From positions 1-58,943 of the forward strand of contig JACQVV010000046.1 of assembly GCA_016209595.1 (NCBI GenBank): a DNA stretch of 58,943 nt, written 5' to 3'. The position numbers were made by a program, and so were the translations under genes. Positions 1-58,943 of this stretch are shown piece after piece (the first letter of the stretch is position 1; each line of letters starts with the position of its first letter). The notes beneath the pieces were generated by a model, which was given only the letters and a program-made list of their open reading frames with translations, ran no database searches and had not been told where the DNA came from. The stretch comes from Planctomycetota bacterium. GTDB lineage: Bacteria; Planctomycetota; JACQVV01.

Positions 1-769
1 CGGGTGGGTGGGGAGCTCCGGCCGCTGGCCGCGCGGTGGGAGGGGGCGGAGGCACGGGCTTGGCAGCGACGCCGGCGGAGGGAGCGGATGGCGCCGCCTC
101 GACCGCGCTCCCGGGCTTTTCCGGGGTCGCGCGTGCGCCCTCCGTTTCTGCGGGTCCCTTCGGCCGCACCGAAGTTGCGAGCTGCGCGCGCTGGTTGATC
201 TGCTCCAGGACGAGTGACGAGATCGCCTTCAGGCTGGGGAATACGCCCGTGCCGTTACAGGCGATCGCCTCGCAGCTCGGAGCCTTCCTCGGGTTGAGCT
301 TCTCTTCGAGCGTTTCGACGGGCAGCGCGGTCGGGAGGTCCCGCTTGTTCCACTGCATGACGAGCGGGATCGTGTCGGGGTCGATCCCGTTCTCCCGCAG
401 GTTCTTGAAGAGGTTGGTGAGGCTCTCGATGTTCTCATCGAGCTTCTCGGCCTGGCTGTCGGCCACGAAGATGACGCCGTCCGCGCCGTTCAGCACGAGC
501 TTGCGGGTCGAGTCGTAGTAGACCTGGCCGGGCACGGTGTAGAGCTGGAACTTCGTCCGCATCCCCGCCACCGAGCCCAAATCGAGGGGCATGAAGTCGA
601 AGAAGAGGGTGCGGTCGCCCTCGGTCGCGATGGAGGTGAGTTTTCCGCGGTTCTGCGGAGGGGCCTTGGAGTGGACGATCTCGATGTTGGTTGTCTTCCC
701 GGAGAGGCCTGGACCGTAGTACACGATCTTGCACTGCACCTCCCGCAGGGCGTAATTGATCTGGGCCAT
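1..769 (-). CDS. mglA: MglA-family Ras-like small GTPase; 3' end runs off the left edge; has a Pro/Ala-rich C-terminal extension
   Basis: Own translation from ATG (complement of 767-769): MAQINYALREVQCKIVYYGPGLSGKTTN...TLFFDF...YTVPGQ...NKRD. The frame stays open to position 2, so it is not in the ORF track. Confidence 0.85.
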   Translation of the reverse strand, partial: MAQINYALREVQCKIVYYGPGLSGKTTNIEIVHSKAPPQNRGKLTSIATEGDRTLFFDFMPLDLGSVAGMRTKFQLYTVPGQVYYDSTRKLVLNGADGVIFVADSQAEKLDENIESLTNLFKNLRENGIDPDTIPLVMQWNKRDLPTALPVETLEEKLNPRKAPSCEAIACNGTGVFPSLKAISSLVLEQINQRAQLATSVRPKGPAETEGARATPEKPGSAVEAAPSAPSAGVAAKPVPPPPPTARPAAGAPHPP

Positions 770-820
770 GAAGGGCGAGTCTCGGGCAGAAAGGAACGTC
801 GGGGGTACGGTCCCCCGGGG

Positions 821-1177
821 TCATCCGGTCAGGATGCGCCCCAGGTTTCGTAGTTTGTAAGCGGCTCCTTCGATCTCCAGCAGGGTGAGATCGAGGTTGA
901 TGTCGCGACGCGTGACGACCACGAGGTAGGTGGGGTCGACGTCCACAAAGATCATCTTACCGTGCGTGGCGGTTAGTACCAGCCGCGAGAAGGCGGAAAG
1001 GCCCATCCGGGCGAGGGAACGGCGCGTGGCGTGAATCGTCGCCGCCGCGAGCGCGGAGACGCTTTCCGTGTCCATGTCTGGCCCCAGGAGGCTCTTCACC
1101 ACGATTCCGTCCCGGTGGACGATGAGCGACCCCTTGACTCCGACGGCCCGGTTCAGGGTCGCGAGGATCCTCTCCAT
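821..1177 (-). CDS. mglB: Roadblock/LC7-domain protein, MglB-like GAP partner of MglA (118 aa)
   Basis: C-terminal part of ORF 821..1522 starting at MERILATLNRAVGVKGSLIVHRDGIVV. Its ATG shares one base with the upstream stop (TGATG). It lies 51 nt upstream of mglA. Confidence 0.8.
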   Translation of the reverse strand: MERILATLNRAVGVKGSLIVHRDGIVVKSLLGPDMDTESVSALAAATIHATRRSLARMGLSAFSRLVLTATHGKMIFVDVDPTYLVVVTRRDINLDLTLLEIEGAAYKLRNLGRILTG

Positions 1178-2742
1178 CACTCCTCGCCTCCTTCGTCGGC
1201 CGGCGGTCCGGCATAGCAGCGATCCACGAAGTGCCGGACCTGCCCGCCGATCCGGTCGGGGGGCTGGGGCTCGGTGAGGTAAAGCCCCAGAACGGCCTTC
1301 TCGAGGTGATAGACGAGGATCTGGCCGAAAGGCCCGGCGATCTCGGCCGAGACGAGCGTCCCGATGTCGAGCTTCTGGCTGTGGGTCGCGGCGGACCCGG
1401 CGAACTCGGCGATCCCTTCTTCGAAGCGACCGGCGCTCATGGCCTCCGTTCCGCCCTGCCCCACGGCGCGAGCTCGACGCCAATCGTCGCTCCGGCCCCT
1501 CTGCTCGCCCTGCTCGGGCCATCCTGGCCCTCGCGACGGGCTCGCTTCGGGCCGGGGCGGCCTCGAACGATTCACCGGATCGTCCTCGGCCGCCCGTTCG
1601 GCGGACATCCTGTCCGCCTCACCCCTGGCCTCCGCTCCCTCCGCGGCGGCCTGCTCGGGCCATCCATGGCCCTCGCCACGGCCGCCGCTCCGGGCCGGGG
1701 CGCCCTGGGACGATTCACCGGATCGTCCCAGGGCGCCCGTCCGCCCGGCATCCTGCCGGGCGGACCCCCTCGGGGGCTTCGCCCCCTCGGCCGGGGGGAC
1801 CGCCACCCCCGGCGCCATCCTGGCGCCCGAGGGGAAGTCCCGCTTCTCCCCCTCCCAGCCGCGGAAGGCGAGCAGCCGTCCGTCCTCGCCGAGGAAGCCG
1901 ACGGCCGAGACCCCGGACAGGTGCCGGAGCGAGTCGATCTCGCGTTCGACTCGCTCCGGGTCGAATCCGGTCCGGGCCGCGAGGCGTTTCTTCTGGGTGG
2001 TGCGCGGGGCTTTCTTCGTCCGCGTGGCGTCGATCCGGACCGTCATCTTCCCGGCGGACTCCACCTGGCGGAGGAGCTCGTCCAGGTCCTCCGTCTCCGG
2101 CTTCGGGCAGGCCGCGGCCCGGTCGAGAAGCTCCGAGAGCGCTGGATCGGCCGGCGCGAAGGTCTGGATTTGCCGGACCCGCTTCAAGCAGTGCCCGACC
2201 GCGCCGATTTCCAGGTAGAGCCGCGCCAGGGCGAGGAGCGCCTTGTAGTTCTTCTCGTTGCGTTCCGCCGCCTTTTCGAGGTGGTCGATGGCCAGGCGGC
2301 CGTCGCGGCGGTGCTTTTCGGCGTGGAACCGGGCGAGGCGGATCTCCCCCAGCACCTGGTGCGGGCCGTCGTCCGCGGGGTACTTCTCGATGGCCTCGCG
2401 GCAGAGGTCGATCGCGCGTTCTTCCTCGTGGACCTCCCGGTAGAGCGCGGCGAGCTGCCCGTAGGTCGAAGCGGAGGGCGCCGTCTCGATCTGCCGCTGG
2501 AGGGCCCGGATCTGGTCCTGGCTTTGCCTCTTCTTGAGCGAGGCGTAGAGCTGGAAGACCGCTTCCGACGCGGGGAACGCTTCCTTTCCGGCGCGCGCGA
2601 TCTCGAAGGCGCGCTCGACGTCTCCCGCGGCGATGAGGTGCTCGGCGAGTTCGACATGAAGCGCGGGGGAGGGGTTCGCCCGAAGGGCCTGCTCGAGGGT
2701 CTCGGTTTCCCTCTTCTGCCGCAGCCTGTCGAAGAATCCCAT
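1177..2742 (-). CDS. TPR-repeat protein with a C-terminal Roadblock-like domain split by a low-complexity insertion
   Basis: ORF 1177..2742. The N-terminal 230 aa are TPR-like helices. LSGVSAVGFLGEDGRLLAF and a distal ...GTLVSAEIAGPFGQILVYHLEKAVLGLYL resemble the two halves of an LC7 fold. AAGGAAG lies upstream of the ATG. Confidence 0.65.
   Translation of the reverse strand: MGFFDRLRQKRETETLEQALRANPSPALHVELAEHLIAAGDVERAFEIARAGKEAFPASEAVFQLYASLKKRQSQDQIRALQRQIETAPSASTYGQLAALYREVHEEERAIDLCREAIEKYPADDGPHQVLGEIRLARFHAEKHRRDGRLAIDHLEKAAERNEKNYKALLALARLYLEIGAVGHCLKRVRQIQTFAPADPALSELLDRAAACPKPETEDLDELLRQVESAGKMTVRIDATRTKKAPRTTQKKRLAARTGFDPERVEREIDSLRHLSGVSAVGFLGEDGRLLAFRGWEGEKRDFPSGARMAPGVAVPPAEGAKPPRGSARQDAGRTGALGRSGESSQGAPARSGGRGEGHGWPEQAAAEGAEARGEADRMSAERAAEDDPVNRSRPPRPEASPSRGPGWPEQGEQRGRSDDWRRARAVGQGGTEAMSAGRFEEGIAEFAGSAATHSQKLDIGTLVSAEIAGPFGQILVYHLEKAVLGLYLTEPQPPDRIGGQVRHFVDRCYAGPPADEGGEE
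1510..1755. repeat. Imperfect tandem duplication, period about 141 bp (47 codons), inside the linker of the TPR/Roadblock gene
   Basis: ctgctcgggccatcc(t/a)tggccctcgc...gggccggggcg...cgattcaccggatcgtcc occurs at about 1510 and again at about 1651. At protein level GWPEQ...G motifs are duplicated. Confidence 0.6.
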
Positions 2743-2812
2743 GGAGACTTCCTTAGGCCGAAGCCTGAACCTTGTTTTCGTTTTCTTTCTGAAGTCTGAA
2801 GGCTGAAGCCTG

Positions 2813-5800
2813 CTACCTGGAAAGGGCGATCAGGCGGCCGTCCTGGGTGGCAAGGAGAATCCGGTCCCCCCAGGCCGCCGGAGGACCTGCCGTCGGGGCC
2901 GGTAGCTGATAGAACCAGAGCGCGCGGCCGGAAGACGCGTCGAACGCGACGACGGAGCCGTCCTTCCCGATGGCGACGAGGCCCGGTCCCGCGACCACCG
3001 GCTGCGAGGCGAGATCGAAGTCGAACAGGTCCAAGTCGGGGAGGGCCGGCGCGGGCTTACCGTCCGCAGCGGCGAGGATCTCGACTCGGCCGCTCTCGCC
3101 CACGAGGAAGAGCGTCTCCCCGGCGGGGGTCGGGGGAACCGCGAGGCCCCGTAGTGCGATCCGTTGCCAGACCGGCTCGCCGTCCTCGGTCCGGAAGGCC
3201 TGGAGTTGCAGCTCGCCCAGGAGAGTGGGCGCGGCGACGGCGACCCGTCCCGCGGCCACGACCGGCCCCCAGGCCGGGCGGCCGGAGAGCTTTCGGCGCC
3301 AAGCGACGGTCCGGGCGGCGGAGTCGAGGCAGACGAGCTCCCCTCCCGAAAGCGCCACCACGACTCGCCCGCCGGGAAGGACGGCCGGCGGGGCCACGAT
3401 CTCGGCGCCCGGGGCCTCCCCGGTCGAGGCGAGCCAGACCGGCTCACCGTCGCCCGCGCGGTGAAACGCGACGCGAAGATCGTCCACGACGGCGGCCACG
3501 AGGCCGGCCGATTCGAGCAGGACGGGCGTTCCGGCCGTGACGCCGCCCGTGGGTCGCTGCCAGACCGCTCCTCCACTTTCCCCGATCCTGTAGAGATCCC
3601 CGGTCGCCGAGAAGTAGAAGTCCGTCCCGGCGCCCACGAGTTCGCCGGAGATTCGAGAACGTCCTTCGAGACGGAAGCGCCACTTCTCCTGCCCGCCCTC
3701 GGAAAGGGAGTAGGCGACGACCTCGCCCTTCGGCGTGCGGACGGAGGCCAGGCCCCCGGCGACCGCGGGGCCCGATTCCAGGACGGTGCCCGTGTCGTGC
3801 ACCCAGAGGGCCTGCTTGGCGAGGCGGACCTCAACCCGCCAGTCCTCCGTCCCGATCGTCCTCTCCACGGCCTCGTATCCGTCGAGCGAGAAACGCGCCT
3901 GCACCATCTGGCCGTACGGGACAAGGATGACACCGTCGGTCCCGACCCGTGCGGACGCTCCGTCCGTGAACTCCAGCCGGGCCTGGGGCGGATAGGAGAC
4001 GAGGAGGATGGGGACCTCGATTTGCTGGCGCACGAACGGCCGCGCGCCGAACTCCTTGACGATAAGCCCGACGTCTCCGAAGGCGGCCCCGATGTCGCCC
4101 TCCAGGCGATGCCGGTCCGCCTCGGCCTGGAGCTCCGCGAGCCGGAGGGCGAGCCCGGCGACCTGCGTCCGGTAGTCCTCCACCTCGCCACGGAAGTCAT
4201 CGGTGAGGGGACCGCCGAGGATTCCCTCCAGCGCGGTCAGCGCCTCCGGGAAGTCCCCGTCGGTTTCGAGCCCCCTCACCCGCGCGAGATCCTTCTCCAT
4301 CTCGCGCGAGCGGTCCTCCTGGTAGCGGACGAACTCGCCCTGCACCGCTCGCTCCCTCCGGCCGGCGAGGACCCCTGCGATCGCGAGCGGGTGTTCCTCG
4401 CGGAAGCGCGCCAGGATGTCGAGCGCCTCCGGGTAGCGTCGGGCGGCCGCCATCCCCTCCACGTCGAGGTCCCGGTATTCGGCGTAGGGACGCCACTGCC
4501 CGTACGCGACGGCCAGGACGGCCAGCAGAGCGGCGAACCAGGCGGCACGGCGCGCCCCCCGCCTGCGGGCGTGGACGGGGGAGGTCGCGACGAGCTGCTG
4601 TCTCGCGTAGTGGAGCTTCCGGTCGATCCCGGCCCGCCGCGGGTCCAGGCGCTGGATCCTCTGGTAGACGTCCACGACGCGGGACCACTCTCCGGAGGCT
4701 GCCAGGCGCGTGGCCATCGCCTCGTAGTGGACCACGGCGTTGCCGGCCGACTTGAGGTCGATCGACAAGTTGATTGCCTTTTCGCGGGCGCCGTAGTTCG
4801 ACGGGTCCGTCGACAGGATCGCCTCGACGAGCTCGTACGCGCCGGTGGCGTCGCTCTCGCGCGTACGGCGGTCGGCGAGACGCAGGGCCCGCTCGAGGAG
4901 CTTACTCGCCCTCTCGCCGACCGCCTCCACGTGGGATGGCAGGAAGAGGGCGACCGCGTCCTCCAGCCCCCGGTGCTCGGGGACCGCCTCCAGGCCCGTC
5001 TCGATGAGCTCGAAGGCCTCCGGCTCCCGGCCCTCCTCGACCAGTCCCGGGATGGCGCGCGCGTACAGGTCCGCCGCCTCCGCGGGACGCCCGAGCTTCC
5101 AGCAGACGTGGCCCTCCTCCAGGAGAGCCGTGCGGTCGCCCGGGCGGTCGGCGAGATAGCTCTCGTAAAGGACGAGAGAGCGCCGCAGCGAGTCGGCGTC
5201 TCCGGCGCCGAGCCCCCGCGCTCGCTCCAGGAGCTCGTCGGGGCCCACGAGGCGGAACACCCCTGTTTCGAGAAACTGGTGGCAGGTCCGGGCGAGCTCG
5301 AACCGCGTGAGGTAGCTCTTCTCGGCGGCTTCGGCGATCGGCGTCTTCCCGTCGAGGAGCCACGAGACGTGGGCGAAGTGCTCCCCGGACGGCGCGGAGC
5401 CCGAGACCGGCTCGAGGACTGCCTGGTCGTGCGGGATCCGCACGCGGATGAGCGTCCACTCGTCCTGCTGGCGGGCGGCCTCCATCACGACCGCGTCCAC
5501 CGGGAAGGCCGGAATCGCGCCGCCCGCGAGGCGGCGACCCGCCGAAGGGTCCTCCCGGTAGCTGAACGTCCCTTCCTTGAGATGGAAGAGCGACAGGAGC
5601 CGGTCCTGGTGCCAGAGCCGGCGGAGCCCTTCGATGTCCTGGGCCGGAACGCCAGCGTCTTTTCGCAAGAGATCGTAGTAGGACCGCCCCGTCCGGACGC
5701 GCGCGTCCAGGACCTGCCGGAGCGCCGCTTCGTCCATGAGCCCGAGGGCGAAGCACTGGTGGGGGAGCCCGGGACGGTCGTCGAACCCCCCTTCCGCGAG

Positions 5801-6004
5801 CGCGACCTCGTTCGCCGCGAGCAGCACCTCCGCTCGCCGATCCCGGGAGTTCACCGCGAGGACGCCGACCTTCCCGCCCGAGGCCAGGGTCTGGAGGATC
5901 TCTCCCAGACCCACTTTCGTGATGTTGCCGTGGAAGGTGGTCTCCATGCCTGGGTGACGCGGACCCGGGTGGGATAGGGATTCGGCCAAGCTCACTCGGA
6001 TCAT
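2813..6004 (-). CDS. Large multidomain protein: N-terminal DUF4388/PATAN domain, TPR region, one TM helix, PEGA-like domain, C-terminal PQQ/BamB-like beta-propeller
   Basis: ORF 2813..6004. Contains FHGNITKVGLGEILQTLASGGKVGVLAV (DUF4388 signature), TM AAWFAALLAVLAVAYGQW, and C-terminal W/G-rich propeller repeats. An alternative start is METTFHG at 5947. Confidence 0.75.
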   Translation of the reverse strand: MIRVSLAESLSHPGPRHPGMETTFHGNITKVGLGEILQTLASGGKVGVLAVNSRDRRAEVLLAANEVALAEGGFDDRPGLPHQCFALGLMDEAALRQVLDARVRTGRSYYDLLRKDAGVPAQDIEGLRRLWHQDRLLSLFHLKEGTFSYREDPSAGRRLAGGAIPAFPVDAVVMEAARQQDEWTLIRVRIPHDQAVLEPVSGSAPSGEHFAHVSWLLDGKTPIAEAAEKSYLTRFELARTCHQFLETGVFRLVGPDELLERARGLGAGDADSLRRSLVLYESYLADRPGDRTALLEEGHVCWKLGRPAEAADLYARAIPGLVEEGREPEAFELIETGLEAVPEHRGLEDAVALFLPSHVEAVGERASKLLERALRLADRRTRESDATGAYELVEAILSTDPSNYGAREKAINLSIDLKSAGNAVVHYEAMATRLAASGEWSRVVDVYQRIQRLDPRRAGIDRKLHYARQQLVATSPVHARRRGARRAAWFAALLAVLAVAYGQWRPYAEYRDLDVEGMAAARRYPEALDILARFREEHPLAIAGVLAGRRERAVQGEFVRYQEDRSREMEKDLARVRGLETDGDFPEALTALEGILGGPLTDDFRGEVEDYRTQVAGLALRLAELQAEADRHRLEGDIGAAFGDVGLIVKEFGARPFVRQQIEVPILLVSYPPQARLEFTDGASARVGTDGVILVPYGQMVQARFSLDGYEAVERTIGTEDWRVEVRLAKQALWVHDTGTVLESGPAVAGGLASVRTPKGEVVAYSLSEGGQEKWRFRLEGRSRISGELVGAGTDFYFSATGDLYRIGESGGAVWQRPTGGVTAGTPVLLESAGLVAAVVDDLRVAFHRAGDGEPVWLASTGEAPGAEIVAPPAVLPGGRVVVALSGGELVCLDSAARTVAWRRKLSGRPAWGPVVAAGRVAVAAPTLLGELQLQAFRTEDGEPVWQRIALRGLAVPPTPAGETLFLVGESGRVEILAAADGKPAPALPDLDLFDFDLASQPVVAGPGLVAIGKDGSVVAFDASSGRALWFYQLPAPTAGPPAAWGDRILLATQDGRLIALSR

Positions 6005-6119
6005 TGTAGATACGCGCGGGGCCGATTCAAGGCGACGCTCCGCGCCCCCCAGCCTTGGAGTGTTCTCTAGTAGCGCCGTGTTGCGCTCGCCTGGATTCTG
6101 TGACGTGCCCCGGGCGTGG

Positions 6120-7724
6120 TCAAGGCGGGCGCCGGCCCTCTCGCCGGTAGAGCGTCACACGCACATCGCCGATCGACCCGGGCCACCATTCCCCCTGTCC
6201 CGTGTGGCGGAAGCCGAGCTCCCAGAGAATCTCGCGCCCGGCCCCCGTGGGGCGAGCGAGGTAGTTCCCGGACACCTCGACGAGCCAGACGCGGTCGGCG
6301 GCGAGGAGCCTGTTTTTCCAGCCCTCGGCGTCCTTTTCGGCGGCGAGCGGCGAAACGTCATCGAGACGCCCCTCGCGGAGAGCGTAGACGAGCGGCACGC
6401 GAAGGCGCCCGGGATCACAGGCGATCTCGTCGCCGGCGGCGAGGTTTTCTTCGAGATGGCGCGCGGCGGACCGCCAGTCCTCCTTCTCGCGACCCTGGTC
6501 GATCCTGTGGCTCGCGAAATTCGCGATCGCGAGGACTCCGGCGAAGAGAGCGAAGCCCACGATTCCGGCGGCCCCGGCGCGACCGCCTCGGTCGCGCAGT
6601 CGGTCCAGCCGGTCGAGGAGCGCGCCGAAGGCGAGGAAGACGAGCGGGGCGACGAAGACAAGGTGCTTCGCCTCGAAGAGGTGGGCGCGGAACGGCAGGA
6701 CCGCGACGAGGACTGGAGGGCCGAGGAGGCCGGCCGCAAGCGGGAGACGGATCGAGGGAGACGCGCTCCTGCCGGCGAACAAAAGGCCCGTCGCGAGTGC
6801 CGCTCCGAGGAGGAGGGCGAGGGCGAGACCCGCGGCGGGCGGGAGCGGAAGGTCAGTTCCCACCGCGAACGATTCGAGCGTCTTCGGAAGCGTCCATCCC
6901 GGGAACGGGAATCCCGATCCCTCCTGGGGTCCCGCCGCCCGGAGTTCCCGCGCCCGTTCCAGGAGGCGAGGAAGCCACGGGAGGAAGGCGAACGCTGCGG
7001 CCCCTAGAGCGGCGACGATCGCCAGGGCATTCCGTCGCGGCCTCCTGAAACAACGGACGAGCGCCACGAGGCCGAGGGGGACCGCGAGGAGGACGCTGTA
7101 GTAGAAGGTATAGAGCGCGAGAGCCACGAGGAGCCCGTGGGAGGCGGCGAGCAGGGCGATCTCGCCGCGAGAGGCGCGCGCCGGGGCGGGGGGCGGGGCG
7201 GGCGGCGGAGGCGTGAGCAGCCGCATGTACGGGAGGAGCGCGGCGAGAAGAAGGAGTTCGACCGTCGCGTAGTGCCTTGCCTCCTGGGCAAACTCGACCT
7301 GGAAAGCGGAGAGCGCGAAGAGGAGGCCCGTGGCGAACGAGGCCCGCGGGCCCAGGAACGCCAGGCAGAGCCGGTAGAGAACGAGGACGGCGAGCACGGA
7401 AACCACCGCGGACAAGGAGCGCATCGCGGCCGGCGATTCGCCGAAAGAGCCCGTCCAGAGGTGGAGGCAGAGGTAGTAGAAGGGAGGGTGGGCATCGTGG
7501 CGGGCGACGGTGCGGACGACGTCGGCCAGGCTCCCTCCCGGCACGCACCGATCGAGGCTGTAGGCCTCGTCGAGCCACAGGGACCGCGATCCGAGGCCGG
7601 CGAACCGCACCGCGACCGCCGTCGCGAGGAGGACCGGGATGTGCCAGCGCGGCCGGGTCCGGGCTCCTCCGGAAAGCGGAACTCGGAAGGCGGAACGCGG
7701 AACTTCCTCCCGCTCTTCCTCCAA
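6120..7724 (-). CDS. GT-C fold membrane glycosyltransferase (family 39 / ArnT-PMT-like)
   Basis: ORF 6120..7724. Many TM segments, and an LWLDEAYS acidic motif in the first loop typical of GT39/PMT_2. Confidence 0.7.
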   Translation of the reverse strand: MEEEREEVPRSAFRVPLSGGARTRPRWHIPVLLATAVAVRFAGLGSRSLWLDEAYSLDRCVPGGSLADVVRTVARHDAHPPFYYLCLHLWTGSFGESPAAMRSLSAVVSVLAVLVLYRLCLAFLGPRASFATGLLFALSAFQVEFAQEARHYATVELLLLAALLPYMRLLTPPPPAPPPAPARASRGEIALLAASHGLLVALALYTFYYSVLLAVPLGLVALVRCFRRPRRNALAIVAALGAAAFAFLPWLPRLLERARELRAAGPQEGSGFPFPGWTLPKTLESFAVGTDLPLPPAAGLALALLLGAALATGLLFAGRSASPSIRLPLAAGLLGPPVLVAVLPFRAHLFEAKHLVFVAPLVFLAFGALLDRLDRLRDRGGRAGAAGIVGFALFAGVLAIANFASHRIDQGREKEDWRSAARHLEENLAAGDEIACDPGRLRVPLVYALREGRLDDVSPLAAEKDAEGWKNRLLAADRVWLVEVSGNYLARPTGAGREILWELGFRHTGQGEWWPGSIGDVRVTLYRREGRRPP

Positions 7725-8456
7725 CTAGTCCTCCTCGCACTCCCTCCAGTAGGCCGCCAGATCGAACGCGAGGCCGGGAATCGCCCGCGAGCGGACGATC
7801 TCCTTCTCGGACCGGATCTCCTCCCACCCCGTGCCCTGGGCGTTTCTCGCGAGGAATAGCCCCCCGCGCGGCGGGATGGTGCAGCTCGAGTGCCGGACGG
7901 CGGGGTTGAGGAGCCAGTACTCGGGCACGCCCGACTCGAGGTAGCTACGCATCTTGTCCACCTTGTCCGCCCTGCCTAGCCCGAGATCCTGCCGCCACGT
8001 GTCGCGGGAGAGGATCTCGACCACGAGGAGGACTCCGTCCGGCGCGAAATCGGTTCCTCCCCGGGGAGTGCGGACATAACCGGGTTTCCGACCGAAGCAG
8101 GCCACGTCGGGGGCAAGCGTCTTGGGTCCCAGGAAAGACTCCCGGAGGAGCTTGCCGCGCAGGTTATAGATGTGAGAGAACGCGATCGAGCGCTCGTGCA
8201 GGACGCGATAGGGTCGCGTAAGGAGCCCTCGCAGAAGGGGCGCCAAAATGCAGAGCGGAAATCCGTGGAATCTCGCGTCGTCCGGACTCATGAGGATGAG
8301 CCTCCCCGCCTCGTCCCGGGAGTAGCGGTTCCCGTCCGGCGGGATGGCCAGGAGGTCCGCGAGATCGATGTAGGAACCCAGCTGGTAGCGGTCGCTCGCA
8401 AGGCCTGTCGTCATGGCGTCTTGAGTATACCTTTCCTTGAAGCTCCCCGGGAGCAT
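7725..8456 (-). CDS. Uma2-family (DUF820) putative endonuclease
   Basis: ORF 7725..8456. PDVACF...PDGVLLVVEILS...DKVDKMRSYLESGVPEYWLLNP matches the PD-(D/E)xK Uma2 pattern. Its stop abuts the start of the downstream GT gene. Confidence 0.7.
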   Translation of the reverse strand: MLPGSFKERYTQDAMTTGLASDRYQLGSYIDLADLLAIPPDGNRYSRDEAGRLILMSPDDARFHGFPLCILAPLLRGLLTRPYRVLHERSIAFSHIYNLRGKLLRESFLGPKTLAPDVACFGRKPGYVRTPRGGTDFAPDGVLLVVEILSRDTWRQDLGLGRADKVDKMRSYLESGVPEYWLLNPAVRHSSCTIPPRGGLFLARNAQGTGWEEIRSEKEIVRSRAIPGLAFDLAAYWRECEED

Positions 8457-8531
8457 GTGCTACACTCCTACTTCGAAGGGAACGAAAAGGGTTCTTCGCG
8501 AGGCGGGGGAAAAAGGAGAGGTAGCGAGAGC

Positions 8532-8840
8532 ATGATCCATTACACCTGCGACGTCTGCGGGAAGGACCTCGTGGTGGAAGAGGACGCGCGCTTCGAGGTC
8601 AGGATCGAGGTCAAGATCGCCTGCGAACCGAAAGGGGAAAGCTCGGACGACCCCGAGGAGGACTTCGACGCGCAGGTGTCGGACATCCTCGAGTTGATGC
8701 AGGGCGTCGACAAGGCCGATCTGGAGCGCGGCGTCTACAAGTCCTTCCGGTACGATCTGTGCGCGGACTGCAAGGAATCCTACCTGGAGGACCCCCTTTT
8801 CCGCCGCCGCGTCCTGCGCTTGCAGCACTCGGAAAACTGA
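8532..8840 (+). CDS. Small zinc-ribbon protein (CxxC...CxxC) with an acidic centre
   Basis: In-frame ATG at 8532 within ORF 8172..8840: MIHYTCDVCGKDL...YDLCADCKESY. Confidence 0.55.
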   Translation: MIHYTCDVCGKDLVVEEDARFEVRIEVKIACEPKGESSDDPEEDFDAQVSDILELMQGVDKADLERGVYKSFRYDLCADCKESYLEDPLFRRRVLRLQHSEN

Positions 8841-8850
8841 TCTCGCGTCC

Positions 8851-9666
8851 TTGTTCCGCGACGAAGCGCTCGTCCTCCGGCGCCACGACTGGTCCGAGTC
8901 GAGCCAGATCGCGAACCTCCTGACCCGCGAGCACGGAAAACGTTCCGTGCTCGCCAAGGGCTCCCGGCGAGAGCGGCTGAAGGGTCAGGGCCCCCGCGGG
9001 ATCGACCTCCTCTCGCGTCTCTGGGTCACGATCTACCCGAAGCGCGGCGACGCGCTCGACCTTCTGGGAGACTGGGAGCCCCTCGACGTGGCGACCCGGA
9101 TCCGCGCCTCCCTCGAGACGCTCCTCCCCGCCCTCTACCTTGCCGAGCTCGCGGACGCTCTCACTCCGCTCGCCGATCCCGCCCCGGAGGTCTACGACGG
9201 GCTCGCCTGGTCGCTCGCCGCGCTGGGAGGCGGCGGCGGCGGGGCCTCTCCCGTGAGGCCGCGCGACTCGACCGGCCCCTTCTTCTCCGGCCTGTCGCGG
9301 ATTCTCGCGTCCCTCGGCTACTTCCATCCCCGTGCCGGGTGTGCTGCCTGCGGGCGGTCTTTCGCCGGGCACGGGCCGCTCCGGTTCGCCCCCGCCTCCG
9401 GCGGAATCCTCTGCCGGGATTGCAAGGAGGACGAACCTCGGACCGTTCCTCTCTCGGCCGGCGCGGGCGCGGTCCTCGCCGCGCTTGCCGCCGGGAACGT
9501 CGATCCCTTGCGGGTCCGGGTCTCGCGCGCCCAGGCCGCGGAGCTCTGGCGGGCGCTCTCGCGGTTCGTCTGGGAGGTCGCGGAGAAAAGGCTCCGGGCC
9601 GAAGGCGCCGTAGATCGCCTTCTCGCTCCCCGGCAAGCCCCCGCTCGCGCCGGAGCCGCGCGGTGA
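8851..9666 (+). CDS. recO: DNA repair protein RecO
   Basis: ORF 8851..9666 (TTG start). Contains FRDEALVLRRHDWSESSQIANLLTREHGKRSVLAKG (OB-fold N-terminus) and zinc motif CAACG...CRDC. Confidence 0.8.
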   Translation: MFRDEALVLRRHDWSESSQIANLLTREHGKRSVLAKGSRRERLKGQGPRGIDLLSRLWVTIYPKRGDALDLLGDWEPLDVATRIRASLETLLPALYLAELADALTPLADPAPEVYDGLAWSLAALGGGGGGASPVRPRDSTGPFFSGLSRILASLGYFHPRAGCAACGRSFAGHGPLRFAPASGGILCRDCKEDEPRTVPLSAGAGAVLAALAAGNVDPLRVRVSRAQAAELWRALSRFVWEVAEKRLRAEGAVDRLLAPRQAPARAGAAR

Positions 9667-9833
9667 TGCGAACTTCCTCGTCGCGCGGGAAGCGGCGAAT
9701 CGGCTCGGCATCGACGTGACGGTCTTCGCCGGCGGCTACGCGCGATACAAGTCCCATGGGCTTCGCCACTGCGAACCGGGTGAGTGCCCCTACGAGCACA
9801 AGCCCGTGGTGGCGTAGAGGCCCCTCAATCCGG

Positions 9834-10823
9834 GTGAATCTCGTCACTGGCGGGGGCGGCTACCTGGGTTCGCACCTCTCCCGGGCGCTCCTCGCGCGCG
9901 GCGAGCGCGTACGTGTTCTCGATGTCCAGCGCACCAGCCTCTGCCCGGAGGAGGTCGAGTTCGTCCGCGGGGACGTGCGGGACGCCGGGACCGTCCAGGG
10001 CGCGCTCCGCGGCGTCCGGCGGGTCTTCCACATCGCGTTCGTCCAGTCGCTCTCGCGGCGCCCCGAGCGGGAGAGGCGCGCGGTGAACCTCGGCGGGATG
10101 GCGAACCTTCTCGCGGCGAGCGAAACTGCCGGTGTCGAGCGGTTCGTCTTCGCCTCGACGATCGAGATCTACGGGACGAGGCCCCCCGACCCCTGCCCCG
10201 AGGACGCCCCGACCGACCGCCCCGTCGGCTGGTACGGGCGCCACAAGCTCCAGTGCGAACGGATGCTCCGGGCCGCCTGCTAGCGCGGGCTTCTCGGAAC
10301 GGCCCTCCGGATGCCCACGATCTGCGGCCGCGGGTTCTACAACCACCGGCCGCTTCTCCTCCTCATGGACCGGATCCTCGACGGCCGCCCGGTCGCTGTC
10401 GCGGGTGACGGGAGCCTGCCTGGCGACTTTGTCGCGGTCGGCGACGTCGTCCAGGCATTCCTCCTCGCCGGCGAGCGTCCCCAGGCACTCAGGGAGGCGT
10501 TCAACGTTTCGGCAAGGGAGAGCGCGAGCCACCTTGAAATCGTGCAGGCGATGATCGAAGCCACCGGTTCGCCCTCTCGGGTCCTCTGCATCCCCGCCCC
10601 CCTCGCTCGGGCCGCCCTCTGGGCCGGACGCCTTCTCCGTGTCCACGACCTCCCCGCCTGCCAGGACGGTTACCTTTTCCATCCGAACCGCTACTCGATC
10701 GAGAAAGCCCGGCGGCTTCTCGGCTATTCGCCCGCTCTTTCCGCCGCCGCCGCCGCCGCGGTCTTGATCGAGGGCTACCGGGAGGACCGTGACGCCGTCC
10801 GCCGCCGCTCGCGGGGGTACTAA
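9834..10823 (+). pseudogene. NAD-dependent epimerase/dehydratase (extended SDR) interrupted by an in-frame TAG at 10281-10283
   Basis: ORFs 9756..10283 and 10311..10823 share one frame. VNLVTGGGGYLGSHL Rossmann motif and YGRHK catalytic motif lie before the stop; the C-terminal substrate domain follows it. Confidence 0.7.
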
Positions 10824-10896
10824 ACGAAGGGGTACGAATGTGCTACGAACAAAGGCGACGCGCCGGGAACGGTCGGGAAAACCCGAATCGTCCGGG

Positions 10897-12774
10897 TCAT
10901 GTCCCGCGCTCCCAGGCGGACACCCACGCTCCGATTTCCTGGGCGTAGCGGAGGAACCCGTCGTAGAACGGGTGCCGCGCGACGGTCGAGCCGTCGCCGA
11001 CCACGACGAGCTTCTTTCGCGCCCGAGTGATCGCGACGTTCATCCGGCGGATGTCGGCGAGGAATCCGATCTCGCCCGCGTCATTCGAGCGCACGAGCGA
11101 GACGACGACCGCCTCCTTCTCCCGCCCCTGGAAGCCGTCCACGGTGTCCACCTCGAGCCCCTCGCCCTCCTCTGCGCGCAGGAGCTCCCGGAGGCTCTGG
11201 ACCTGGGCGTCGTAGGGGGAGATCACCGCGACCTCGCCGGCGGGAACGCCGAGAGCGAGGATCCGAAGGACCTCGGAGGCGACGAGCGCCGCCTCGCCGG
11301 GGTTCGCCTTCGAGTCCGAGCCCGCGTGAGCCTCCTCCTCGAAGCCGCGGCCGGCCGTGTCGACGAAGACGAGCGGCGCGCCGTCGATCGTCTGGTTCGC
11401 GACGGCCGGATGGGCGCGGAGCTTCCCGCCGTAGAGGGCCTCGGACGGGTAGCGCATGATGACCTCGTTCATCCGGTGCTGCTCGGCGAGCGTCACCATC
11501 GCCTGCTCGCCTGACGCCGCCGTGAGGCGCTCGAAGAGGGAGATGCCCAGGCCGCCCTTCTCGGCCTCGGGCGAGAGGATCGTGGGCGGGAGCTGGAGGT
11601 GGTCGCCCGCGAGCACGGCACGGTCGGCGACGAGAAGCGCGAGGTAGATCGCCGGTTCGATCGCCTGCGTCGCCTCGTCGACGACGGCGAGCGGGAAGCG
11701 CCGGCCGGCGAGGGCGCGGACCTCGAGCCCCGTGAGCGTCGCCAGGACGACTTGGGCTCGGGAAAGGACGCTCCGCTCGGCCTCGGTCTGGAGTTCGCGC
11801 GCCTCGGCGAGGAGCCGCCGGCCCTCCCGCTTCCAGTCGCGCGACTCGGCGCGGTCTCCCGGTCTGTCGCGTTCGCGGCGTCTTCGCGCGGCGCGGAAGA
11901 GCCGGAACGCCTCCCGAGCGGCCTCCTCGGCGCGGCGGGCGCTCTCGTGCTCGCGCGCGCGCTCCTCCAGCGTCCGATCGAGGACTTGAGGGAGGACACG
12001 TGCCGGGTGGCCCAGACGAACAGCGTCGACGCCCGCTTCGACGAGGCGCTCGACGAGATTGTCGACCGCGAGGTTCGAAGGGGCCGCGGCGAGGACCTGC
12101 TCCCCTCGAGCGACCGCCCGGCGGATCACCTCGACGAGGACAGTCGTCTTGCCGGTCCCGGGGGGCCCGTGGACGAGGGCGAGGTCGCGGGCGCGGTCGG
12201 CGAGGTCGAGCGCCGATTCCTGCTCGCGGTTCAGACGGGTCACAAGCCGCGGGCCGCGCGCGTGCTCCTCGAAGCGCGGCGGTTCGCCCGCGAGGAATGG
12301 GTGCCATCGTCGCGCGTCCTTCTCGTTTCGCATGCGGCGGACGGCTCCCGCGAGGCGCTCGTGCGTGACCGAGGAGGGGAGGAGCTCGAGCGCGACGCGC
12401 CCCGTTGTCGCCCACTCGGGAGGCGGCTCGTCGAAAGCGATCCCGATCCGCGTTCGGCTCCGCCGGGCGACGACGCCCCGCGGCGGCTCGTCCGGCGCCT
12501 CCCTCCGTGGCACGACCGCGACGATCGATCCGGTCCCGATCTCGGAAGCTCCGAGCTCACCCCCTCCCGCGCGCTCATACGTGACGAGGGTGCGGCCCGC
12601 CAGCGCGCTCACCTCGACCGGCTCCGCGGAAGCGATCGCGATCCCGCGCGCCTCGCGCTCGGCGAGCGAAAGACGCGCCGCCGCGACCTCGAACCGCAGG
12701 GTCTCCGCGAGACGTTCGAGATCCAGGAGCCGGGCGAGCCGGTCGAAGTGCCGGGCGAGATCGATCGAAGCCAC
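10897..12774 (-). CDS. Superfamily-1B helicase of the Upf1/IGHMBP2/DNA2-like family
   Basis: ORF 10897..12774. Motifs seen: GPPGTGKTT, VVDEATQ, LAGDHLQLPPT, QHRMN, VDGFQGREKE, NVAITRARKKLVVVGD. Confidence 0.85.
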   Translation of the reverse strand: MASIDLARHFDRLARLLDLERLAETLRFEVAAARLSLAEREARGIAIASAEPVEVSALAGRTLVTYERAGGGELGASEIGTGSIVAVVPRREAPDEPPRGVVARRSRTRIGIAFDEPPPEWATTGRVALELLPSSVTHERLAGAVRRMRNEKDARRWHPFLAGEPPRFEEHARGPRLVTRLNREQESALDLADRARDLALVHGPPGTGKTTVLVEVIRRAVARGEQVLAAAPSNLAVDNLVERLVEAGVDAVRLGHPARVLPQVLDRTLEERAREHESARRAEEAAREAFRLFRAARRRRERDRPGDRAESRDWKREGRRLLAEARELQTEAERSVLSRAQVVLATLTGLEVRALAGRRFPLAVVDEATQAIEPAIYLALLVADRAVLAGDHLQLPPTILSPEAEKGGLGISLFERLTAASGEQAMVTLAEQHRMNEVIMRYPSEALYGGKLRAHPAVANQTIDGAPLVFVDTAGRGFEEEAHAGSDSKANPGEAALVASEVLRILALGVPAGEVAVISPYDAQVQSLRELLRAEEGEGLEVDTVDGFQGREKEAVVVSLVRSNDAGEIGFLADIRRMNVAITRARKKLVVVGDGSTVARHPFYDGFLRYAQEIGAWVSAWERGT

Positions 12775-12792
12775 GTCGCTAGCCCGCCTTCC

Positions 12793-14409
12793 TCACGGTC
12801 CCTCGATCACGATCTCGATCCCTTCCTTCTTCTCCCCGGACCCGAGAGTGACCTGGACGGTCCTCCTGCCGAGAACCTCGTGCCAGGCCTCGATCTCGTA
12901 GTCGCCGGGGGCGAGGCCCTCGAGGGAGAAGGTGCCGTCCTCGTCCGTCACGGAAAAGAAGGGGTGGTCGAGGACCGCGATCCGGGCGGCCATCCAGGGA
13001 TGGATGTCGCACCGGACCTGGATCGCGATCTCCGGCTGGTGGAAGACCCAGGTCTGTCGCATGCCCCGCGCCGGTTGATCGATGTTGAACCCGCTGTTGA
13101 AGAGGGAAAAAACGTGGACGTTGTGGTGGGTATCGTCGAGGTTCACGAAGGCGACCGGCTGTCCAGTCTGGATGGCGCTCACCCGCGGGCGGAAGACGCA
13201 ATCCACCTGGTTGATCTCCACCTCCTTCTTGCATGGTTCGAAGGAGAAGCCTTCGATGCCTTCCTTCACGTGGACGACGGCGTTCTGGACCTTCCCGTCC
13301 TGCACGAGCACGGCATCGAGGCGAGGGGCTTCCCCGTGCCGCGCTGCGCACCAGGGATCGGCGCTCATGTTGAGCGCGGGGTTCTGCGGAGGAACGCCGC
13401 GGAAGAGCACGACGCCTCGGATCCTCCCGGCCTTCTCGGGAAGGACGGTGTAGAGCGGGAGGGAGGCGTCTCGCGGGGGGCGTTTCCCTCCCTCCGGGGC
13501 CTCGGGACGGAGCGCGTAGCCTGTCCCGACGACGAGCGCGACTCCCAGGGCCGCGGCCAGCCCCGCCGAAACGCGCCGGACGTTCATGAGGTGTCGCACC
13601 CCGGCCCCGGCGAGGCTCACGGCGACAAGCATCAGCCAGTGGTAGCCGCGCGTCGCGGTCGGGAAGTGGTTCGAGATCATGATGAAGATGACGGGAAACG
13701 TCATCGCGTCGTTGTGGGCGAGCCGCACCCTCGCGCTCTTCCCGCTGACCGCGTCGGGCTCGCGCCCCGCCTTCATCGCCGCGACGAGTCTCTGCTGGGC
13801 CGGGATGATCCGGAACCACACGTTCCCGGCCATGAGCGTCCCGAGCACGGCGCCCAGATGGATGTAGCCCGAGCGGCCGGTCATCGCGCGGGAGAGGCCG
13901 TAGGCGAGGAGAGCCGCGAGCGCGAGGGAGACGAGCGAGGCGAGGGGGACGCTCCTCGCGAGCGGCGAGCGCCAGAGCACGTCGTAGACGAGCCAGGCGG
14001 CCGGGAGAGTCGCGAGACCGATCGCGGCGGCCTTCCCCGCGTCCGCTGCGCCCGATCCGGGGACGACCAGAAACCCCCCCAGGACGTACACGACCCCGAG
14101 GAGGAAGACGCCCGAGAGCCAGGTGAAGAACGCCTCCCACTTGAACCAGTGGAGCGCCGCGGGCATCCGCTGCGGCGCGGCAAGGACCCTTTCCACTCGG
14201 TAGAAACCGTCGCCGTGGGCCAGCCAGAGTCCCGCCCCGGAGGAGTTCTCCCCGCCGGTGCGGCCGGGGGGGGAGGTCGCCCGATCGAGCCACAGGAAGA
14301 AGAAGGAATGCCCGATCCAGGCGATTCCGGCGACGATGTGAGCCCATCGCAGGATCAGATTCAGCCATTCGGAAACCGCCGGATCCGTCGCGGCGAGATG
14401 GAGACCCAC
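12793..14409 (-). CDS. PuuD-like integral-membrane urate hydroxylase N-domain fused to a cupredoxin (type-1 copper) domain and a CarboxypepD_reg-like beta-sandwich
   Basis: ORF 12793..14409. N-terminus EWLNLILRWAHIVAGIAWIGHSFFFLWLD plus multiple TM segments. C-terminus has DDTHHNVH...CDIHPWM (Cys-x2-His-x2-Met) and no CxxCH. Confidence 0.65.
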   Translation of the reverse strand: MGLHLAATDPAVSEWLNLILRWAHIVAGIAWIGHSFFFLWLDRATSPPGRTGGENSSGAGLWLAHGDGFYRVERVLAAPQRMPAALHWFKWEAFFTWLSGVFLLGVVYVLGGFLVVPGSGAADAGKAAAIGLATLPAAWLVYDVLWRSPLARSVPLASLVSLALAALLAYGLSRAMTGRSGYIHLGAVLGTLMAGNVWFRIIPAQQRLVAAMKAGREPDAVSGKSARVRLAHNDAMTFPVIFIMISNHFPTATRGYHWLMLVAVSLAGAGVRHLMNVRRVSAGLAAALGVALVVGTGYALRPEAPEGGKRPPRDASLPLYTVLPEKAGRIRGVVLFRGVPPQNPALNMSADPWCAARHGEAPRLDAVLVQDGKVQNAVVHVKEGIEGFSFEPCKKEVEINQVDCVFRPRVSAIQTGQPVAFVNLDDTHHNVHVFSLFNSGFNIDQPARGMRQTWVFHQPEIAIQVRCDIHPWMAARIAVLDHPFFSVTDEDGTFSLEGLAPGDYEIEAWHEVLGRRTVQVTLGSGEKKEGIEIVIEGP

Positions 14410-14422
14410 GTTTCCGGCCGAG

Positions 14423-15253
14423 CTACGACGACGGCCCGGTCTCCCGCCAGAACCTCGCGAGCAGGTTCCCGGAGACCCGGCGGCGGTACGCTGCGGTCGA
14501 GCGAAGGTCGTCGATGGGGTGGATCTCCGACTGGAGCGCGACCTGCGCTTCCTCCATGGAGCCGCCGCGGGCGAGGGCCTCCTCGGTTCGGGTCGCCCGG
14601 ACGACCGTGGGGGCGACGCTTCCGAGGGCGATCCGCGGCCTCGGGGAGCGGACCGCGGCCATGACGACCTTCGAGATCGCCTGGGCGGCCCTCGTCCCGA
14701 CCTTGCGGAACCACTGCTTCCCCTCGACGGGCCCGATCTCGACCGCGACGATGATCTCGTCGGGCCGCATCACCGTCTTCCGGTAGCCGGTGTAGAAGGA
14801 GGTGAAGGGGATGCCGCGCTCGGCGGACGCGCTCGCAAGAACGACCGTCGCTTCAGCGACCGCGAGGACGGGGAGCGAATCCCCGGCGGGGGAACCGTTC
14901 GCGATGTTTCCGCCGAGCGTGCCGCGGTTCTGGATCTGCGGGCCGCCGATCTCGCGCGCCGCGGCGGCGAGCGAGGGGATCCGGGCGGCGACGAGCGGGG
15001 ACTTCAGGATGGCGGCGTAGGGGACCGCGGCGCCGATCGAGAGAGACGCGCCCCTTTCTTCGATCCGCGTGAGCTCCGGCAGACCCCAGAGGTCGAGAAA
15101 GCGCCGCCTCTTCTCGGTCCCGAACTGGAGGCCTACGTAGACGTCGGTGCACCCCGCGATCGGGACGAGGGGTCCCTCGTCCCGGAGCATCGCGAGCGCT
15201 TCGGCGAGCGAGCCGGGCCGGAGGAGCGCGAGCGCCCGGGTCGCGGTTCTCAC
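14423..15253 (-). CDS. Xanthine dehydrogenase family, FAD-binding subunit (CoxM/XdhB-like)
   Basis: GTG start at 15253 overlaps the upstream stop (GTGA). Sequence: LLRPGSLAEALAML...PIAGCTDVYV...GTLGGNIANGSPAGD. Confidence 0.8.
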   Translation of the reverse strand: MRTATRALALLRPGSLAEALAMLRDEGPLVPIAGCTDVYVGLQFGTEKRRRFLDLWGLPELTRIEERGASLSIGAAVPYAAILKSPLVAARIPSLAAAAREIGGPQIQNRGTLGGNIANGSPAGDSLPVLAVAEATVVLASASAERGIPFTSFYTGYRKTVMRPDEIIVAVEIGPVEGKQWFRKVGTRAAQAISKVVMAAVRSPRPRIALGSVAPTVVRATRTEEALARGGSMEEAQVALQSEIHPIDDLRSTAAYRRRVSGNLLARFWRETGPSS

Positions 15254-15675
15254 TTTCCCCTCTGGACGGCCCGGTAGATCGCGGTGTAGCCGGTGCAGCG
15301 GCAGAGGTTCCCCGCGAGCCCCGCGCGGATCTCCTCGAGGGTCGCGCCTGGAGGAAGGGCAAGTGCGGCGAGAAGCATGCCGGGCGTGCAGATGCCGCAC
15401 TGGGCCGCGCCCTCTTCCGCGAACGCCCGCTGGAGAGGGTGGTTCCCGCCCAGCCCCTCGACGGTCGTCACCTTCGCGCCCCGGACATGGGCGAAAGGGA
15501 CGAGACACGAGCAGACGGGCTCGCCGGAGACGAGTACGGTGCAGGCGCCGCACTCTCCCTCGCCGCAGCCTTCCTTGGTCCCGGTGAGGCCGCACTCCTC
15601 GCGCAGGACGTCGAGGAGGCGCTTCATGGGAGGCGCCTCGACATCGGCCGGGGCGCCGTTCAGCTCGAAGCGCAT
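15250..15675 (-). CDS. Xanthine dehydrogenase family, [2Fe-2S]-binding small subunit
   Basis: ORF 15250..15675. Contains CGEGECGACTV and CGICTPGM...CRCTGY iron-sulfur motifs. Confidence 0.9.
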   Translation of the reverse strand: MRFELNGAPADVEAPPMKRLLDVLREECGLTGTKEGCGEGECGACTVLVSGEPVCSCLVPFAHVRGAKVTTVEGLGGNHPLQRAFAEEGAAQCGICTPGMLLAALALPPGATLEEIRAGLAGNLCRCTGYTAIYRAVQRGK

Positions 15676-17774
15676 CGCTCGCTCGCTTCCAGGATCCGTT
15701 CGGGCGTCGCGGGGACGTCGCGGATGTCGAGCCCCAGGTGCCGGAGGGCGGCGACGATCGCGGGGGCCGGGCCGTCCATGGGGAGCTCCCCGACGCCCTT
15801 GGCGCCGAACGGGCCATGGCGGTACGGGTGCTCGGCGATCACGACGTCGATCTCGGGGACGTCGATCGTGGTCGGGATGGTGTAGTTCGTGAGCTGACAG
15901 TTCGCCATGCCGCCGTTCGCCATGACGACCTTTTCGATCGTGGCGAAGCCGATCCCTTGCGCGGTCCCCCCCTCGATCTGCCCGGCGGCCATCCGCGGGT
16001 GGATGGCCTTGCCGATGTCGGAGACAGAGGTCATCCGGATCGGGCGGATCTCGTAGGCGTCCGGGTCGAGCTCAAGTTCCGCCACGTCGCAGGCCCAGGC
16101 GTAGGCGGCGTAGGCCTGGCCCTGGTAGGTCCGGTCGTCCCAGGCCGGTCCCGGAGGCCTCTCGTATTCCTTCGTCACCGCGAATCCGCCGTGGCGGGCG
16201 AAGTACTCGCGCGGCGAGAGCCCGCCCAGGCGCTCCTTCATCTCGGCGGCGCAGCGGGCCAGGATCCCCCCCACGACCATGCAGGTCCGGGAGGCGACGG
16301 TCGGACCGCTGTCGGGGACGGCGGACGTGTCGGGCTGCGAGGTCTCGACGTCCTCGTAGGGGACCCCGAGCGCGTCGGCGACGATCTGGGCGTGCATCGT
16401 GCGCGTCCCCTGGCCGATCTCGGTCGATGCGACGAGGACCCGTACGCCCGTCCTCGTGAGCTCCAGGGTGCATTTCGATTTGAGCCAGCTCTCGCCCGAG
16501 CCGGTGAACCCCGAGCCGTGATAGAAGAGGGCGAGCCCGATGCCGCGACGGGTCCCTTTCCACTCGCGGCGCTTGCGATGAAAGTCCGTCCTCTCGACGG
16601 CACGGGCGAGGACGTCGAGGGCAGAGCCGTCCTCCTCCACAACCTGTCCCGTCGCGGTCCGGTCCCCCGGGGCCAGCGCGTTCACCTCCCGCAGGCGGAC
16701 GGGGTCCATCCCGAGGGCCTCGGCGATCCTCTCCATGTGGACCTCCGCCGCGAAGATCGTCTGCGGGGCCCCGAAGCCCCGAAAGGCGCCGTTGGGGGGC
16801 GTGTTGGTGAAGACCACGCGCCCCGAGACCCGCAGGTTCTCGCACCGGTAGGGCCCGACCGCGTGGATCACGCCGCGCGAGAGAACGACCGCGGAAAGCG
16901 TCGCGTAGGCTCCACCGTCCATGAGGATGTCGATCTCGGTCGCGGTGAGGCTCCCGTCGCGCTTGACGCCCGTCCGGTGGCGAACGATCGACGGGTGGCG
17001 CTTCGTCGTCGCGAGCATGTCCTCCTGCCGGTCGTAGACGATCTTCACCGGCCGGCGCGCCTTGAGGGCGAGGATCGCCGCGTGTCCTGCGAGGATCGAC
17101 GGGTACTCTTCCTTCCCGCCGAACCCGCCGCCCACCTCGCAGGCGACCACGCGGACGTTCTCGCCCGGGAGGGCGAGGAGCCGCACGAGCGCCTTGTGGA
17201 CGTAGTAGGGGCACTGGATCGAGCCGTGGATCGCGATCCCGTCCCCCTCCGGGACGGCGACGACGCCGTTCGGTTCGATGTAGAGCTGCTCCTGGTGCCC
17301 CGTCGTGTACTCGCCCTCGACCACGAGATCGGCCTCGGCGAAGCCTCGCGCGAGGTCGCCCCGCTCCATCAGGATCGTCTTGAAGGCCCTCGTCGACTTC
17401 CGCGGATCGAGGAGCGGCTCGGAGCGGTCGTACTCGATCTCGTAGCGCGCCTCGAGCAACCCCTCCCTGTCCTCGTGGGCGACGAGGAGGATCGGCTCGG
17501 CGAGGTGGCGCACCTCGCTCTGGACGAGGTAGGGCTGATCGTCGTCGATCAGCTGGACGACGTTCTCTCCAGGAATGTCCCGGTAGTCCGCGACGACGAA
17601 ACCCGCCGGGTCGAAGGCGGGCTGGATGCTCCGGATCCGCCCGCAGGGGATCGTCGCGCGGATCGTCGTCCCGTGGAGCATCCCCGGAAAGGAGATGTCG
17701 TCCACGTACTTCGCCGCGCCGGCGACCTTCGCGGCGCTGTCCTTTCGGGGGACGTTTGTTCCGACGGCGCCCAT
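15660..17774 (-). CDS. Xanthine dehydrogenase family, molybdopterin-binding large subunit
   Basis: Starts at MGAVGTNVPRKDSAAKVAGAAKYVDD inside composite ORF 15660..19781. Contains VGGGFGGKE. Overlaps the next gene by 16 nt. Confidence 0.85.
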   Translation of the reverse strand: MGAVGTNVPRKDSAAKVAGAAKYVDDISFPGMLHGTTIRATIPCGRIRSIQPAFDPAGFVVADYRDIPGENVVQLIDDDQPYLVQSEVRHLAEPILLVAHEDREGLLEARYEIEYDRSEPLLDPRKSTRAFKTILMERGDLARGFAEADLVVEGEYTTGHQEQLYIEPNGVVAVPEGDGIAIHGSIQCPYYVHKALVRLLALPGENVRVVACEVGGGFGGKEEYPSILAGHAAILALKARRPVKIVYDRQEDMLATTKRHPSIVRHRTGVKRDGSLTATEIDILMDGGAYATLSAVVLSRGVIHAVGPYRCENLRVSGRVVFTNTPPNGAFRGFGAPQTIFAAEVHMERIAEALGMDPVRLREVNALAPGDRTATGQVVEEDGSALDVLARAVERTDFHRKRREWKGTRRGIGLALFYHGSGFTGSGESWLKSKCTLELTRTGVRVLVASTEIGQGTRTMHAQIVADALGVPYEDVETSQPDTSAVPDSGPTVASRTCMVVGGILARCAAEMKERLGGLSPREYFARHGGFAVTKEYERPPGPAWDDRTYQGQAYAAYAWACDVAELELDPDAYEIRPIRMTSVSDIGKAIHPRMAAGQIEGGTAQGIGFATIEKVVMANGGMANCQLTNYTIPTTIDVPEIDVVIAEHPYRHGPFGAKGVGELPMDGPAPAIVAALRHLGLDIRDVPATPERILEASERCASS

Positions 17775-17948
17775 TCTCGCACTCTCCGGAGTGGGCGACG
17801 AGGATAGCACGCGGAGCGGCGATCTGTCAGGAGGACCCTTCGCGCCGGCTCGTCCATCCCGTGCGACCCGCGGTTCTCGTGCTACCATTAGCGGTCTTGG
17901 CCTGCCGCTGGCGGCCGAGAGTTCCTCCAAGCGATCGGAGCGCGCCTC

Positions 17949-19142
17949 ATGGAAATCTCCCGGCGTGGCGCCCAGGTCCCGGCATCCCCGATCCGCCGGC
18001 TCGTCCCGTACGCCGAGGCGGCGAAGAAGGGGGGCGCGACCGTCTACCACACCAACATCGGCCAGCCCGATCTCCCCACGCCCGACGGGTTCTGGGCGGC
18101 GCTCTCGGTTTACCCCTCCCGCGTGCTCGCATACGGCCACTCGGCGGGGTCGGCGGAGTTCCGCGAGGGGCTCGCCGGGTACTACAGGCGGTGCGGCTAC
18201 GACGTCGCCGCCGAGGACGTGACGGTGACGACGGGCGGGAGCGAGGCGATTCTCTTCGCGATGCTCGCGACCTGCGACCCCGGCGACGAGGTCCTGGTCT
18301 TCGAGCCCTTCTACACGAACTACCATTCCTTCGCCCTCTCGGCGGGGGTTTTCCTCGTCCCGGTCACCTGCCGCGCGGAGGACGGCTACCATCTCCCGCC
18401 GCCGCAGGAGATCGAGGTCCGGGTCGGTCCCCGCACGCGGGCGATCCTTGCATGCTCGCCGAACAACCCGACGGGCACCGTGCTCTCGCGCGCGGAGATG
18501 GAGTCGCTCGCCGGCCTCTGCCGTCGCCGGCGGCTCTTCTTCCTGTCGGACGAGGTCTATCGCGAGTTCGTCTACGGCGAGAAGCACACCGGAGTCCTGG
18601 AGCTCGGCCTGGGGCACCAGGCCGTGATGCTCGACTCGATCTCGAAGCGCTTCTCCGCCTGCGGCGCGCGGATCGGCTGCGCCGTCACGAAGAACCCCGC
18701 GCTCCAGAAGGCCTTCCTCCACCTCGGCCAGGCGCGGCTCTCCCCCCCGACCCTCGAACAGGCGGCGGCGCTCCCACTCCTCGAACTCGGCCCCGACTAC
18801 TACGGCCGCATCCAAAAAGAGTACCGCGCTCGCCGCGACGTCGTGGTGGACGCGCTCGAGCGGATCCCGGGCGTCGTTTGCCGGCGGCCGGCCGGGGCCT
18901 TCTACGTCATGGCGCGGCTTCCCGTAGCGAACGCCGAGGACTTCGCGATCTGGCTCCTCCAGAGCTTCCGCCTTCGCGGGGCGACCGTGATGGTCGCCCC
19001 GGGCGACGGCTTCTACGCCACGCCGGGTCGCGGCAAGGACGAGATCCGGATCGCCTACGTCCTCGAGAAGAGCGCCCTCGCGCGGGCGATGGAGTGCCTG
19101 GCGGAGGGCCTCGCGGCCTACGGGGGAGTTCCTTCCAGATAG
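17949..19142 (+). CDS. PLP-dependent aminotransferase, class I/II (aspartate/aromatic type)
   Basis: ORF 17949..19142. Contains NPTGTV, and SISKRFSACGARIG with the PLP lysine. Confidence 0.85.
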   Translation: MEISRRGAQVPASPIRRLVPYAEAAKKGGATVYHTNIGQPDLPTPDGFWAALSVYPSRVLAYGHSAGSAEFREGLAGYYRRCGYDVAAEDVTVTTGGSEAILFAMLATCDPGDEVLVFEPFYTNYHSFALSAGVFLVPVTCRAEDGYHLPPPQEIEVRVGPRTRAILACSPNNPTGTVLSRAEMESLAGLCRRRRLFFLSDEVYREFVYGEKHTGVLELGLGHQAVMLDSISKRFSACGARIGCAVTKNPALQKAFLHLGQARLSPPTLEQAAALPLLELGPDYYGRIQKEYRARRDVVVDALERIPGVVCRRPAGAFYVMARLPVANAEDFAIWLLQSFRLRGATVMVAPGDGFYATPGRGKDEIRIAYVLEKSALARAMECLAEGLAAYGGVPSR

Positions 19143-20350
19143 GCGACCAGAGCGTAGGCGAACGCGTTCGGGCCGGCGTAGCGCCGGTCGATCGACTTCT
19201 CGATCGCCCGGGCGCAGATGGCGTCGAGGGCGGGGTCGAGGCCCGGAGCGAGCGCCGAGGGGGCGAGGACGGATTCTTCGAGGATCTCGCGAACGATCTC
19301 CTCCTCGCTCTCTCCCCGGAAGGGGAGGAGCCCGGCGAGCGACTCGAAGAGGATCATCCCGAGGGCGTAGACGTCGGTCGACGGGCTCGCCTCTCCGCCC
19401 TCGAAGAGATCCGGGGCGAGGTAGGGGAGCGTCGCCGCGCCCCGAGTCTGGGGGGTGAGCCTCTCCAGGCCCAGGATGCGGGCGCCGCCGAAGTCGATGA
19501 GCCTCGGGCGTCCCTCCGCGTCGATCCGGACATTCTTCGGCCGGAGGTCCCGGTGAAGGACGCCGCGCGAGTGCGACTTTCCAAGAGCCCGGGCGATCGA
19601 GAGCGCGGTCTCGGCGGCCCACCGGGTCTCTCCTCGCCGGACGGCGATCTCCTCGTCCAGGCCCTTCCCGTCGACGAATTCCTCGACGATGTAGCGGCGC
19701 CCGGTGAGCTCCCCTGAGTCGAGAACGCGCGCGATGCCGGGGTGCTCGATCGACCCGAGGACGCGAACCTCCCGCGACCACCGCGCCAGGTCGGAGTCGT
19801 CAACCGCGGCGGGCGACTCGAGGAACTTGAGAACGACCGCGCGACCCTCGGCGGGGTCGCGGGCGAGGTGCACGCCCCCCCACATCCCGCCGCCGAGGCG
19901 CGGAAGGATCTCGTAGGAGCCGACCCTGGGAGCCCGGAGCTGCTGCGTCGTCACCCCCGCTCCCGGCGAGGGCGCGCTCCCCGGCGTGCCGGGCGCGCCC
20001 GCGCGAGGGACGAGCGCCTCCGCCTCGGGCGGAGCCGCGAGAACGCGACCCTTTAGCCGGTGGATCTTGAACTCCTCGCCCGGCGCCACGACCGCCTCGT
20101 TCCGGTGCTCCCCGCGGAACTTGAGCGACGCCTTGTCGCTCGTGGCCCGGACCTCAAGCCCGGCCGGCGTCGCCGCGAGCGTGCACTGCGTCCGGGAGAT
20201 CCATGGCTGGTTCACCTGGATGTCGCTCGAGCCGTGGCGGCCCAGAACGATCGTCGCTTCGCCGATGACGTACCCGCTGCCGACGACGTCCCCGTCGATC
20301 GAGAGCTCCAGCCTGTACCGGTACGAACCCCCGTCTTTGCCGATCGGCAT
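19118..20350 (-). CDS. FHA-domain Hanks-type Ser/Thr protein kinase
   Basis: ORF 19118..20350. N-terminal FHA (IVLGRHGSSDIQVN...ISRTQ); kinase motifs VVLK, HRDLRPKN, DFG, APD. Confidence 0.8.
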   Translation of the reverse strand: MPIGKDGGSYRYRLELSIDGDVVGSGYVIGEATIVLGRHGSSDIQVNQPWISRTQCTLAATPAGLEVRATSDKASLKFRGEHRNEAVVAPGEEFKIHRLKGRVLAAPPEAEALVPRAGAPGTPGSAPSPGAGVTTQQLRAPRVGSYEILPRLGGGMWGGVHLARDPAEGRAVVLKFLESPAAVDDSDLARWSREVRVLGSIEHPGIARVLDSGELTGRRYIVEEFVDGKGLDEEIAVRRGETRWAAETALSIARALGKSHSRGVLHRDLRPKNVRIDAEGRPRLIDFGGARILGLERLTPQTRGAATLPYLAPDLFEGGEASPSTDVYALGMILFESLAGLLPFRGESEEEIVREILEESVLAPSALAPGLDPALDAICARAIEKSIDRRYAGPNAFAYALVAYLEGTPP

Positions 20351-20437
20351 CTTGCCGAGATCCCTCCACGTTCCCGCGTACGCGGAGGATTCTACCGCGA
20401 AGGGACGAGGGACGGTCCCCCTTCCCTCCGTGAGCTC

Positions 20438-21850
20438 CTAGCAGTCGAAGTACATCACGAACTCGTACGGGTGCGGCCGCAGGCGGACCTGGTCGAATTC
20501 CCTCTTCCTCTTGTAGTCGAGCCAGGTGTCGATCAAGTCCTGGGTGAAGACACCGGGCTTCACCAGGAAGGCATGGTCGCGCGCCAGGGCGTCGAGGGCC
20601 TCCTCGAGCGAGCCCGGGGTGCTCGCGATTTTCTCGGCCTCCTCCGGCTCCAGGTCGTAGAGGTCCTTGTCGATCGGCGCCGGTGGCTCGATCTTGTTCT
20701 GGATTCCGTCGATCGCGGCGCACAGGATCGCGGAGAAGGCGAGGTAGGGATTCGCGGAGGGGTCCGGGCAGCGGAACTCGATCCGCTTCGCCTTCGGGTT
20801 CGCCGAGTACATCGGGATGCGGAGCGCGGCCGAGCGGTTCCTCTGGGAGAGCATGAGGTTGACCGGGGCTTCGTAGCCGGGGACGAGCCGGCGGTAGGAG
20901 TTGGTCGTCGGGGCGCAGAAGCCCAGGAGCGCGTGGGCGTGCTGGATGATCCCGCCCGCGGCGTACCAGGCGAGGTCGGAGAGCCCGGCGTATCGTTCGC
21001 CCGCGAAGAGGGGCTTCTCGCCCTTCCAGAGGGAGATGTGCGTGTGCATCCCCGTGCCGTTGTCCTGGAACAGGGGCTTGGGCATGAAGGTCACGGTCTT
21101 CCCGTGGCGGGAGGCGACGTTCTTCAGCACGTACTTGTACATCATGACCTGGTCCGCCATGCGGACGAGGTCCCTGTACTTCATGTCGATCTCGGCCTGG
21201 CCGGCGTTCCCGACCTCGTGGTGGTGGGCCTCGACCTCGATCCCGATCGAGCGGAGCGTCTCGACCATCTCGGTTCGAAGGTCTTGCATCGAGTCGCTCG
21301 GCGGGACCGGGAAGTAGCCCTCCTTGGCGCGCATCTGGTAGCCCTTGTTGCCGTCTCCCGGCCGGCCGCGCGTCCACAGGCCCTCCGAGCTCTCGATCTC
21401 GTAGTGGGCGAAGTTCATGCCCTGATCGAACCGGGCGCTGTCGAAGACGAAGAACTCGAGCTCCGGACCGCAGTAGCAGGTGTCGGCGATCCCGATCTTC
21501 TTCATGTGCTCCACGGCGCGCCTCGCGACCTGGCGCGGGTCACGACTGTAGGCCTTGCGCGTGATGGGATCCTGGATGTCGCAGATCATCGAGAGCGTCG
21601 TGTGCGCGGAGAACGGATCGAGGAACGCGCTCGCCGCGTCGGGGATGACGAGCATGTCGCTCTCGTTGATCGCCTGCCAGCCCCGGATCGACGAGCCGTC
21701 GAAGCCGAAGCCGTCGGCGAAGCTCCGCTCGTCGAGCTGGTCCACCGGAACGGTGAAGTGCTGCCAGGTCCCGGGCATGTCCACGAACTTGAGATCGATC
21801 GCGACGACCTTCTTGTCCTTGCAGAACTGAAGAACTTCCTTGGGATTCAC
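20438..21850 (-). CDS. glnA: Glutamine synthetase, type I
   Basis: ORF 20438..21850 (GTG start). FVDMPGTWQHFT...FDGSSIRGW...MPKPLFQDNGTGMHTH. Confidence 0.95.
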   Translation of the reverse strand: MNPKEVLQFCKDKKVVAIDLKFVDMPGTWQHFTVPVDQLDERSFADGFGFDGSSIRGWQAINESDMLVIPDAASAFLDPFSAHTTLSMICDIQDPITRKAYSRDPRQVARRAVEHMKKIGIADTCYCGPELEFFVFDSARFDQGMNFAHYEIESSEGLWTRGRPGDGNKGYQMRAKEGYFPVPPSDSMQDLRTEMVETLRSIGIEVEAHHHEVGNAGQAEIDMKYRDLVRMADQVMMYKYVLKNVASRHGKTVTFMPKPLFQDNGTGMHTHISLWKGEKPLFAGERYAGLSDLAWYAAGGIIQHAHALLGFCAPTTNSYRRLVPGYEAPVNLMLSQRNRSAALRIPMYSANPKAKRIEFRCPDPSANPYLAFSAILCAAIDGIQNKIEPPAPIDKDLYDLEPEEAEKIASTPGSLEEALDALARDHAFLVKPGVFTQDLIDTWLDYKRKREFDQVRLRPHPYEFVMYFDC

Positions 21851-21956
21851 GAGCTGTAGCCCCCCTTATCCATGCGTTTTTGGAAGCACTACCTTCGAAG
21901 CGCCTCGACGGCGAGCGTCGCCGAGGGTTTGACCCTCGCCAAACGGGACGATAGTT

Positions 21957-24900
21957 TCACCGACTCTCCTGCGCGGCCGCCGCCCCCGCCTCCAGGGGCT
22001 CCAGATGCCGCCGCCACGATTTCGCCTTGAGGTCCTCCGGACCGTGTCGCGAGAGCGCCCGCACGACCCGGCGCGCGAGCCAGAGGTCGGTGAGGAGCGG
22101 GATCTCCAGATCGACCGCCGTCCGGCGGATCCGGAAGCAGTCGGGGCGCCCGCGCTCGTCCCACTCGCGAGGGATATTGATGACGAGGTCGATCGCTCCC
22201 TCCCGCATGAGGTCGACCGCCCGCGACGGCCTCGTGAAGTCGTCCTCCTTGTCCACTTCGCTCGCCGGGAGCCCCTGGCCGGAGAGGATCTCCGCCGTGC
22301 CCGGCGTCGCGTAGAGGGCGAGCCCCATGTCGAGGAGGAGCCGCGTCTCCTCGGCGAAGCGGTACTTGTCCCCGACCGGTCCGAGCGAGAGGAGGACGCC
22401 CTTCTTCGGGAAGCGGAAGCCGGTGGCGAGCATCGCCTTGAGGAGCGCCTCGTCCGCGTCGTCGCCGAAGCAGGCGACCTCGCCCGTCGAGGCCATCTCG
22501 ACGCCCAGGACCGGGTCGGCGCCCGAGAGGCGCCGGAACGAGAACATGGGGGCCTTCACCCCCACGTGGTCGAGGTCGAGCGGGTTGGCGCGCCGGTCGA
22601 GAGAGGAGCGCGGGGCTCCCAGCATGAGCCGCGTCGCCTCGCGGATGAAGTTCGTGCCCAGGACCTTCGAGACGAACGGGAAGCTCCTCGACGCCCGGAG
22701 GTTCGTCTCGATCACCTTGACCGAGTTGTGGCGCGAGAGCATCTGCACGTTGAACGGGCCCGTCACCGCGAGCGCTCGCGCGAGCGTCTCGGCCGTCCGG
22801 CGCACCCGCCGGATCGTCTCGAGATAGAGCTGCTGCGGCGGAAGGACGAGCGTCGCGTCGCCCGAGTGGACGCCGGCATCCTCGACGTGCTCGGAGATCG
22901 CCCAGAGGACGATCTCGCCCCGGTCGGCCACGGCGTCGAACTCGATCTCCCGCGCATGCTTCTCGAACTTCGAGACGACGACCGGGTATTCGGGGGAGAC
23001 CTTCGTCGCGCCCGCGAGGTAGCCCTTGAGCTCGCCGGCGGTGTGGGCGACCCGCATCGCGGCTCCGGAGAGGACGTAGGACGGGCGGACCAGCACCGGG
23101 AAGCCGCCCAGGCTCTCGACCACGCCCTCGAGGTCCTCTAGTCCCGTGGCCTGGGCCCAGCGGGGCTGGTCGATCGCGAGTGCGTCGCAAAGGGCGGAAA
23201 ACTTTCCGCGGTCCTCCGCCCGGTCGATCGACTCGGGCGACGTGCCGAGAATCCGAATGCCCGCCCGGTGGAGCCGGAGCGCCAGGTTGTTCGGCGTCTG
23301 CCCCCCCATCGAGACGATGACCCCTTCCGGCTTCTCCCGCTCGCAGATCTCCAGGACCGCCTCGAGCGAGATCTCGTCGAAGAAGAGCCGGTCGCAGATG
23401 TCGTAGTCGGTCGAGACCGTCTCCGGGTTGAAGTTGAGTAGAAGGGTTTCATATCCCAGCTCCCGCGCCGCCATGACCGCGTTGACGCAGCACCAGTCGA
23501 ACTCGACCGAGGAGCCGATCCGGTAGCATCCGGAGCCCAGGACGAGGACGCTCTTCTTCCCTGCGGGCGGGAGGTCGTGTTCGTCCGCGGCGTAGGTGAG
23601 GTAGAGGTAATTCGTCTCGGCCGGGTACTCGGCGGCGAGCGTGTCGATCCGGGCGATCTTCGGGCGGACATCGAGCTCTCGGCGGCGCTCGCGTACTTCC
23701 TCGAGCGTCGCGCCCACGAGCGGCGCGATTCCCCGGTCGCTGTATCCCGCGCGCTTGGCCGTCCTCATCGTCTCCCGGTCGATCGCGAAGGCGCCCCGGA
23801 GCCTCGCAAGGCCCCGGCGGATCTCGACCGTCCGCTCGATCTCGGCGAGGAAGAATCGATCGATGGCCGTGAGCTCCGCGATCCGGTCGATCGAGAGCCC
23901 CTCCTCGAAGGCGCGCGCGACGGCGAAGATCCGCCGGGGCGTCGGCTCGCGGAGCTCGCGCGCGAGATCGGGAAACTCGAAGGCCCGCGGGTCGAGCCCC
24001 ACGACCCCGATCTCCAGCATCCGGAGCGCCTTCTGGAGGGCTTCCGGGAAGGAGCGGCCGATCGCCATGACCTCGCCCACCGACTTCATCTCGGTCCCGA
24101 TCCGCGGGTCGACTCCTTGAAACTTCTCGAAGTCCCAGCGGGGAACCTTGCAGACGATGTAGTCGAGCGCGGGCTCGAAGAAGGCGGTCGTTGTCCGGGT
24201 GATCGCGTTGGCGAGCTGCGGGAGCGTGTAGCCCAGCGCGATCTTCGCCGCGACGTAGGCGAGCGGGTAGCCCGTCGCCTTGGAGGCGAGCGCCGAGGAG
24301 CGGGAGAGCCGCGGGTTCACCTCGATCACCCGGTAGTCGCGCGAGCGCGGGTCCAGGGCGAACTGGATGTTCGACTCGCCCGTGATCCCCAGGTGGCGCA
24401 TCGTCCGGAGCGAGAGGTCGCGCAGGAGCTGGTAGTCGCGGTCGTCGAGGGTCTGGCTCGGAGCGACCACGATCGACTCGCCCGTGTGGATTCCCATCGG
24501 ATCCACGTTTTCCATGTTGCAGACGGTGACCGCGTTGTCCAGTCCGTCGCGGACGACCTCGTACTCGATTTCTTTCCAGCCCGCGAGGCACTCCTCCACC
24601 AGCACCTGCGGGACTCCCGTGAAGGCGCGCTCGAGCGCGGCGGAGAGCTCCTCCTCGGTCCTCACCACGGCCGAGCCCTTCCCGCCGAGCGAGAAAGACG
24701 CGCGCAGGATCACCGGGAAGCCGATCTCGCGGGCCGCTCGCGCCGCCTCCGCGGGCGACTTCGCCGAGCGGCTTCGCGCAACCCGGACGCCGATCTCGGC
24801 CAGCCGGTCGTTGAAGAGCTGGCGGTCCTCGGCGTTCCGGATCGCCTCTACGGGAGTCCCCAGGACCCGGACGCCGTGGCGAGCCAGGACCCCCGCGTCG

Positions 24901-25226
24901 GAGAGCGCGAGGCCCGCATTCAAGGCGGTCTGGCCGCCAAAGCCCAGCAAAACCCCGTCGATCCGCTCCTCGACCAGCACCTTCTCGACAAACTCCGGCG
25001 TCACAGGCAGGAAGTAGACCGAGTCGGCGAGCTCGTGCGAGGTCTGGATCGTCGCGATGTTGGGGTTTAAGAGAACCGTGTGGACGCCCTCTTCCTTTAG
25101 AGCTTTGAGCGCCTGCGACCCCGAGTAGTCGAACTCGCCGGCCTGGCCGATCTGCAGCGCCCCCGACCCCAGGACCAGGACCCGGTCCGGCCGGGCGGGC
25201 AGGTAGGCGCGGGCGATGCCTCTCAC
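21957..25226 (-). CDS. carB: Carbamoyl-phosphate synthase large subunit
   Basis: GTG at 25226 overlaps the carA stop (GTGA). VLVLGSGALQIGQAGEFDYSGSQA...; 1089 aa. The rest of ORF 21957..25736 is an upstream extension. Confidence 0.95.
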   Translation of the reverse strand: MRGIARAYLPARPDRVLVLGSGALQIGQAGEFDYSGSQALKALKEEGVHTVLLNPNIATIQTSHELADSVYFLPVTPEFVEKVLVEERIDGVLLGFGGQTALNAGLALSDAGVLARHGVRVLGTPVEAIRNAEDRQLFNDRLAEIGVRVARSRSAKSPAEAARAAREIGFPVILRASFSLGGKGSAVVRTEEELSAALERAFTGVPQVLVEECLAGWKEIEYEVVRDGLDNAVTVCNMENVDPMGIHTGESIVVAPSQTLDDRDYQLLRDLSLRTMRHLGITGESNIQFALDPRSRDYRVIEVNPRLSRSSALASKATGYPLAYVAAKIALGYTLPQLANAITRTTTAFFEPALDYIVCKVPRWDFEKFQGVDPRIGTEMKSVGEVMAIGRSFPEALQKALRMLEIGVVGLDPRAFEFPDLARELREPTPRRIFAVARAFEEGLSIDRIAELTAIDRFFLAEIERTVEIRRGLARLRGAFAIDRETMRTAKRAGYSDRGIAPLVGATLEEVRERRRELDVRPKIARIDTLAAEYPAETNYLYLTYAADEHDLPPAGKKSVLVLGSGCYRIGSSVEFDWCCVNAVMAARELGYETLLLNFNPETVSTDYDICDRLFFDEISLEAVLEICEREKPEGVIVSMGGQTPNNLALRLHRAGIRILGTSPESIDRAEDRGKFSALCDALAIDQPRWAQATGLEDLEGVVESLGGFPVLVRPSYVLSGAAMRVAHTAGELKGYLAGATKVSPEYPVVVSKFEKHAREIEFDAVADRGEIVLWAISEHVEDAGVHSGDATLVLPPQQLYLETIRRVRRTAETLARALAVTGPFNVQMLSRHNSVKVIETNLRASRSFPFVSKVLGTNFIREATRLMLGAPRSSLDRRANPLDLDHVGVKAPMFSFRRLSGADPVLGVEMASTGEVACFGDDADEALLKAMLATGFRFPKKGVLLSLGPVGDKYRFAEETRLLLDMGLALYATPGTAEILSGQGLPASEVDKEDDFTRPSRAVDLMREGAIDLVINIPREWDERGRPDCFRIRRTAVDLEIPLLTDLWLARRVVRALSRHGPEDLKAKSWRRHLEPLEAGAAAAQESR

Positions 25227-26347
25227 GGGACGCGGACCCTGCCTTCGCTCCGCTCGGGGTGGGCCTTCATGGCGCGGACCATCCGCACGAAGTCGTCGAA
25301 GAGGTAGGCCGTGTCCCGCGGGCCGGCGGCGGCCTCGGGGTGGAACTGCACCGAAGAGAAGGGACGGAAGCGGTGGCGGATTCCCTCGTTCGTCTGGTCG
25401 TTCAGGTTGACGAACCAGGGCTCCCAGTCCGCGGGGAGCGATTCCGTGGCGACCGCGTATCCGTGGTTCTGACTGGTCACGTACGCCCGGCGACTGACCT
25501 GGTCCATCACCGGCTGGTTGTGCGAGCGGTGGCCGTACTTGAGCTTGTAGGTCTTCGCCCCCGCGGCGAGGGCCAGCAGCTGGTGGCCGAGGCAGATCCC
25601 AAAGGTCGGGACGCCCCGGTCGAGGATCCCGCGGATCCGTTCGACGAGAGGCCCCAGAGCCGCGGGGTCGCCCGGACCGTTCGTGAGCATGACCCCGTCC
25701 ACCTGGTCGAGGAGCGACTCCCAGTCGGCCGAACACGGCGCGAGGACGACCGAGACGCCTCGAGCCTGGAGCGAACGCAGGATGTTCTCCTTCGCTCCGG
25801 TGTCGAGAACGAGGATCTCGATGTCGCCGCCCGGATGGCGGACGATCTCGCTACCTTCGACCAGATCGACGACCGTGGGCATGTCAATCGAGTGGGCGCG
25901 CCTCTTTCGCCCCTCGACGTCCGCGCCCTCGGCGAGAAGCCAGCCCTCCATGGTGCCGTGCTCGCGGAGGCGCCGCGTGAGCGTCCGCGTGTCCACGCCC
26001 TCGATCGCCGGGACTCCCTCGTCGGCGAGCCATGCGGCGAGCGTCCGCACGGCGGCGTGGTGGCTCGGCCGGGCGGAATAGTGGGTGACGACGAGGCCCT
26101 GGACCTGGATCCGCCCCGACTCAAACGGCCCCGCGGGGACGCCGTAGTTCCCCTGGAGCGGATAGGTCATGACGAGGATCTGGCCGCGGTACGACGGGTC
26201 GGTCAGCGTCTCGACGTAGCCGGTGAGGCCCGTGTTGAAGACGACCTCGCCCCGGACATCCCGCGCGGCGCCGAAGGCCCGTCCCGGGAAGACGGAACCG
26301 TCGGCCAGGATGAGGTCCATCCGCCCCTCCTCCCCTTCTCCCGGCAT
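25223..26347 (-). CDS. carA: Carbamoyl-phosphate synthase small (glutaminase) subunit
   Basis: ORF 25223..26347. LILADGSVFPGRAFGA...; GATase triad region GICLGHQLL. The start may be the internal MDLIL at 26320. Confidence 0.9.
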   Translation of the reverse strand: MPGEGEEGRMDLILADGSVFPGRAFGAARDVRGEVVFNTGLTGYVETLTDPSYRGQILVMTYPLQGNYGVPAGPFESGRIQVQGLVVTHYSARPSHHAAVRTLAAWLADEGVPAIEGVDTRTLTRRLREHGTMEGWLLAEGADVEGRKRRAHSIDMPTVVDLVEGSEIVRHPGGDIEILVLDTGAKENILRSLQARGVSVVLAPCSADWESLLDQVDGVMLTNGPGDPAALGPLVERIRGILDRGVPTFGICLGHQLLALAAGAKTYKLKYGHRSHNQPVMDQVSRRAYVTSQNHGYAVATESLPADWEPWFVNLNDQTNEGIRHRFRPFSSVQFHPEAAAGPRDTAYLFDDFVRMVRAMKAHPERSEGRVRVP

Positions 26348-26441
26348 GATGCGCGTCTCCCTGACCCCGCGGTTCGCGCACCGCGGGATTTGTTGCTACC
26401 TACAAATCGCCCGGCGCGGTCCCCTCCGCGCGAGGGCCGAG

Positions 26442-26471
26442 ATTGTTCGCGGAGGCCGCGGTCCGTGTCAA
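26442..26471 (-). promoter_or_regulatory. Candidate sigma-70 promoter for carAB (TTGACA-18-AACAAT)
   Basis: Minus strand reads ctcTTGACAcggaccgcggcctccgcgAACAATctc, about 100 nt upstream of carA. The -10 is weak. Confidence 0.25.
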
Positions 26472-26534
26472 GAGGGAACGGGCGCGGAGGGCGGGAGGCT
26501 GTTCCAGCCAGGTGCGCCGGATAGACTTGAAGCA

Positions 26535-26900
26535 ATGTTGAAGCTCATTCACAAGGGAGATGAGACCGAGCGCCGCGTCAAGATCATGGGTGTCAGCCGC
26601 GCACGTGACGATCGGTATGTCCCCCAACTTCTCGCACGTCTGGACAGCGAGGAGACCTACGAGAACAAACGGCACATCGTGCGCGCTCTGGGAAACATCG
26701 CCGATCCTCGGGCCGAACCGCGGCTGCTCGAGATGCTTGAGTCCGCGACGGGCCTGATGTTGGGGGACGTCATCCGCAGCGTCGGGCAACTCGGATTGAA
26801 GCAGGCAGCTCCTCGCGTGAGAACACTGGTCCATCACAGCGTTGAATGGGTGCGTCAGAATGCGAGGTGGGCACTCGACAAGCTGGAGCAAGATCGATAG
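26535..26900 (+). CDS. Small HEAT/PBS-lyase-repeat protein (121 aa) with atypically low GC
   Basis: ATG at 26535 within ORF 26223..26900. Contains RHIVRALGNIADPRAEPRLLEML...VRQNARWAL. Codon third positions are visibly less GC-rich than in neighbouring genes. Confidence 0.6.
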   Translation: MLKLIHKGDETERRVKIMGVSRARDDRYVPQLLARLDSEETYENKRHIVRALGNIADPRAEPRLLEMLESATGLMLGDVIRSVGQLGLKQAAPRVRTLVHHSVEWVRQNARWALDKLEQDR

Positions 26901-26984
26901 CAAGTCCTGGCCTGGCGTCTCGGGCACCCGAGTTCGGAGAGCGTTTTGGGATGAGCTCCAGTTCTCGTTGACAGGCTCCGCGGG

Positions 26985-29900
26985 CTACCGTCCGAGGCTC
27001 TCGCGGCGGGCCTCCTCGATCCTCTCGCGATACTCGGGCGGCGCGACCTCGAGCGCCCGGTCGAACGAGGCCGCCGCCTCCTCGGACCGGCCCACTCCCG
27101 CCAGGGCGATCCCGCGGCTCGCCCAGGCCTGCCAGAAGGCAGGAGCGAGCCGGGTGGCGAGGTCGAAGGGTCCGATCGCCGCGGGGAAGTCGTCGAGCGC
27201 GAGGAGCATGGCGCCCTTCTTGTAGTGGGCCTCCGCGAAGCGCGGGTCGAGTTCGGCCGCGCGCGTGAACTCCTCCAGGGCTCCGGCATAGTCCTCCATG
27301 CTCTCGAGCGCGATTCCACGATTGAACGGGAAGTTGGGGTTGCGAGGGTCGAGTTCGATGGCGCGGTCGAGGTCCTCCAGGGCGCCCGCGAGATCGCCCT
27401 TCTCCTGGCGCGCGAGACCTCGATTGGCGTGAGCCGACGAGGAGCGGGGATCGATCTCGATCGCGACCGTGAAGTCCTCGATGGCTCCGTCGAGATCGCC
27501 CGCCTCCGCGCGTATTGCGCCGCGGTTGACGTAAGCGATACTGAGTCCCGGATCGAGCTCGATGGCGCGCCCGAAATCCTCCAGCGCTCCGGCCGCGTCG
27601 CCCAGGTTCGCCCGGGCGTTCCCGCGATTTGTGTAGGCGGCGGCGTATCCCGGGTCGATCTCGATGGCGCGGTCATAGTCCTCGATCGCCCGGCGGGAGT
27701 CTCCGCGGGCCGCCAGGGCCGCGCCCCGGTTGAGGTAGATCGCGGCTCGCGCCGGGCCGATCTCGGCGGCCCGCGTGTAGTCGGCGATCGCGCCCTCGAG
27801 ATCCCCCATGGCCTTTCGGACGGCGCCGCGATTCAGGTAGGCGCTTCCCAGGCCCGGGTCGAGCTCGATCGCGCGTGTGAGATCGGCCAGGGCGCCCTCC
27901 AGGTCGTTCTGCAGCGATCGTGCCGTGCCCCGGTGTTCGTATTCGAGACCGGTTCGAGGCTGTGTCACGGGGAGCGGAAGCAGGGTGGAGGCGAGTTCCA
28001 TATCTCCGGCGCCGGTGAGGCGGCCTCCTGCTTCATTGCGGCACTCGAAGAGCCTCGGGCCGAAGTCGATGACCTGGAGTCTCGATAGAGCCATCGCGGA
28101 GGCCATGACGAGTACCCTCTGGTCCGCGCGGACCTCGACCGTGGCGGTCGGGTCACGGCATGCCGACCACGCCGCTTCGAAAGCCGCGCGAACGACGGCG
28201 ACCGGTGCCAAGTCCGGGGCGCCCGGATCGGGCGGATCGTCGTCGCCGTGGAGGCCGATCTGTCCGAGGACGAAGGCGAGCTGGAGGGGCGAGAGCTCGG
28301 CATCTCCCGCGCGACGAGTGAGGAGCGCCGTGTAGCCGCTTCCCGAGCGGGCGGCAGCGGCGGCCCAGTCGGCGAGCTCCTCGATCTCGCCGAGGAACGC
28401 GACGCGACCCGCGGTTCCCTCGGGCGGCGGGAGCGGCGATCCGTCGCGGATACGGGCCACGTGCTCCATCGTCTGCACTGAGGCGTGGGCCACGAGGCCC
28501 TTCTCTCCCTGGACCGAGGACAGCGCCCCGACCGTCCTCGCCAGATCGGGGATCGCCCCCGGCACCCTGGCCTCGATTCGCCCGGCCGCCCGGACCCAGG
28601 CGGCGAGCTCGCTCGCCCGACCGACGTCCCGGCCGCGCGCGCCCTCCTCCAAGACGCGCGTGACGACATCGACGGAACGTGACCCGTTCACGTCCGTATG
28701 AACATCCCCTTTTCGCCCCAGGACATCGATCAGGAAGAGAAGGACCTGTCCGCGCGGAGGGTCCGCCGGGTCGGTGAGGAGCTCCAGGACTCGCCCGGTG
28801 ACGGCGGCGCGGCTCGCGCTTTCCATGGCCAGACGCCTCGCCCGCTCCGGAAGCTCTCCATCCATGAGGCCTCCCTGCCTCCCGGCCGCTCGCTCGGCCG
28901 CCCGGATTCGGGAGAGGATGCTCTCCAGGCGTTCGCGGTCGAGCGCGACGTCCCTCTCCATGGCTTCGTCCACGCTGGATAGTCTCGCCGACCTCTCCTC
29001 GGCGGAGGTCGCGCCCCAGGCTCGGGCCGATTCCGCCAGGACCTGCGCGAGGGCCCAGTCGCCTACATCCTCGGCCCTGTCCTGAAGGGTGCGGCTCCAC
29101 GCGGCCACGCTCGCCGCCCAGTCGGCCGGTGGTTCGGGATGGAGCGCCAGCGCCTGCCCCATCTTCATGAGCGCCGCGGCGTGCGGGCGGATGTGCTCCT
29201 GCGGCGAGGCTGGATTGAAGGGCAGAGTTTCGGCCGCTCCCCATTCCAGGGCCCCCGCTCGGTAGAGCTCCGCGGCGGCCAGGGACCGCTCGGCGGCGAT
29301 CTCTCGTTCCCGGTCGACCCGCGCGCGCTCGGTTTCCCGGAGCTTCTCCGATTCCGCCCTGGCCCACACCACGACGATCCCCACCAGGCCGGCGGCGAGC
29401 GCGACCAGGGTCGCCGCCGCTCCGGCGACCGCGATGCGGTTCCGCCGCGCCCACTTCACGAGGACCTCCCAAGGCGAATACCGTGCCGCCGCGAGCGGGC
29501 GGCCCGCGAGGAAGGCCTCGATCTCCGCGGAGAGCGCGAGGGCCGAGGGGTAGCGGTCGCGGGGCCGGCGTGCCATCGCCTTGAGGACGACCGCCTCGAG
29601 CTCCCTGGGCACCGGCCACGGGGCGACCCCGCGGGCCGATGGAGGGCGGTACTCCCCGCGGGCGGCACGCTCGATCGCGATGCCCACCGTGTTCGCCTCG
29701 ATGGGACGCTCGAGGGAGAGGATTTCGTAAAGGATCGCGCCCAGGCTGTAGACGTCGCTTCGTTGATCCAGCGTCTCGATCTCGCCACGCGCCTGCTCGG
29801 GCGACATGTAGGCCGGAGTACCCATCACCGTCCCCGGCTGGGTTAGTTCTGCTTCCGTGCCCGTGGACCGTGACCGTGGACCGTGACCGTGACCGTGACC

Positions 29901-30635
29901 GTCAACAGCGACGGAATCTCCCTGGACCCTCGCAAGTCCCCAGTCCATCACGAGCACCTCGCCGAATTCCCCGGTCATCACGTTGTCGGGCTTGAGATCC
30001 CTGTGGACCACGCCGCGGCTGTGGGCGTAGGCGACGGCGTCGCAGACCTTGAGGAATACATGAAGCAGCCGCGCCAGCGTCTTTCCGGGATCCTGCGCGT
30101 CCGGACCGGATCCGTCCCCTCGCTCCGGGTCCTGCCGGATCTTCTCCAGCACTTCCCGGAGACTCTTGCCCTTGACGCGCTTCATGACGAGGTAGGGGCG
30201 GCGGCTCGACACGTCGACGCCCAGGTCGTGGACCGGGACGATGTTCGGGTGTTCGAGCTGTCCGGTGATCTGCGCCTCCAGGAGGAAGCGGCGCACCTGC
30301 CCGGGGTTCTTCGAATCAAGGAGGGTCTTCACCGCGACATCCCGCCGCAGGTCCCGGTCGGTCGCGAGCCAGACTTCTCCCATCCCTCCCCGGCCCAGTC
30401 GCTCCCGCGGCTTGTACTTGGGTCCCTGCGCCGGGTCCGTCGCGATCCCCCCCGCGAGGGAAAGGCCTGGCTCGGAGTCGAGGACGGTTTCGATCGAGGG
30501 ACCGGGGGGAAGACTGAGGATCGTCTCCGCGTTCTCGGGTTCCTCCGGTCCGTCACTCTGCGCGTGCGCTCTCTCGGGGCGCGGCGCTCCCCGCCGGGTG
30601 CGCCCGGAGCGGCCCTTCTTGGGTTCCTCGGCCAT
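26985..30635 (-). CDS. Hanks-type Ser/Thr kinase, one TM helix, large extracytoplasmic region, about nine C-terminal TPR repeats
   Basis: Starts at MAEEPKK (30635) inside ORF 26985..30887. Contains GRGGMGEVW, AVK, HRDLKPDN, DWG (not DFG), SPE, and TM IAVAGAAATLVALAAGLVGIVVVW. Confidence 0.85.
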   Translation of the reverse strand: MAEEPKKGRSGRTRRGAPRPERAHAQSDGPEEPENAETILSLPPGPSIETVLDSEPGLSLAGGIATDPAQGPKYKPRERLGRGGMGEVWLATDRDLRRDVAVKTLLDSKNPGQVRRFLLEAQITGQLEHPNIVPVHDLGVDVSSRRPYLVMKRVKGKSLREVLEKIRQDPERGDGSGPDAQDPGKTLARLLHVFLKVCDAVAYAHSRGVVHRDLKPDNVMTGEFGEVLVMDWGLARVQGDSVAVDGHGHGHGPRSRSTGTEAELTQPGTVMGTPAYMSPEQARGEIETLDQRSDVYSLGAILYEILSLERPIEANTVGIAIERAARGEYRPPSARGVAPWPVPRELEAVVLKAMARRPRDRYPSALALSAEIEAFLAGRPLAAARYSPWEVLVKWARRNRIAVAGAAATLVALAAGLVGIVVVWARAESEKLRETERARVDREREIAAERSLAAAELYRAGALEWGAAETLPFNPASPQEHIRPHAAALMKMGQALALHPEPPADWAASVAAWSRTLQDRAEDVGDWALAQVLAESARAWGATSAEERSARLSSVDEAMERDVALDRERLESILSRIRAAERAAGRQGGLMDGELPERARRLAMESASRAAVTGRVLELLTDPADPPRGQVLLFLIDVLGRKGDVHTDVNGSRSVDVVTRVLEEGARGRDVGRASELAAWVRAAGRIEARVPGAIPDLARTVGALSSVQGEKGLVAHASVQTMEHVARIRDGSPLPPPEGTAGRVAFLGEIEELADWAAAAARSGSGYTALLTRRAGDAELSPLQLAFVLGQIGLHGDDDPPDPGAPDLAPVAVVRAAFEAAWSACRDPTATVEVRADQRVLVMASAMALSRLQVIDFGPRLFECRNEAGGRLTGAGDMELASTLLPLPVTQPRTGLEYEHRGTARSLQNDLEGALADLTRAIELDPGLGSAYLNRGAVRKAMGDLEGAIADYTRAAEIGPARAAIYLNRGAALAARGDSRRAIEDYDRAIEIDPGYAAAYTNRGNARANLGDAAGALEDFGRAIELDPGLSIAYVNRGAIRAEAGDLDGAIEDFTVAIEIDPRSSSAHANRGLARQEKGDLAGALEDLDRAIELDPRNPNFPFNRGIALESMEDYAGALEEFTRAAELDPRFAEAHYKKGAMLLALDDFPAAIGPFDLATRLAPAFWQAWASRGIALAGVGRSEEAAASFDRALEVAPPEYRERIEEARRESLGR
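27040..27950 (-). repeat. Array of about nine consecutive 34-aa (102-bp) TPR units within the kinase gene
   Basis: Recurrent A(I/L)ExDPxxxxAYxNRGxxxxxxGDxxGAxxD(F/Y)xxA in the translated C-terminus. Confidence 0.6.
29861..29905. repeat. Degenerate hexanucleotide microsatellite (GGTCAC)n with single-base insertions, inside the kinase activation segment
   Basis: ccgtggaccgtgaccgtggaccgtgaccgtgaccgtgaccgtc. Encodes DGHGHGHGPRSRST on the minus strand. Confidence 0.7.
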
Positions 30636-30768
30636 GATCGTCTCTCTCGTCTGGACCAGGGCGGCGCGCGGCGTCTTTTCCGCGAGCGAGTCCTTGGATT
30701 GTAGCGACGGCTTCCCGATTCCTGAAACGGTTGCGGGATGCGGCCGGGCGCGGTATAAGACCCGTCCG

Positions 30769-32064
30769 ATGAGCGACCTCCACCTGCGGCGCGGACGGCT
30801 CTTCGATCCCGCGAGCGGCCTCGACCGGGAGGGAGACGTCATCCTGCGCGAGGGGAGGATCGCGGCGCTGGGGAAGGGGCTCGCCACGCCGGCGGGAGCC
30901 GTGGTCGTGGACGCGCGGGATCTGCTTCTCGTGCCGGGGCTAGTGGACCTCCACGTTCACCTGCGCGAGCCGGGGGAGGAATACAAAGAGGACATCCGTT
31001 CGGGGACCGCCGCGGCCGCGGCGGGAGGCTTCGCGGCCGTCTGCTCCATGCCCAACACGAAACCCCCGAACGACTGCCGGTCCGTGACCGAACTCATTCT
31101 CGCGCGGGCGCGCGAGGCGGGATTGGCGCGCGTCTACCCCGTGGGGGCGATCTCGAAGGGGCTGGAGGGAAAGACCCTCGCGGACATCGGCGATCTGGCC
31201 GAGGCAGGGTGCGTCGCCATCACGGACGACGGGCGGCCGGTCATGAGCGCGCTCGTCATGCGCCGGGCCATGGAGTACGCGAGGTCGTTCGGACTCACCG
31301 TGACGCAGCACGCCGAGGACCTCGATCTCTCCGGCAAGGGCTCGATGAACGAGGGGGCGGCCTCGACGCGCGCGGGGCTCCGCGGCCAGCCGGCCCAGGC
31401 GGAGGAGGTCATCGTCGCGCGCGACATCGCGCTCGCCGAGCTCACGGGCGCGCGCTACCACGTGGCGCACCTCTCGACGGCCGCGGCACTCGCGCGCGTC
31501 CGCGAGGCGAAATCGCGCGGCCTCCCCGTGACCTGCGAGGTGACGCCGCACCACCTGACGCTCACCGACGAGGCCTGCACGGGCTACGACACCTCGACGA
31601 AGGTGAACCCGCCGCTCCGCACGCCGGCCGACATCGAGGCGCTCATCGAGGCCCTCGCCGAAGGGACGATCGACGCCATCGCGACCGACCATGCCCCGCA
31701 CTCCTCGGTCGAGAAGGAGCTCGAGTTCGACGAGGCCGCCTTCGGGATGATCGGCCTGGAGACCGCGCTCCCGCTCGTCCTTTCCCTCGTCGTGTCGGGG
31801 AAGCTCTCGCTCGGGCGAGCGATCGAGTGCCTCACGTCCCGAGCGGCCAGGGTCTATGGTCTCTCCGGGGGGACGCTCGCCGAGGGGGCGCCAGGCGACG
31901 TCACCGCGATCGACCTCGCGCGGCGGTGGACGTACGATCCGTCGCGCGGGAAGTCGAAAAGCGCGAACAGCCCCTTCGCGGGCCGGGAGCTCGTTGGAAT
32001 GGCCGTTCTCACCGTGGTCGCGGGACGCGTCGTCCACGACACGCTCTCCGCGGTCGGGAGATGA
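30769..32064 (+). CDS. pyrC: Dihydroorotase
   Basis: ATG at 30769 within ORF 30241..32064. Contains [16 protein letters not shown] and HVAHLST. Confidence 0.9.
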
Positions 32065-32666
32065 CCGGGATGGCTGCGGGAGCGGGCGGCGAAAAGAAGA
32101 AGGACCGGACGACGGGGCTCGTCGTCGCCCGCGAGCTCCTCGATGCCGCGGGGATCGAAAAGGAGCTCGCGCGGATCGCCGAGGAGATCCTCGAGCGGCA
32201 CCCGGACCCCAAGGACCTCCTCGTGGTGGGGATACGGACGGGGGGAGCGCACCTGGCCGAGCGCCTTCGCCAGATGCTCTCCCGGCGCGCGGGCGTGGCC
32301 GTTCCTCTCGGGATCCTCGACATCACTCTCTATCGCGACGACGTCTTCAGCGGCCTCCCGCGTCCCGAGGTCGGCCCGACCACGATCCCGGTGGGCCTCC
32401 CCGGGCGCCATGTGGTCCTCGTGGACGATGTCCTCTACACCGGCCGCACGATTCGCGCCGCGCTCGACGAGCTCATGGACTACGGGCGACCGAAGTGCGT
32501 CCGCCTCGCGGTCCTCGTGGACCGCGGGAACCGGGAGCTCCCGATCCAGGCCGACCACGCGGGGCTCCGAGTCGAGACCGGCCGGGGCCAGCACGTCCGC
32601 GTCCACCTGAAGGAGGAGGGCGAGGAGGAGCGCGTCGTCCTCTACGACAAGGGGTCCGGGCCATGA
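32061..32666 (+). CDS. pyrR: PyrR, bifunctional pyrimidine operon regulator / uracil phosphoribosyltransferase
   Basis: ATGA overlap with the pyrC stop. Contains [15 protein letters not shown] and the PRPP motif [18 protein letters not shown]. Confidence 0.9.
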
Positions 32667-33613
32667 CCCGCTCCTTCCCGCACCGGCATCTTCTCGGGAT
32701 CGAGCCCCTGTCCCGGGAGGACATCGTCACGGTGCTCGATCTCGCGGACCGGTTCTACGAGATCAGCGAGCGGCCCCTGAAGCGAGTGCCGACGCTGCGC
32801 GGGAAAACGGTGGTGGCGCTCTTCCTGGAGCCCTCGACCCGCACGCGAACGTCGTTCGAAATCGCCGGGAAACGCCTCTCGGCCGATGTCATCAACGTCG
32901 CCGGCTCGAGCTCCTCGACCTCGAAGGGCGAGACCCTCCTCGATACGGCTCTCAACCTCGCCGCGATGCGCCTCGACGCCGTGATCCTGCGGCACGGGGC
33001 CTCGGGGGCGCCGCACTTCCTCAGCCGCCACCTCGATTGCGCGGTCATCAACGCCGGGGACGGGACTCACGAGCACCCAACCCAGGCGCTGCTCGACGCC
33101 GCTACGATCCGCCGTCACAAGGGGTCTTTCGAAGGGCTCACCGTGACGATCGTTGGCGACATCCTCCACAGCCGCGTCGCGCGCTCGAACATCCACGCCC
33201 TGGCGAAGCTCGGCGCGACGGTGAAGGTGGCCGGCCCCAGGACCATGATGCCGGCCGGGATCGAGTCGCTCGGCGTCCAGGCCTTCGACCGGATCGAACC
33301 CGCGGTCGAAGGCGCGGACGTCGTCATGGTCCTCCGGCTCCAGCTCGAGCGCCAGGCCGGCGCCTTCTTCCCGAACATCCGCGAGTACAGCCGGACGTTC
33401 GGGCTCTCCCCGGCTCGCGCCCGCCTCGCAAAACCCAACTGCCTCATCATGCACCCGGGCCCCATGAACCGCGGGGTCGAGATCTCGCCGGAAGTCGCGG
33501 ACGGGGAACAAAGCGTGATCCTCGAGCAGGTGACCTACGGCGTCGCCGTCCGGATGGCGGTCCTCTACCTCCTCGCCGGCCCTTCGGGCGAGGGGGAGCC
33601 GACCGCGCCATAG
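32663..33613 (+). CDS. pyrB: Aspartate carbamoyltransferase catalytic subunit
   Basis: ATGA overlap with the pyrR stop. Contains [21 protein letters not shown] and [11 protein letters not shown]. Confidence 0.95.
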
Positions 33614-33691
33614 ACTGGGGTCAGGACCCCCGGGGCGCGGCGGTGAGCTGTAGGATGGCGTGACCCCGCCGTGCAGGGAGGTTGCCCTTCG

Positions 33692-34621
33692 ATGCGCCAC
33701 GTCCATCTGCTTCCGCTCCTTCTTCTCGTTCTCTTCCCCGGAGGAGTCGAGTCCCAGGAGCCTTCCTTCGACGGCCTGTGGGAAACGTCGTTCGGTCGAA
33801 TGCGTCTCGTGGTCGATGGGGATCGCGCGGCCGGGCGCTACCAGCTCTCGGGGGGCTCTACGCTCGAGGGGACGGTCGAGGGCCGGCGGTTCGCCTTCCG
33901 CTACGTCGAGCCCGCGGTGCGCGGAGAAGGGTGGTTCGAACGGACCGAGGACGGAGGCTCGTTCGCGGGCTCCTGGCGCGCGGATGGGAGCGAGGAGTGG
34001 TTGGAGTGGACCGGACGGCGGGTCGTGCCGGAACCGGGCGTCTCGTGGCTCGTCGTGTTCGAGGCATCCTGGGAGGAAGGGCTCCTGGGCCCCGACTACT
34101 CCTTCGGATCGATGCTGGGCGCGTTCTTCGCGCGCCACCGGCGCGTCAAGGTGCGCCACCGGCGCTTCGGAGACGCGGCGGGCTTCTCGCGCTTCGCGAT
34201 CGAGCTCGCATACCTCGCCGAGCCGGTCGCGCTCGTCGTCGCGGCTCACGGCGACGCCCGGGGCGTCCTGGCGGGTCCCGATACGATCGGAGCGGCCCAG
34301 GTCGGGAAGGATCTCGCCGGGGCGCCCGGCGTCTTCCTCGTCCACTTCTCGTCCTGCGGCGTCCTGGCGGGCGAGTTCGCCGCCGAGGTCTTTGATGCGC
34401 TCCCTTCCGGCCGCGGACTTGCCCTCTCAGGCTACGCGTCCAACGTCGATTGGAGCGCGAGCGCCCTTCTGGAGATGGCCTACCTCGACCTCGTGCTCGG
34501 CCGGGGCCTCGCCCCATCCGATGCGGCGGCGCTCGTCAAGAGCGAGTTCGCCTTCGCGGGCGACGAGGGGGTGCCCGGCTCTCCCTTCGGCGCGTCCCGG
34601 TTCCGCTTCGCGAGCCGCTAA
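33692..34621 (+). CDS. Secreted protein of unknown function with a possible caspase/CHAT-like His-Cys dyad
   Basis: MRHVHLLPLLLLVLFPGGVESQ signal peptide. The C-terminal half has VALVVAAHGD and VFLVHFSSCG, each following a hydrophobic strand. Confidence 0.5.
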   Translation: MRHVHLLPLLLLVLFPGGVESQEPSFDGLWETSFGRMRLVVDGDRAAGRYQLSGGSTLEGTVEGRRFAFRYVEPAVRGEGWFERTEDGGSFAGSWRADGSEEWLEWTGRRVVPEPGVSWLVVFEASWEEGLLGPDYSFGSMLGAFFARHRRVKVRHRRFGDAAGFSRFAIELAYLAEPVALVVAAHGDARGVLAGPDTIGAAQVGKDLAGAPGVFLVHFSSCGVLAGEFAAEVFDALPSGRGLALSGYASNVDWSASALLEMAYLDLVLGRGLAPSDAAALVKSEFAFAGDEGVPGSPFGASRFRFASR

Positions 34622-34983
34622 CAGCCGGCCCCTTCCGCGAAACGCACGCGGTCCGGCCGGTTCGGGACCACGCAAAGGAACTCGAAAGGTTCGGCTCCAA
34701 GGGTCTGGTAGTCGTGAAGGGCGCCGGCCGGGATGTAGAGGGCGTCCCCGGGTCCGACCTCGTGGACCTCCTCGCCCACGCGGATCCTCGCCCGGCCGGC
34801 CAGGACGTACTGCTCGTGCTCGACGTCGTTCGAGTGGAGCGGCATCCCCGTTCCGGGCGCCATGCGGAACTTGCGCAGGAAGAAGTTGGGCATCCCGTCG
34901 GCGGGTCCGAGGAGGACCTCCCGCGTAGTCCCCTGGCTCCCGGCGACCGACTCGGGCGTGGTCGTCCCGCGTTTCTTGTGCAT
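34618..34983 (-). CDS. Cupin-domain protein (121 aa)
   Basis: MHKKRG start inside ORF 34618..35232. Contains GMPLHSNDVEHEQYVLAG...GDALYIPAGALH. There is a 4-nt convergent overlap with the previous gene. Confidence 0.7.
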   Translation of the reverse strand: MHKKRGTTTPESVAGSQGTTREVLLGPADGMPNFFLRKFRMAPGTGMPLHSNDVEHEQYVLAGRARIRVGEEVHEVGPGDALYIPAGALHDYQTLGAEPFEFLCVVPNRPDRVRFAEGAGC

Positions 34984-34997
34984 CGTGCGACCTCCCG

Positions 34998-37100
34998 CTA
35001 CGTTTTCTGTTTCGCCGCCATCTCCTCGCGGCGCAGGGCGGCGATCTCCTCGGCCATCTCGAAGGGGACCGCCTCGTAGTGCTCGAAGTGCATGGTGAAC
35101 GAGCCGCGCCCCTGGGTCATGTTGCGGAGCGCGGTGACGTACCCGAACATCGTGGCGAGCGGCACGAGGGCGTGGATCTCGTGTTGGATCCCCGCGGAAT
35201 CGAGCCGCTCGATCCGCCCGCGGCGGCTGCACAGGTCGCCGCCGATCGGTCCGGCGAATTCCGGCGGCACGACGACGTGCACCGACATGTAGGGCTCCAG
35301 CAGCTGGGGAACCCCCCGTGCGAAGGCATCCCGGAGAGCGTCGCGCGCGCAGGTCCGGAACGCGAAGTCGGAGGAGTCGACGTCGTGCGCCTTGCCATCC
35401 ACGAGAGAGATGCGAAGGTCCACCACGGGAAAGCCGGCGTAGGGCCCCTTGGTCATCGCGCTGACGAGGCCCGCCTCGACCGACGGGATGAACTGCTTCG
35501 GGATGACGCCGCCCACGATCTTGTTCTCGAACTCGAAGCCTTGGCCCGGCGGAAGCGGTTCGATCACGAGCTCGACGACGGCGAACTGGCCGCGGCCGCC
35601 CGTCTGCTTGACGTGGCGGTGCTCGAGCTCGACCTTGCCGGTGAGCGTCTCGCGGTAGGCGACCTGGGGCCGGCCGACGACCGAGCTCACGCCGTACTCG
35701 CGCTTCATCCGGTCGAGGAGGATTTCCAGGTGGAGCTCGCCCATGCCCGAGAGGATCGTCTCCTTGGTCTCGGGGTCGGTCTCCACGAGAAACGTCGGAT
35801 CCTCCGAGGCCAGGGCCATGAGCGCGCGGCCCATCGCGTCCCGGTCCTGGCGGCTCGCCGGCTGGACCGAGATCGAAAGGACCGGGGCCGGGAACTCGAT
35901 CACGTCGAGGAGGATCGGGTCCTTCTCGTCGCAGATCGTGTCCCCGGTCGTCGTTTCGGAGAGGCCGATCGCGGCGCAGATGTCCCCGCAGAAGACCTCC
36001 TCGCGCGGCTCCTGGCGATTGGCGTACATCCGCACGAGCCGTCCGACGCGCTGCTTCTTGTCGCGGGTCGAGTTGAGGATGTAGGTCCCGGCGCGCAGCG
36101 TCCCGGTGTAGACCCGCAGGTACACCAGACGCCCCATGTGGCGGTCGGATACGACCTTGAACGCGAGCGCCGTGACCGGCTCGTCCTCGCGGACCGCCCG
36201 TTCGACCGAGCTGCCGTCCGCCCGCCGGATGCCCCGGACGGGCGGAAGGTCGCGGGGCGAGGGAAGGTAATGGACGACCGCGTCGAGAAGGCGCTGGACG
36301 CCCTTGTTCTTGTAGGCCGAGCCGGCGAGGACGGGGACCACCGTTCGCTGGAGCGTGGCCCGGCGCAGCACGCGGCGGAGCTCCTCCGGCGTGATCTCGT
36401 GACTCTCCAGGTACCTTTCCAGGAGGGCCTCGTCCTTTTCGCTCGCCTTCTCGATCAAGTGAATCCGCCAGTGCTCGACCTCGTCCTTCATCGCGGGCGG
36501 GACGGGCTCCTCGTGATAGGTCACGCCCTTGTCCTCGTCGGCGTAGTAGACCGCCTTGTTCTCCACGAGGTCCACGACACCCTCGTAGCGGTCCTCGGCC
36601 CCGATCGGGATGACGACCGGGATGGGGTTCGCTCCCAGGCGCTCCTTAATCTCCTCCACGACCCCGTAGAAATCCGCGCCCACACGATCCATCTTGTTGA
36701 CGAAGGCGATCTTCGGGACCTCGTACTTCTCGGCCTGGTGCCAGACCGTCTCCGACTGGGGCTCGACGCCCCCCACCGCGCAGAAGAGGGCGATCGCCCC
36801 GTCGAGGACCCGCAGGCTCCGCTCGACCTCCGCAGTGAAGTCGACGTGGCCGGGCGTGTCGATCACGTTCACGCGGTGGTCTTTCCAGAGGACCGTTGTC
36901 GCGGCGGCGGTGATGGTAATCCCGCGCTCCCGTTCCTGCACCATCCAGTCCATCGTGGTCGTGCCGTCATGGACCTCGCCCAAGCGGTGGGTGAGCCCCG
37001 TGTAGTAGAGGATGCGCTCGGTCAGCGTGGTCTTCCCGGCGTCGATATGGGCCATGATGCCGATGTTGCGGACGCGATCGAGCGGGATGACGCGGGTCAC
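34998..37100 (-). CDS. fusA: Elongation factor G (stand-alone copy, not in an rpsL-rpsG-fusA context)
   Basis: GTG at 37100 inside ORF 34998..37238. Contains [32 protein letters not shown] and NKMD; 700 aa. Confidence 0.9.
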
Positions 37101-37237
37101 GGTAGTTCTCTTCGAGGAAGGTCGGGCGGAAAATGCGCTTGTATATCGGATTCGCGTCCGCGGCGCAAGGAGTGGGGCCGCGGCGGTCTGCTGCCGGGTT
37201 GGATTCGCGACGCGATGCGGGCTAGGATCCAGTCCCA

Positions 37238-37729
37238 ATGGCGCAACTTGCCCGTTTCCTCAAGCAGGAGTCGATCTCGCTCGATGTGGCTCCCGATCTG
37301 GAGCTGCCGGAAGAGATGACGGCGAGGGATCTATCCCGGATCAAGGAGGAGATCCTCGGGCGCCTGGCGGACCTCCTGTGCGGCACGGGGAAGGTCGCGA
37401 ACCGTTCGAAGCTCTTCCAGGACCTCGTGAATCGCGAACGGAAGGCCACGACGGCGGTCGGGAAGGGGATCGCGGTCCCGCACGTCCGGACGATGCAGGC
37501 GCGCGAATTCACCATGGCGGTCGGCATCGCGCCCCGGGGGTTCCCGTTCGGCGCGCCGGACGGGGAGCCGGTGCGGATCTTCGTCGCGATGGTGGCGCCG
37601 CCCTACGACGATAAACTCTACCTCCAGGTCTACCAGCAGCTCGCCCAGGTGTTCCTCGAGGAGGGGGCGCTCGAGAGGATCCTGGAAGCGCGCGAGGCCG
37701 GGGAGATCATCCGGATCCTGTCGGAGTAG
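37238..37729 (+). CDS. ptsN: PTS EIIA-type-2 domain protein, PtsN (EIIA-Ntr)-like
   Basis: ORF 37238..37729. Contains [17 protein letters not shown] with the phosphorylatable His. Confidence 0.7.
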
Positions 37730-37789
37730 CGGGGCTCCGCCCCAGCCCGGACGAGTGTGTTGGTTTGTCGCCTCATCAAACCTAGAACT

Positions 37790-37866
37790 CTGAACGTCGA
37801 ACTTCGAACATCGAACTTCGACGTTCAATGTTCAACGTTGAACGTTCGACGTTCAACCGTCGGCGG
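37790..37866. repeat. Eleven tandem heptamers (consensus TCGAACT/TCAACGT), AT-richer, self-complementary; lies in a convergent intergenic region
   Basis: ctgaacg tcgaact tcgaaca tcgaact tcgacgt tcaatgt tcaacgt tgaacgt tcgacgt tcaaccg tcggcgg. The 11-nt arms tgaacgtcgaa/ttcgacgttca and the 14-nt palindrome gttcaacgttgaac fall inside it. Confidence 0.75.
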
Positions 37867-37908
37867 GTGCGAACTTGACTCACTTGTGAAGATCCCGGCC
37901 CCTCAAGG

Positions 37909-40900
37909 TTAGCTGCCGTCGCCATCCGCGTCGCCGTCGGCATCACCGTCTGCGTCGCCGTCGGCGTCGCCGTCGGCATCACCGACGGCGTCGTCGTCCC
38001 CGTCGCCATCGGCGTCCGCGTCGGCATCGCCATCGGCATCCCCGTCGGCGTCGCCGTCCCCGTCGCCATCGGCATCCCCGTCGGCGTCGCCATCACCGTC
38101 GCCATCCGCGTCCGCGTCGGCATCGCCATCGGCATCCCCGTCTGCGTCGCCGTCCCCGTCGCCATCCGCATCCCCGTCGGCGTCGCCGTCCGCGTCCCCG
38201 TCTGCGTCGCCATCCGCGTCCCCATCTGCGTCGCCATCCGCGTCCCCATCTGCGTCGCCATCCGCGTCCCCGTCGGCGTCGCCGTCCGCGTCCCCGTCGG
38301 CGTCGCCGTCCGCGTCCCCGTCGGCGTCGCCGTCCGCGTCCGCCTCTCCCCCTTGGCTCCCGCTTCCCGCGTCCGGATCGTCGGAGGCCCCGCCGCCCTC
38401 GAAGCCCTCCGAGGAGTCCCCATCGTCCGGGTCGTCTCCGGGGTCGTCACCGGAGTCCTGGTAGTCCTCGGGGTCGTCCTCCGGCGCAGGCGAACGCTCG
38501 CGGGGCTGTCGATCCGGAACCTTGTCCATCTCCTCTGTCGCGATCCGCGCCAGGAAGAGGAGCCTGTTCTTCGTTCCCGCGTCCTCGACCGCCCGTCTCG
38601 CCAGCCGGCGGGCCCCGAAGGGCTCCCGCAAGAAGAGGTAGAGGACGGCCGCCTCCTCGACATCCAGTCCAGCCGGCGGATCCGGGTCGCCCTTCGAGCC
38701 GAGGTCGCGACCCAGGGCGAGCGCGACCAGGTCGTCCGCGTGGATGTCGAGGATCCGGCCATCTTCCGCCTCGGAGTCGTTCCCCGTTCGGAAACTGAGC
38801 GCCGTCCGGGCGGGAGAGCTCGCGGCCCGAACCTCAGTGACCTTCCGCGCCTTGCGAGCGTCCTCGCCTTCCAGGCGAAACCAGAGCGTCCGGTTTGCGG
38901 CATCGGCTTCCGAGAGTCGCGCCGCGATCCGGCCGAGCGCCTCGGCATATCCCGTGACGAGCGCCCGCTCCCCTTCCACGGGGTAGGTCCTGTCCGCCAG
39001 GCGGATCTCCTCGGGCGGGATCGCCCAGGCCCGGGCTGCCCCTTCGAGGTCCCCTGCGAAGGCGCTCCGCCACATCTGCCGTCTCGCCTCGTCGAGCCGC
39101 GCGGCGATATCGTCGACTCGCTTCGCGAGTGCCGCGCCCTGCGGGTCGGCCGGTTCGATCCATGGGGCCGACGCCCTCGCCCTCTCCCGGGCGGCCTTGA
39201 CGTTCCCCTCGGCGAGCGACGCGAAGATCCGGTCGATCTCGCTGGGCCTGGCATCGGCGAGAAGCCGCTCGGCCGCCGCGCGGCTCGCCTCGAACTCCGC
39301 CGCCTTCACGGGAGACTCGCCGCCGAGTCCCTCGACGAGCTCCCGGATTCGCGCGTCCTGGAGTTTCTGCTTCGCCTCGGCGATTTTCGCCGGCTCCCCC
39401 GACGCCAGGAGCTCGTCTACCTGCGCCTTCGCCCGCGAGACGGTTCCGGTGAGTTCGGAAATCTCTTTCGCCACGAGCTCCCGGAGCGCCGCGACCCGGC
39501 TCTCGGCGTTCGCGACTCCGGCTTCCCGCTCGAGGGGCGCGAGCTGGGCGTCGAGGATCTTCGCCGCGCGGTCCCGCGCCGCGAGCAGCCCGGCGGGAGT
39601 CCCCTTCGCGATCTCGCTCTCGATCTCACCCGTCTCGTGCTCGAAGAGTTCGCGTGCCCTGGATGCCAGGTCCGTCTGGAGCGTGTCGATCCCTTGCGTC
39701 CAGGGGAGGTCGGGATACCACGCACGCGCTGCGACGATCGCCGCGAACGCCTGGGAGACGTTCCACGCGTCAACCGCCGCGGCGAGATCGGCCGAGAGCG
39801 AGTCAAGACGGCCCCGCAGGAGCTCCGTCGCGCGGATCGCGCTCTTCACCCAGGCGGCCGTGCCGGGAAACCTGTCGACGATTCGCCGGTAGTTCCCGAG
39901 GACCGCCGGGAGCTCCTTCGAGTCGCCTCCCCACTCCAGGCGAACCGTCTCGGCAGCGGTCCAGAGCGCCTCCGTGTCGACGGCGGTCACGGCCGGGCCG
40001 CCTCCCGCGAGGTCGATCGGTGTCTCGCCGCCCCTCGGTCCGGTGTCCGCGGCGCGCGTCTCCGGGCCGGGTCCGGAGGCCGGGGAGCCGGATGCCGCGG
40101 GCCTCCCCGCCGGCGAGTCCGCGCGGGTGTCGGTCGCGGGAGCCGCGCCCTCCTCCTCGCCTTGTTCGAGGAATCCTCCGGCCCAGGCGACCGTCCCCGC
40201 GAGCGCGAGGACTGCGGCCACGATCCATCCACGCCGGACGAGAGCCCTCGCGCGCCGGGAGACGGGCCCCCGGATCTTCCCGCCGGCCTTGAGCGTCGCG
40301 ATCTCCTCCAGGACCTCCTCCATCGTCTGCGGGCGGAGCTCGGGGTCCTTCGCCGTCATCCGATAGAGGAGCTTGACGGGCTCGCCCCGGGCCTCGGGAT
40401 TGAGCAGGGCCGGGTCGGAGATGTTCTCGTGCCGCTGCTTGTCGATCAGGGCGAGCGGCGACGTGGCGTCGAAGGGCTGCTTTCCCGCGAGCAGGAAGTA
40501 GAAGGTAAGACCAAGGGAGTAGATGTCGGTGCGGTAGTCCACCACGTCGCCGGAGGCCTGCTCGGGCGACATGTAGTGGGGGGTCCCCAGGACCTGTCCC
40601 GTGGCTGTGAGGTGGCTGTCGATCGCGGTGTCGCGTGCGAGTCCGAAGTCGGCAACGAGAACTTTTCCCTCCTTGTTGATGAGGAGGTTGTCGGGCTTGA
40701 CGTCGCGGTGGATGATCCCCACCCGGTGGATCGCCGCGAGCCCGTGCGCCGCCTGCTCGAGGAGATCGAGCGCCTCCTTCATGGAGAGGGGCTCGCTTCG
40801 GGACCGCACGTGGCGAGACAGGTTCGTCCCGTCCACGAACGGCATGACGCAGTAGTGACGCCCGCCATCCTCGCCGAAGCGCAGGATGGGGACCGTGTGG

Positions 40901-41349
40901 GGGTCGTCGATCCGGCTGGCGAGCTTCGCTTCCTCTTGCATCCGCGCGAGAAACGCCTTGTTCCGCGAGTGATCAGGGGTGAGGACCTTGACCGCGAAGG
41001 ACTTGTCCAGCGCGGAGTCGTGGGCCCTGTAGAGCACCCCCATCCCGCCGCCGCCGACCCTGGCGAGAATGCGGTAACCTGCGAAATCCTGGCCGACCAG
41101 CGGGTCGGGTTCCTCGTCCTGGGCCGCGTCGGGCGCGGGAGTCGGCACCGGCCGCGGACCGGCCTGTGTTCGGCCCGAAACGAGAAGGGTGGCCGGCGTG
41201 ACGAGCGACGCGGTGGGAGTCTCCGAGCCGATCGCAGGCGCGGTGGGCTTCTCGGGCTTTCCTCCCAGCTCGCCCGTGTCGAGGAGGGTGTTCGCGCTGT
41301 CCGCGTCGGAGACGAGCGTCTTCTCTTCGTGAGGCAGGGACTCCACCAA
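37909..41349 (-). CDS. Hanks-type Ser/Thr kinase, one TM helix, long helical extracytoplasmic region, polyacidic (DADG)n C-terminal tail
   Basis: ORF 37909..41349 (TTG start). Contains GGGGMGVLY, AVK, HRDVKPDN, DFG, SPE and TM IVAAVLALAGTVAWAGGF. The last 140 aa or so are DADG repeats. Confidence 0.8.
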   Translation of the reverse strand: MVESLPHEEKTLVSDADSANTLLDTGELGGKPEKPTAPAIGSETPTASLVTPATLLVSGRTQAGPRPVPTPAPDAAQDEEPDPLVGQDFAGYRILARVGGGGMGVLYRAHDSALDKSFAVKVLTPDHSRNKAFLARMQEEAKLASRIDDPHTVPILRFGEDGGRHYCVMPFVDGTNLSRHVRSRSEPLSMKEALDLLEQAAHGLAAIHRVGIIHRDVKPDNLLINKEGKVLVADFGLARDTAIDSHLTATGQVLGTPHYMSPEQASGDVVDYRTDIYSLGLTFYFLLAGKQPFDATSPLALIDKQRHENISDPALLNPEARGEPVKLLYRMTAKDPELRPQTMEEVLEEIATLKAGGKIRGPVSRRARALVRRGWIVAAVLALAGTVAWAGGFLEQGEEEGAAPATDTRADSPAGRPAASGSPASGPGPETRAADTGPRGGETPIDLAGGGPAVTAVDTEALWTAAETVRLEWGGDSKELPAVLGNYRRIVDRFPGTAAWVKSAIRATELLRGRLDSLSADLAAAVDAWNVSQAFAAIVAARAWYPDLPWTQGIDTLQTDLASRARELFEHETGEIESEIAKGTPAGLLAARDRAAKILDAQLAPLEREAGVANAESRVAALRELVAKEISELTGTVSRAKAQVDELLASGEPAKIAEAKQKLQDARIRELVEGLGGESPVKAAEFEASRAAAERLLADARPSEIDRIFASLAEGNVKAARERARASAPWIEPADPQGAALAKRVDDIAARLDEARRQMWRSAFAGDLEGAARAWAIPPEEIRLADRTYPVEGERALVTGYAEALGRIAARLSEADAANRTLWFRLEGEDARKARKVTEVRAASSPARTALSFRTGNDSEAEDGRILDIHADDLVALALGRDLGSKGDPDPPAGLDVEEAAVLYLFLREPFGARRLARRAVEDAGTKNRLLFLARIATEEMDKVPDRQPRERSPAPEDDPEDYQDSGDDPGDDPDDGDSSEGFEGGGASDDPDAGSGSQGGEADADGDADGDADGDADGDADGDADGDADGDADGDADGDADGDADGDADGDADGDADGDADGDGDGDADGDADGDADADADGDGDGDADGDADGDGDGDADGDADGDADADADGDGDDDAVGDADGDADGDADGDADGDADGDGS
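37915..38342. repeat. 12-bp tandem repeat (gccgtcggcgtc and variants), about 35 units, coding for (DADG)n
   Basis: Directly visible periodicity in lines 37921-38340. It lies in frame at the 3' end of the kinase gene. Confidence 0.9.
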
Positions 41350-41503
41350 GGCAGAATTCCCTCGCGGACAAGGGATCGACCGCTGTCCGTTCCCGGACGG
41401 CGTCCGGATCTTACATCACGCCGAGGCGAAGGAACCAGGACGGAACCCGCGAGATCCCGCCATGTGCCGGTTATACTGCCGCCGTCCGCCTGGAGGAACC
41501 GCC

Positions 41504-42622
41504 ATGCGTGGAGCGCCGTTCGTTGCCGCCCTCCTCCTCATCGGCCTCGGGGCCGGGGCCGTCCTGGCCCAGGGCGAGGCTACGGTCCAGTGGATCGAGA
41601 TGGACCGCCCCGTCTACGAGAAGGAGCTCAAGAAACTCGGCTACCGGGTCTCCCTCACGGCCGACGAGGCGCAGAGGTTCGTCGCGGCGGCCCGGGTCCG
41701 CCACGAGGGGACGCTCGCGGTCGGCGGTGGATTCCTCCAGGTGAACCACATGGAGGACAAGAAGTACGTACAAGACTACAACTCGGAGATTTCGGGCGCG
41801 GGCCTGAAGTGCACGCCCGTGGAGAACGCGATCCAGCAGGGCGTCTCGGGGTCGTTCGAGCTCTCGCTCGCCGGCGACCGGATCCGCGCGCGGCTCCTCA
41901 CGAGCCACACGTTCCTCTTCGAGCCGATGGAGCGCGTCGAATACGTCCGCGGGAAGAACGTCGACCTCCCGCGGGTCGGCACCGCGCGGATCGACGCGAC
42001 CGTACCTCTCTCCGCCGCGCGGCCCGCCGGTCTTTTGGGCGGCGCGATCGGCGTCAAGTACGCGGCGCTCGCGGTCGTCCTGGGCTCCGGCTTCGCGGAG
42101 AACGCGGGGACGGACGCGGTCGGCGTCGTCTTCCAGTGGTACGCCGCGAGCGGTGTCGCCGAAGGCCCGCCGCGAGTCCTGGAGGAGAAGGAGGCGAGCG
42201 AGGTCGAGGCGAAATCGACCTTGATGGGCACGGCGATGCTTGGCGCGACCCTCGGGCGCCAGGAGAGCCTTGCGCTCTCCGAGCAGTTTAGCCGCGTCGC
42301 CGACTACTCGACGCAGCACGCTGGGGGACGCGCGATCTCGACCCCGGTCGTCGACCTGCCCCGGACGGTGGGGCTCGACCTCAAGGTCACCGTGGTGCGG
42401 GAGGGGGAGGGCTTCTCCGTGACGACCGCGGGCACTCTCGAAGTCGTCGCCGGCACGACCCCCCGGCAGGTCGACCGGTTCACGATCCAGGACCCGCGCT
42501 TCGCAACACTCCCCCTCGCCGGCTCCGGGTCCCTCGCGTCCGGCAAGGCGATCCTCTTCACCGCCCCCGATGTCGACCGCGGGAAGCGCCTGATCGCGCT
42601 TGTGCGGCTCGCGCCGGAATAA
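41504..42622 (+). CDS. Secreted hypothetical protein
   Basis: MRGAPFVAALLLIGLGAGAVLAQG signal peptide inside ORF 41462..42622. No motif recognised. Confidence 0.5.
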   Translation: MRGAPFVAALLLIGLGAGAVLAQGEATVQWIEMDRPVYEKELKKLGYRVSLTADEAQRFVAAARVRHEGTLAVGGGFLQVNHMEDKKYVQDYNSEISGAGLKCTPVENAIQQGVSGSFELSLAGDRIRARLLTSHTFLFEPMERVEYVRGKNVDLPRVGTARIDATVPLSAARPAGLLGGAIGVKYAALAVVLGSGFAENAGTDAVGVVFQWYAASGVAEGPPRVLEEKEASEVEAKSTLMGTAMLGATLGRQESLALSEQFSRVADYSTQHAGGRAISTPVVDLPRTVGLDLKVTVVREGEGFSVTTAGTLEVVAGTTPRQVDRFTIQDPRFATLPLAGSGSLASGKAILFTAPDVDRGKRLIALVRLAPE

Positions 42623-42644
42623 CGCGACTCCGGAGCTCGACCTT

Positions 42645-43349
42645 CTAGTCCTCCGGGTTGGGAGGCGCGGGCGCGGCCCCTCCGGTCGGGCCGGGGTCCC
42701 AGTTGTCCCGCTTGAGGAGCCCGTGTTCGATCGCGAAGCGCACGAGCTCCGCCCGAGTCTTGAGCGCGAGCTTCGTCACGAGGTTCGCTCGATGTGTCTC
42801 GACGGTCCTCTGACAGATTCCGAGAGCGTCGGCGATCTCCGCGTTGGTGTGTCCGTAGGCAAGAAAGCGGCAAACATCGAGTTCCCTTGGCGAGAGGAGG
42901 CCCAAGGCGGTGCTCTTCGCCCCCTGACGGCCAAGGTACGCCGCGACGAGCACGTTGGCGAGGGACGAATCGACGTACTGCTCCCCGCGATGGGCGGCGC
43001 GGATCGCCTGGATCACGTCGGTACTCGCGGATTTCTTGACGACGAAGCCGCGCACCCCGATCCGGAGGCACGTCCTGAGATACTCCTCGTCCTCGTGCAT
43101 GGTGAGCACCACGATCGCGAGATCGGGCCGCTTCTTCCGCAGTGCCTCCGCGACCGCGATGCCAGAGAGCCCCGGCATGCTGAGGTCGAGAAGGAGGACG
43201 TCGACTTCCGGCCTCTCCGCGGCCCGAATCGTCTCGTTTCCTTCCGCCGCCTCGCCGATAACCTCCATGTCCGGCTCCCTCGCGAGGAGCGCCATGAGAC
43301 CCTGGCGGAAGACCGCGTGGTCGTCGGCAACTAGGACGCGGATGGGCAT
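42645..43349 (-). CDS. NarL/FixJ-family response regulator (REC + LuxR-type HTH)
   Basis: ORF 42645..43349. Contains VLVADDH, VLLLDLSMPG and LSPRELDVCRFLAYGHTNAEIADALGICQRTVETH. Confidence 0.9.
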   Translation of the reverse strand: MPIRVLVADDHAVFRQGLMALLAREPDMEVIGEAAEGNETIRAAERPEVDVLLLDLSMPGLSGIAVAEALRKKRPDLAIVVLTMHEDEEYLRTCLRIGVRGFVVKKSASTDVIQAIRAAHRGEQYVDSSLANVLVAAYLGRQGAKSTALGLLSPRELDVCRFLAYGHTNAEIADALGICQRTVETHRANLVTKLALKTRAELVRFAIEHGLLKRDNWDPGPTGGAAPAPPNPED

Positions 43350-44788
43350 GGCTCCGTTCCGGCGAGGGGTATCGAGACGCGAACGGTCGTTCCCTGTCCC
43401 GGGGTGGATTCGATGCTGAACCGCCCGCCGAGGAGTCCCATCCTCTCCCTGGTCCCGGTGAGGCCCAGGGCTCGCGACGGATCCCGCAGTACCGCGTCCA
43501 CGTCGAACCCGCGGCCGTTGTCCTCGACGATGAGCACGATCTCTCCGGTCCGGTGGAGGACCACGATGCTCGCGCGGTCGGCGCCCGAGTGCCGCACGAC
43601 GTTCGTGATCGCCTCCTGCGCCACCCGGTAGAGCGTCACTTCCACCCTTCCAGGCGCGCGCCCCATGCCGATCTGGCGGCAGTACTCGTAGTGGATGTCG
43701 ACTCCCGCCTTCCTCGACATGTCCTTCGCGTACCGTGAAAGTGCAGAGTCGAGTCCGTGGTCGTCAAGGACCGGCGGGCGCATGTCCCATGCGAGCCTTC
43801 GGACATTCTCGATGAGCTGGACGATCGCGCGCTCGGTCTCAACGCGCCTCTTTCCTTCCGGAGCGGCAGCGCCGCCGTTCGACTGGACGTCGAGGAGGAG
43901 CGCCGACAGGGACTGGCCGATCTGGTCGTGCAGCTCCCTCGATATCGCTCGCCGTTCCTCCTCCTGCAAGTCGACGATCCTCTCGATGATCGCGAGCCTG
44001 GCCCGCTCCTTCTCCTCGACCTGGGCTCGGTAGCCCAGAAGGCTCTCGCCCATCCGGTTGAACGCGAGGGAGAGGCGGCCGATCTCGTCGGACGAGTGGA
44101 TTCTCGCTCTCGCGTCGAAGTCGCCCATCTCGACTCGACGACTCGCCTCGACGAGCTGGCGGATCGGTCCGGTGAGAAGCCACGCGAGCATCAAGGCGAG
44201 GAGAGTCCCGACGCTTGCGCACAAGATCAGTCCCCAGGCCAAGAGCTCCGAGAGCGACGCCGTCTCTTGTCTCAGGTCAAGGTCCGAGATCCCCAGGTCG
44301 AGAGTTCCGGCCCTCCCTCCCAGAATCGGCGCGGAACAGGCGAAGACCGCTCCCTCGGGCGAATCGAACACGACCACCTCCGCCTTTTCCGCGGACGGCA
44401 TCACGAGCGGCCGCGAGAGATCCTCGGGAACGTTTCTCTCGAATGTGTGGGCGAGAACGTCTCCTTCCGTGTCGCGCACGATGACGTAGCGGATCGCGGG
44501 CGTGGTTCGAACGGCGTCATCGATGCGCTGCTTGATCGTGAGGATTTCGCCCGTGAGGAGCGGCCGGGCGCAACTGGTCGCCAGGCTGGTCGCGATCGAG
44601 CGGCTCTCGTCGTGGAGCATGCTATAGTGCACGCGCATCATGGCGGAGCGCACGAGAAGAAATGTCACGCAGCCGAAGAGGAGCACCACGATGGCGCCGA
44701 TGCTCATGATCTTCCAGAAAACGGGCACGGACCGGAGGATCCAGGAGCCCTTCGATGCTGCCGCTCGCCATCTCATGCGGGTTCTCAT
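43331..44788 (-). CDS. Sensor histidine kinase (TM, periplasmic sensor domain, TM, HAMP, HisKA_3, HATPase)
   Basis: ATG at 44788 overlaps the upstream stop (ATGA). Contains HAMP LTGPIRQLVEASRRVEMGDF, H-box ISRELHDQIGQSL and VEDNGRGF. Confidence 0.85.
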   Translation of the reverse strand: MRTRMRWRAAASKGSWILRSVPVFWKIMSIGAIVVLLFGCVTFLLVRSAMMRVHYSMLHDESRSIATSLATSCARPLLTGEILTIKQRIDDAVRTTPAIRYVIVRDTEGDVLAHTFERNVPEDLSRPLVMPSAEKAEVVVFDSPEGAVFACSAPILGGRAGTLDLGISDLDLRQETASLSELLAWGLILCASVGTLLALMLAWLLTGPIRQLVEASRRVEMGDFDARARIHSSDEIGRLSLAFNRMGESLLGYRAQVEEKERARLAIIERIVDLQEEERRAISRELHDQIGQSLSALLLDVQSNGGAAAPEGKRRVETERAIVQLIENVRRLAWDMRPPVLDDHGLDSALSRYAKDMSRKAGVDIHYEYCRQIGMGRAPGRVEVTLYRVAQEAITNVVRHSGADRASIVVLHRTGEIVLIVEDNGRGFDVDAVLRDPSRALGLTGTRERMGLLGGRFSIESTPGQGTTVRVSIPLAGTEPCPSAS

Positions 44789-45783
44789 TCTCCCGAATCG
44801 AGACTCGCGACGAGCGCCTGCACGCTGTCGTAAAGCCCCGCCGGCGGGATGACGAACCTGTCGATACGAGCCTGAAGCAGGGCGCGGCGACCCTCCTCGT
44901 CCTCGTGCATGTCGAGGAGAGCGGCTTGCATCCGGATCCTCAATTCCGGATCGATGGCGGGATGCACCACGAAAGGAGGCGCCCCGAAAGGCGAAGAGCG
45001 CTCGATGACGCGTATCGCCGACGCGATCCCCGGTTCCCGTTCCACCATGTAATCGTAGACCTGGCTGTCGACCGCCGCCCCATCGACGCATTGGGAGAGG
45101 ACGGCGAGGATCGAGCGGTCGTGGCTCCCGGTGATGACGTGGCGGGAGAAGAAGGTGCCGGGGTCCGCCCCATCCCCGCGGATGGCGACCATGGGATAGA
45201 GCCACCCCGAGGCGGACAGGAGATCGGAAGAGGCGAATCGGGTGTCCCGCAGATCGAACAGGGAGGTCGCCGGAGAGCTTGCCTGCGTCACGATGAGCGA
45301 GTGGAACACGATCGACCCTCGCACCACGGGAACGGCGAGGATCTCCATCCCGAATTGCTGCTGTCCCCTGACGAGCGCGAAATCGCAGATGACCGCGAGG
45401 TCGCACTGGCGGTATCGGACGAGGTTATTGACATCCCCGTAGCTCTTGCCGTAGCACACGTGGAGTCGCCTGTCCGTGCGCTCGCCAAGGCGGCGAAAGA
45501 CCCCCTCGTAGAGGGCGCTCGACAGCTCGGGGGAGATCACGGGAGCCACCGCGATGCGCAGCGATTCCTGGCGGGTCGTCGCTTCCGGCAGATCCTCCTT
45601 GGCGATGGCGGATCTTTCCCGAAGATCCAGCCAGGCCGCCGGGCGAGGTCGCGGGTCGCTCGGGAGCCCCATCGCGATCCGGTAGGCCGAGTAGGCTCCC
45701 AGGCACAGCGCGACGATACTCACCAGGATCGGCCCCGAGAATCGGCGGACCTGCCCGAGGCCGCAAAGCACCCGTAGGCCCAC
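44785..45783 (-). CDS. Membrane-anchored PhnD/phosphonate-bd-like periplasmic substrate-binding protein (start uncertain)
   Basis: C-terminal two thirds of ORF 44785..46269. GTG candidates at 45783 and 45771 precede TM ILVSIVALCLGAYSAY. The upstream part of the ORF has low GC3 and looks non-coding. Confidence 0.6.
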   Translation of the reverse strand: MGLRVLCGLGQVRRFSGPILVSIVALCLGAYSAYRIAMGLPSDPRPRPAAWLDLRERSAIAKEDLPEATTRQESLRIAVAPVISPELSSALYEGVFRRLGERTDRRLHVCYGKSYGDVNNLVRYRQCDLAVICDFALVRGQQQFGMEILAVPVVRGSIVFHSLIVTQASSPATSLFDLRDTRFASSDLLSASGWLYPMVAIRGDGADPGTFFSRHVITGSHDRSILAVLSQCVDGAAVDSQVYDYMVEREPGIASAIRVIERSSPFGAPPFVVHPAIDPELRIRMQAALLDMHEDEEGRRALLQARIDRFVIPPAGLYDSVQALVASLDSGE

Positions 45784-46277
45784 GGCTTCGAGGCGCGAAC
45801 TCACGCGTGCGTCTCGCGACGGGTCAAGACGCCACCCCGCGGTCGCACGAGCCCGCAGGGCCCAGGTGGCCGGGCAATGAAGCTCGATTACAAAGCACGC
45901 TGCATGTCCTCCGAAGACCGCGCACCTCGATCGAACTGCAAACTCTGGGCCGCCTCTAGACCCAACCTGTATTCCGAGGGGATTCCCGAGGGGTGCGCTG
46001 GCCGCGCCGCAGTCTATCCCGTTGGGTGCATTCTGGTAGCGCGGCGCGACGAGAGGCGCGTACCGCGGACAACCTTGCCTCCCCACGAGCGCGAGCTGAG
46101 CGAGAGTTCCCCCACACGTAGGGGACAAACACACGTGCCGCCGGACGTTCAAATCAGGTGCTGGGGCAAGCGGTTCACATCTCCCGGTGAGGCGGCAGTC
46201 GACCCCCCAGTAAACATGCGCAAGTGATACGTAGTATTCCGAGCCACATCTCCCGCATATCTGGCACAACTACCTGT

Positions 46278-46293
46278 TGGCACGCGGTTTGTG
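46278..46293 (+). promoter_or_regulatory. Sigma-54-like -24/-12 element (TGGCACG-N4-TTGT)
   Basis: ttggcacgcggtttgtg lies about 70 nt upstream of the cytochrome GTG. A second TGGCAC lies 16 nt further upstream, at 46262. Confidence 0.3.
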
Positions 46294-46361
46294 GGTGCGC
46301 CACCGAGTCACTAACGACGACGGCATCACGACAAGCCCGTCCCAGCTATGGGAGACACGCC

Positions 46362-47318
46362 GTGAGGTGGTCCAGACACTTGGCCGCGGGAGCGAGCATC
46401 ACGATGTTCGCGGCTATCCTCGCTGGATGCTCTGAGCCGGGGGCGAGCTCCTCTGGCTCCAAGGAACTCGTCCAGCTTCCCAGCGCGACCTACATCGGCG
46501 CCAAGAAGTGCGCCATGTGTCATGACGAGCAGGTAGCGAAGCTCGAGGGAAGCCGCCACTGGGTCGAGGGGATCCCCGGGTCGCCGCAGGCTACAAACGG
46601 CTGCGAGTCCTGCCACGGACCGGGCAGCCTGCACGTCGAAAGCCAGATGGAGGAGGGGGGCGGCTCGAAGCCGACCCTCATCGTCTTCGGCAAGGACTCT
46701 CCCTTCCCGGCCCGCCAGCAGAACGAGGCCTGCCTCGGGTGCCACCAGGAACGGCACCGCGACTGGGTGCAGAGCCCGCACGCGGCCGCCAACCTCGCCT
46801 GCGCCGACTGCCACGAGGGGCACTCGGGAAAGATGGCTCCCGAGAACGAGAGGGGCAAGTACGCGAAAGTCTGCCTGAAGTGCCACGAGGCCGTCGGGTC
46901 CCAGTTCCGGCTCGCGCATCACCACCCCGTCCCCGAGGGGCGCGTGGACTGCACCGGCTGCCACGACCCGCACGGCCGCTCGATCCGCGAGTACTCGGCG
47001 AACGAGGTCAACGAGACCTGCTACAAGTGCCACACGCAGATCCGGGGCCCCTGGGTCTTCGAACACGCCGCGGTCCGCGAGGGATGCACGACCTGCCACA
47101 CGCCTCACGGTTCCTCCTCGACCCGGATGCTGAAGGAGCGCGACTTCAACCTGTGCCTCCGCTGCCATTATCAAGCGGAGTACTACCAGTCGAACGGCCA
47201 CTATTCTCACCGCCGCGCGACGAACGTGCCGGTGATCGGGGAGAAGTACGCCCTCTGCTACGCGTGCCACCGCGCTGTCCACGGCTCGAACTTCAGCAAG
47301 GAACTCCGGTCCGAGTGA
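46362..47318 (+). CDS. Decaheme c-type cytochrome, MtrA/DmsE/PioA-like, with a lipoprotein signal
   Basis: GTG at 46362 (GGGAGA upstream) inside ORF 46224..47318. Ten CxxCH: CAMCH, CESCH, CLGCH, CADCH, CLKCH, CTGCH, CYKCH, CTTCH, CLRCH, CYACH. Lipobox ILAGC. Confidence 0.85.
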   Translation: MRWSRHLAAGASITMFAAILAGCSEPGASSSGSKELVQLPSATYIGAKKCAMCHDEQVAKLEGSRHWVEGIPGSPQATNGCESCHGPGSLHVESQMEEGGGSKPTLIVFGKDSPFPARQQNEACLGCHQERHRDWVQSPHAAANLACADCHEGHSGKMAPENERGKYAKVCLKCHEAVGSQFRLAHHHPVPEGRVDCTGCHDPHGRSIREYSANEVNETCYKCHTQIRGPWVFEHAAVREGCTTCHTPHGSSSTRMLKERDFNLCLRCHYQAEYYQSNGHYSHRRATNVPVIGEKYALCYACHRAVHGSNFSKELRSE

Positions 47319-47343
47319 ACGGGCCGTTCATGGAGACGCCATC

Positions 47344-49650
47344 ATGAATTCGCCTCGATGGAGCGACGTCCTGGGCATCATTGCGGTCCTGGCGTACCTC
47401 GCGCTCGCCTTCGTCGCCCTCGGCTTGGTCTTCGTCTCGACCGCGGCCGCGGACGACGAACCGGCGCCCGAGAAGAAGGGCGAGTCCACCAAGAAGGAGG
47501 AGGTCTCCGCCGACGACGAGTGGATCGAGAAGTGGGAGCCCGGCTTCCTGACCAGGTCCGCGTTCAGCTGGGTCTCCGGGGACGACGAGCGCTACCGTTA
47601 TTACTTCCAGGAGAAGGAGAAGTTGAAGGGCGGCGTGAGCGAGTTCTCCGCCCGGCGGCTCGAGGACGACGGCGACCTCCAGTTCTACGGCAAGGGCCTC
47701 TACAAGGACGAGATGGGCGTCGGCGGCCGGTTCGAGAAGTTCGGCTGGGGGTACATCGAGTCGTCCTTCGAGCAGTACCCCCGCTACTACGACTCGAGCG
47801 ACGTCGACTACTACTGGGAGCCGCAGAAGGACGAACTGCCCGGCGAGCTCCAGCTCGATCTTGGCCGTTTCGCCCTGGAGGGCGGATTCCAGCGAGCGGA
47901 CCTGCCGCGCGTCACGGTCGGCTACGAGCGGTTCAATCGCGATGGAGAGACGGACCTGCCGTACGGCGGCCAGCAGGTCCCCGACTTCAGCACGGTGTAT
48001 GGAGACCCTCTCTTCGCCCCGAGGAACTACCCGGCCGACCTCTTCCACGCGTACGTGACGCCGCTCGAGCGGCGCATCGACACGATCGAGGACCACGTCT
48101 ACACCCGGGTGTCCCACACGATCGGGCCGGTCGACCTTTCGGCACGCGCCGACTGGCGGGAGAAGCGGGGGGAAGAAGCGCTCGACGAGCCATGGTTCCT
48201 CGCCTCGGGCGCGAGCGGAGGCACAACGCGACCCGACCAGCTCGAGCCGCCGCCCACGGCGATCAACACCTGGCGCTGGTCCCCGCAACACGATGTCTGG
48301 CTCGTCGGCGCGAACGCGCAGATCCGCGCGATCGAGGACGTCCTCAAGTTCGAGTTCGACTACCAGTACACGGGGAGCGGCAGCGACTCCCAGCTCCGGA
48401 CCGAAATCAACACGCCGGAGGGGGTCCGCTACCGTCCGAACCACGGCTTCACGTTCCTGCCGGGGACGGACGCGAACAACCGCGCCCGGGAGCACCGCCT
48501 CAAGGGACGCGTCGAGGCGACGCCGATCGACGCTGTCACGGCATGGTACGAGATGACCTACACGAACGAGCATACAAAGGGCGACAGCAAGCGTCTCGAG
48601 GACATCACCGAGGCGACCGCGCCGCCGGCGAACGCGAGCCCGCTCCTCGCCGACGAGATCTGGGACCACGACACCTTCGTAGTCGAGAAAACCTGGCGCG
48701 AAGAGGTGGGCTTGCGCGTAACGGGCATCCCAATGACGACCATGACCCTCATCAGCGCCTTCGAGCAGTCCGACGTCGACTACGACTGGCACGCCGACTT
48801 CCAGGACGGCCCCGACGTCACTGTCGTGCCCGACCAGGGCAACTGGTACTGGGACGCGGACGGGGACTATCAGCGCTTCCACGGCACGGCCCGCCTCACG
48901 TTCCAGCCCGCGGACTGGGTCGCGTTCCGCCCGCACTACCAGTTCCAGGACTCCGACTACGAGGTGAACGAAAACGACCGCTACTACGAGCGAAAGGTCG
49001 GAGACCCCGAGTACACGGTCAACGACAACGCCCGTTACTACCCCGGCCAGATCAAGGACACCTACCGCTACACGCACACCGTCGGGATGTCCGTCGATCT
49101 CACTCCGGTGAGTTCGGTGACATTCCGGCCGCGGTTCGAGTACCGCCGGCTGAACGAGGTGAACCACGACCAGACCTACGACGACAAGCTCGGCCGGTTC
49201 CGTTCGACCGAGCTTGGCCTCGCGATCGACCTCGTCCCCGTCGAACACCTCACGCTCAACCTCGATGGGTCGACCCGGTGGAGCGAGACCAGAACCCCCG
49301 CCAACAAGTACAGCTTCTCGACTCTCGTCAACTCCCAGAGCGGCGTGGGGAACCAGAACGGCTGGCGGGGCGGCATGGTCGACAAGTTCGAATCGAACTA
49401 CTGGTCGGTCGCCGCCGGGGCGAACTACGAACTCGACGACTGGACGATCGGGTGCAACTTCACCCACACCAACATGGACGGGAGCTGGGAGACCCGCGTC
49501 GTCACCGCCCAGGCGGGTGTGGACTACAAGATCAGCAAGCACTGGCGGAGCGGGTTGCTCTACCAGTTCGGCGACTACGACGAACGCAACAACTCCGATC
49601 ACAATGACTTTGGGTCGCACACCGCCCTGATCGGCGTGGAGTTCCGTTAG
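47344..49650 (+). CDS. Large outer-membrane beta-barrel candidate, MtrB/PioB-like partner of the decaheme cytochrome
   Basis: ORF 47344..49650, starting 25 nt after the cytochrome gene, with GGAGA upstream. Signal peptide ...VFVSTAAADDE. 768 aa rich in D/Y/W/G/T with alternating patterns; ends HTALIGVEFR. Confidence 0.6.
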   Translation: MNSPRWSDVLGIIAVLAYLALAFVALGLVFVSTAAADDEPAPEKKGESTKKEEVSADDEWIEKWEPGFLTRSAFSWVSGDDERYRYYFQEKEKLKGGVSEFSARRLEDDGDLQFYGKGLYKDEMGVGGRFEKFGWGYIESSFEQYPRYYDSSDVDYYWEPQKDELPGELQLDLGRFALEGGFQRADLPRVTVGYERFNRDGETDLPYGGQQVPDFSTVYGDPLFAPRNYPADLFHAYVTPLERRIDTIEDHVYTRVSHTIGPVDLSARADWREKRGEEALDEPWFLASGASGGTTRPDQLEPPPTAINTWRWSPQHDVWLVGANAQIRAIEDVLKFEFDYQYTGSGSDSQLRTEINTPEGVRYRPNHGFTFLPGTDANNRAREHRLKGRVEATPIDAVTAWYEMTYTNEHTKGDSKRLEDITEATAPPANASPLLADEIWDHDTFVVEKTWREEVGLRVTGIPMTTMTLISAFEQSDVDYDWHADFQDGPDVTVVPDQGNWYWDADGDYQRFHGTARLTFQPADWVAFRPHYQFQDSDYEVNENDRYYERKVGDPEYTVNDNARYYPGQIKDTYRYTHTVGMSVDLTPVSSVTFRPRFEYRRLNEVNHDQTYDDKLGRFRSTELGLAIDLVPVEHLTLNLDGSTRWSETRTPANKYSFSTLVNSQSGVGNQNGWRGGMVDKFESNYWSVAAGANYELDDWTIGCNFTHTNMDGSWETRVVTAQAGVDYKISKHWRSGLLYQFGDYDERNNSDHNDFGSHTALIGVEFR

Positions 49651-49789
49651 CAGCCCGTGGAAAAAGTCATTTGGGCTGCGCGCGGCTCTTTCGGCCGATC
49701 TCTTCGTTGCTCGGGCGCGGCGTAGCAGGGCTACGCCTCGGGGGCACCCGCGAAGTGGGTCAGCGCCTCGATCTCGGCCGAAACAGCTC

Positions 49790-49823
49790 GCGCTCGCCTC
49801 CAAAGCACTTTTCCCACAGGCTG
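49790..49823. repeat. Left arm of a 34-bp imperfect inverted repeat flanking the parvulin lipoprotein gene
   Basis: gcgctcgcctccaaagcacttttcccacaggctg. Its reverse complement matches 50899-50932 at 28 of 34 positions. Confidence 0.6.
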
Positions 49824-49889
49824 TCAGACCAGGGGACTTCGCGAGTGTTCTGGGTTTCTCGGCACCATAAGGTCCCACGGAACCGCACC

Positions 49890-50891
49890 ATGAGGTCAGC
49901 CATCCCACTCTCCGCCTTGATCGCGTGCTGGATCGCGGCGTGTGGTGCACCCGACGTCCCCGTGGACCCGCCCGGGGCGCGGAATCTACCGTCAGCCGCG
50001 GCGAGCGGCGCGGATGGAGCCTACCTGGAGGGCACACGGCGCGAAGCCGGAAACCCTCCGTCAACCCTGGCCGAGGTCGCCGGAGAAAACGTCACGGCGG
50101 ACGAGTTGTCGAGCTTCCTCCTCCGTCGGGATCCACGCCTCTTCGAACAGATCGTGGACGAGCTCCTGCTGCGGCGGGTCGTCGAGATCGAAGCGCGAAC
50201 CCAGGGGGTCTCCTGCGAGGGCAAGGAGCTCGAACGGCGGGTTCAGAGGGCGGTCGATGACGAGGTTGCGGGGGGGCGGGAGTTCCTATGGAGACAATAC
50301 CGGGTCAGCCTCGAGAACTACCTCGCTTCGACTCGCTCCGACCTCGCCGCCTACCGGGCCGGGCTGGGCGAGCGGCTCCGGCGCGACACGGTCTCCAAGA
50401 TCCTCTTCGAGCGCCTTGTGCGGTACTGGTCACTCACGACCGAGTGGATCGACATCCGCCGGATCGTGGTCAAGGACCCGGGGCTGGCCGGCGAGATCCG
50501 CGAAAAGATCCTCCTGGGCGCGAGCCCCTCGGTCCTCGCAAAGACATATTGCGTCTGTCCGTGCCGCGAAGACGGCGGAAAGCTCCCGCGCATCTACCGG
50601 GAGACCGCGGACCCCGCGATTGCGGACACACTCTTCGCCATGCAAGAGCGGGGGATCTCCGAGGTACTGGAGATGGAGGAGGGCTACGCGGTCTACGTCG
50701 TCCTCGCCCTCCAGCGCCGACGCGAGGTCCCCTACTCCGCTGCGGAGCGCGAGGTCTTGGCCTCCCTCGAGGAACACGGTCCCGATTCGGAGGAGACACG
50801 AGACTGGTATCAATCCGCCGTCCGCCGTCTGGGGGGAATCCGGTTCCCATTCCGCCCTGTCCCCTCCGACCGTACGCCCGCTCGCGAGTGA
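49890..50891 (+). CDS. Lipoprotein with SurA-N-like and PpiC/parvulin-type peptidyl-prolyl isomerase regions
   Basis: ATG at 49890 inside ORF 49671..50891. Lipobox WIAAC. Parvulin-like IDIRRIVVKD...LAKTY...GGKLPRIYRE...GISEVLEMEEGYAVYVV. Confidence 0.6.
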   Translation: MRSAIPLSALIACWIAACGAPDVPVDPPGARNLPSAAASGADGAYLEGTRREAGNPPSTLAEVAGENVTADELSSFLLRRDPRLFEQIVDELLLRRVVEIEARTQGVSCEGKELERRVQRAVDDEVAGGREFLWRQYRVSLENYLASTRSDLAAYRAGLGERLRRDTVSKILFERLVRYWSLTTEWIDIRRIVVKDPGLAGEIREKILLGASPSVLAKTYCVCPCREDGGKLPRIYRETADPAIADTLFAMQERGISEVLEMEEGYAVYVVLALQRRREVPYSAAEREVLASLEEHGPDSEETRDWYQSAVRRLGGIRFPFRPVPSDRTPARE

Positions 50892-50898
50892 CCCGTAG

Positions 50899-50932
50899 CA
50901 GCTTGTAGGAAAAGTGCTGCGGAGGCCACCGC
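50899..50932. repeat. Right arm of the inverted repeat
   Basis: cagcttgtaggaaaagtgctgcggaggccaccgc, starting 8 nt after the stop codon. Confidence 0.6.
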
Positions 50933-51209
50933 TAATGGTCCCGTCCAGCGACCGGCCGCCCGGTTTGCGGCTTCGGATTGCTCGCTGCCTGCACCCCCAT
51001 ATTTTGGGGCAGGTGGCGCTAACCGCATACCCCCCCTTCTGGAGAGTGAGAGATCCCCCTGCCCTGGAGCGAAATCTCATTCCGGAATCCCCACTTTCCG
51101 GGCTAGCGGCGACCACCCGCCTGCCTCGTCGTTTCGCGCTTGCCGTCGCCCGGCCATGGCGAGGTGATACGGAAGGTCGCACGGCGACCCACCCGCCCGG
51201 AAACGGTTC

Positions 51210-51242
51210 GCGGCCGGTTGGCGTAGCTTGCCAACCGGCCGC
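51210..51242 (-). terminator. 13-bp perfect stem hairpin immediately 3' of tRNA-Glu
   Basis: gcggccggttggc gtagctt gccaaccggccgc. No clear U-tract follows. Confidence 0.4.
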
Positions 51243-51252
51243 GTCTTGAGTC

Positions 51253-51328
51253 TGGCACCCCCATGGGGATTTGAACCCCAGTCCTCGGACTGAGAACCCG
51301 ATATCCTGGGCCGCTAGACGATGGGGGC
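51253..51328 (-). tRNA. tRNA-Glu (anticodon CUC), CCA encoded
   Basis: The reverse complement GCCCCCATCGTCTAGCGGCCCAGGATATCGGGTTCTCAGTCCGAGGACTGGGGTTCAAATCCCCATGGGGGTGCCA folds as a cloverleaf. The anticodon loop is UUCUCAG. The D-arm is close to E. coli tRNA-Glu. Confidence 0.9.
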
Positions 51329-51348
51329 GTTTCGAATGAAGCGCCGAA

Positions 51349-51377
51349 AGAATACGGATCCTCGCCCCCGCTGTCAA
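51349..51377 (-). promoter_or_regulatory. Near-consensus sigma-70 promoter for tRNA-Glu (TTGACA-17-TATTCT)
   Basis: Minus strand reads TTGACAgcgggggcgaggatccgTATTCT. The -10 ends about 20 nt before the mature tRNA 5' end. Confidence 0.5.
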
Positions 51378-51579
51378 GGACTCTGCTCGGGGCTGATCTC
51401 GAGGACCCCTATCTCTCGCTCGCCCTTCGCCCCCGCGACGTCCTGATTCGCAATCTGCTGCAGGCCCAGGATCTCTGCGCCTCAGGCCGGTCCCCCGGTC
51501 CGACCGAAGCCCGATCTCATGCGATCACGAGATCTTGATGCGTTCGCCCCGGCGACGGGAGGGTTTCTTGGATGGGCTC

Positions 51580-52788
51580 TCAGTCGTCGAAGTTCTCGAG
51601 AACGAGGCGGAGCGTCGCCGCCCCGGGACGGCCGGCCGACTCCTCGAGCGCGCCCCGAACGAACGCGTGTGCGGCGGGCAGGACTTCCTCCAGATGCCTC
51701 GTCGCCTCGGCGTCGCCGCCGAGCGCGGACTCGACCCAGGCCGCGACGCGCGAGCGCGCCTCGGGAGCGAGGAATTCGCCGGCGTTGGTCGCGGTGAGCG
51801 CGGCGCGCGCCGGTAGGCGCAGCTCGCCGAGCCTTTCGTGGGCGAGGGTGGCCTCCCCCGGGACCGGCGCCAGCACGACGTCGAGCCGGCGCAGGACGAA
51901 GGACCTCCCGGCTCCGATCTCGACCTCGGCCCCCCGGCGAAGGAGGACGAGCGGGCCCGCGGCGCTCGAAACCGAGAGGGCGATCGTCCCCTCGTCCTCC
52001 CAGCTCCCGGCGTCGATCGTGGCGTAGATCGACGTAGCCGTCGAGAGGAAATCGCGCGGGAAGACGGGCTCGACCGCCCGCCCCGGAGGCGGCGCGGCCT
52101 TCGAACGCCACGCCTGGAACACGACCGCTCCGGTCCGGGCAAGCGCCTCGGCCAGCGCGTTCGAGACTCGGGCGTGGGTCTCCAGGCGCGAGTACAGCGA
52201 CGCGAGAGCGCGCGGCTCGGCAACGGCGGCCGTTCCGGCGAATTCCCGGCTCCGGCGCCAGATCCACGCGACGAACCACGAGTCGAAGAGTCCGATTCCC
52301 TCCGCCGTGTCGAGAGCGCCGGCGAGATCGGAGAGCGCGAGCGGCGGGGCTCCGGGGGCGCCGGCGAGGCGATCGATCTCGGCGGTGAAGAAGGGCGCAA
52401 GCGGCCCGAGATCCTCGGCGTGGCTCCTCGCCTGGAAGTCGAACTTCCGCGCGGCGAGGTCCTGCTTGAAGGCGGTCCAGGCGCTCTCGGTTTGCGTCCA
52501 CCAGGCCCAGGTCTCGGCGTGCGCGTGGAACCCGCGCGGGAACTCGCCGCCCAGGGGGACGAGCGCGTCTCCCTCGGGCCTCTCGGACCCGGGAGCGCCG
52601 TCCTCCTGGGCGGGGACGCGGGGGGCGAACCAACCGCCGGCGAGGACGATCATCACGGCGACCATCCGGACGAACCGCGGCGTCCAGCGGCCCCGGATCA
52701 CGACCGGCTTGCCTCGCCGGGCGCGCGCGAGGTAGACGAGCGCGACCCCCGCCGCGCCGACCCAGAGGACAGGCGTCGCGAGCCTCAT
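51580..52788 (-). CDS. Hypothetical membrane protein (two N-terminal TM helices plus a roughly 330-aa domain), coupled to the radical SAM gene
   Basis: MRLATPVLWVGAAGVALVYLA start inside ORF 51580..52992. ATGA overlap with the upstream stop. No motif recognised. Confidence 0.6.
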   Translation of the reverse strand: MRLATPVLWVGAAGVALVYLARARRGKPVVIRGRWTPRFVRMVAVMIVLAGGWFAPRVPAQEDGAPGSERPEGDALVPLGGEFPRGFHAHAETWAWWTQTESAWTAFKQDLAARKFDFQARSHAEDLGPLAPFFTAEIDRLAGAPGAPPLALSDLAGALDTAEGIGLFDSWFVAWIWRRSREFAGTAAVAEPRALASLYSRLETHARVSNALAEALARTGAVVFQAWRSKAAPPPGRAVEPVFPRDFLSTATSIYATIDAGSWEDEGTIALSVSSAAGPLVLLRRGAEVEIGAGRSFVLRRLDVVLAPVPGEATLAHERLGELRLPARAALTATNAGEFLAPEARSRVAAWVESALGGDAEATRHLEEVLPAAHAFVRGALEESAGRPGAATLRLVLENFDD

Positions 52789-53837
52789 CGGCACGCTCCC
52801 GCCGCTCGGCAGCGGCCGAAGGCGTGCTCGCGGCACGCGTTCCCGTTCCGGCTCTGGAGCCAGCATTCCAGGCCGTCGGAGGCGACGCCGTGGCCTCGCT
52901 CGCGGAACCGGCGGAAGCCCTCGGCCCAGATCGCGGACAGCGGCTTCTGGCGGACGTTTCCCTCGCTCTCTCCTGGGTCCGTCGTAGTGCACGGCACGAC
53001 CTCGCCGGTCGAGGTCACCACGCAGGAGATCCGGCCCGCCCCGCAGAGGAAGGGCTGGTCGCGGTAGAGCCAGTCATCGGCCCCCGCCGAGCCCCACTCG
53101 TTGCAGAGCTCGACGTGGAAGACCGAGCGCTTCCTGCGGGCGAAGGCCGCGACGCGGCGGAGCTGGTCGGGGGTCGGGAAAAGCTCGCGACGCTCGTTTC
53201 CCCTCGCCTCGGGGGCGAAGAGATGGAGCCCCCACGAATCGGCCCCCGACTCGAGGACGACGGGGAGGAGCTCGGGGACCCGGTCAGCGTTCGCCCGTGT
53301 GATCGTCGTGCCCAGGACGACCTCCCGGCAACCCGCCTCCTTCAGGACTCGAACGGCCTCGAGCGCGGCGCGGAAGCTCCCCGCGCGGCCTCGGAACCGG
53401 TCGTGCAACTCCTCGGTCCCGTCGAGCGAGATCGCGGCAAGCGACGGCGGGTACTCGGCGAAGAAGTCCCGGAGGCGCGGGACGTGGAGCCCATGGGTGT
53501 GCATCGCCCATTCGAGCCCGCTCGCGACGGCGTGCCGAACGATGCCGGGGAGGTCCTTCCGGAGCAGGAGCTCCCCTCCCGCGCAGACGAAGGTCGGGCG
53601 GCCGAGGCGGACAAGCTCGTCCACGAGGAGGGTCCTCGCTTCCACGGTCGTGAGCTCGCCCTGGGCGCGACGGCCGGCGGCGGAGTAGCAGTGCGGGCAG
53701 TGGAGGTCGCAGGCCGAGGTCACGATCCACTGGACCGCGACGGGCGCCCGGACCATGCCGAGCCGGGCAAGGAGGCGGGTCTCCGTCTCCCAGACCTCGG
53801 CGGCTCGGCGGGCGTAGAGGCGATGCAGGATCCCCAT
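52785..53837 (-). CDS. Radical SAM enzyme with a SPASM/twitch-like C-terminal Cys-rich domain
   Basis: MGILHRLY start (53837) inside ORF 52785..54929. Contains CDLHCPHC (CxxxCxxC), then CGAGRISCVVTSTGEVVPC and ECW...CREHAFGRCRAAGAC. Confidence 0.8.
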   Translation of the reverse strand: MGILHRLYARRAAEVWETETRLLARLGMVRAPVAVQWIVTSACDLHCPHCYSAAGRRAQGELTTVEARTLLVDELVRLGRPTFVCAGGELLLRKDLPGIVRHAVASGLEWAMHTHGLHVPRLRDFFAEYPPSLAAISLDGTEELHDRFRGRAGSFRAALEAVRVLKEAGCREVVLGTTITRANADRVPELLPVVLESGADSWGLHLFAPEARGNERRELFPTPDQLRRVAAFARRKRSVFHVELCNEWGSAGADDWLYRDQPFLCGAGRISCVVTSTGEVVPCTTTDPGESEGNVRQKPLSAIWAEGFRRFRERGHGVASDGLECWLQSRNGNACREHAFGRCRAAGACR

Positions 53838-54026
53838 GGCGAAACCCTCCCCAGAACTCCTGAAGGATACCGTACCGGGGAGCCGCGTATTCCTCGACGC
53901 CGGCTCCTCGGGGACAGGAAACCCCAAGATTTTGTGGATCTGGGTGAGGCAGACCGCTAGAATCGGCGCCCCGGGAACCCAGTTCCGGGGAGATATCGGG
54001 CGAACATCCGGGGAGACTATCTGACG

Positions 54027-54794
54027 ATGCGAACGAAGAGGGGCCTTTTCATCACGATCGACGCCAACATCGGCGCGGGGAAGACGAACGCCTGTCACGC
54101 CATCGCCTCGGCGGCCATGGCGAGCGGCCAGCGGGCACGGGTCCTGGAGGAGCCGACCGGCCATCCGAGGTTCGGGCACTTCCTGTCGCGCTACTACGGC
54201 GACCTCCGCACGGGCGAGAACCGGGGCGGTGGCTTCGCCATGCAGGTCTTCATGCTCTGCCAGCGCTACGAGCAGCACCGGCTCGCCGTGGAGCTCGCTT
54301 GGGGAGAGCAGGGGATCGTCGTCGTGCAGGACCGGCCGATCTACGGCGACACGGTCTTCGCGACGACCGCGATGGAGCGCGGCTTCATGACCCGCGAGGA
54401 GTACGACCTCTACGGCGACATGTTCCGGAACATGAGCCGGGATGTGATGCCGCCAGACATCTTCGTCTTCCTCGACGTCTCGCCTGAGGAGTGCCACGCG
54501 CGGATGTCGGCGCGAGCTCGGTCGGAAGAAGAGGGAGTCCCGCTCGACTACCTGCGCCAGCTCGACTCTAACTACAAGAAGCTCGTCGAGGAGATGCGGC
54601 GCCGCGGCGTCCGCGTGCTCGTGGTGGACTGGAAGGAATTCGGGCCCCCGGTCGAAATGTGGGCGCGAATCCGCGACATGGCAATCTCGACCGATTCCTG
54701 GTACGAGCACCTGACGTTCTCCTTCGCCAAGCACCCAAGACTTCCCGTGCCCGGCCAGCCACGGAGAGAGCCGGAGGGCGTCCTGACCCCATAG
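54027..54794 (+). CDS. Deoxynucleoside kinase family protein
   Basis: ORF 54027..54794. P-loop IDANIGAGKTN, QDRPIYGD, and lid RMSARARSEEEGVPLDYL. Confidence 0.75.
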   Translation: MRTKRGLFITIDANIGAGKTNACHAIASAAMASGQRARVLEEPTGHPRFGHFLSRYYGDLRTGENRGGGFAMQVFMLCQRYEQHRLAVELAWGEQGIVVVQDRPIYGDTVFATTAMERGFMTREEYDLYGDMFRNMSRDVMPPDIFVFLDVSPEECHARMSARARSEEEGVPLDYLRQLDSNYKKLVEEMRRRGVRVLVVDWKEFGPPVEMWARIRDMAISTDSWYEHLTFSFAKHPRLPVPGQPRREPEGVLTP

Positions 54795-54977
54795 GCCCTT
54801 CCCAGCACAGAGCCCGAGAACGAACTCGTAGTCGTACTCGTTGTCGGACCCGGCTTTGCCGATACCACGCCCGGGGGCGCTCTGGCCGCCCGAGAGGCCG
54901 CTTGCGCCGATCGCCGGTGCCGATACCATGGGCTCTTTCTATCGACGCCCGCGGCCAACCAGACGAGGAGTCCAGCC

Positions 54978-57728
54978 GTGTCTACCGACGCCCGATGTCT
55001 TGCCGCTCTCCCTGTCCTCATCCTCTTCGCCGGCCTGCCGGCCCTCGCCCAGGAAACCCCGGCCACCACGCCGGCGGCGCCGCCCGACTTCCCGGCCCTC
55101 ACGGAAGTGACCGCGGGGTTCACGCAGGTCGTCTCGACTGCCGACGGAAAGAGCCTCTACACGCTCTGGAAGAAGGAAGACGACGCGCAGATGATCGCGC
55201 AGCTCCCGGCGGACTACGAGAAGAGGAAGTATTTCATCGCGCTCACCGTCGGGAGCGGAGAGCTCTTCGCCGGCCTCCAGGCGCAGGACATGCTGGTCTA
55301 CTGGAAGCGCTACGGCAAGAGGCTCGCGCTGATCGTGCCCAACCTGGCTGTCCGTTCGACGGGCGATGATGAGTCGAAGCGCTCGGTTCAGCGGCTCTTC
55401 ACCGACAAGGTCCTCGTCGAGATCCCGATCCTCGCCCTCGCTCAGACGCCCGAGCGACAGCCGGTGATCGACCTCGACGAGCTCCTGCTCGGGAACGCGA
55501 CCGCCTTCTTCGGCTCCGGCGTTGCGAACCTCAAGCGGTCCCTCGCGCGGATCAACAAGGCGAAGGCCTTCCCGGAGAACATCGAGGTCGCCTATGAGGT
55601 CCCGATGGCCGACGGGAAGATCAAGATCCTCCACTTCTCGATCAGCGTGATGCCGGAGAACACGGGATACCTGCCTCGCAAGGCCGACTCGCGGGTCGGC
55701 TATTTCGTCACCGGCTACCGGGATCTCGGGAAGTACCAGGACGATGAGGCCTGGGTGAGGTATTCCAACCGCTGGCAGCTCGAAAAGGCCGACCCCTCGC
55801 TCCAGGTGAGCCCGCCGAAGAAACCCATCGTCTTTTACATCGAGCACACGACCCCGATCCGCTACCGGCGCTTCGTGCGCGACGGCGTCCTCTACTGGGA
55901 CGAAGCCTTCGCGAAAATCGGAATCGTGAACGCGATCGAGGTCTACTACCAGGACGCGGCGACCGGGGCCCACATGGACAAGGACCCCGAGGATGTCCGC
56001 TACAACTTCCTCCGGTGGCTCAACAACGACGTCGGCCTCGCGATCGGACCCTCGCGCGTCGATCCCAACACCGGGCAGATCCTCGACGCCGACATCATCC
56101 TGACCGACGGCTGGATCCGGCACTACGAATACCAGTTCAGCCGGGTGGTGCCGAAATTCGCGATGGAGGGGATGGGCGCGGAAACACTCGCCTGGCTCGA
56201 GAGCCGCCCCGGCTGGGACCCCCGGATCCGCTGCGCGAACCCGGCCGAGCGCCGGACAATGCTCGCCGAGCGCGCCCGCCGCGGCGCGCTTCCCCTGGGC
56301 GGTCACCCGCTCGCGAACCTCTCGACCGAACTCCTGGGCGACGACGAGTACGACGGGCTCGTCGGCCGCGTGAGCCAGGTGAACGGGCTCTGCCTCGCCG
56401 CCGAGGGGCGCGCCTTCGACCTCGCGGTGCTCCGGATGCACCTCGACATCGCCGCCGCTGCGGCGCAAGGCGAGGAGATGATCGACGGCATCCCGGTCCG
56501 GTTCATCGGGCCGCTCCTTGCCGAGCTCGTCGCGCACGAGGTCGGCCACACGCTGGGACTCCGCCACAACTTCAAGGCCTCCGGGATCTACTCCTTCGGC
56601 CAGGTGAACAGCGAGGAGATGAAGGAGAAGCCGCTCGCCGGCTCCGTGATGGACTATCTCCCGATCAACATGCGCGCCGGGAAGGACGACTTCCAGGGCC
56701 CGATCACGATGACCGGGATCGGCCCATACGACCACTGGGCGATCGAGTACGGCTACACCTTCGCCACGGACCTCGCTCCGGTGCTCGCCCGTTGCGGAGA
56801 GCCCGAAAACGCCTACGCCACCGACGAGGACACCAGCGGCCCCGACCCGCTCGCGCGCCGCTACGACTTCGCGAAGGACCCGATCGCGTACGCGCAGGAG
56901 CTCGCGGCCCTCTCGAGGTTCCACCGGGAGCATATCCTCGACCGCTACGTCCGGGACGGGGAGAGCTGGGTCAAGGCCCGCGAGGGCTACGAGCTCGGCC
57001 TCGAGCTTCAGACACGGGCCATCTCCATCATGGCGAACTGGCTCGGGGGAACCTTCGTCAGCCGCCACAAGAAGAAGGACTCCGATCGGCCGCCGCTCGA
57101 GGTCGTGGACGCCGACACGCAGCGGAAGGCGCTTGCCTTCGTGATCGAGACCGCCTTCCGCGACGAGTCCTACGGCCTTTCGCCGGAGCTCCTCTCCTAC
57201 CTCTCGGTCGAGAAGTGGTACGACGGCGGCGGATCCGCCTATCTCTCGGAGGACGCGACGTACCCCGTTCACGACCGGATCCTCGCCATCCAGGCTTCGA
57301 CGCTGACGCTCCTCCTCAACCCGACGAGGCTCCGGAGAATCCTGGACGCCGAGGGTCAGGTCCCAGCCGACCGGGACGCGCTGACCTTGCCCGAGCTCCT
57401 CGATTCGATCGCGCAGGAGATCTGGACGGAGAAGAGACAGGCCGCCGACGGAAAGCCGACGCTCCGAAAGCCATGGATCACGAGCCTCCGACGGAACCTC
57501 CAGCGCGAGCACGCGAGCCGCCTGATCGACCTCGCCCTGGAGCCGGGGGACAATGCGGCGATGGAAACGATCCGGAGCCTGGCGAGGCTACAGCTCCGCG
57601 ATCTCACCCGCCGGATCGAATCGACGGGCGCCCTGGAGTCCGCCGACGCGTACACGAGGGCGCACCTGGAAGACATCCGGACGAGGATCGAACGGGCCCT
57701 CGAAGCGAGCTACGTCCTCGAGGACTGA
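54978..57728 (+). CDS. Secreted zinc-dependent metalloprotease (HExxH; DUF5117/DUF4953-type architecture)
   Basis: ORF 54978..57728 (GTG start). Signal peptide LILFAGLPALAQE. Active site LVAHEVGHTLGLRHNF. Confidence 0.8.
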   Translation: MSTDARCLAALPVLILFAGLPALAQETPATTPAAPPDFPALTEVTAGFTQVVSTADGKSLYTLWKKEDDAQMIAQLPADYEKRKYFIALTVGSGELFAGLQAQDMLVYWKRYGKRLALIVPNLAVRSTGDDESKRSVQRLFTDKVLVEIPILALAQTPERQPVIDLDELLLGNATAFFGSGVANLKRSLARINKAKAFPENIEVAYEVPMADGKIKILHFSISVMPENTGYLPRKADSRVGYFVTGYRDLGKYQDDEAWVRYSNRWQLEKADPSLQVSPPKKPIVFYIEHTTPIRYRRFVRDGVLYWDEAFAKIGIVNAIEVYYQDAATGAHMDKDPEDVRYNFLRWLNNDVGLAIGPSRVDPNTGQILDADIILTDGWIRHYEYQFSRVVPKFAMEGMGAETLAWLESRPGWDPRIRCANPAERRTMLAERARRGALPLGGHPLANLSTELLGDDEYDGLVGRVSQVNGLCLAAEGRAFDLAVLRMHLDIAAAAAQGEEMIDGIPVRFIGPLLAELVAHEVGHTLGLRHNFKASGIYSFGQVNSEEMKEKPLAGSVMDYLPINMRAGKDDFQGPITMTGIGPYDHWAIEYGYTFATDLAPVLARCGEPENAYATDEDTSGPDPLARRYDFAKDPIAYAQELAALSRFHREHILDRYVRDGESWVKAREGYELGLELQTRAISIMANWLGGTFVSRHKKKDSDRPPLEVVDADTQRKALAFVIETAFRDESYGLSPELLSYLSVEKWYDGGGSAYLSEDATYPVHDRILAIQASTLTLLLNPTRLRRILDAEGQVPADRDALTLPELLDSIAQEIWTEKRQAADGKPTLRKPWITSLRRNLQREHASRLIDLALEPGDNAAMETIRSLARLQLRDLTRRIESTGALESADAYTRAHLEDIRTRIERALEASYVLED

Positions 57729-57747
57729 AGCCAGGAGCGCGTTACCC

Positions 57748-58943
57748 GTGCCGGTCGCGGGCGGGGGAGAGGGCGAGCATCCCCTCGAACTCTCCCCCCA
57801 GGCGATGCGCCGCCTCGTCGACCTCGCGATGGAGCGGATCGTCCCCTTCGTGGAGTCGCTCCCCCGCCAGAAGGCGTCGAACCTGGAAAGGGCGGACGAG
57901 GCCGCCCGCGCCGTCGCCCAGGAGCTTCCCGAGAAGGGGCGAGAGCTCGCGAAGGTCCTCGGTCTCCTCTTCGACCAGGCCGTCCCCAAGGGCTTCGGCA
58001 CCGCGGGGCCCGGCTACCTCGCCTATATCCCGGGGGGAGGGCTCTTCCAGTCCGCCGTCGCCGACCTCATCGGCGATACCGTCAATCGCTTTGTCCCCCT
58101 CTGGGCCGCCGCTCCCGGCCTCGCCACGATCGAGGCCGACGTCGTCCGCTGGTTCGCGAGAATCGTCGGCTACCCTCCACAAGCCCGCGGGTATCTCACG
58201 AGCGGCGGCTCGCTCGCGAACTTCGGCGCCCTCTTCGCAGCCCGCAAGGAGCGCCTCGGCGACGATCTCGCCTCGGCAACGATCTACGCCTCGGACCAGA
58301 CGCACCACTCGATCTTGCGGGCCGCGATCCTCGCCGGCTTCCCGGAGGCGAGCGGACGCGAGATCCCCTCGGACGGCCGGTTCCGGATCCGGCTCGACCT
58401 TCTCGCGGAAACGATCCGAGGCGACCGCGCCGCGGGTCGCCGCCCCTTCCTCGTCGTCGGGAACGCCGGAACCACGAACACCGGCGCGGTCGACGACCTC
58501 CCGGCGCTCGCGGAGCTCGCGGCTCGCGAGGGGCTCTGGCTCCACGCCGACGCCGCCTACGGTGGCTTCTTTCTTCTCACCGACCGCGGGAGGCGAGCGC
58601 TCGCCGGGATCGAGCGAGCCGACTCGGTCGTCCTCGACCCGCACAAGGGGCTCTTCCTGCCCTATGGGACGGGGGCGCTCCTCGTCCGGGACGGCGAGGT
58701 GCTCCGGCGGGCGCACGCGGTTCGTGCCGACTACCTCCCGGCGATGGCTCCGGAAGAGGAGAAAGTCGACTTCTGTCAAATCTCCCCCGAACTCTCCCGC
58801 GGCTTTCGCGGGCTCCGTGTCTGGCTCCCCTTCCTCATGCACGGGGCCGGCGCGTTCCGGCGCGAGCTCGACGAGAAGCTCGACCTCGCGCTGTGGGCCG
58901 AGAGCGAGCTCCGGCGGATCCCGGGGATCGAGATCGTCGCCGC
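57748..58943 (+). CDS. PLP-dependent group II amino-acid decarboxylase, 3' end runs off the right edge
   Basis: Own translation from GTG 57748 (AGGAG 10 nt upstream). Contains GPGYLAYIPGGG, TSGGSLANF, SDQTHHSILRAA, HADAAYGG and LDPHKGLFLPYGTG. No stop before 58943, so it is absent from the ORF track. Confidence 0.8.
   Translation, partial: MPVAGGGEGEHPLELSPQAMRRLVDLAMERIVPFVESLPRQKASNLERADEAARAVAQELPEKGRELAKVLGLLFDQAVPKGFGTAGPGYLAYIPGGGLFQSAVADLIGDTVNRFVPLWAAAPGLATIEADVVRWFARIVGYPPQARGYLTSGGSLANFGALFAARKERLGDDLASATIYASDQTHHSILRAAILAGFPEASGREIPSDGRFRIRLDLLAETIRGDRAAGRRPFLVVGNAGTTNTGAVDDLPALAELAAREGLWLHADAAYGGFFLLTDRGRRALAGIERADSVVLDPHKGLFLPYGTGALLVRDGEVLRRAHAVRADYLPAMAPEEEKVDFCQISPELSRGFRGLRVWLPFLMHGAGAFRRELDEKLDLALWAESELRRIPGIEIVA

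Follow-up and report, generated by a model that had tools for sequence, protein, structure and literature searches.

The closest described relatives of the locus analysed here are the MglA/MglB systems of Myxococcus xanthus (MglA, MglB, MglC, RomR/RomX and RomY) and Thermus thermophilus (MglA and MglB). TPR proteins are also known as MglA partners, namely SgmX in M. xanthus (PMC7519303, PMC7668184) and Bd2492 in Bdellovibrio (PMC3983030), both of which are stand-alone effectors. In addition, PATAN genes are occasionally associated with mglA/mglB, a link that was noted before and is not new (Wuichet and Sogaard-Andersen 2014, PMC4316618, citing Makarova 2006), and the actinobacterial conservons (CvnA-D) combine a membrane-embedded sensor, one or more Roadblock proteins and an MglA-family GTPase (PMC4316618, PMC13343842).

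The window, which is the whole 58,943-nt stretch of planctomycetal DNA that was analysed, begins with four co-directional ORFs on the minus strand (6004..2813, 2742..1177, 1177..821 and 769..<1), as an earlier note on this DNA had described. On balance, a planctomycetal operon of five genes, of which the window has these four, probably encodes a membrane-tethered, Ras-like MglA GTPase switch (Table 1). The operon order in relatives is the gene for a bitopic PATAN-propeller protein, the TPR-Roadblock gene, the 118-aa Roadblock gene, mglA and the true mglB, the fifth of which lies outside the window. This five-gene module is kept across Planctomycetota and appears to be undescribed so far, as a literature search found no paper describing a Planctomycetota five-gene MglA module. 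Two sigma-70-like promoter sites were found against 0.2 expected from shuffles, both being consensus matches only.

Table 1. Coordinates of the operon's genes, domains and sites in the window
Feature	Position (nt)	Strand	Evidence or remark
Second sigma-70-like promoter match	6123-6095		Consensus match only
Sigma-70-like promoter match	6003..6030	-	Directly upstream of large gene; consensus match only
Gene for bitopic membrane protein	2813..6004	-	ORF; 1063 aa from first ATG
PATAN (DUF4388/PatA_N), residues 25-183	5456..5932	-	Pfam PF14332, E 2.2e-15, 57 bits vs cut-off 25
Predicted cytoplasmic TPR region, residues ~263-462	4619..5218	-	Pfam TPR_14, 27.8 bits vs cut-off 23.5
Single transmembrane helix, residues 487-504, AAWFAALLAVLAVAYGQW	4493..4546	-	Read from sequence; RRRGARR basic cluster before helix
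Predicted periplasmic helical region, TPR-like, residues ~505-665	4010..4492	-	Family scan; resembles BamD/YfiO and CpoB/YbgF
PEGA-like beta-sandwich, residues 666-733	3806..4009	-	Visible through homologues only
PQQ-type (BamB-like) beta-propeller, residues ~745-1063	2816..3772	-	Pfam PQQ_2, E 3.3e-28
TPR-Roadblock fusion gene	1177..2742	-	ORF, 521 aa
TPR domain, residues 1-230, ~11-12 helices	2053..2742	-	Pfam TPR_19, TPR_20, TPR_14 (above cut-offs), TPR_17
N-terminal Roadblock half (alpha1-beta1-beta2), residues ~255-299	1846..1980	-	Alignments A6, A10
In-frame 411-nt (137-aa) insertion, beta2-alpha2 loop	1435..1845	-	Absent from all homologues
Two tandem hairpin-rich repeat units, ~140 nt each	1490-1625 and 1630-1768		Inside the 411-nt insertion
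C-terminal Roadblock half (alpha2-beta3-beta4-beta5-alpha3), residues ~437-512	1207..1434	-	AlphaFold2
TGATG stop/start overlap, TPR-Roadblock/118-aa gene	1175..1179	-	Sequence
Minimal 118-aa Roadblock/LC7 gene	821..1177	-	Pfam Robl_LC7, E 1.3e-8, above cut-off
mglA, 5' part	1..769	-	At least 256 aa, cut by contig end
MglA G domain, residues 1-195	185-769	-	phmmer
MglA Pro/Ala-rich linker, residues 196-256	2-184	-	Contig end interrupts linker

Conservation and comparison of the operon

The gene arrangement is well past chance expectation, since its order repeats in the two closest relatives (L001 and L082/L083) and all three upstream genes are present in 42 of 65 loci, these being the members of the best 80 MglA loci with enough upstream DNA. 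The 80 most similar loci all come from Planctomycetota MAGs, Brocadiaceae/Kuenenia and Phycisphaerales among them, and gene sizes are closely conserved among loci. Of the 23 testable loci that did not count as full blocks, most belong to a divergent MglA clade, in which the upstream genes may differ or simply escape tblastn. Because synteny is conserved phylum-wide, the outcome that the earlier note had named as refuting its own proposal, a lack of synteny of the four genes in relatives, is not seen; its claim that two operon partners have no counterpart in the M. xanthus and Thermus modules also holds.

Compared with Myxococcus and Thermus, the planctomycetal operon has an orthologous MglA and, in relatives, an orthologous mglB next to it, but placed downstream of mglA rather than upstream. 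Additional Roadblock paralogues recall Myxococcus with its MglC, although the extra planctomycetal proteins have no specific similarity to MglC. Unlike in Myxococcus and Thermus, MglA here carries a long Pro/Ala linker and, in the relatives, a transmembrane tail anchor, and the operon encodes two further Roadblock domains, one of them fused to TPRs, together with the bitopic PATAN-to-propeller protein, while the RomR, RomX and RomY genes of Myxococcus are absent from the block. The operon logic is the same as that of the actinobacterial conservons; however, the planctomycetal sensor has no histidine-kinase module, a CvnC/DUF742 gene is absent, and the GTPase, which resembles Group-1 MglA and has the intrinsic arginine, is predicted to be membrane-anchored itself.

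MglA and the bitopic PATAN-propeller protein

The last ORF matches small-GTPase families above the curated Pfam cut-offs, and phmmer aligns its residues 1-192 with M. xanthus MglA (6h17/5ymx) at E 1.4e-71, so that the mglA call of the earlier note stands as to orthology, while the gene is incomplete in the window. The protein is 85% identical to that of L001 and keeps the motifs GPGLSGKTT, DRTLFFDF and TVPGQ; it is a Group-1-type MglA in which the P-loop is intact and the intrinsic arginine and TVPGQ are present. Since the gene is cut, we infer from relatives that its product has a tail anchor and that mglB follows it; the closest relative with a complete mglA (L066) has both. The linker in relatives has a median length of 110 aa. 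Of 58 complete proteins, 56 have a terminal transmembrane helix, preceded by K/R, that stops 2-14 residues short of the C-terminus, from which MglA of this clade is predicted to be tail-anchored in the membrane. Eukaryotic Ras and Rab likewise have a G domain that a flexible, low-complexity linker joins to a membrane anchor at the C-terminus, but the planctomycetal anchor is a transmembrane helix instead of a lipid; the likeness is architectural only, and orthology is not claimed.

The large protein would be 1044 aa long from the gene-caller start at M20 (nt 5947; P0074), and homologues of 1044-1159 aa occupy the same position in 47 loci. A tblastn search with its N-terminal 260 residues, which include the PATAN domain, gave matches upstream of mglA in 52 of the related loci. 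The PATAN-mglA association is near-universal in Planctomycetota as against occasional in the known neighbourhoods. The DUF4388/PATAN domain is shared with PatA and the cyanobacterial PixG/PixE-type proteins. Here it is encoded beside mglA and Roadblock genes and, unlike in those proteins, is not joined to a receiver domain; it is predicted to be the cytoplasmic end of a ~1060-aa protein that crosses the membrane once and has its TPR-like, PEGA and propeller parts in the periplasm. By the positive-inside rule, the basic cluster before the helix places the N-terminus in the cytoplasm, and the N-terminal half is predicted to be cytoplasmic and the C-terminal half periplasmic; with such a bitopic architecture the protein could link the two compartments, as had been suggested. 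One strong hydrophobic segment also occurs in 43 of 47 homologues, at residue 449-496 and broadly around 460-480, with an R/K cluster before most.

Of the domains named in the earlier note, PATAN, TPR, the one transmembrane helix and the PQQ propeller are borne out by Pfam or the sequence, while PEGA has no Pfam match of its own in the window's protein. Even so, 19 of 48 homologues match PEGA (Pfam; best E 3e-8), and residues 666-733 of the window's protein share their alignment columns with the match of one of them (L010; E 4e-7, above the cut-off). TPR_12, TPR_16, TPR_7 and TPR_2 matches in the large protein stay below the Pfam cut-offs. In the family scan (n=48), TPR_6 was matched by 19, TPR_14 by 16 and YfiO by 3 members, and a PDB profile search with the family gave weak matches to YfiO/BamD and CpoB. 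The PQQ_2 match covers residues 845-1063 (99 bits vs cut-off 27.6), and the propeller shares 31% identity with the C-terminal part of its homologue in L001. That the protein is BamB itself is ruled out by NCBIfam BamB equivalog scores far under their cut-offs (84.7 vs 285).

Roadblock proteins, the repeat insertion and the true MglB

Homologues of the TPR-Roadblock protein (P0002 with 52% identity, P0005, 56 locus-derived and 32 database members) are 343-405 aa long in all of the ~88 examined. Its TPR domain is modelled by AlphaFold2 with pLDDT above 90, and Foldseek returns TPR proteins as top matches. The C-terminus shows an alpha-beta-beta-[insert]-alpha-beta-beta-beta-alpha topology, with H262-273, E278-285 and E290-294 in the first half and H437-458, E465-470, E473-480, E483-489 and H495-509 (pLDDT 76-90) in the second, and both halves model as one Roadblock fold (pLDDT 76-91). 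Foldseek agrees, with Roadblock folds as top matches and a TM-score of 0.71-0.78 against M. xanthus MglB (6hjm); moreover, a PDB profile search finds Roadblock proteins at ~1e-5, and 15 of 56 family members match Pfam Robl_LC7. The Roadblock fold that had been proposed for this protein is therefore upheld, while its splitting proves to be confined to this genome. Of the operon's Roadblock domains, the TPR-fused one and that of the neighbouring 118-aa family are most closely related to one another (hhalign, 96.8% probability, E 2e-10), and the TPR-fused one is remote from the MglB orthologue family (3.4% probability). SgmX and Bd2492 are likewise TPR proteins with a functional link to MglA, but neither has the Roadblock fusion of the planctomycetal protein.

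The TGATG overlap pointed out earlier is real: TGA (1179-1177) and ATG (1177-1175) have base 1177 in common, and the two genes overlap by 1, 4 or 8 nt in 32 of 54 related loci. Such coupling of two paralogous Roadblock domains would also suit a possible, though rather unlikely, alternative, in which the TPR-Roadblock and 118-aa pair is a GEF for MglA, the downstream MglB its GAP and the PATAN protein a receptor or effector, which would make the operon a full GEF-GTPase-GAP-effector set. The pair would then resemble eukaryotic heterodimeric Roadblock/longin platforms (Ragulator, Mon1-Ccz1); Foldseek matches include LAMTOR p14/MP1, Rag C-terminal domains and Mon1-Ccz1, a RomR/RomX-type gene is absent from the conserved block, and a separate canonical MglB is available for GAP activity. 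However, GEF activity is, to our knowledge, known for no bacterial Roadblock protein, and the pair is far less conserved than MglA or MglB (mean column identity 35-49% vs 67% for MglB).

The "split" of the Roadblock domain is an in-frame repeat insertion specific to this genome or lineage, not a design feature, as all ~88 homologues lack the 137 residues. Its two repeat units are 81% identical and translated in different frames, its RNA fold z-score is -8.4, and apart from one helix it is modelled with pLDDT below 50. One unit also lies in frame, with 68% identity over 69 aa, in P0003, an unrelated ABC transporter. Neither the 59-kb window nor 1.84 billion representative proteins nor a core-sequence metagenome scan yielded further copies. 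Rickettsia palindromic elements, reported by Ogata et al. in 2000, are said to be repeats inserted in frame in protein-coding genes. The present repeat likewise is a hairpin-forming palindrome in frame in ORFs, in a surface loop with the predicted fold kept, and has a related copy in an unrelated gene; unlike those elements (mentioned in PMC1166351 and PMC1458961), it is represented by three units only, two here and one in the transporter, so a mobile multi-copy family is not demonstrated.

In this organism the function of the TPR-Roadblock protein might suffer from the insertion, and it is conceivable but improbable that the gene is being inactivated, the 521-aa ORF being a decaying or hypomorphic copy that owes its open frame solely to the scarcity of stop codons at 70% G+C. 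The insertion's uniqueness, its lack of the usual codon-position GC pattern (GC2 0.72 vs about 0.45), the different frames of its units and the open overlapping frames around it fit such decay. Nevertheless, its length is a multiple of three, which keeps the reading frame, it sits exactly in the beta2-alpha2 surface loop, the flanking halves retain a coding GC3 of 0.86-0.91 and their confidently modelled common fold, and the downstream translational coupling is intact. The Roadblock fold is predicted by the model to tolerate a 137-aa loop insertion.

The 118-aa protein, which the earlier note had called MglB, does have a Roadblock fold, but orthology to MglB is rejected. Its family profile (A2) best matches the Asgard Roadblock 7yh1 (7e-14), 9jue, 7f8m and dynein LC7, and recovers neither a solved MglB nor the MglC structure 7CT3 at E<0.01; "MglC-like" is therefore analogy, not homology, and by its profile the protein is a generic minimal Roadblock protein. 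The true MglB orthologue, judged by similarity, is the gene directly downstream of mglA in relatives, here past the contig end. It follows mglA by 5-147 nt in 53 of 55 loci, its ~172-aa product matches M. xanthus MglB over the full length (E 1.6e-36) and Thermus MglB (1e-25), and its family matches Pfam Robl_LC7 at 1e-12 to 1e-15. The reading of the earlier note, with the 118-aa protein as the functional MglB GAP, TPR-Roadblock as an MglC/RomY-type co-regulator and four genes as the whole module, is highly improbable: a position immediately upstream of mglA like that of M. xanthus mglB, the Robl_LC7 match and a profile related to the MglB orthologue family (hhalign, 87.5% probability) speak for it, but the downstream gene has the MglB match that the 118-aa family lacks, and at 118 aa the protein is shorter than MglB homologues are reported to be (129-179 aa; PMC4316618).

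A putative membrane-tethered MglA switch

For the five-gene operon with a true MglB downstream, the mechanism that we infer places MglA at the inner face of the cytoplasmic membrane, where it would cycle between GTP and GDP while retained by its tail anchor, in analogy to the hypervariable region and lipid anchor of Ras and Rab. GAP activity would come from a homodimer of the downstream MglB, as it does in Myxococcus and Thermus. The paralogous Roadblock domains encoded upstream of mglA might pair as a heterodimer, whose TPR arm would dock the GTPase/GAP pair on the cytoplasmic PATAN-TPR part in an MglC-like adaptor role; as in Ragulator-Rag, Roadblock-fold dimers would be a candidate regulatory platform, consistent with the Foldseek matches above. 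The bitopic protein may read or mark an envelope site via its periplasmic propeller and PEGA domains, and the switch would thereby be placed relative to an envelope landmark. The putative functions as adaptor, GAP and sensor are drawn from homology and gene order, while the module itself is a real, conserved variant of the MglA/MglB polarity switch, and it looks suited to work at the cell membrane.

Gene block and its conservation in the Planctomycetota

The four co-directional minus-strand genes described in the earlier note are all present as ORFs at the left end of the window, where they encode a 1063-aa bitopic protein, a 521-aa TPR-Roadblock protein, a 118-aa Roadblock protein and MglA (table). 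Since the window is the entire contig (58,943 nt), mglA is cut by the assembly and not by the window. The reported TGATG overlap is also real, with the TGA at 1179-1177 and the ATG at 1177-1175 sharing one base. Within the 116 nt that precede the large gene, two sigma-70-like promoter matches were found on the minus strand (6003-6030 and 6095-6123) against 0.2 expected, and the proximal match agrees with the start used by the database gene caller, M20 (nt 5947), which gives a protein of 1044 aa. A terminator-like hairpin at 817-800 was considered as a transcription stop and rejected, because such sites are no commoner than in shuffled sequences. The neighbouring PMT_2-type glycosyltransferase and Uma2-family endonuclease were likewise rejected as members of the module, as both are absent from the 80 MglA loci surveyed and the glycosyltransferase is found only in the closest relative, L082. 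Elsewhere in the window, a long tandem repeat array (37917-38341, consensus CGTCGG, about 70 copies), in which periods of 6, 24 and 96 nt are nested, sits within long ORFs on both strands.

Coordinates of the module genes, their upstream neighbours, and example genes from related loci
Feature	Location	Strand	Remark
Bitopic PATAN-propeller protein, ORF	6004..2813	minus	1063 aa counted from first ATG
TPR-Roadblock protein, ORF	2742..1177	minus	521 aa
Minimal Roadblock protein, ORF	1177..821	minus	118 aa
mglA, 5' part, ORF	start 769, off left end after 256 codons	minus	
PMT_2-type membrane glycosyltransferase	6120-7724	minus	upstream neighbour of module
Uma2-family endonuclease	7725-8456	minus	stop abuts glycosyltransferase start
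RecO	8851-9666	plus	upstream neighbour of module
mglA of a relative	L040:10001-10942		linker and tail helix
mglA of a relative	L066:10001-10930		linker and tail helix
Downstream mglB of a relative	L040:10958-11473		
Downstream mglB of a relative	L007:11067-11576		

The gene order is conserved in relatives. The contig of the database protein P0002 (L001) carries the same four genes, with identities of 31% for the propeller C-terminus, 52% for the TPR-Roadblock protein, 71% for the Roadblock protein and 85% for MglA, and the two contigs of the database protein P0005 (L082 and L083) carry them as well. A scan with the MglA G domain, taking one genome per species, returned more than 560 relatives, of which the best 80 loci were analysed by ORF extraction and by tblastn searches with domains of the window; all 80 belong to Planctomycetota MAGs, Brocadiaceae/Kuenenia and Phycisphaerales among them. 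Of the 65 testable loci, defined as those with at least 5.6 kb of upstream DNA, 42 carry the complete set of three upstream genes. The sizes of these genes are narrowly distributed (1044-1159 aa for the bitopic protein, 343-405 aa for the TPR-Roadblock protein and 113-122 aa for the Roadblock protein), and the stop of the TPR-Roadblock gene overlaps the start of the Roadblock gene by 1, 4 or 8 nt in 32/54 loci. Most of the loci lacking the block form one divergent planctomycetal MglA clade (L025, L041, L046, L048, L057, L061, L068, L069, L076, L077 and L081), whose MglA proteins of 366-557 aa have much longer linkers. Its testable members keep the tail helix, except L068, the sequence of which contains X residues, and keep a downstream MglB. 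With the window's queries, the upstream genes of this clade are partly recognisable or not at all, a TPR match being found in six loci, and a 206-212-aa Roadblock-like gene occurs in L025 of this clade and in the related locus L035.

Three Roadblock domains and the position of mglB

In Pfam, the 521-aa protein matches several TPR families within its first 230 residues and has no Roadblock match. The earlier note had proposed that it ends in a Roadblock fold, and profile comparison, structure prediction and structural search agree in supporting this. When the C-terminal 140 residues of 56 homologues from related loci were aligned (A1), the alignment matched that of the neighbouring 118-aa Roadblock family (A2) with an hhalign probability of 96.8% (E 2e-10), its profile retrieved Rv3364c, 7yh1 and 7f8m from the PDB at about 1e-5, and 15 of the 56 family members match Pfam Robl_LC7 directly (best E 4e-7). 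As MAFFT misaligned the insert-bearing C-terminus with a short N-terminal anchor in alignments A4, A5 and A9, A6 and A10 were used instead. AlphaFold2 prediction of the full protein from the 33-sequence alignment A6 gave a confident TPR domain (pLDDT above 90), followed by a helix (262-273), two strands (278-285 and 290-294), a low-confidence stretch (301-433), a helix (437-458), three strands (465-470, 473-480 and 483-489) and a final helix (495-509). In the model, this order is that of the Roadblock topology, alpha-beta-beta-alpha-beta-beta-beta(-alpha), with the insert predicted to lie in the beta2-alpha2 loop. Foldseek returned only TPR proteins for the full-length model, and nearly all top matches for the C-terminal-region model were Roadblock or longin-type folds, including the Asgard Roadblock structures 7yh1 and 9jue, LAMTOR p14/MP1, and M. 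xanthus MglB 6hjm (TM-score against target 0.71-0.78); the interruption of the domain by the insert keeps the E-values weak (0.018 and above).

The split of this domain, which the earlier note had described, turned out to be a private insertion. P0002 (380 aa, 52% identity) aligns to window residues 1-290 and 427-512, skipping about 135 residues, and the other family members lack the insert-sized length, measuring 343-405 aa among 56 homologues from the loci and 346-380 aa among 32 from the database, so the split is peculiar to the window genome. The insert (about 1435-1845) contains a tandem pair of units, each about 140 nt long (1490-1625 and 1630-1768), which are 81% identical. In each unit, a hairpin of 12 or 8 bp with a GGA loop accompanies one of about 17 bp around ACGAT-CCGGTGA-ATCGT; the stems differ between the units yet stay paired through compensatory changes, and the predicted RNA folding is far more stable than that of shuffled sequences (z = -8.4). 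The two units are translated in different frames, which indicates that the repeat is a feature of the DNA and not a peptide repeat. One further unit, 68% identical over 69 aa, occurs in frame in the unrelated P0003, an ABC transporter encoded by a Planctomycetes MAG, where it appears from the sequence to be placed between the first two membrane helices. No other copy was found within the 59-kb window; an Rfam search gave no family and only chance-level microRNA matches, a metagenome contig scan with the 19-nt repeat core gave 17 loci sharing only about 20-30 nt, also at chance level, and an exhaustive phmmer search with one unit against 1.84 billion representative proteins returned only the window protein. 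Codon-position GC was rejected as a sign of a non-coding origin of the insert, as its Gly/Ala/Pro/Arg-rich composition confounds the measure and the pattern recurs in the MglA linker. The most fitting description of the insert is a rare palindromic repeat, specific to the lineage, that a surface loop tolerates; in its palindromic, in-frame form it is comparable to the Rickettsia palindromic elements, with three units known here. Such a hairpin-rich repeat, in frame within a folded domain, adds a minor curiosity about the tolerance of coding regions to repeat insertions.

The 118-aa protein had been identified in the earlier note as MglB. It is a Roadblock/LC7 protein (Pfam Robl_LC7, E 1.3e-8, 34.9 bits against a cut-off of 23), but its orthology to MglB did not hold: the A2 profile matched no MglB chain in the PDB at E<0.01, its best matches being Asgard Roadblock and dynein LC7 proteins. 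MglB has a C-terminal extension past the Roadblock core. The 118-aa protein and its relatives fall under the 129-179 aa reported for MglB homologues (PMC4316618). In 53 of 55 loci of relatives, a Roadblock protein of about 172 aa is encoded 5-147 nt downstream of mglA. This family (Pfam 1e-12 to 1e-15, mean column identity 67%) has a conserved C-terminal LDxLF motif, and its profile matches M. xanthus MglB over the full length (E 1.6e-36) and Thermus MglB (1e-25). The profiles place the true mglB in the gene downstream of mglA in relatives, and thus outside the window; mglA then precedes mglB, the reverse of the order in Myxococcus. By hhalign, the 118-aa family and the fused domain of the TPR protein match this MglB family with probabilities of 87.5% and 3.4%, respectively, so the two upstream Roadblock domains are closest to each other. 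The conserved unit thus comprises five genes and three Roadblock domains, and the identity of its parts and of the module can be stated with high confidence. Some known systems have two MglB-like genes (PMC4316618), and in the case of MglC, a Roadblock paralogue binds MglB (PMC7949163). The MglC structure 7CT3 was matched neither by A2 at E<0.01 nor by A1 at E<10, and an MglC-like role of the upstream Roadblock proteins would be an analogy.

Predicted membrane association of MglA and the PATAN-propeller protein

The mglA ORF matches small-GTPase families in Pfam, and its residues 1-192 align with the characterised MglA proteins of M. xanthus and T. thermophilus (E 1.4e-71 and 1.3e-66, respectively). 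Group 1 MglA is defined by the P-loop GxxxxGKT, an intrinsic arginine beside the G2 threonine and the G3 motif TVPGQ (PMC4316618), and alignment to 6h17 shows GPGLSGKTT, DRTLFFDF and TVPGQ to be conserved; by these residues, the window protein is a true Group-1 MglA of the Ras superfamily. Instead of a single-domain soluble protein of about 195 aa, however, the window encodes at least 61 further residues rich in Pro and Ala. MglA of relatives measures 305-557 aa, with a linker of 80-332 aa (median 110 aa) after the G domain, composed to 75% of P/A/G/S/T/Q. In 56/58 complete mglA genes of relatives, a C-terminal hydrophobic helix preceded by K/R ends 2-14 residues before the C-terminus, which points to a tail-anchored topology. 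The MglA proteins of relatives are thus predicted to be tail-anchored Ras-like GTPases, and MglA would be membrane-tethered in the planctomycetal clade; no description of a tail-anchored planctomycetal MglA was found in the literature searched. All four contigs of the closest relatives (window 1-184, L001, L082 and L083) end inside the Pro/Ala-rich linker of mglA, and this high-GC, low-complexity linker seems to break short-read assemblies systematically.

The large protein proved to have most of the architecture first proposed for it. DUF4388/PATAN (PF14332) matches residues 25-183 with 57.2 bits against a gathering score of 25, and the L082 homologue likewise has a PatA_N entry; TPR-family matches lie between residues 263 and 462, and PQQ_2 covers residues 845-1063 with 99 bits. 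Identification of the propeller protein as BamB was rejected, since its scores against the NCBIfam BamB equivalogs are far under their cut-offs (TIGR03300, 84.7 against 285.2; NF008351, 52.8 against 423), and the propeller is BamB-like in type only, through the shared PQQ_2 match. A single hydrophobic helix (487-504) directly follows RRRGARR, and 43/47 homologues have one strong hydrophobic segment at residues 449-496, mostly after an R/K cluster. From the basic cluster and the positive-inside rule, the PATAN and TPR side is predicted to be cytoplasmic, with about 560 residues outside. Between helix and propeller, homologues match TPR_6, TPR_14 and YfiO. The PEGA domain of the proposed architecture stands at the family level, with PF08308 matched by 19/48 homologues (best E 3e-8) and window residues 666-733 aligning with the PEGA match of L010; the window protein itself has no match. 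Single-sequence homology searches proved insensitive and returned one homologue for the 1063-aa protein and one true homologue for the 521-aa protein. The initial observation of the block was largely correct, as the synteny kept in relatives withstands the refutation that the earlier note had set for it, and its interpretation is corrected on the location of MglB, the private split and the membrane tether.

Possible mechanism and biological meaning

MglA/MglB is the paradigm of bacterial Ras-like polarity control. To our knowledge, nearly all work on it concerns soluble systems, those of Myxococcus, Thermus and Bdellovibrio. Some mglA genes of Groups 1 and 5 "occasionally" lie near PATAN genes (PMC4316618; also Makarova 2006), and TPR proteins are known as MglA partners, namely SgmX (PMC7519303, PMC7668184) and Bd2492 (PMC3983030). 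The Group 1 lineages are given without Planctomycetes, and no TPR fusion or membrane anchor is described (PMC4316618). A description of the module was not found in full-text literature searches, the coverage of which is incomplete, so that an earlier description elsewhere is possible; no polarity regulator for Planctomycetota was found in the literature searched.

From homology and gene order, a tentative mechanism can be proposed, in which a Roadblock heterodimer with a TPR arm serves as an adaptor between the GTPase/GAP and the bitopic protein. All components would be at, or recruitable to, the cytoplasmic membrane, with MglA held by its tail anchor and cycling there. As its Myxococcus and Thermus orthologues suggest, the downstream MglB dimer would act as the GAP. 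The two Roadblock domains encoded upstream are paralogous and translationally coupled and probably heterodimerise, and through its TPR arm the heterodimer may connect MglA and its GAP with the PATAN-TPR head on the cytoplasmic side of the bitopic protein, whose periplasmic TPR-like, PEGA and propeller part would bind an envelope feature. The main rival, that the upstream Roadblock pair is an exchange factor for MglA, draws on the analogy with Ragulator and Mon1-Ccz1 and is somewhat unlikely. It is rather improbable that the insert has crippled the TPR-Roadblock gene in the window genome, where it interrupts a domain that the homologues keep whole, and such damage would be compatible with any mechanism of the family. 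That the 118-aa protein is the GAP, as first assigned, is very doubtful, its Roadblock fold notwithstanding, given the MglB family encoded downstream of mglA.

On the adaptor reading, Planctomycetota might run a membrane-tethered Ras-like switch, in which a tail-anchored G domain with a canonical MglB and a heterodimeric Roadblock platform is wired to a periplasm-reaching PATAN-propeller protein; this picture is put forward tentatively. Roadblock heterodimers serve as GTPase platforms in eukaryotes and Asgard archaea, and the module offers a natural test of whether bacterial ones act in the same way. A phylum-wide module with a tail-anchored GTPase, three Roadblock domains and a co-encoded transmembrane PATAN-propeller protein would extend the MglA/MglB paradigm to membrane-bound signalling and, if the proposed switch is true, would give bacteria a counterpart to signalling by the membrane-anchored small GTPases of eukaryotes. 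Planctomycetota are characterised by budding, FtsZ-less division and extensive membrane invaginations. The module would offer a concrete, genetically testable candidate for the spatial organisation of planctomycete cells and, if the switch operates as proposed, would be a prime candidate for their polarity or envelope-organising system.

Follow-up and report, generated by a model that had tools for sequence, protein, structure and literature searches.

A PuuD-family membrane protein with a predicted amicyanin-like copper domain in place of cytochrome c, encoded behind a xanthine dehydrogenase-type enzyme

Positions 12793-17774 of the window, by which we mean the whole 58,943-nucleotide stretch of DNA analysed here, contain four genes on the minus strand whose open reading frames specify, in order, a large molybdenum subunit, a 2Fe-2S subunit, a FAD-binding subunit and a protein of 538 amino acids. 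Each of the three Mo-hydroxylase subunits has the canonical Pfam domains expected of it: Ald_Xan_dh_C, MoCoBD_1 and MoCoBD_2 in the molybdopterin-binding large subunit of xanthine dehydrogenase (XDH) type (15660..17774, 704 aa, ATG at 17774 and stop at 15660), Fer2 and Fer2_2 in the 2Fe-2S subunit (15250..15675, 141 aa, ATG at 15675), and FAD_binding_5 and CO_deh_flav_C in the FAD-binding subunit (14423..15253, GTG at 15253). Read directly at the junctions, the start of the 2Fe-2S gene overlaps the large-subunit stop by 16 nt and the GTG start of the FAD-subunit gene overlaps the 2Fe-2S stop by 4 nt (GTGA), while a gap of 13 nt separates the FAD-subunit stop from the GTG (14409) that opens the gene of the 538-residue fusion protein (12793..14409). 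The gene order and both overlaps had been given in an initial annotation of this DNA, and the reading frame coordinates agree with it. The fusion gene is probably co-transcribed with the three-subunit xanthine dehydrogenase. The host is a bacterium from groundwater. Within the 59-kb window there are no genes for hydroxyisourate (HIU) hydrolase, OHCU decarboxylase or allantoinase, nor is there one for a heme-copper oxidase or SCO1.

In a phmmer alignment to 2CKJ the large subunit keeps the equivalents of human XOR Gln768, Glu803, Arg881, Phe1010/Thr1011 and Glu1262, i.e., five of the six residues checked, the sixth, Phe915, being aligned to Thr. Orthologues that share 68-73% identity with it are found in gene clusters for purine catabolism. 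Two of them (L091 and L092, 70-73%) adjoin genes for uricase, transthyretin (HIU hydrolase) and OHCU decarboxylase, with allantoicase and allantoinase in addition at L092, and at L093 a purine/cytosine permease gene is adjacent. It might be argued that the enzyme hydroxylates some other N-heterocycle, such as nicotinate, and that the PuuD-like protein oxidises the product of that reaction; all of the NCBIfam xanthine dehydrogenase equivalogs score below their cutoffs (455.7 vs 783.65 for the best, pucD, and 414.7 vs 830.45 for Se_dep_XDH), nicotinate dehydrogenase (3hrd) is the best PDB match for the N-terminal half of the subunit, and the Thr at the Phe915 position would fit as well. However, nicotinate dehydrogenase has Leu at the position of Glu803, where the present subunit has retained Glu, along with the equivalent of Arg881, and it is genes of purine breakdown or transport that adjoin the 70-73% orthologues, and we therefore regard a substrate other than a purine as very unlikely.

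The N-terminal portion of the 538-residue protein is an integral membrane domain of the Urate_ox_N (DUF989/PuuD) family, covering residues 12-286 (13552..14376, minus strand). The match to PF06181 (COG3748) is full-length, with E=3.2e-88 and 296 bits against a cutoff of 26.9, and extends over profile positions 3-278 of 295; the resemblance to PuuD proposed initially on the basis of the string AHIVAGIAWIGHSFFFLWLD, which is indeed present, is thus confirmed by a profile search. A 'urate hydroxylase PuuD' of P. aeruginosa, whose gene sits in a puuE-uraD-alc cluster, is 45% identical over 278 aa (E=1e-71), with unrelated C-termini. In the AF2 model eight helices are found (10-44, 84-110, 124-147, 154-175, 178-213, 220-246, 257-277 and 282-299), the number of the full-length PuuD form and not that of the short form with four transmembrane segments. 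The CxxCH motif has been reported to be strictly conserved in all PuuD sequences, and the cytochrome c that carries it has been argued to be essential (PMC4562309); a scan of all 538 residues finds no CxxCH anywhere, as the initial annotation had stated. Because the even number of helices fits the published Nout-Cout topology of PuuD (PMC4562309), and because stand-alone homologues of the C-terminal module have lipoprotein signal peptides, we place this module in the periplasm.

What takes the place of the heme domain is, as judged from sequence and from predicted structure, a cupredoxin of amicyanin-like character with a predicted type-1 copper site, located at about residues 395-480 (12970..13227, minus strand) by a family profile run against the PDB, by Foldseek and by the model. 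The predicted ligands span 12991..13125 on the same strand and are His429 (13123-13125), Cys467 (13009-13011), His470 (13000-13002) and Met473 (12991-12993), with Asn430 directly following the first His; their codons have been verified, and the two segments quoted originally in support of an amicyanin-type His...Cys-x2-His-x2-Met pattern, DDTHHNVH and CDIHPWM, are both present. Of the 120 best homologues, 115 contain the C-x2-H-x2-M motif, and in an alignment of 115 sequences the residues H429, N430, C467, H470, W472 and M473 are invariant, so that conservation is far beyond chance. Against the PDB the family profile matches amicyanin with E=2.9e-7 to 1.2e-6 (1.2e-6 for wild-type 1AAC), placing H429/C467/H470/M473 residue for residue on amicyanin His53/Cys92/His95/Met98 and aligning the family patterns fHNv and CdvHPWM with PHNV and CT(A/F)HPFM, the latter as it appears in the P94A and P94F mutant chains. 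Foldseek searches with the predicted model give amicyanin, plastocyanin and pseudoazurin at a probability of 1.00, with target-normalised TM scores of 0.69-0.80 and an rmsd of about 2-4 Å, among about 100 cupredoxin matches at E<=1e-3. The model of the C-terminal module has a pLDDT of 94.8, both models exceed 90 in the cupredoxin region, and in the AF2 model Cys467 closes strand 460-467 while Met473 precedes strand 474-480, so the ligands occupy canonical places in a confidently predicted fold. The search for known cupredoxin profiles that the initial annotation had proposed gave a divided answer: the Pfam models remain below threshold in the fusion protein (Copper-bind E=0.027, 15.3 vs 21.2 bits; Cupredoxin_1 E=0.1), whereas the family profile does find amicyanin (E about 3e-7). 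Across 20 family members Copper-bind matches seven and Cupredoxin_1 two at E<=1, and the NCBIfam profiles return no match for the fusion protein. Two further cysteines, Cys354 (13348-13350) and Cys404 (13198-13200), are invariant in the family alignments and probably form a periplasmic disulfide (13198..13350, minus strand).

The beta-sandwich said initially to follow the copper motif can be identified as a CarboxypepD_reg/transthyretin-like domain at residues 475-536 (12802..12987, minus strand). In the fusion protein itself the match is sub-threshold (Pfam E=2.2e-6, 28.3 bits against a gathering threshold of 32.3), while all 20 family members examined match, the best with E=3.4e-9, and the family profile matches the transthyretin-like repeats of NOMO in the PDB with E=1.2e-9. 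The match in the fusion protein begins only at profile position 17, and well upstream of it, at residues 327-341 (13387..13431, minus strand), the periplasmic module opens with a beta-strand, GRIRGVVLFRGVPP, which both models predict as strand 328-337. This strand probably belongs to the same sandwich, in which case the cupredoxin would be nested within it as an insertion.

Relatives of the fusion protein are common in metagenomes, where they have already been annotated automatically as 'urate hydroxylase PuuD' or 'membrane protein/plastocyanin', and the copper-type PuuD is a widespread but undescribed variant of the PuuD family. In 10 of 16 loci HIU hydrolase is encoded within 10 kb of the relative, at L090 in the same operon, and these loci usually contain allantoinase and an allantoicase-OHCU decarboxylase fusion as well. 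The assignment to a purine-to-allantoin pathway, made originally from the window alone, is supported by these neighbours, and with the Mo-enzyme orthologues adjoining classical uricase clusters the related genomes point to purines and not to another class of substrate. At three loci (L004, L055 and L089) the gene directly upstream of the fusion relative encodes a SCO1/SenC copper chaperone, which probably loads the copper site in those genomes.

Elsewhere the copper module is found mostly as a stand-alone lipoprotein with a lipoprotein signal peptide. Genes for heme-copper oxidases (COX1, COX2, COX3 or CtaA) are present at 55 of 73 such loci, and 18 of the 73 have a COX2 gene on the same strand whose start lies no more than 1.2 kb downstream; eight other loci pair the module with a short DUF989 gene. 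By analogy, electrons released by purine breakdown probably reach the respiratory chain through the copper domain of the fusion protein, although the choice of an oxidase as acceptor is an extrapolation, since in a rough NJ tree the fused modules lie outside the main oxidase-operon clade.

Taken together, we assign a probability of about 0.7 to an explanation, proposed mechanism included, in which the 538-residue protein is a PuuD-family membrane urate oxidase/hydroxylase whose periplasmic amicyanin-like cupredoxin replaces cytochrome c as electron acceptor. The cytoplasmic Mo/FeS/FAD enzyme would convert hypoxanthine and xanthine into urate, as its active-site residues and the contexts of its orthologues suggest, and the eight-helix DUF989 domain would then oxidise urate to 5-hydroxyisourate, in keeping with its family membership and with published PuuD genetics. 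Electrons would move singly to the putative periplasmic copper site formed by His429, Cys467, His470 and Met473, and the reduced domain would in turn be oxidised by the aerobic respiratory chain, with a heme-copper oxidase as the most likely acceptor because the genes of the stand-alone homologues, which are lipoproteins, lie within cytochrome oxidase operons. If so, urate is oxidised without H2O2 and in a manner coupled to respiration. The exchange of heme for copper as redox partner, suggested in the initial annotation, gains support from sequence and model, the cupredoxin sitting where the cytochrome c of PuuD would be. Sequence does not fix the direction of electron flow, and the transthyretin-like half resembles binding or scaffolding domains, so that the module could in principle be a copper-handling, structural or docking domain, or feed electrons into PuuD. 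We consider this most improbable given a complete, invariant set of type-1 ligands with the HN motif, located at the exact position of a cytochrome c argued to be essential (PMC4562309), and given homologues embedded in respiratory oxidase operons.

The activity of the window's own copy is less certain than that of the family, because it has diverged unusually far. By sequence it is the most divergent member, with mismatches at 14 of 90 columns that are at least 95% conserved (six in the next worst member, median 0), a ranking to be read with the fact that it is an outgroup by construction, all aligned relatives having been picked by similarity to it. Its closest relative is just 47% identical, compared with 70-73% for orthologues of the adjacent Mo subunit, and motifs shared with canonical PuuD are altered (HGGGF to HGDGF, RSxHNNY to RLAHNDA and STYG to TATRG), including in the loops between helices I-II and V-VI, the best-conserved cytosolic loops of PuuD (PMC4562309). 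The loss of residues kept even in cytochrome c PuuDs, together with the lack of downstream ureide genes in the window, could indicate a paralogue that no longer oxidises urate, having acquired another substrate or being in decay, with the rest of the family still urate oxidases. Yet the reading frame is intact and full length with a high GC3 of 0.85, H24, H65, H87, H232, N233 and H248 are kept along with all copper ligands, and the gene follows closely on those of a highly conserved XDH of purine type, which yields urate; we judge such a change of function unlikely, and favour urate oxidation for this copy too.

Of the known systems the closest is PuuD of Agrobacterium fabrum and Pseudomonas aeruginosa (Doniselli et al. 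2015, PMC4562309), which shares the eight-helix, full-length DUF989/Urate_ox_N domain, a single redox domain on the periplasmic side after helix VIII and the linkage to purine catabolism. It differs in that its redox domain is a cytochrome c and about 100 aa long, as against about 220 aa for the cupredoxin plus transthyretin-like sandwich, CxxCH being absent from the fusion protein, and the window's copy departs from several pan-family loop residues. With amicyanin (Paracoccus denitrificans, PDB 1AAC/1AAJ), plastocyanin and pseudoazurin the copper domain shares the Greek-key cupredoxin fold and, with amicyanin, the Asn after the first His and the short C-x2-H-x2-M loop (CTPHPFM vs CDIHPWM), although identity to the top cupredoxin matches from Foldseek is only 13-27%. 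Amicyanin is a free soluble carrier, whereas the present domain is tethered to a membrane enzyme inside a second beta-sandwich, has two extra invariant cysteines and shows no link to methylamine dehydrogenase. The stand-alone cupredoxin plus CarboxypepD_reg lipoproteins (loci L006-L084), uncharacterised proteins from Acidobacteriota, Gemmatimonadota, Planctomycetota, Omnitrophota and others, contain the same two-part module at 37-47% identity with the same invariant ligands and cysteines. They are 230-360 aa long, unfused to DUF989 and adjoin coxB, coxA, coxC, ctaA or DUF420, and a rough tree puts them in a clade of their own, away from the DUF989-associated modules. In copper nitrite reductases that have an additional redox domain fused to them, this electron-transfer domain is a cupredoxin in some cases and a cytochrome c in others. 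The copper nitrite reductase NirK of Thermus scotoductus (6HBE) and a Nitrosopumilus multicopper oxidase with a C-terminal cupredoxin domain (9CCK) are top or near-top Foldseek matches. Their catalytic domains and substrates are unrelated and the enzymes are soluble and periplasmic, but if such fusions do vary in this way, the exchange of heme and copper proposed here would have a precedent.

The gene string that contains the 538-residue protein, referred to here as PuuD-Cu, is located on the minus strand of the window, which has a G+C content of ∼70%, and consists of four closely packed genes. The molybdopterin subunit of a three-subunit Mo hydroxylase (XDH; 704 aa) is encoded from an ATG at 17774, preceded by GGAGAG, to a stop at 15660 and is followed by the 2Fe-2S subunit (15675-15250, 141 aa; 16-nt overlap), the FAD subunit (GTG start, 15253-14423; 4-nt GTGA overlap) and, 13 nt later, PuuD-Cu itself (GTG start, 14409-12793). 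The Mo-hydroxylase domains expected in the three subunits are found by Pfam, and the reading frames, overlaps and motif strings reported in the initial annotation are correct in every detail. An SF1 helicase gene (AAA_11/AAA_12 with a SMUBP-2-like 1B domain; 10897-12774, minus strand) starts 18 nt past the PuuD-Cu stop and could share a transcript with the xdh-puuD genes, no functional link to them being obvious; an aminotransferase gene lies upstream of the string in divergent orientation. Our overall explanation, to which we assign a probability of roughly 0.7, is that PuuD-Cu is a PuuD-family urate oxidase with a cupredoxin as electron outlet, encoded behind a xanthine dehydrogenase and delivering its electrons to the respiratory chain.

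Several features of the remaining contig deserve mention. The NAD-dependent epimerase/dehydratase gene at 9756-10823 (plus strand) carries an in-frame TAG at 10281-10283, and its halves on either side align to opposite ends of the Pfam profile; this is a nonsense mutation, a pseudogene or a sequencing error. Glutamine synthetase and the large and small subunits of carbamoyl-phosphate synthase are encoded at 20438-26347 (minus strand), a few kb from the operon. A tblastn search of the window revealed none of the ureide-pathway, SCO1 or oxidase genes. Its single match was an amidohydrolase at 30241-32064 (plus strand) that is 30% identical to an allantoinase; given its dihydroorotase-like signature (PF12890) and carAB ∼4 kb away we have set it aside as evidence of a ureide pathway, and from its sequence it is a probable dihydroorotase. 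Around these genes lie several that encode Ser/Thr kinases containing FHA or TPR domains. Four sequencing runs labelled groundwater metagenome contain the window sequence, and in one of these runs every sampled word is present.

The N-terminal region of PuuD-Cu had been likened to the membrane urate oxidase PuuD, and the likeness is unmistakable: Urate_ox_N matches residues 12-286 (Pfam, E=3.2e-88), and there is 45% identity across 278 residues (E=1e-71) with the annotated PuuD of Pseudomonas aeruginosa, whose gene is the last of a puuE-uraD-alc-ureidoglycolate lyase cluster, whereas the C-termini of the two proteins are unrelated. An AlphaFold2 model computed from 115 homologues (mean pLDDT 84.6) contains eight long helices, all within residues 10-299, in agreement with the published eight-helix, Nout-Cout topology of PuuD (PMC4562309). 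The cytochrome c motif CxxCH, reported to be strictly conserved in PuuD (PMC4562309), is absent, as had been noted, from the 538-aa protein.

In its place PuuD-Cu has a C-terminal copper module (residues ∼318-538). The pattern C-x2-H-x2-M is found in 115 of the 120 best homologues and CxxCH in the other five (P0006, P0018, P0023, P0028 and P0117), and a domain scan of P0006, P0018 and P0117 gave two tandem Urate_ox_N domains followed by cytochrome c in proteins of 680-733 aa, which is a third PuuD architecture. Invariant in the alignment of the 115 sequences are H429, N430, C467, H470, W472 and M473, along with C354, C404, Q401, Q417, N423 and D425. All Pfam cupredoxin models remain below threshold on the module, and NCBIfam has no match whatever for the protein. 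A phmmer search of PDB with the C-terminal 237 aa alone recovered NOMO transthyretin-like repeats only and no cupredoxin. Because the single-sequence search missed cupredoxins a profile of 20 sequences (residues 318-538) was required, and this matches the amicyanins in PDB with E=2.9e-7 to 1.2e-6, placing the module HN on amicyanin His53-Asn54 and CDVHPWM on CTPHPFM (Cys92, His95, Met98). The amicyanin-type His...Cys-x2-His-x2-Met pattern that had been proposed from the motif is therefore aligned ligand by ligand. Structure prediction leads to the same fold. The module-only model has a pLDDT of 94.8 and a pTM of 0.91, and Foldseek searches with this and the full-length model gave ∼100 matches at E<=1e-3, those listed being cupredoxins or cupredoxin-containing chains, with a probability of 1.00 and target-normalised TM scores of 0.69-0.80 for amicyanin, plastocyanin and pseudoazurin. 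In the AlphaFold2 model Cys467 is at the end of a strand and Met473 directly before the next, the placement seen in type-1 copper proteins. The architecture and the copper ligand set of PuuD-Cu are established at this computational level, and the predicted site (H429, C467, H470, M473) would be expected to bind copper.

The beta-sandwich noted earlier after the copper motif is of the CarboxypepD_reg/transthyretin-like type (475-536), the Pfam match at 475-528 being sub-threshold in the window protein. Since this match is truncated and the pTM high, the strand GRIRGVVLFRGVPP (327-341) and residues 475-536 look like parts of one transthyretin-like (CarboxypepD_reg) sandwich into which the cupredoxin would be inserted. 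At ∼220 aa and predicted to form one rigid soluble fold (pTM 0.91), the module is a practical handle, with a strong optical and EPR signal expected for tracking urate-driven electron transfer.

What substrate the neighbouring Mo enzyme acts on must be considered carefully, because nicotinate dehydrogenase is the best PDB match to the N-terminal half of the Mo subunit and none of the NCBIfam xanthine dehydrogenase equivalog cutoffs is reached, as might be the case were the enzyme not directed at purines. We largely reject this alternative on the gene contexts of orthologues. The subunit has many orthologues (68-73% identical), and among those at 70-73% the genes are followed in two loci (L091, L092) by DUF6986, facing a classical uricase, HIU hydrolase and OHCU decarboxylase (joined in L092 by allantoicase and allantoinase), and in a third (L093) by a purine/cytosine permease gene. 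Equivalents of human XOR Gln768, Glu803, Arg881, Phe1010/Thr1011 and Glu1262 are kept, with Phe915 the sole exception. Together, retained residues and contexts argue, at the sequence level, that the Mo enzyme belongs to purine catabolism. The window PuuD-Cu gene occupies the slot held by DUF6986 in the relatives, where a soluble uricase is nearby, and at the urate-oxidising step this has the look of a non-orthologous displacement. In L091, which has the cluster of the nearest XDH orthologue, a gene of the PEMT family (phospholipid methyltransferase-like; 3770-4258) separates the 2Fe-2S and FAD subunit genes.

A purine role is also indicated by the neighbours of PuuD-Cu in related genomes. Sixteen independent loci were examined, each with the fusion or, in L036, its split form, and hydroxyisourate hydrolase (Transthyretin family) is encoded within 10 kb in 10 of these, mostly together with allantoinase and an allantoicase-OHCU decarboxylase fusion; in L090 allantoinase, allantoicase-OHCU decarboxylase, HIU hydrolase and PuuD-Cu follow one another on one strand. 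XDH-type genes are nearby in three (the window, L050, L070), and nothing relevant surrounds PuuD-Cu in another 3/16. From these contexts PuuD-Cu would oxidise urate. Independent support for a copper cofactor comes from an SCO1/SenC copper chaperone gene immediately upstream, overlapping or a few bases away, in L004, L055 and L089. DUF6986 genes occur in 7/16 PuuD-Cu loci. This family, with weak malate-synthase TIM-barrel and HpcH/HpaI signals, recurs in purine/ureide clusters either right after the XDH FAD subunit or beside PuuD-Cu (L001:1076-2416, L004:7886-9247, L088:6554-7999, L089:1415-2680, L090:13506-14774, L091:5073-6527, L092:10394-11764), and is possibly an enzyme of a further purine/ureide step, perhaps glyoxylate handling.

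Within its family the window copy is the outlier. Across 90 columns with >=95% conservation it differs at 14, against 6 for the next worst sequence and a median of 0, a status that is partly expected since relatives aligned for their similarity to a query make that query their outgroup. The changes noted, at residues 63-74, 227-235 and 250-253, include HGGGF to HGDGF, RSxHNNY to RLAHNDA and STYG to TATRG, in loop motifs common to the cytochrome-c PuuDs. Its closest relative is 47% identical, as compared with 70-73% for orthologues of the adjacent Mo subunit, and its function may be altered or weakened.

Where the electrons go is suggested by module homologues that are lipoproteins of cytochrome oxidase operons. 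A module-only query of species-representative genomes gave at least 593 confirmed loci, and in 73 of the best 80 the module is without a DUF989 (Urate_ox_N) fusion, in proteins of 230-360 aa with lipoprotein-type signal peptides (L005-L084; for example L064:9218-10018, L026:4032-5843 and L049:10626-11588). Recurrent Pfam-confirmed neighbours are COX15/CtaA, COX1, COX2, COX3, DUF420, a protein with a cytochrome b C-terminal domain and a multihaem cytochrome c, and a gene for one of these cytochromes often lies upstream. At least one heme-copper oxidase gene is present in 55 of the 73 stand-alone loci, and 18 of the 73 have a same-strand COX2 gene downstream that begins within 1.2 kb. The simplest reading of these contexts is that members of the module family act as periplasmic blue-copper carriers in the aerobic chain, the stand-alone lipoproteins probably being uncharacterised blue-copper electron donors of heme-copper oxidases. 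Among 50%-identity representatives 3,332 clusters match the module at E<=1e-30, and ∼19 of the best 150 have the length and layout of the PuuD fusion. Through its fusion with PuuD the module would connect urate oxidation to the aerobic respiratory chain, with electrons presumably flowing outward from urate and an oxidase as the likely acceptor.

The 18 stand-alone loci lacking oxidase genes include all eight in which the lipoprotein gene has a DUF989-type gene as its immediate neighbour. Seven of the eight carry a 'short DUF989' (∼205-240 aa, 4-TM, uncharacterised) arranged tail-to-tail with the lipoprotein gene (L005:4516-5178, L013:10648-11241, L020:10667-11293, L022:10764-11471, L032:10675-11403, L035:2960-3583, L040:7175-7816), from contigs labelled Omnitrophota, Eisenbacteria, Terriglobia, Planctomycetota and Deltaproteobacteria, among others; in the eighth a longer DUF989 (∼270-330 aa depending on start codon; L062:10489-11487) lies downstream on the same strand. 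L040 (CAMBFS010000017.1), labelled a Klebsiella pneumoniae MAG, encodes a short DUF989 with 80% identity to the one on the Deltaproteobacteria MAG contig L035 and is probably mis-binned. In L036 (8971-9900) DUF989 precedes a separate lipoprotein gene in an unfused tandem. No oxidase genes are near any of these DUF989-lipoprotein pairs, L036 included, and comparison of neighbours across the eight adjacent loci revealed no further conserved gene. A rough NJ tree sets the large oxidase-operon clade apart from the fused, split and DUF989-adjacent modules and groups the window module with that of L062, a weak hint only since the tree has no support values. Adjacency and grouping suggest a standing partnership of DUF989 and the copper module beyond urate. 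That the pair occurs fused (PuuD-Cu), in tandem (L036, L062) and tail-to-tail (7 loci), with sister modules in oxidase operons, raises a bolder and, in our judgment, rather unlikely idea, that DUF989 is a general membrane redox module with the cupredoxin/transthyretin-like lipoprotein as its dedicated periplasmic partner in many phyla, urate being one substrate. Were it true, the pair would make up a hitherto unrecognised branch by which electrons enter aerobic respiration through copper.

Returning to the urate oxidase with a cupredoxin outlet, the cupredoxin fold, the ligands and the purine neighbours uphold the initial proposal of a heme-to-copper partner swap in a purine pathway. Of the four types of urate oxidase PuuD is, to our knowledge, the one understood least, with genetic support alone and no purified protein. 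A natural, widespread copper PuuD means that the electron outlet is exchangeable, which supports the fused domain as an electron acceptor outside the catalytic chemistry. The lipoprotein homologues in cytochrome oxidase operons in turn suggest a respiratory tie of purine nitrogen scavenging in Acidobacteriota, Myxococcota, Bdellovibrionota and further little-studied soil and groundwater phyla, where annotation is affected because tools demanding a cytochrome c domain or a classical uricase would miss urate oxidation. Our literature search found no mechanistic work on PuuD later than Doniselli et al. 2015 (PMC4562309) and no publication linking PuuD/DUF989 with cupredoxin, plastocyanin or blue copper. 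Automatic labels on relatives read 'urate hydroxylase PuuD' (NCBI) and 'uncharacterized membrane protein/plastocyanin' (JGI). Exchange of cytochrome c and cupredoxin, as soluble or fused partners, has precedents in plastocyanin versus cytochrome c6 and in copper nitrite reductases with extra domains, so that the swap as a principle is already familiar; the novelty lies in finding it in PuuD, in the two-part module itself, and in the ties of this module to oxidase operons and short DUF989.
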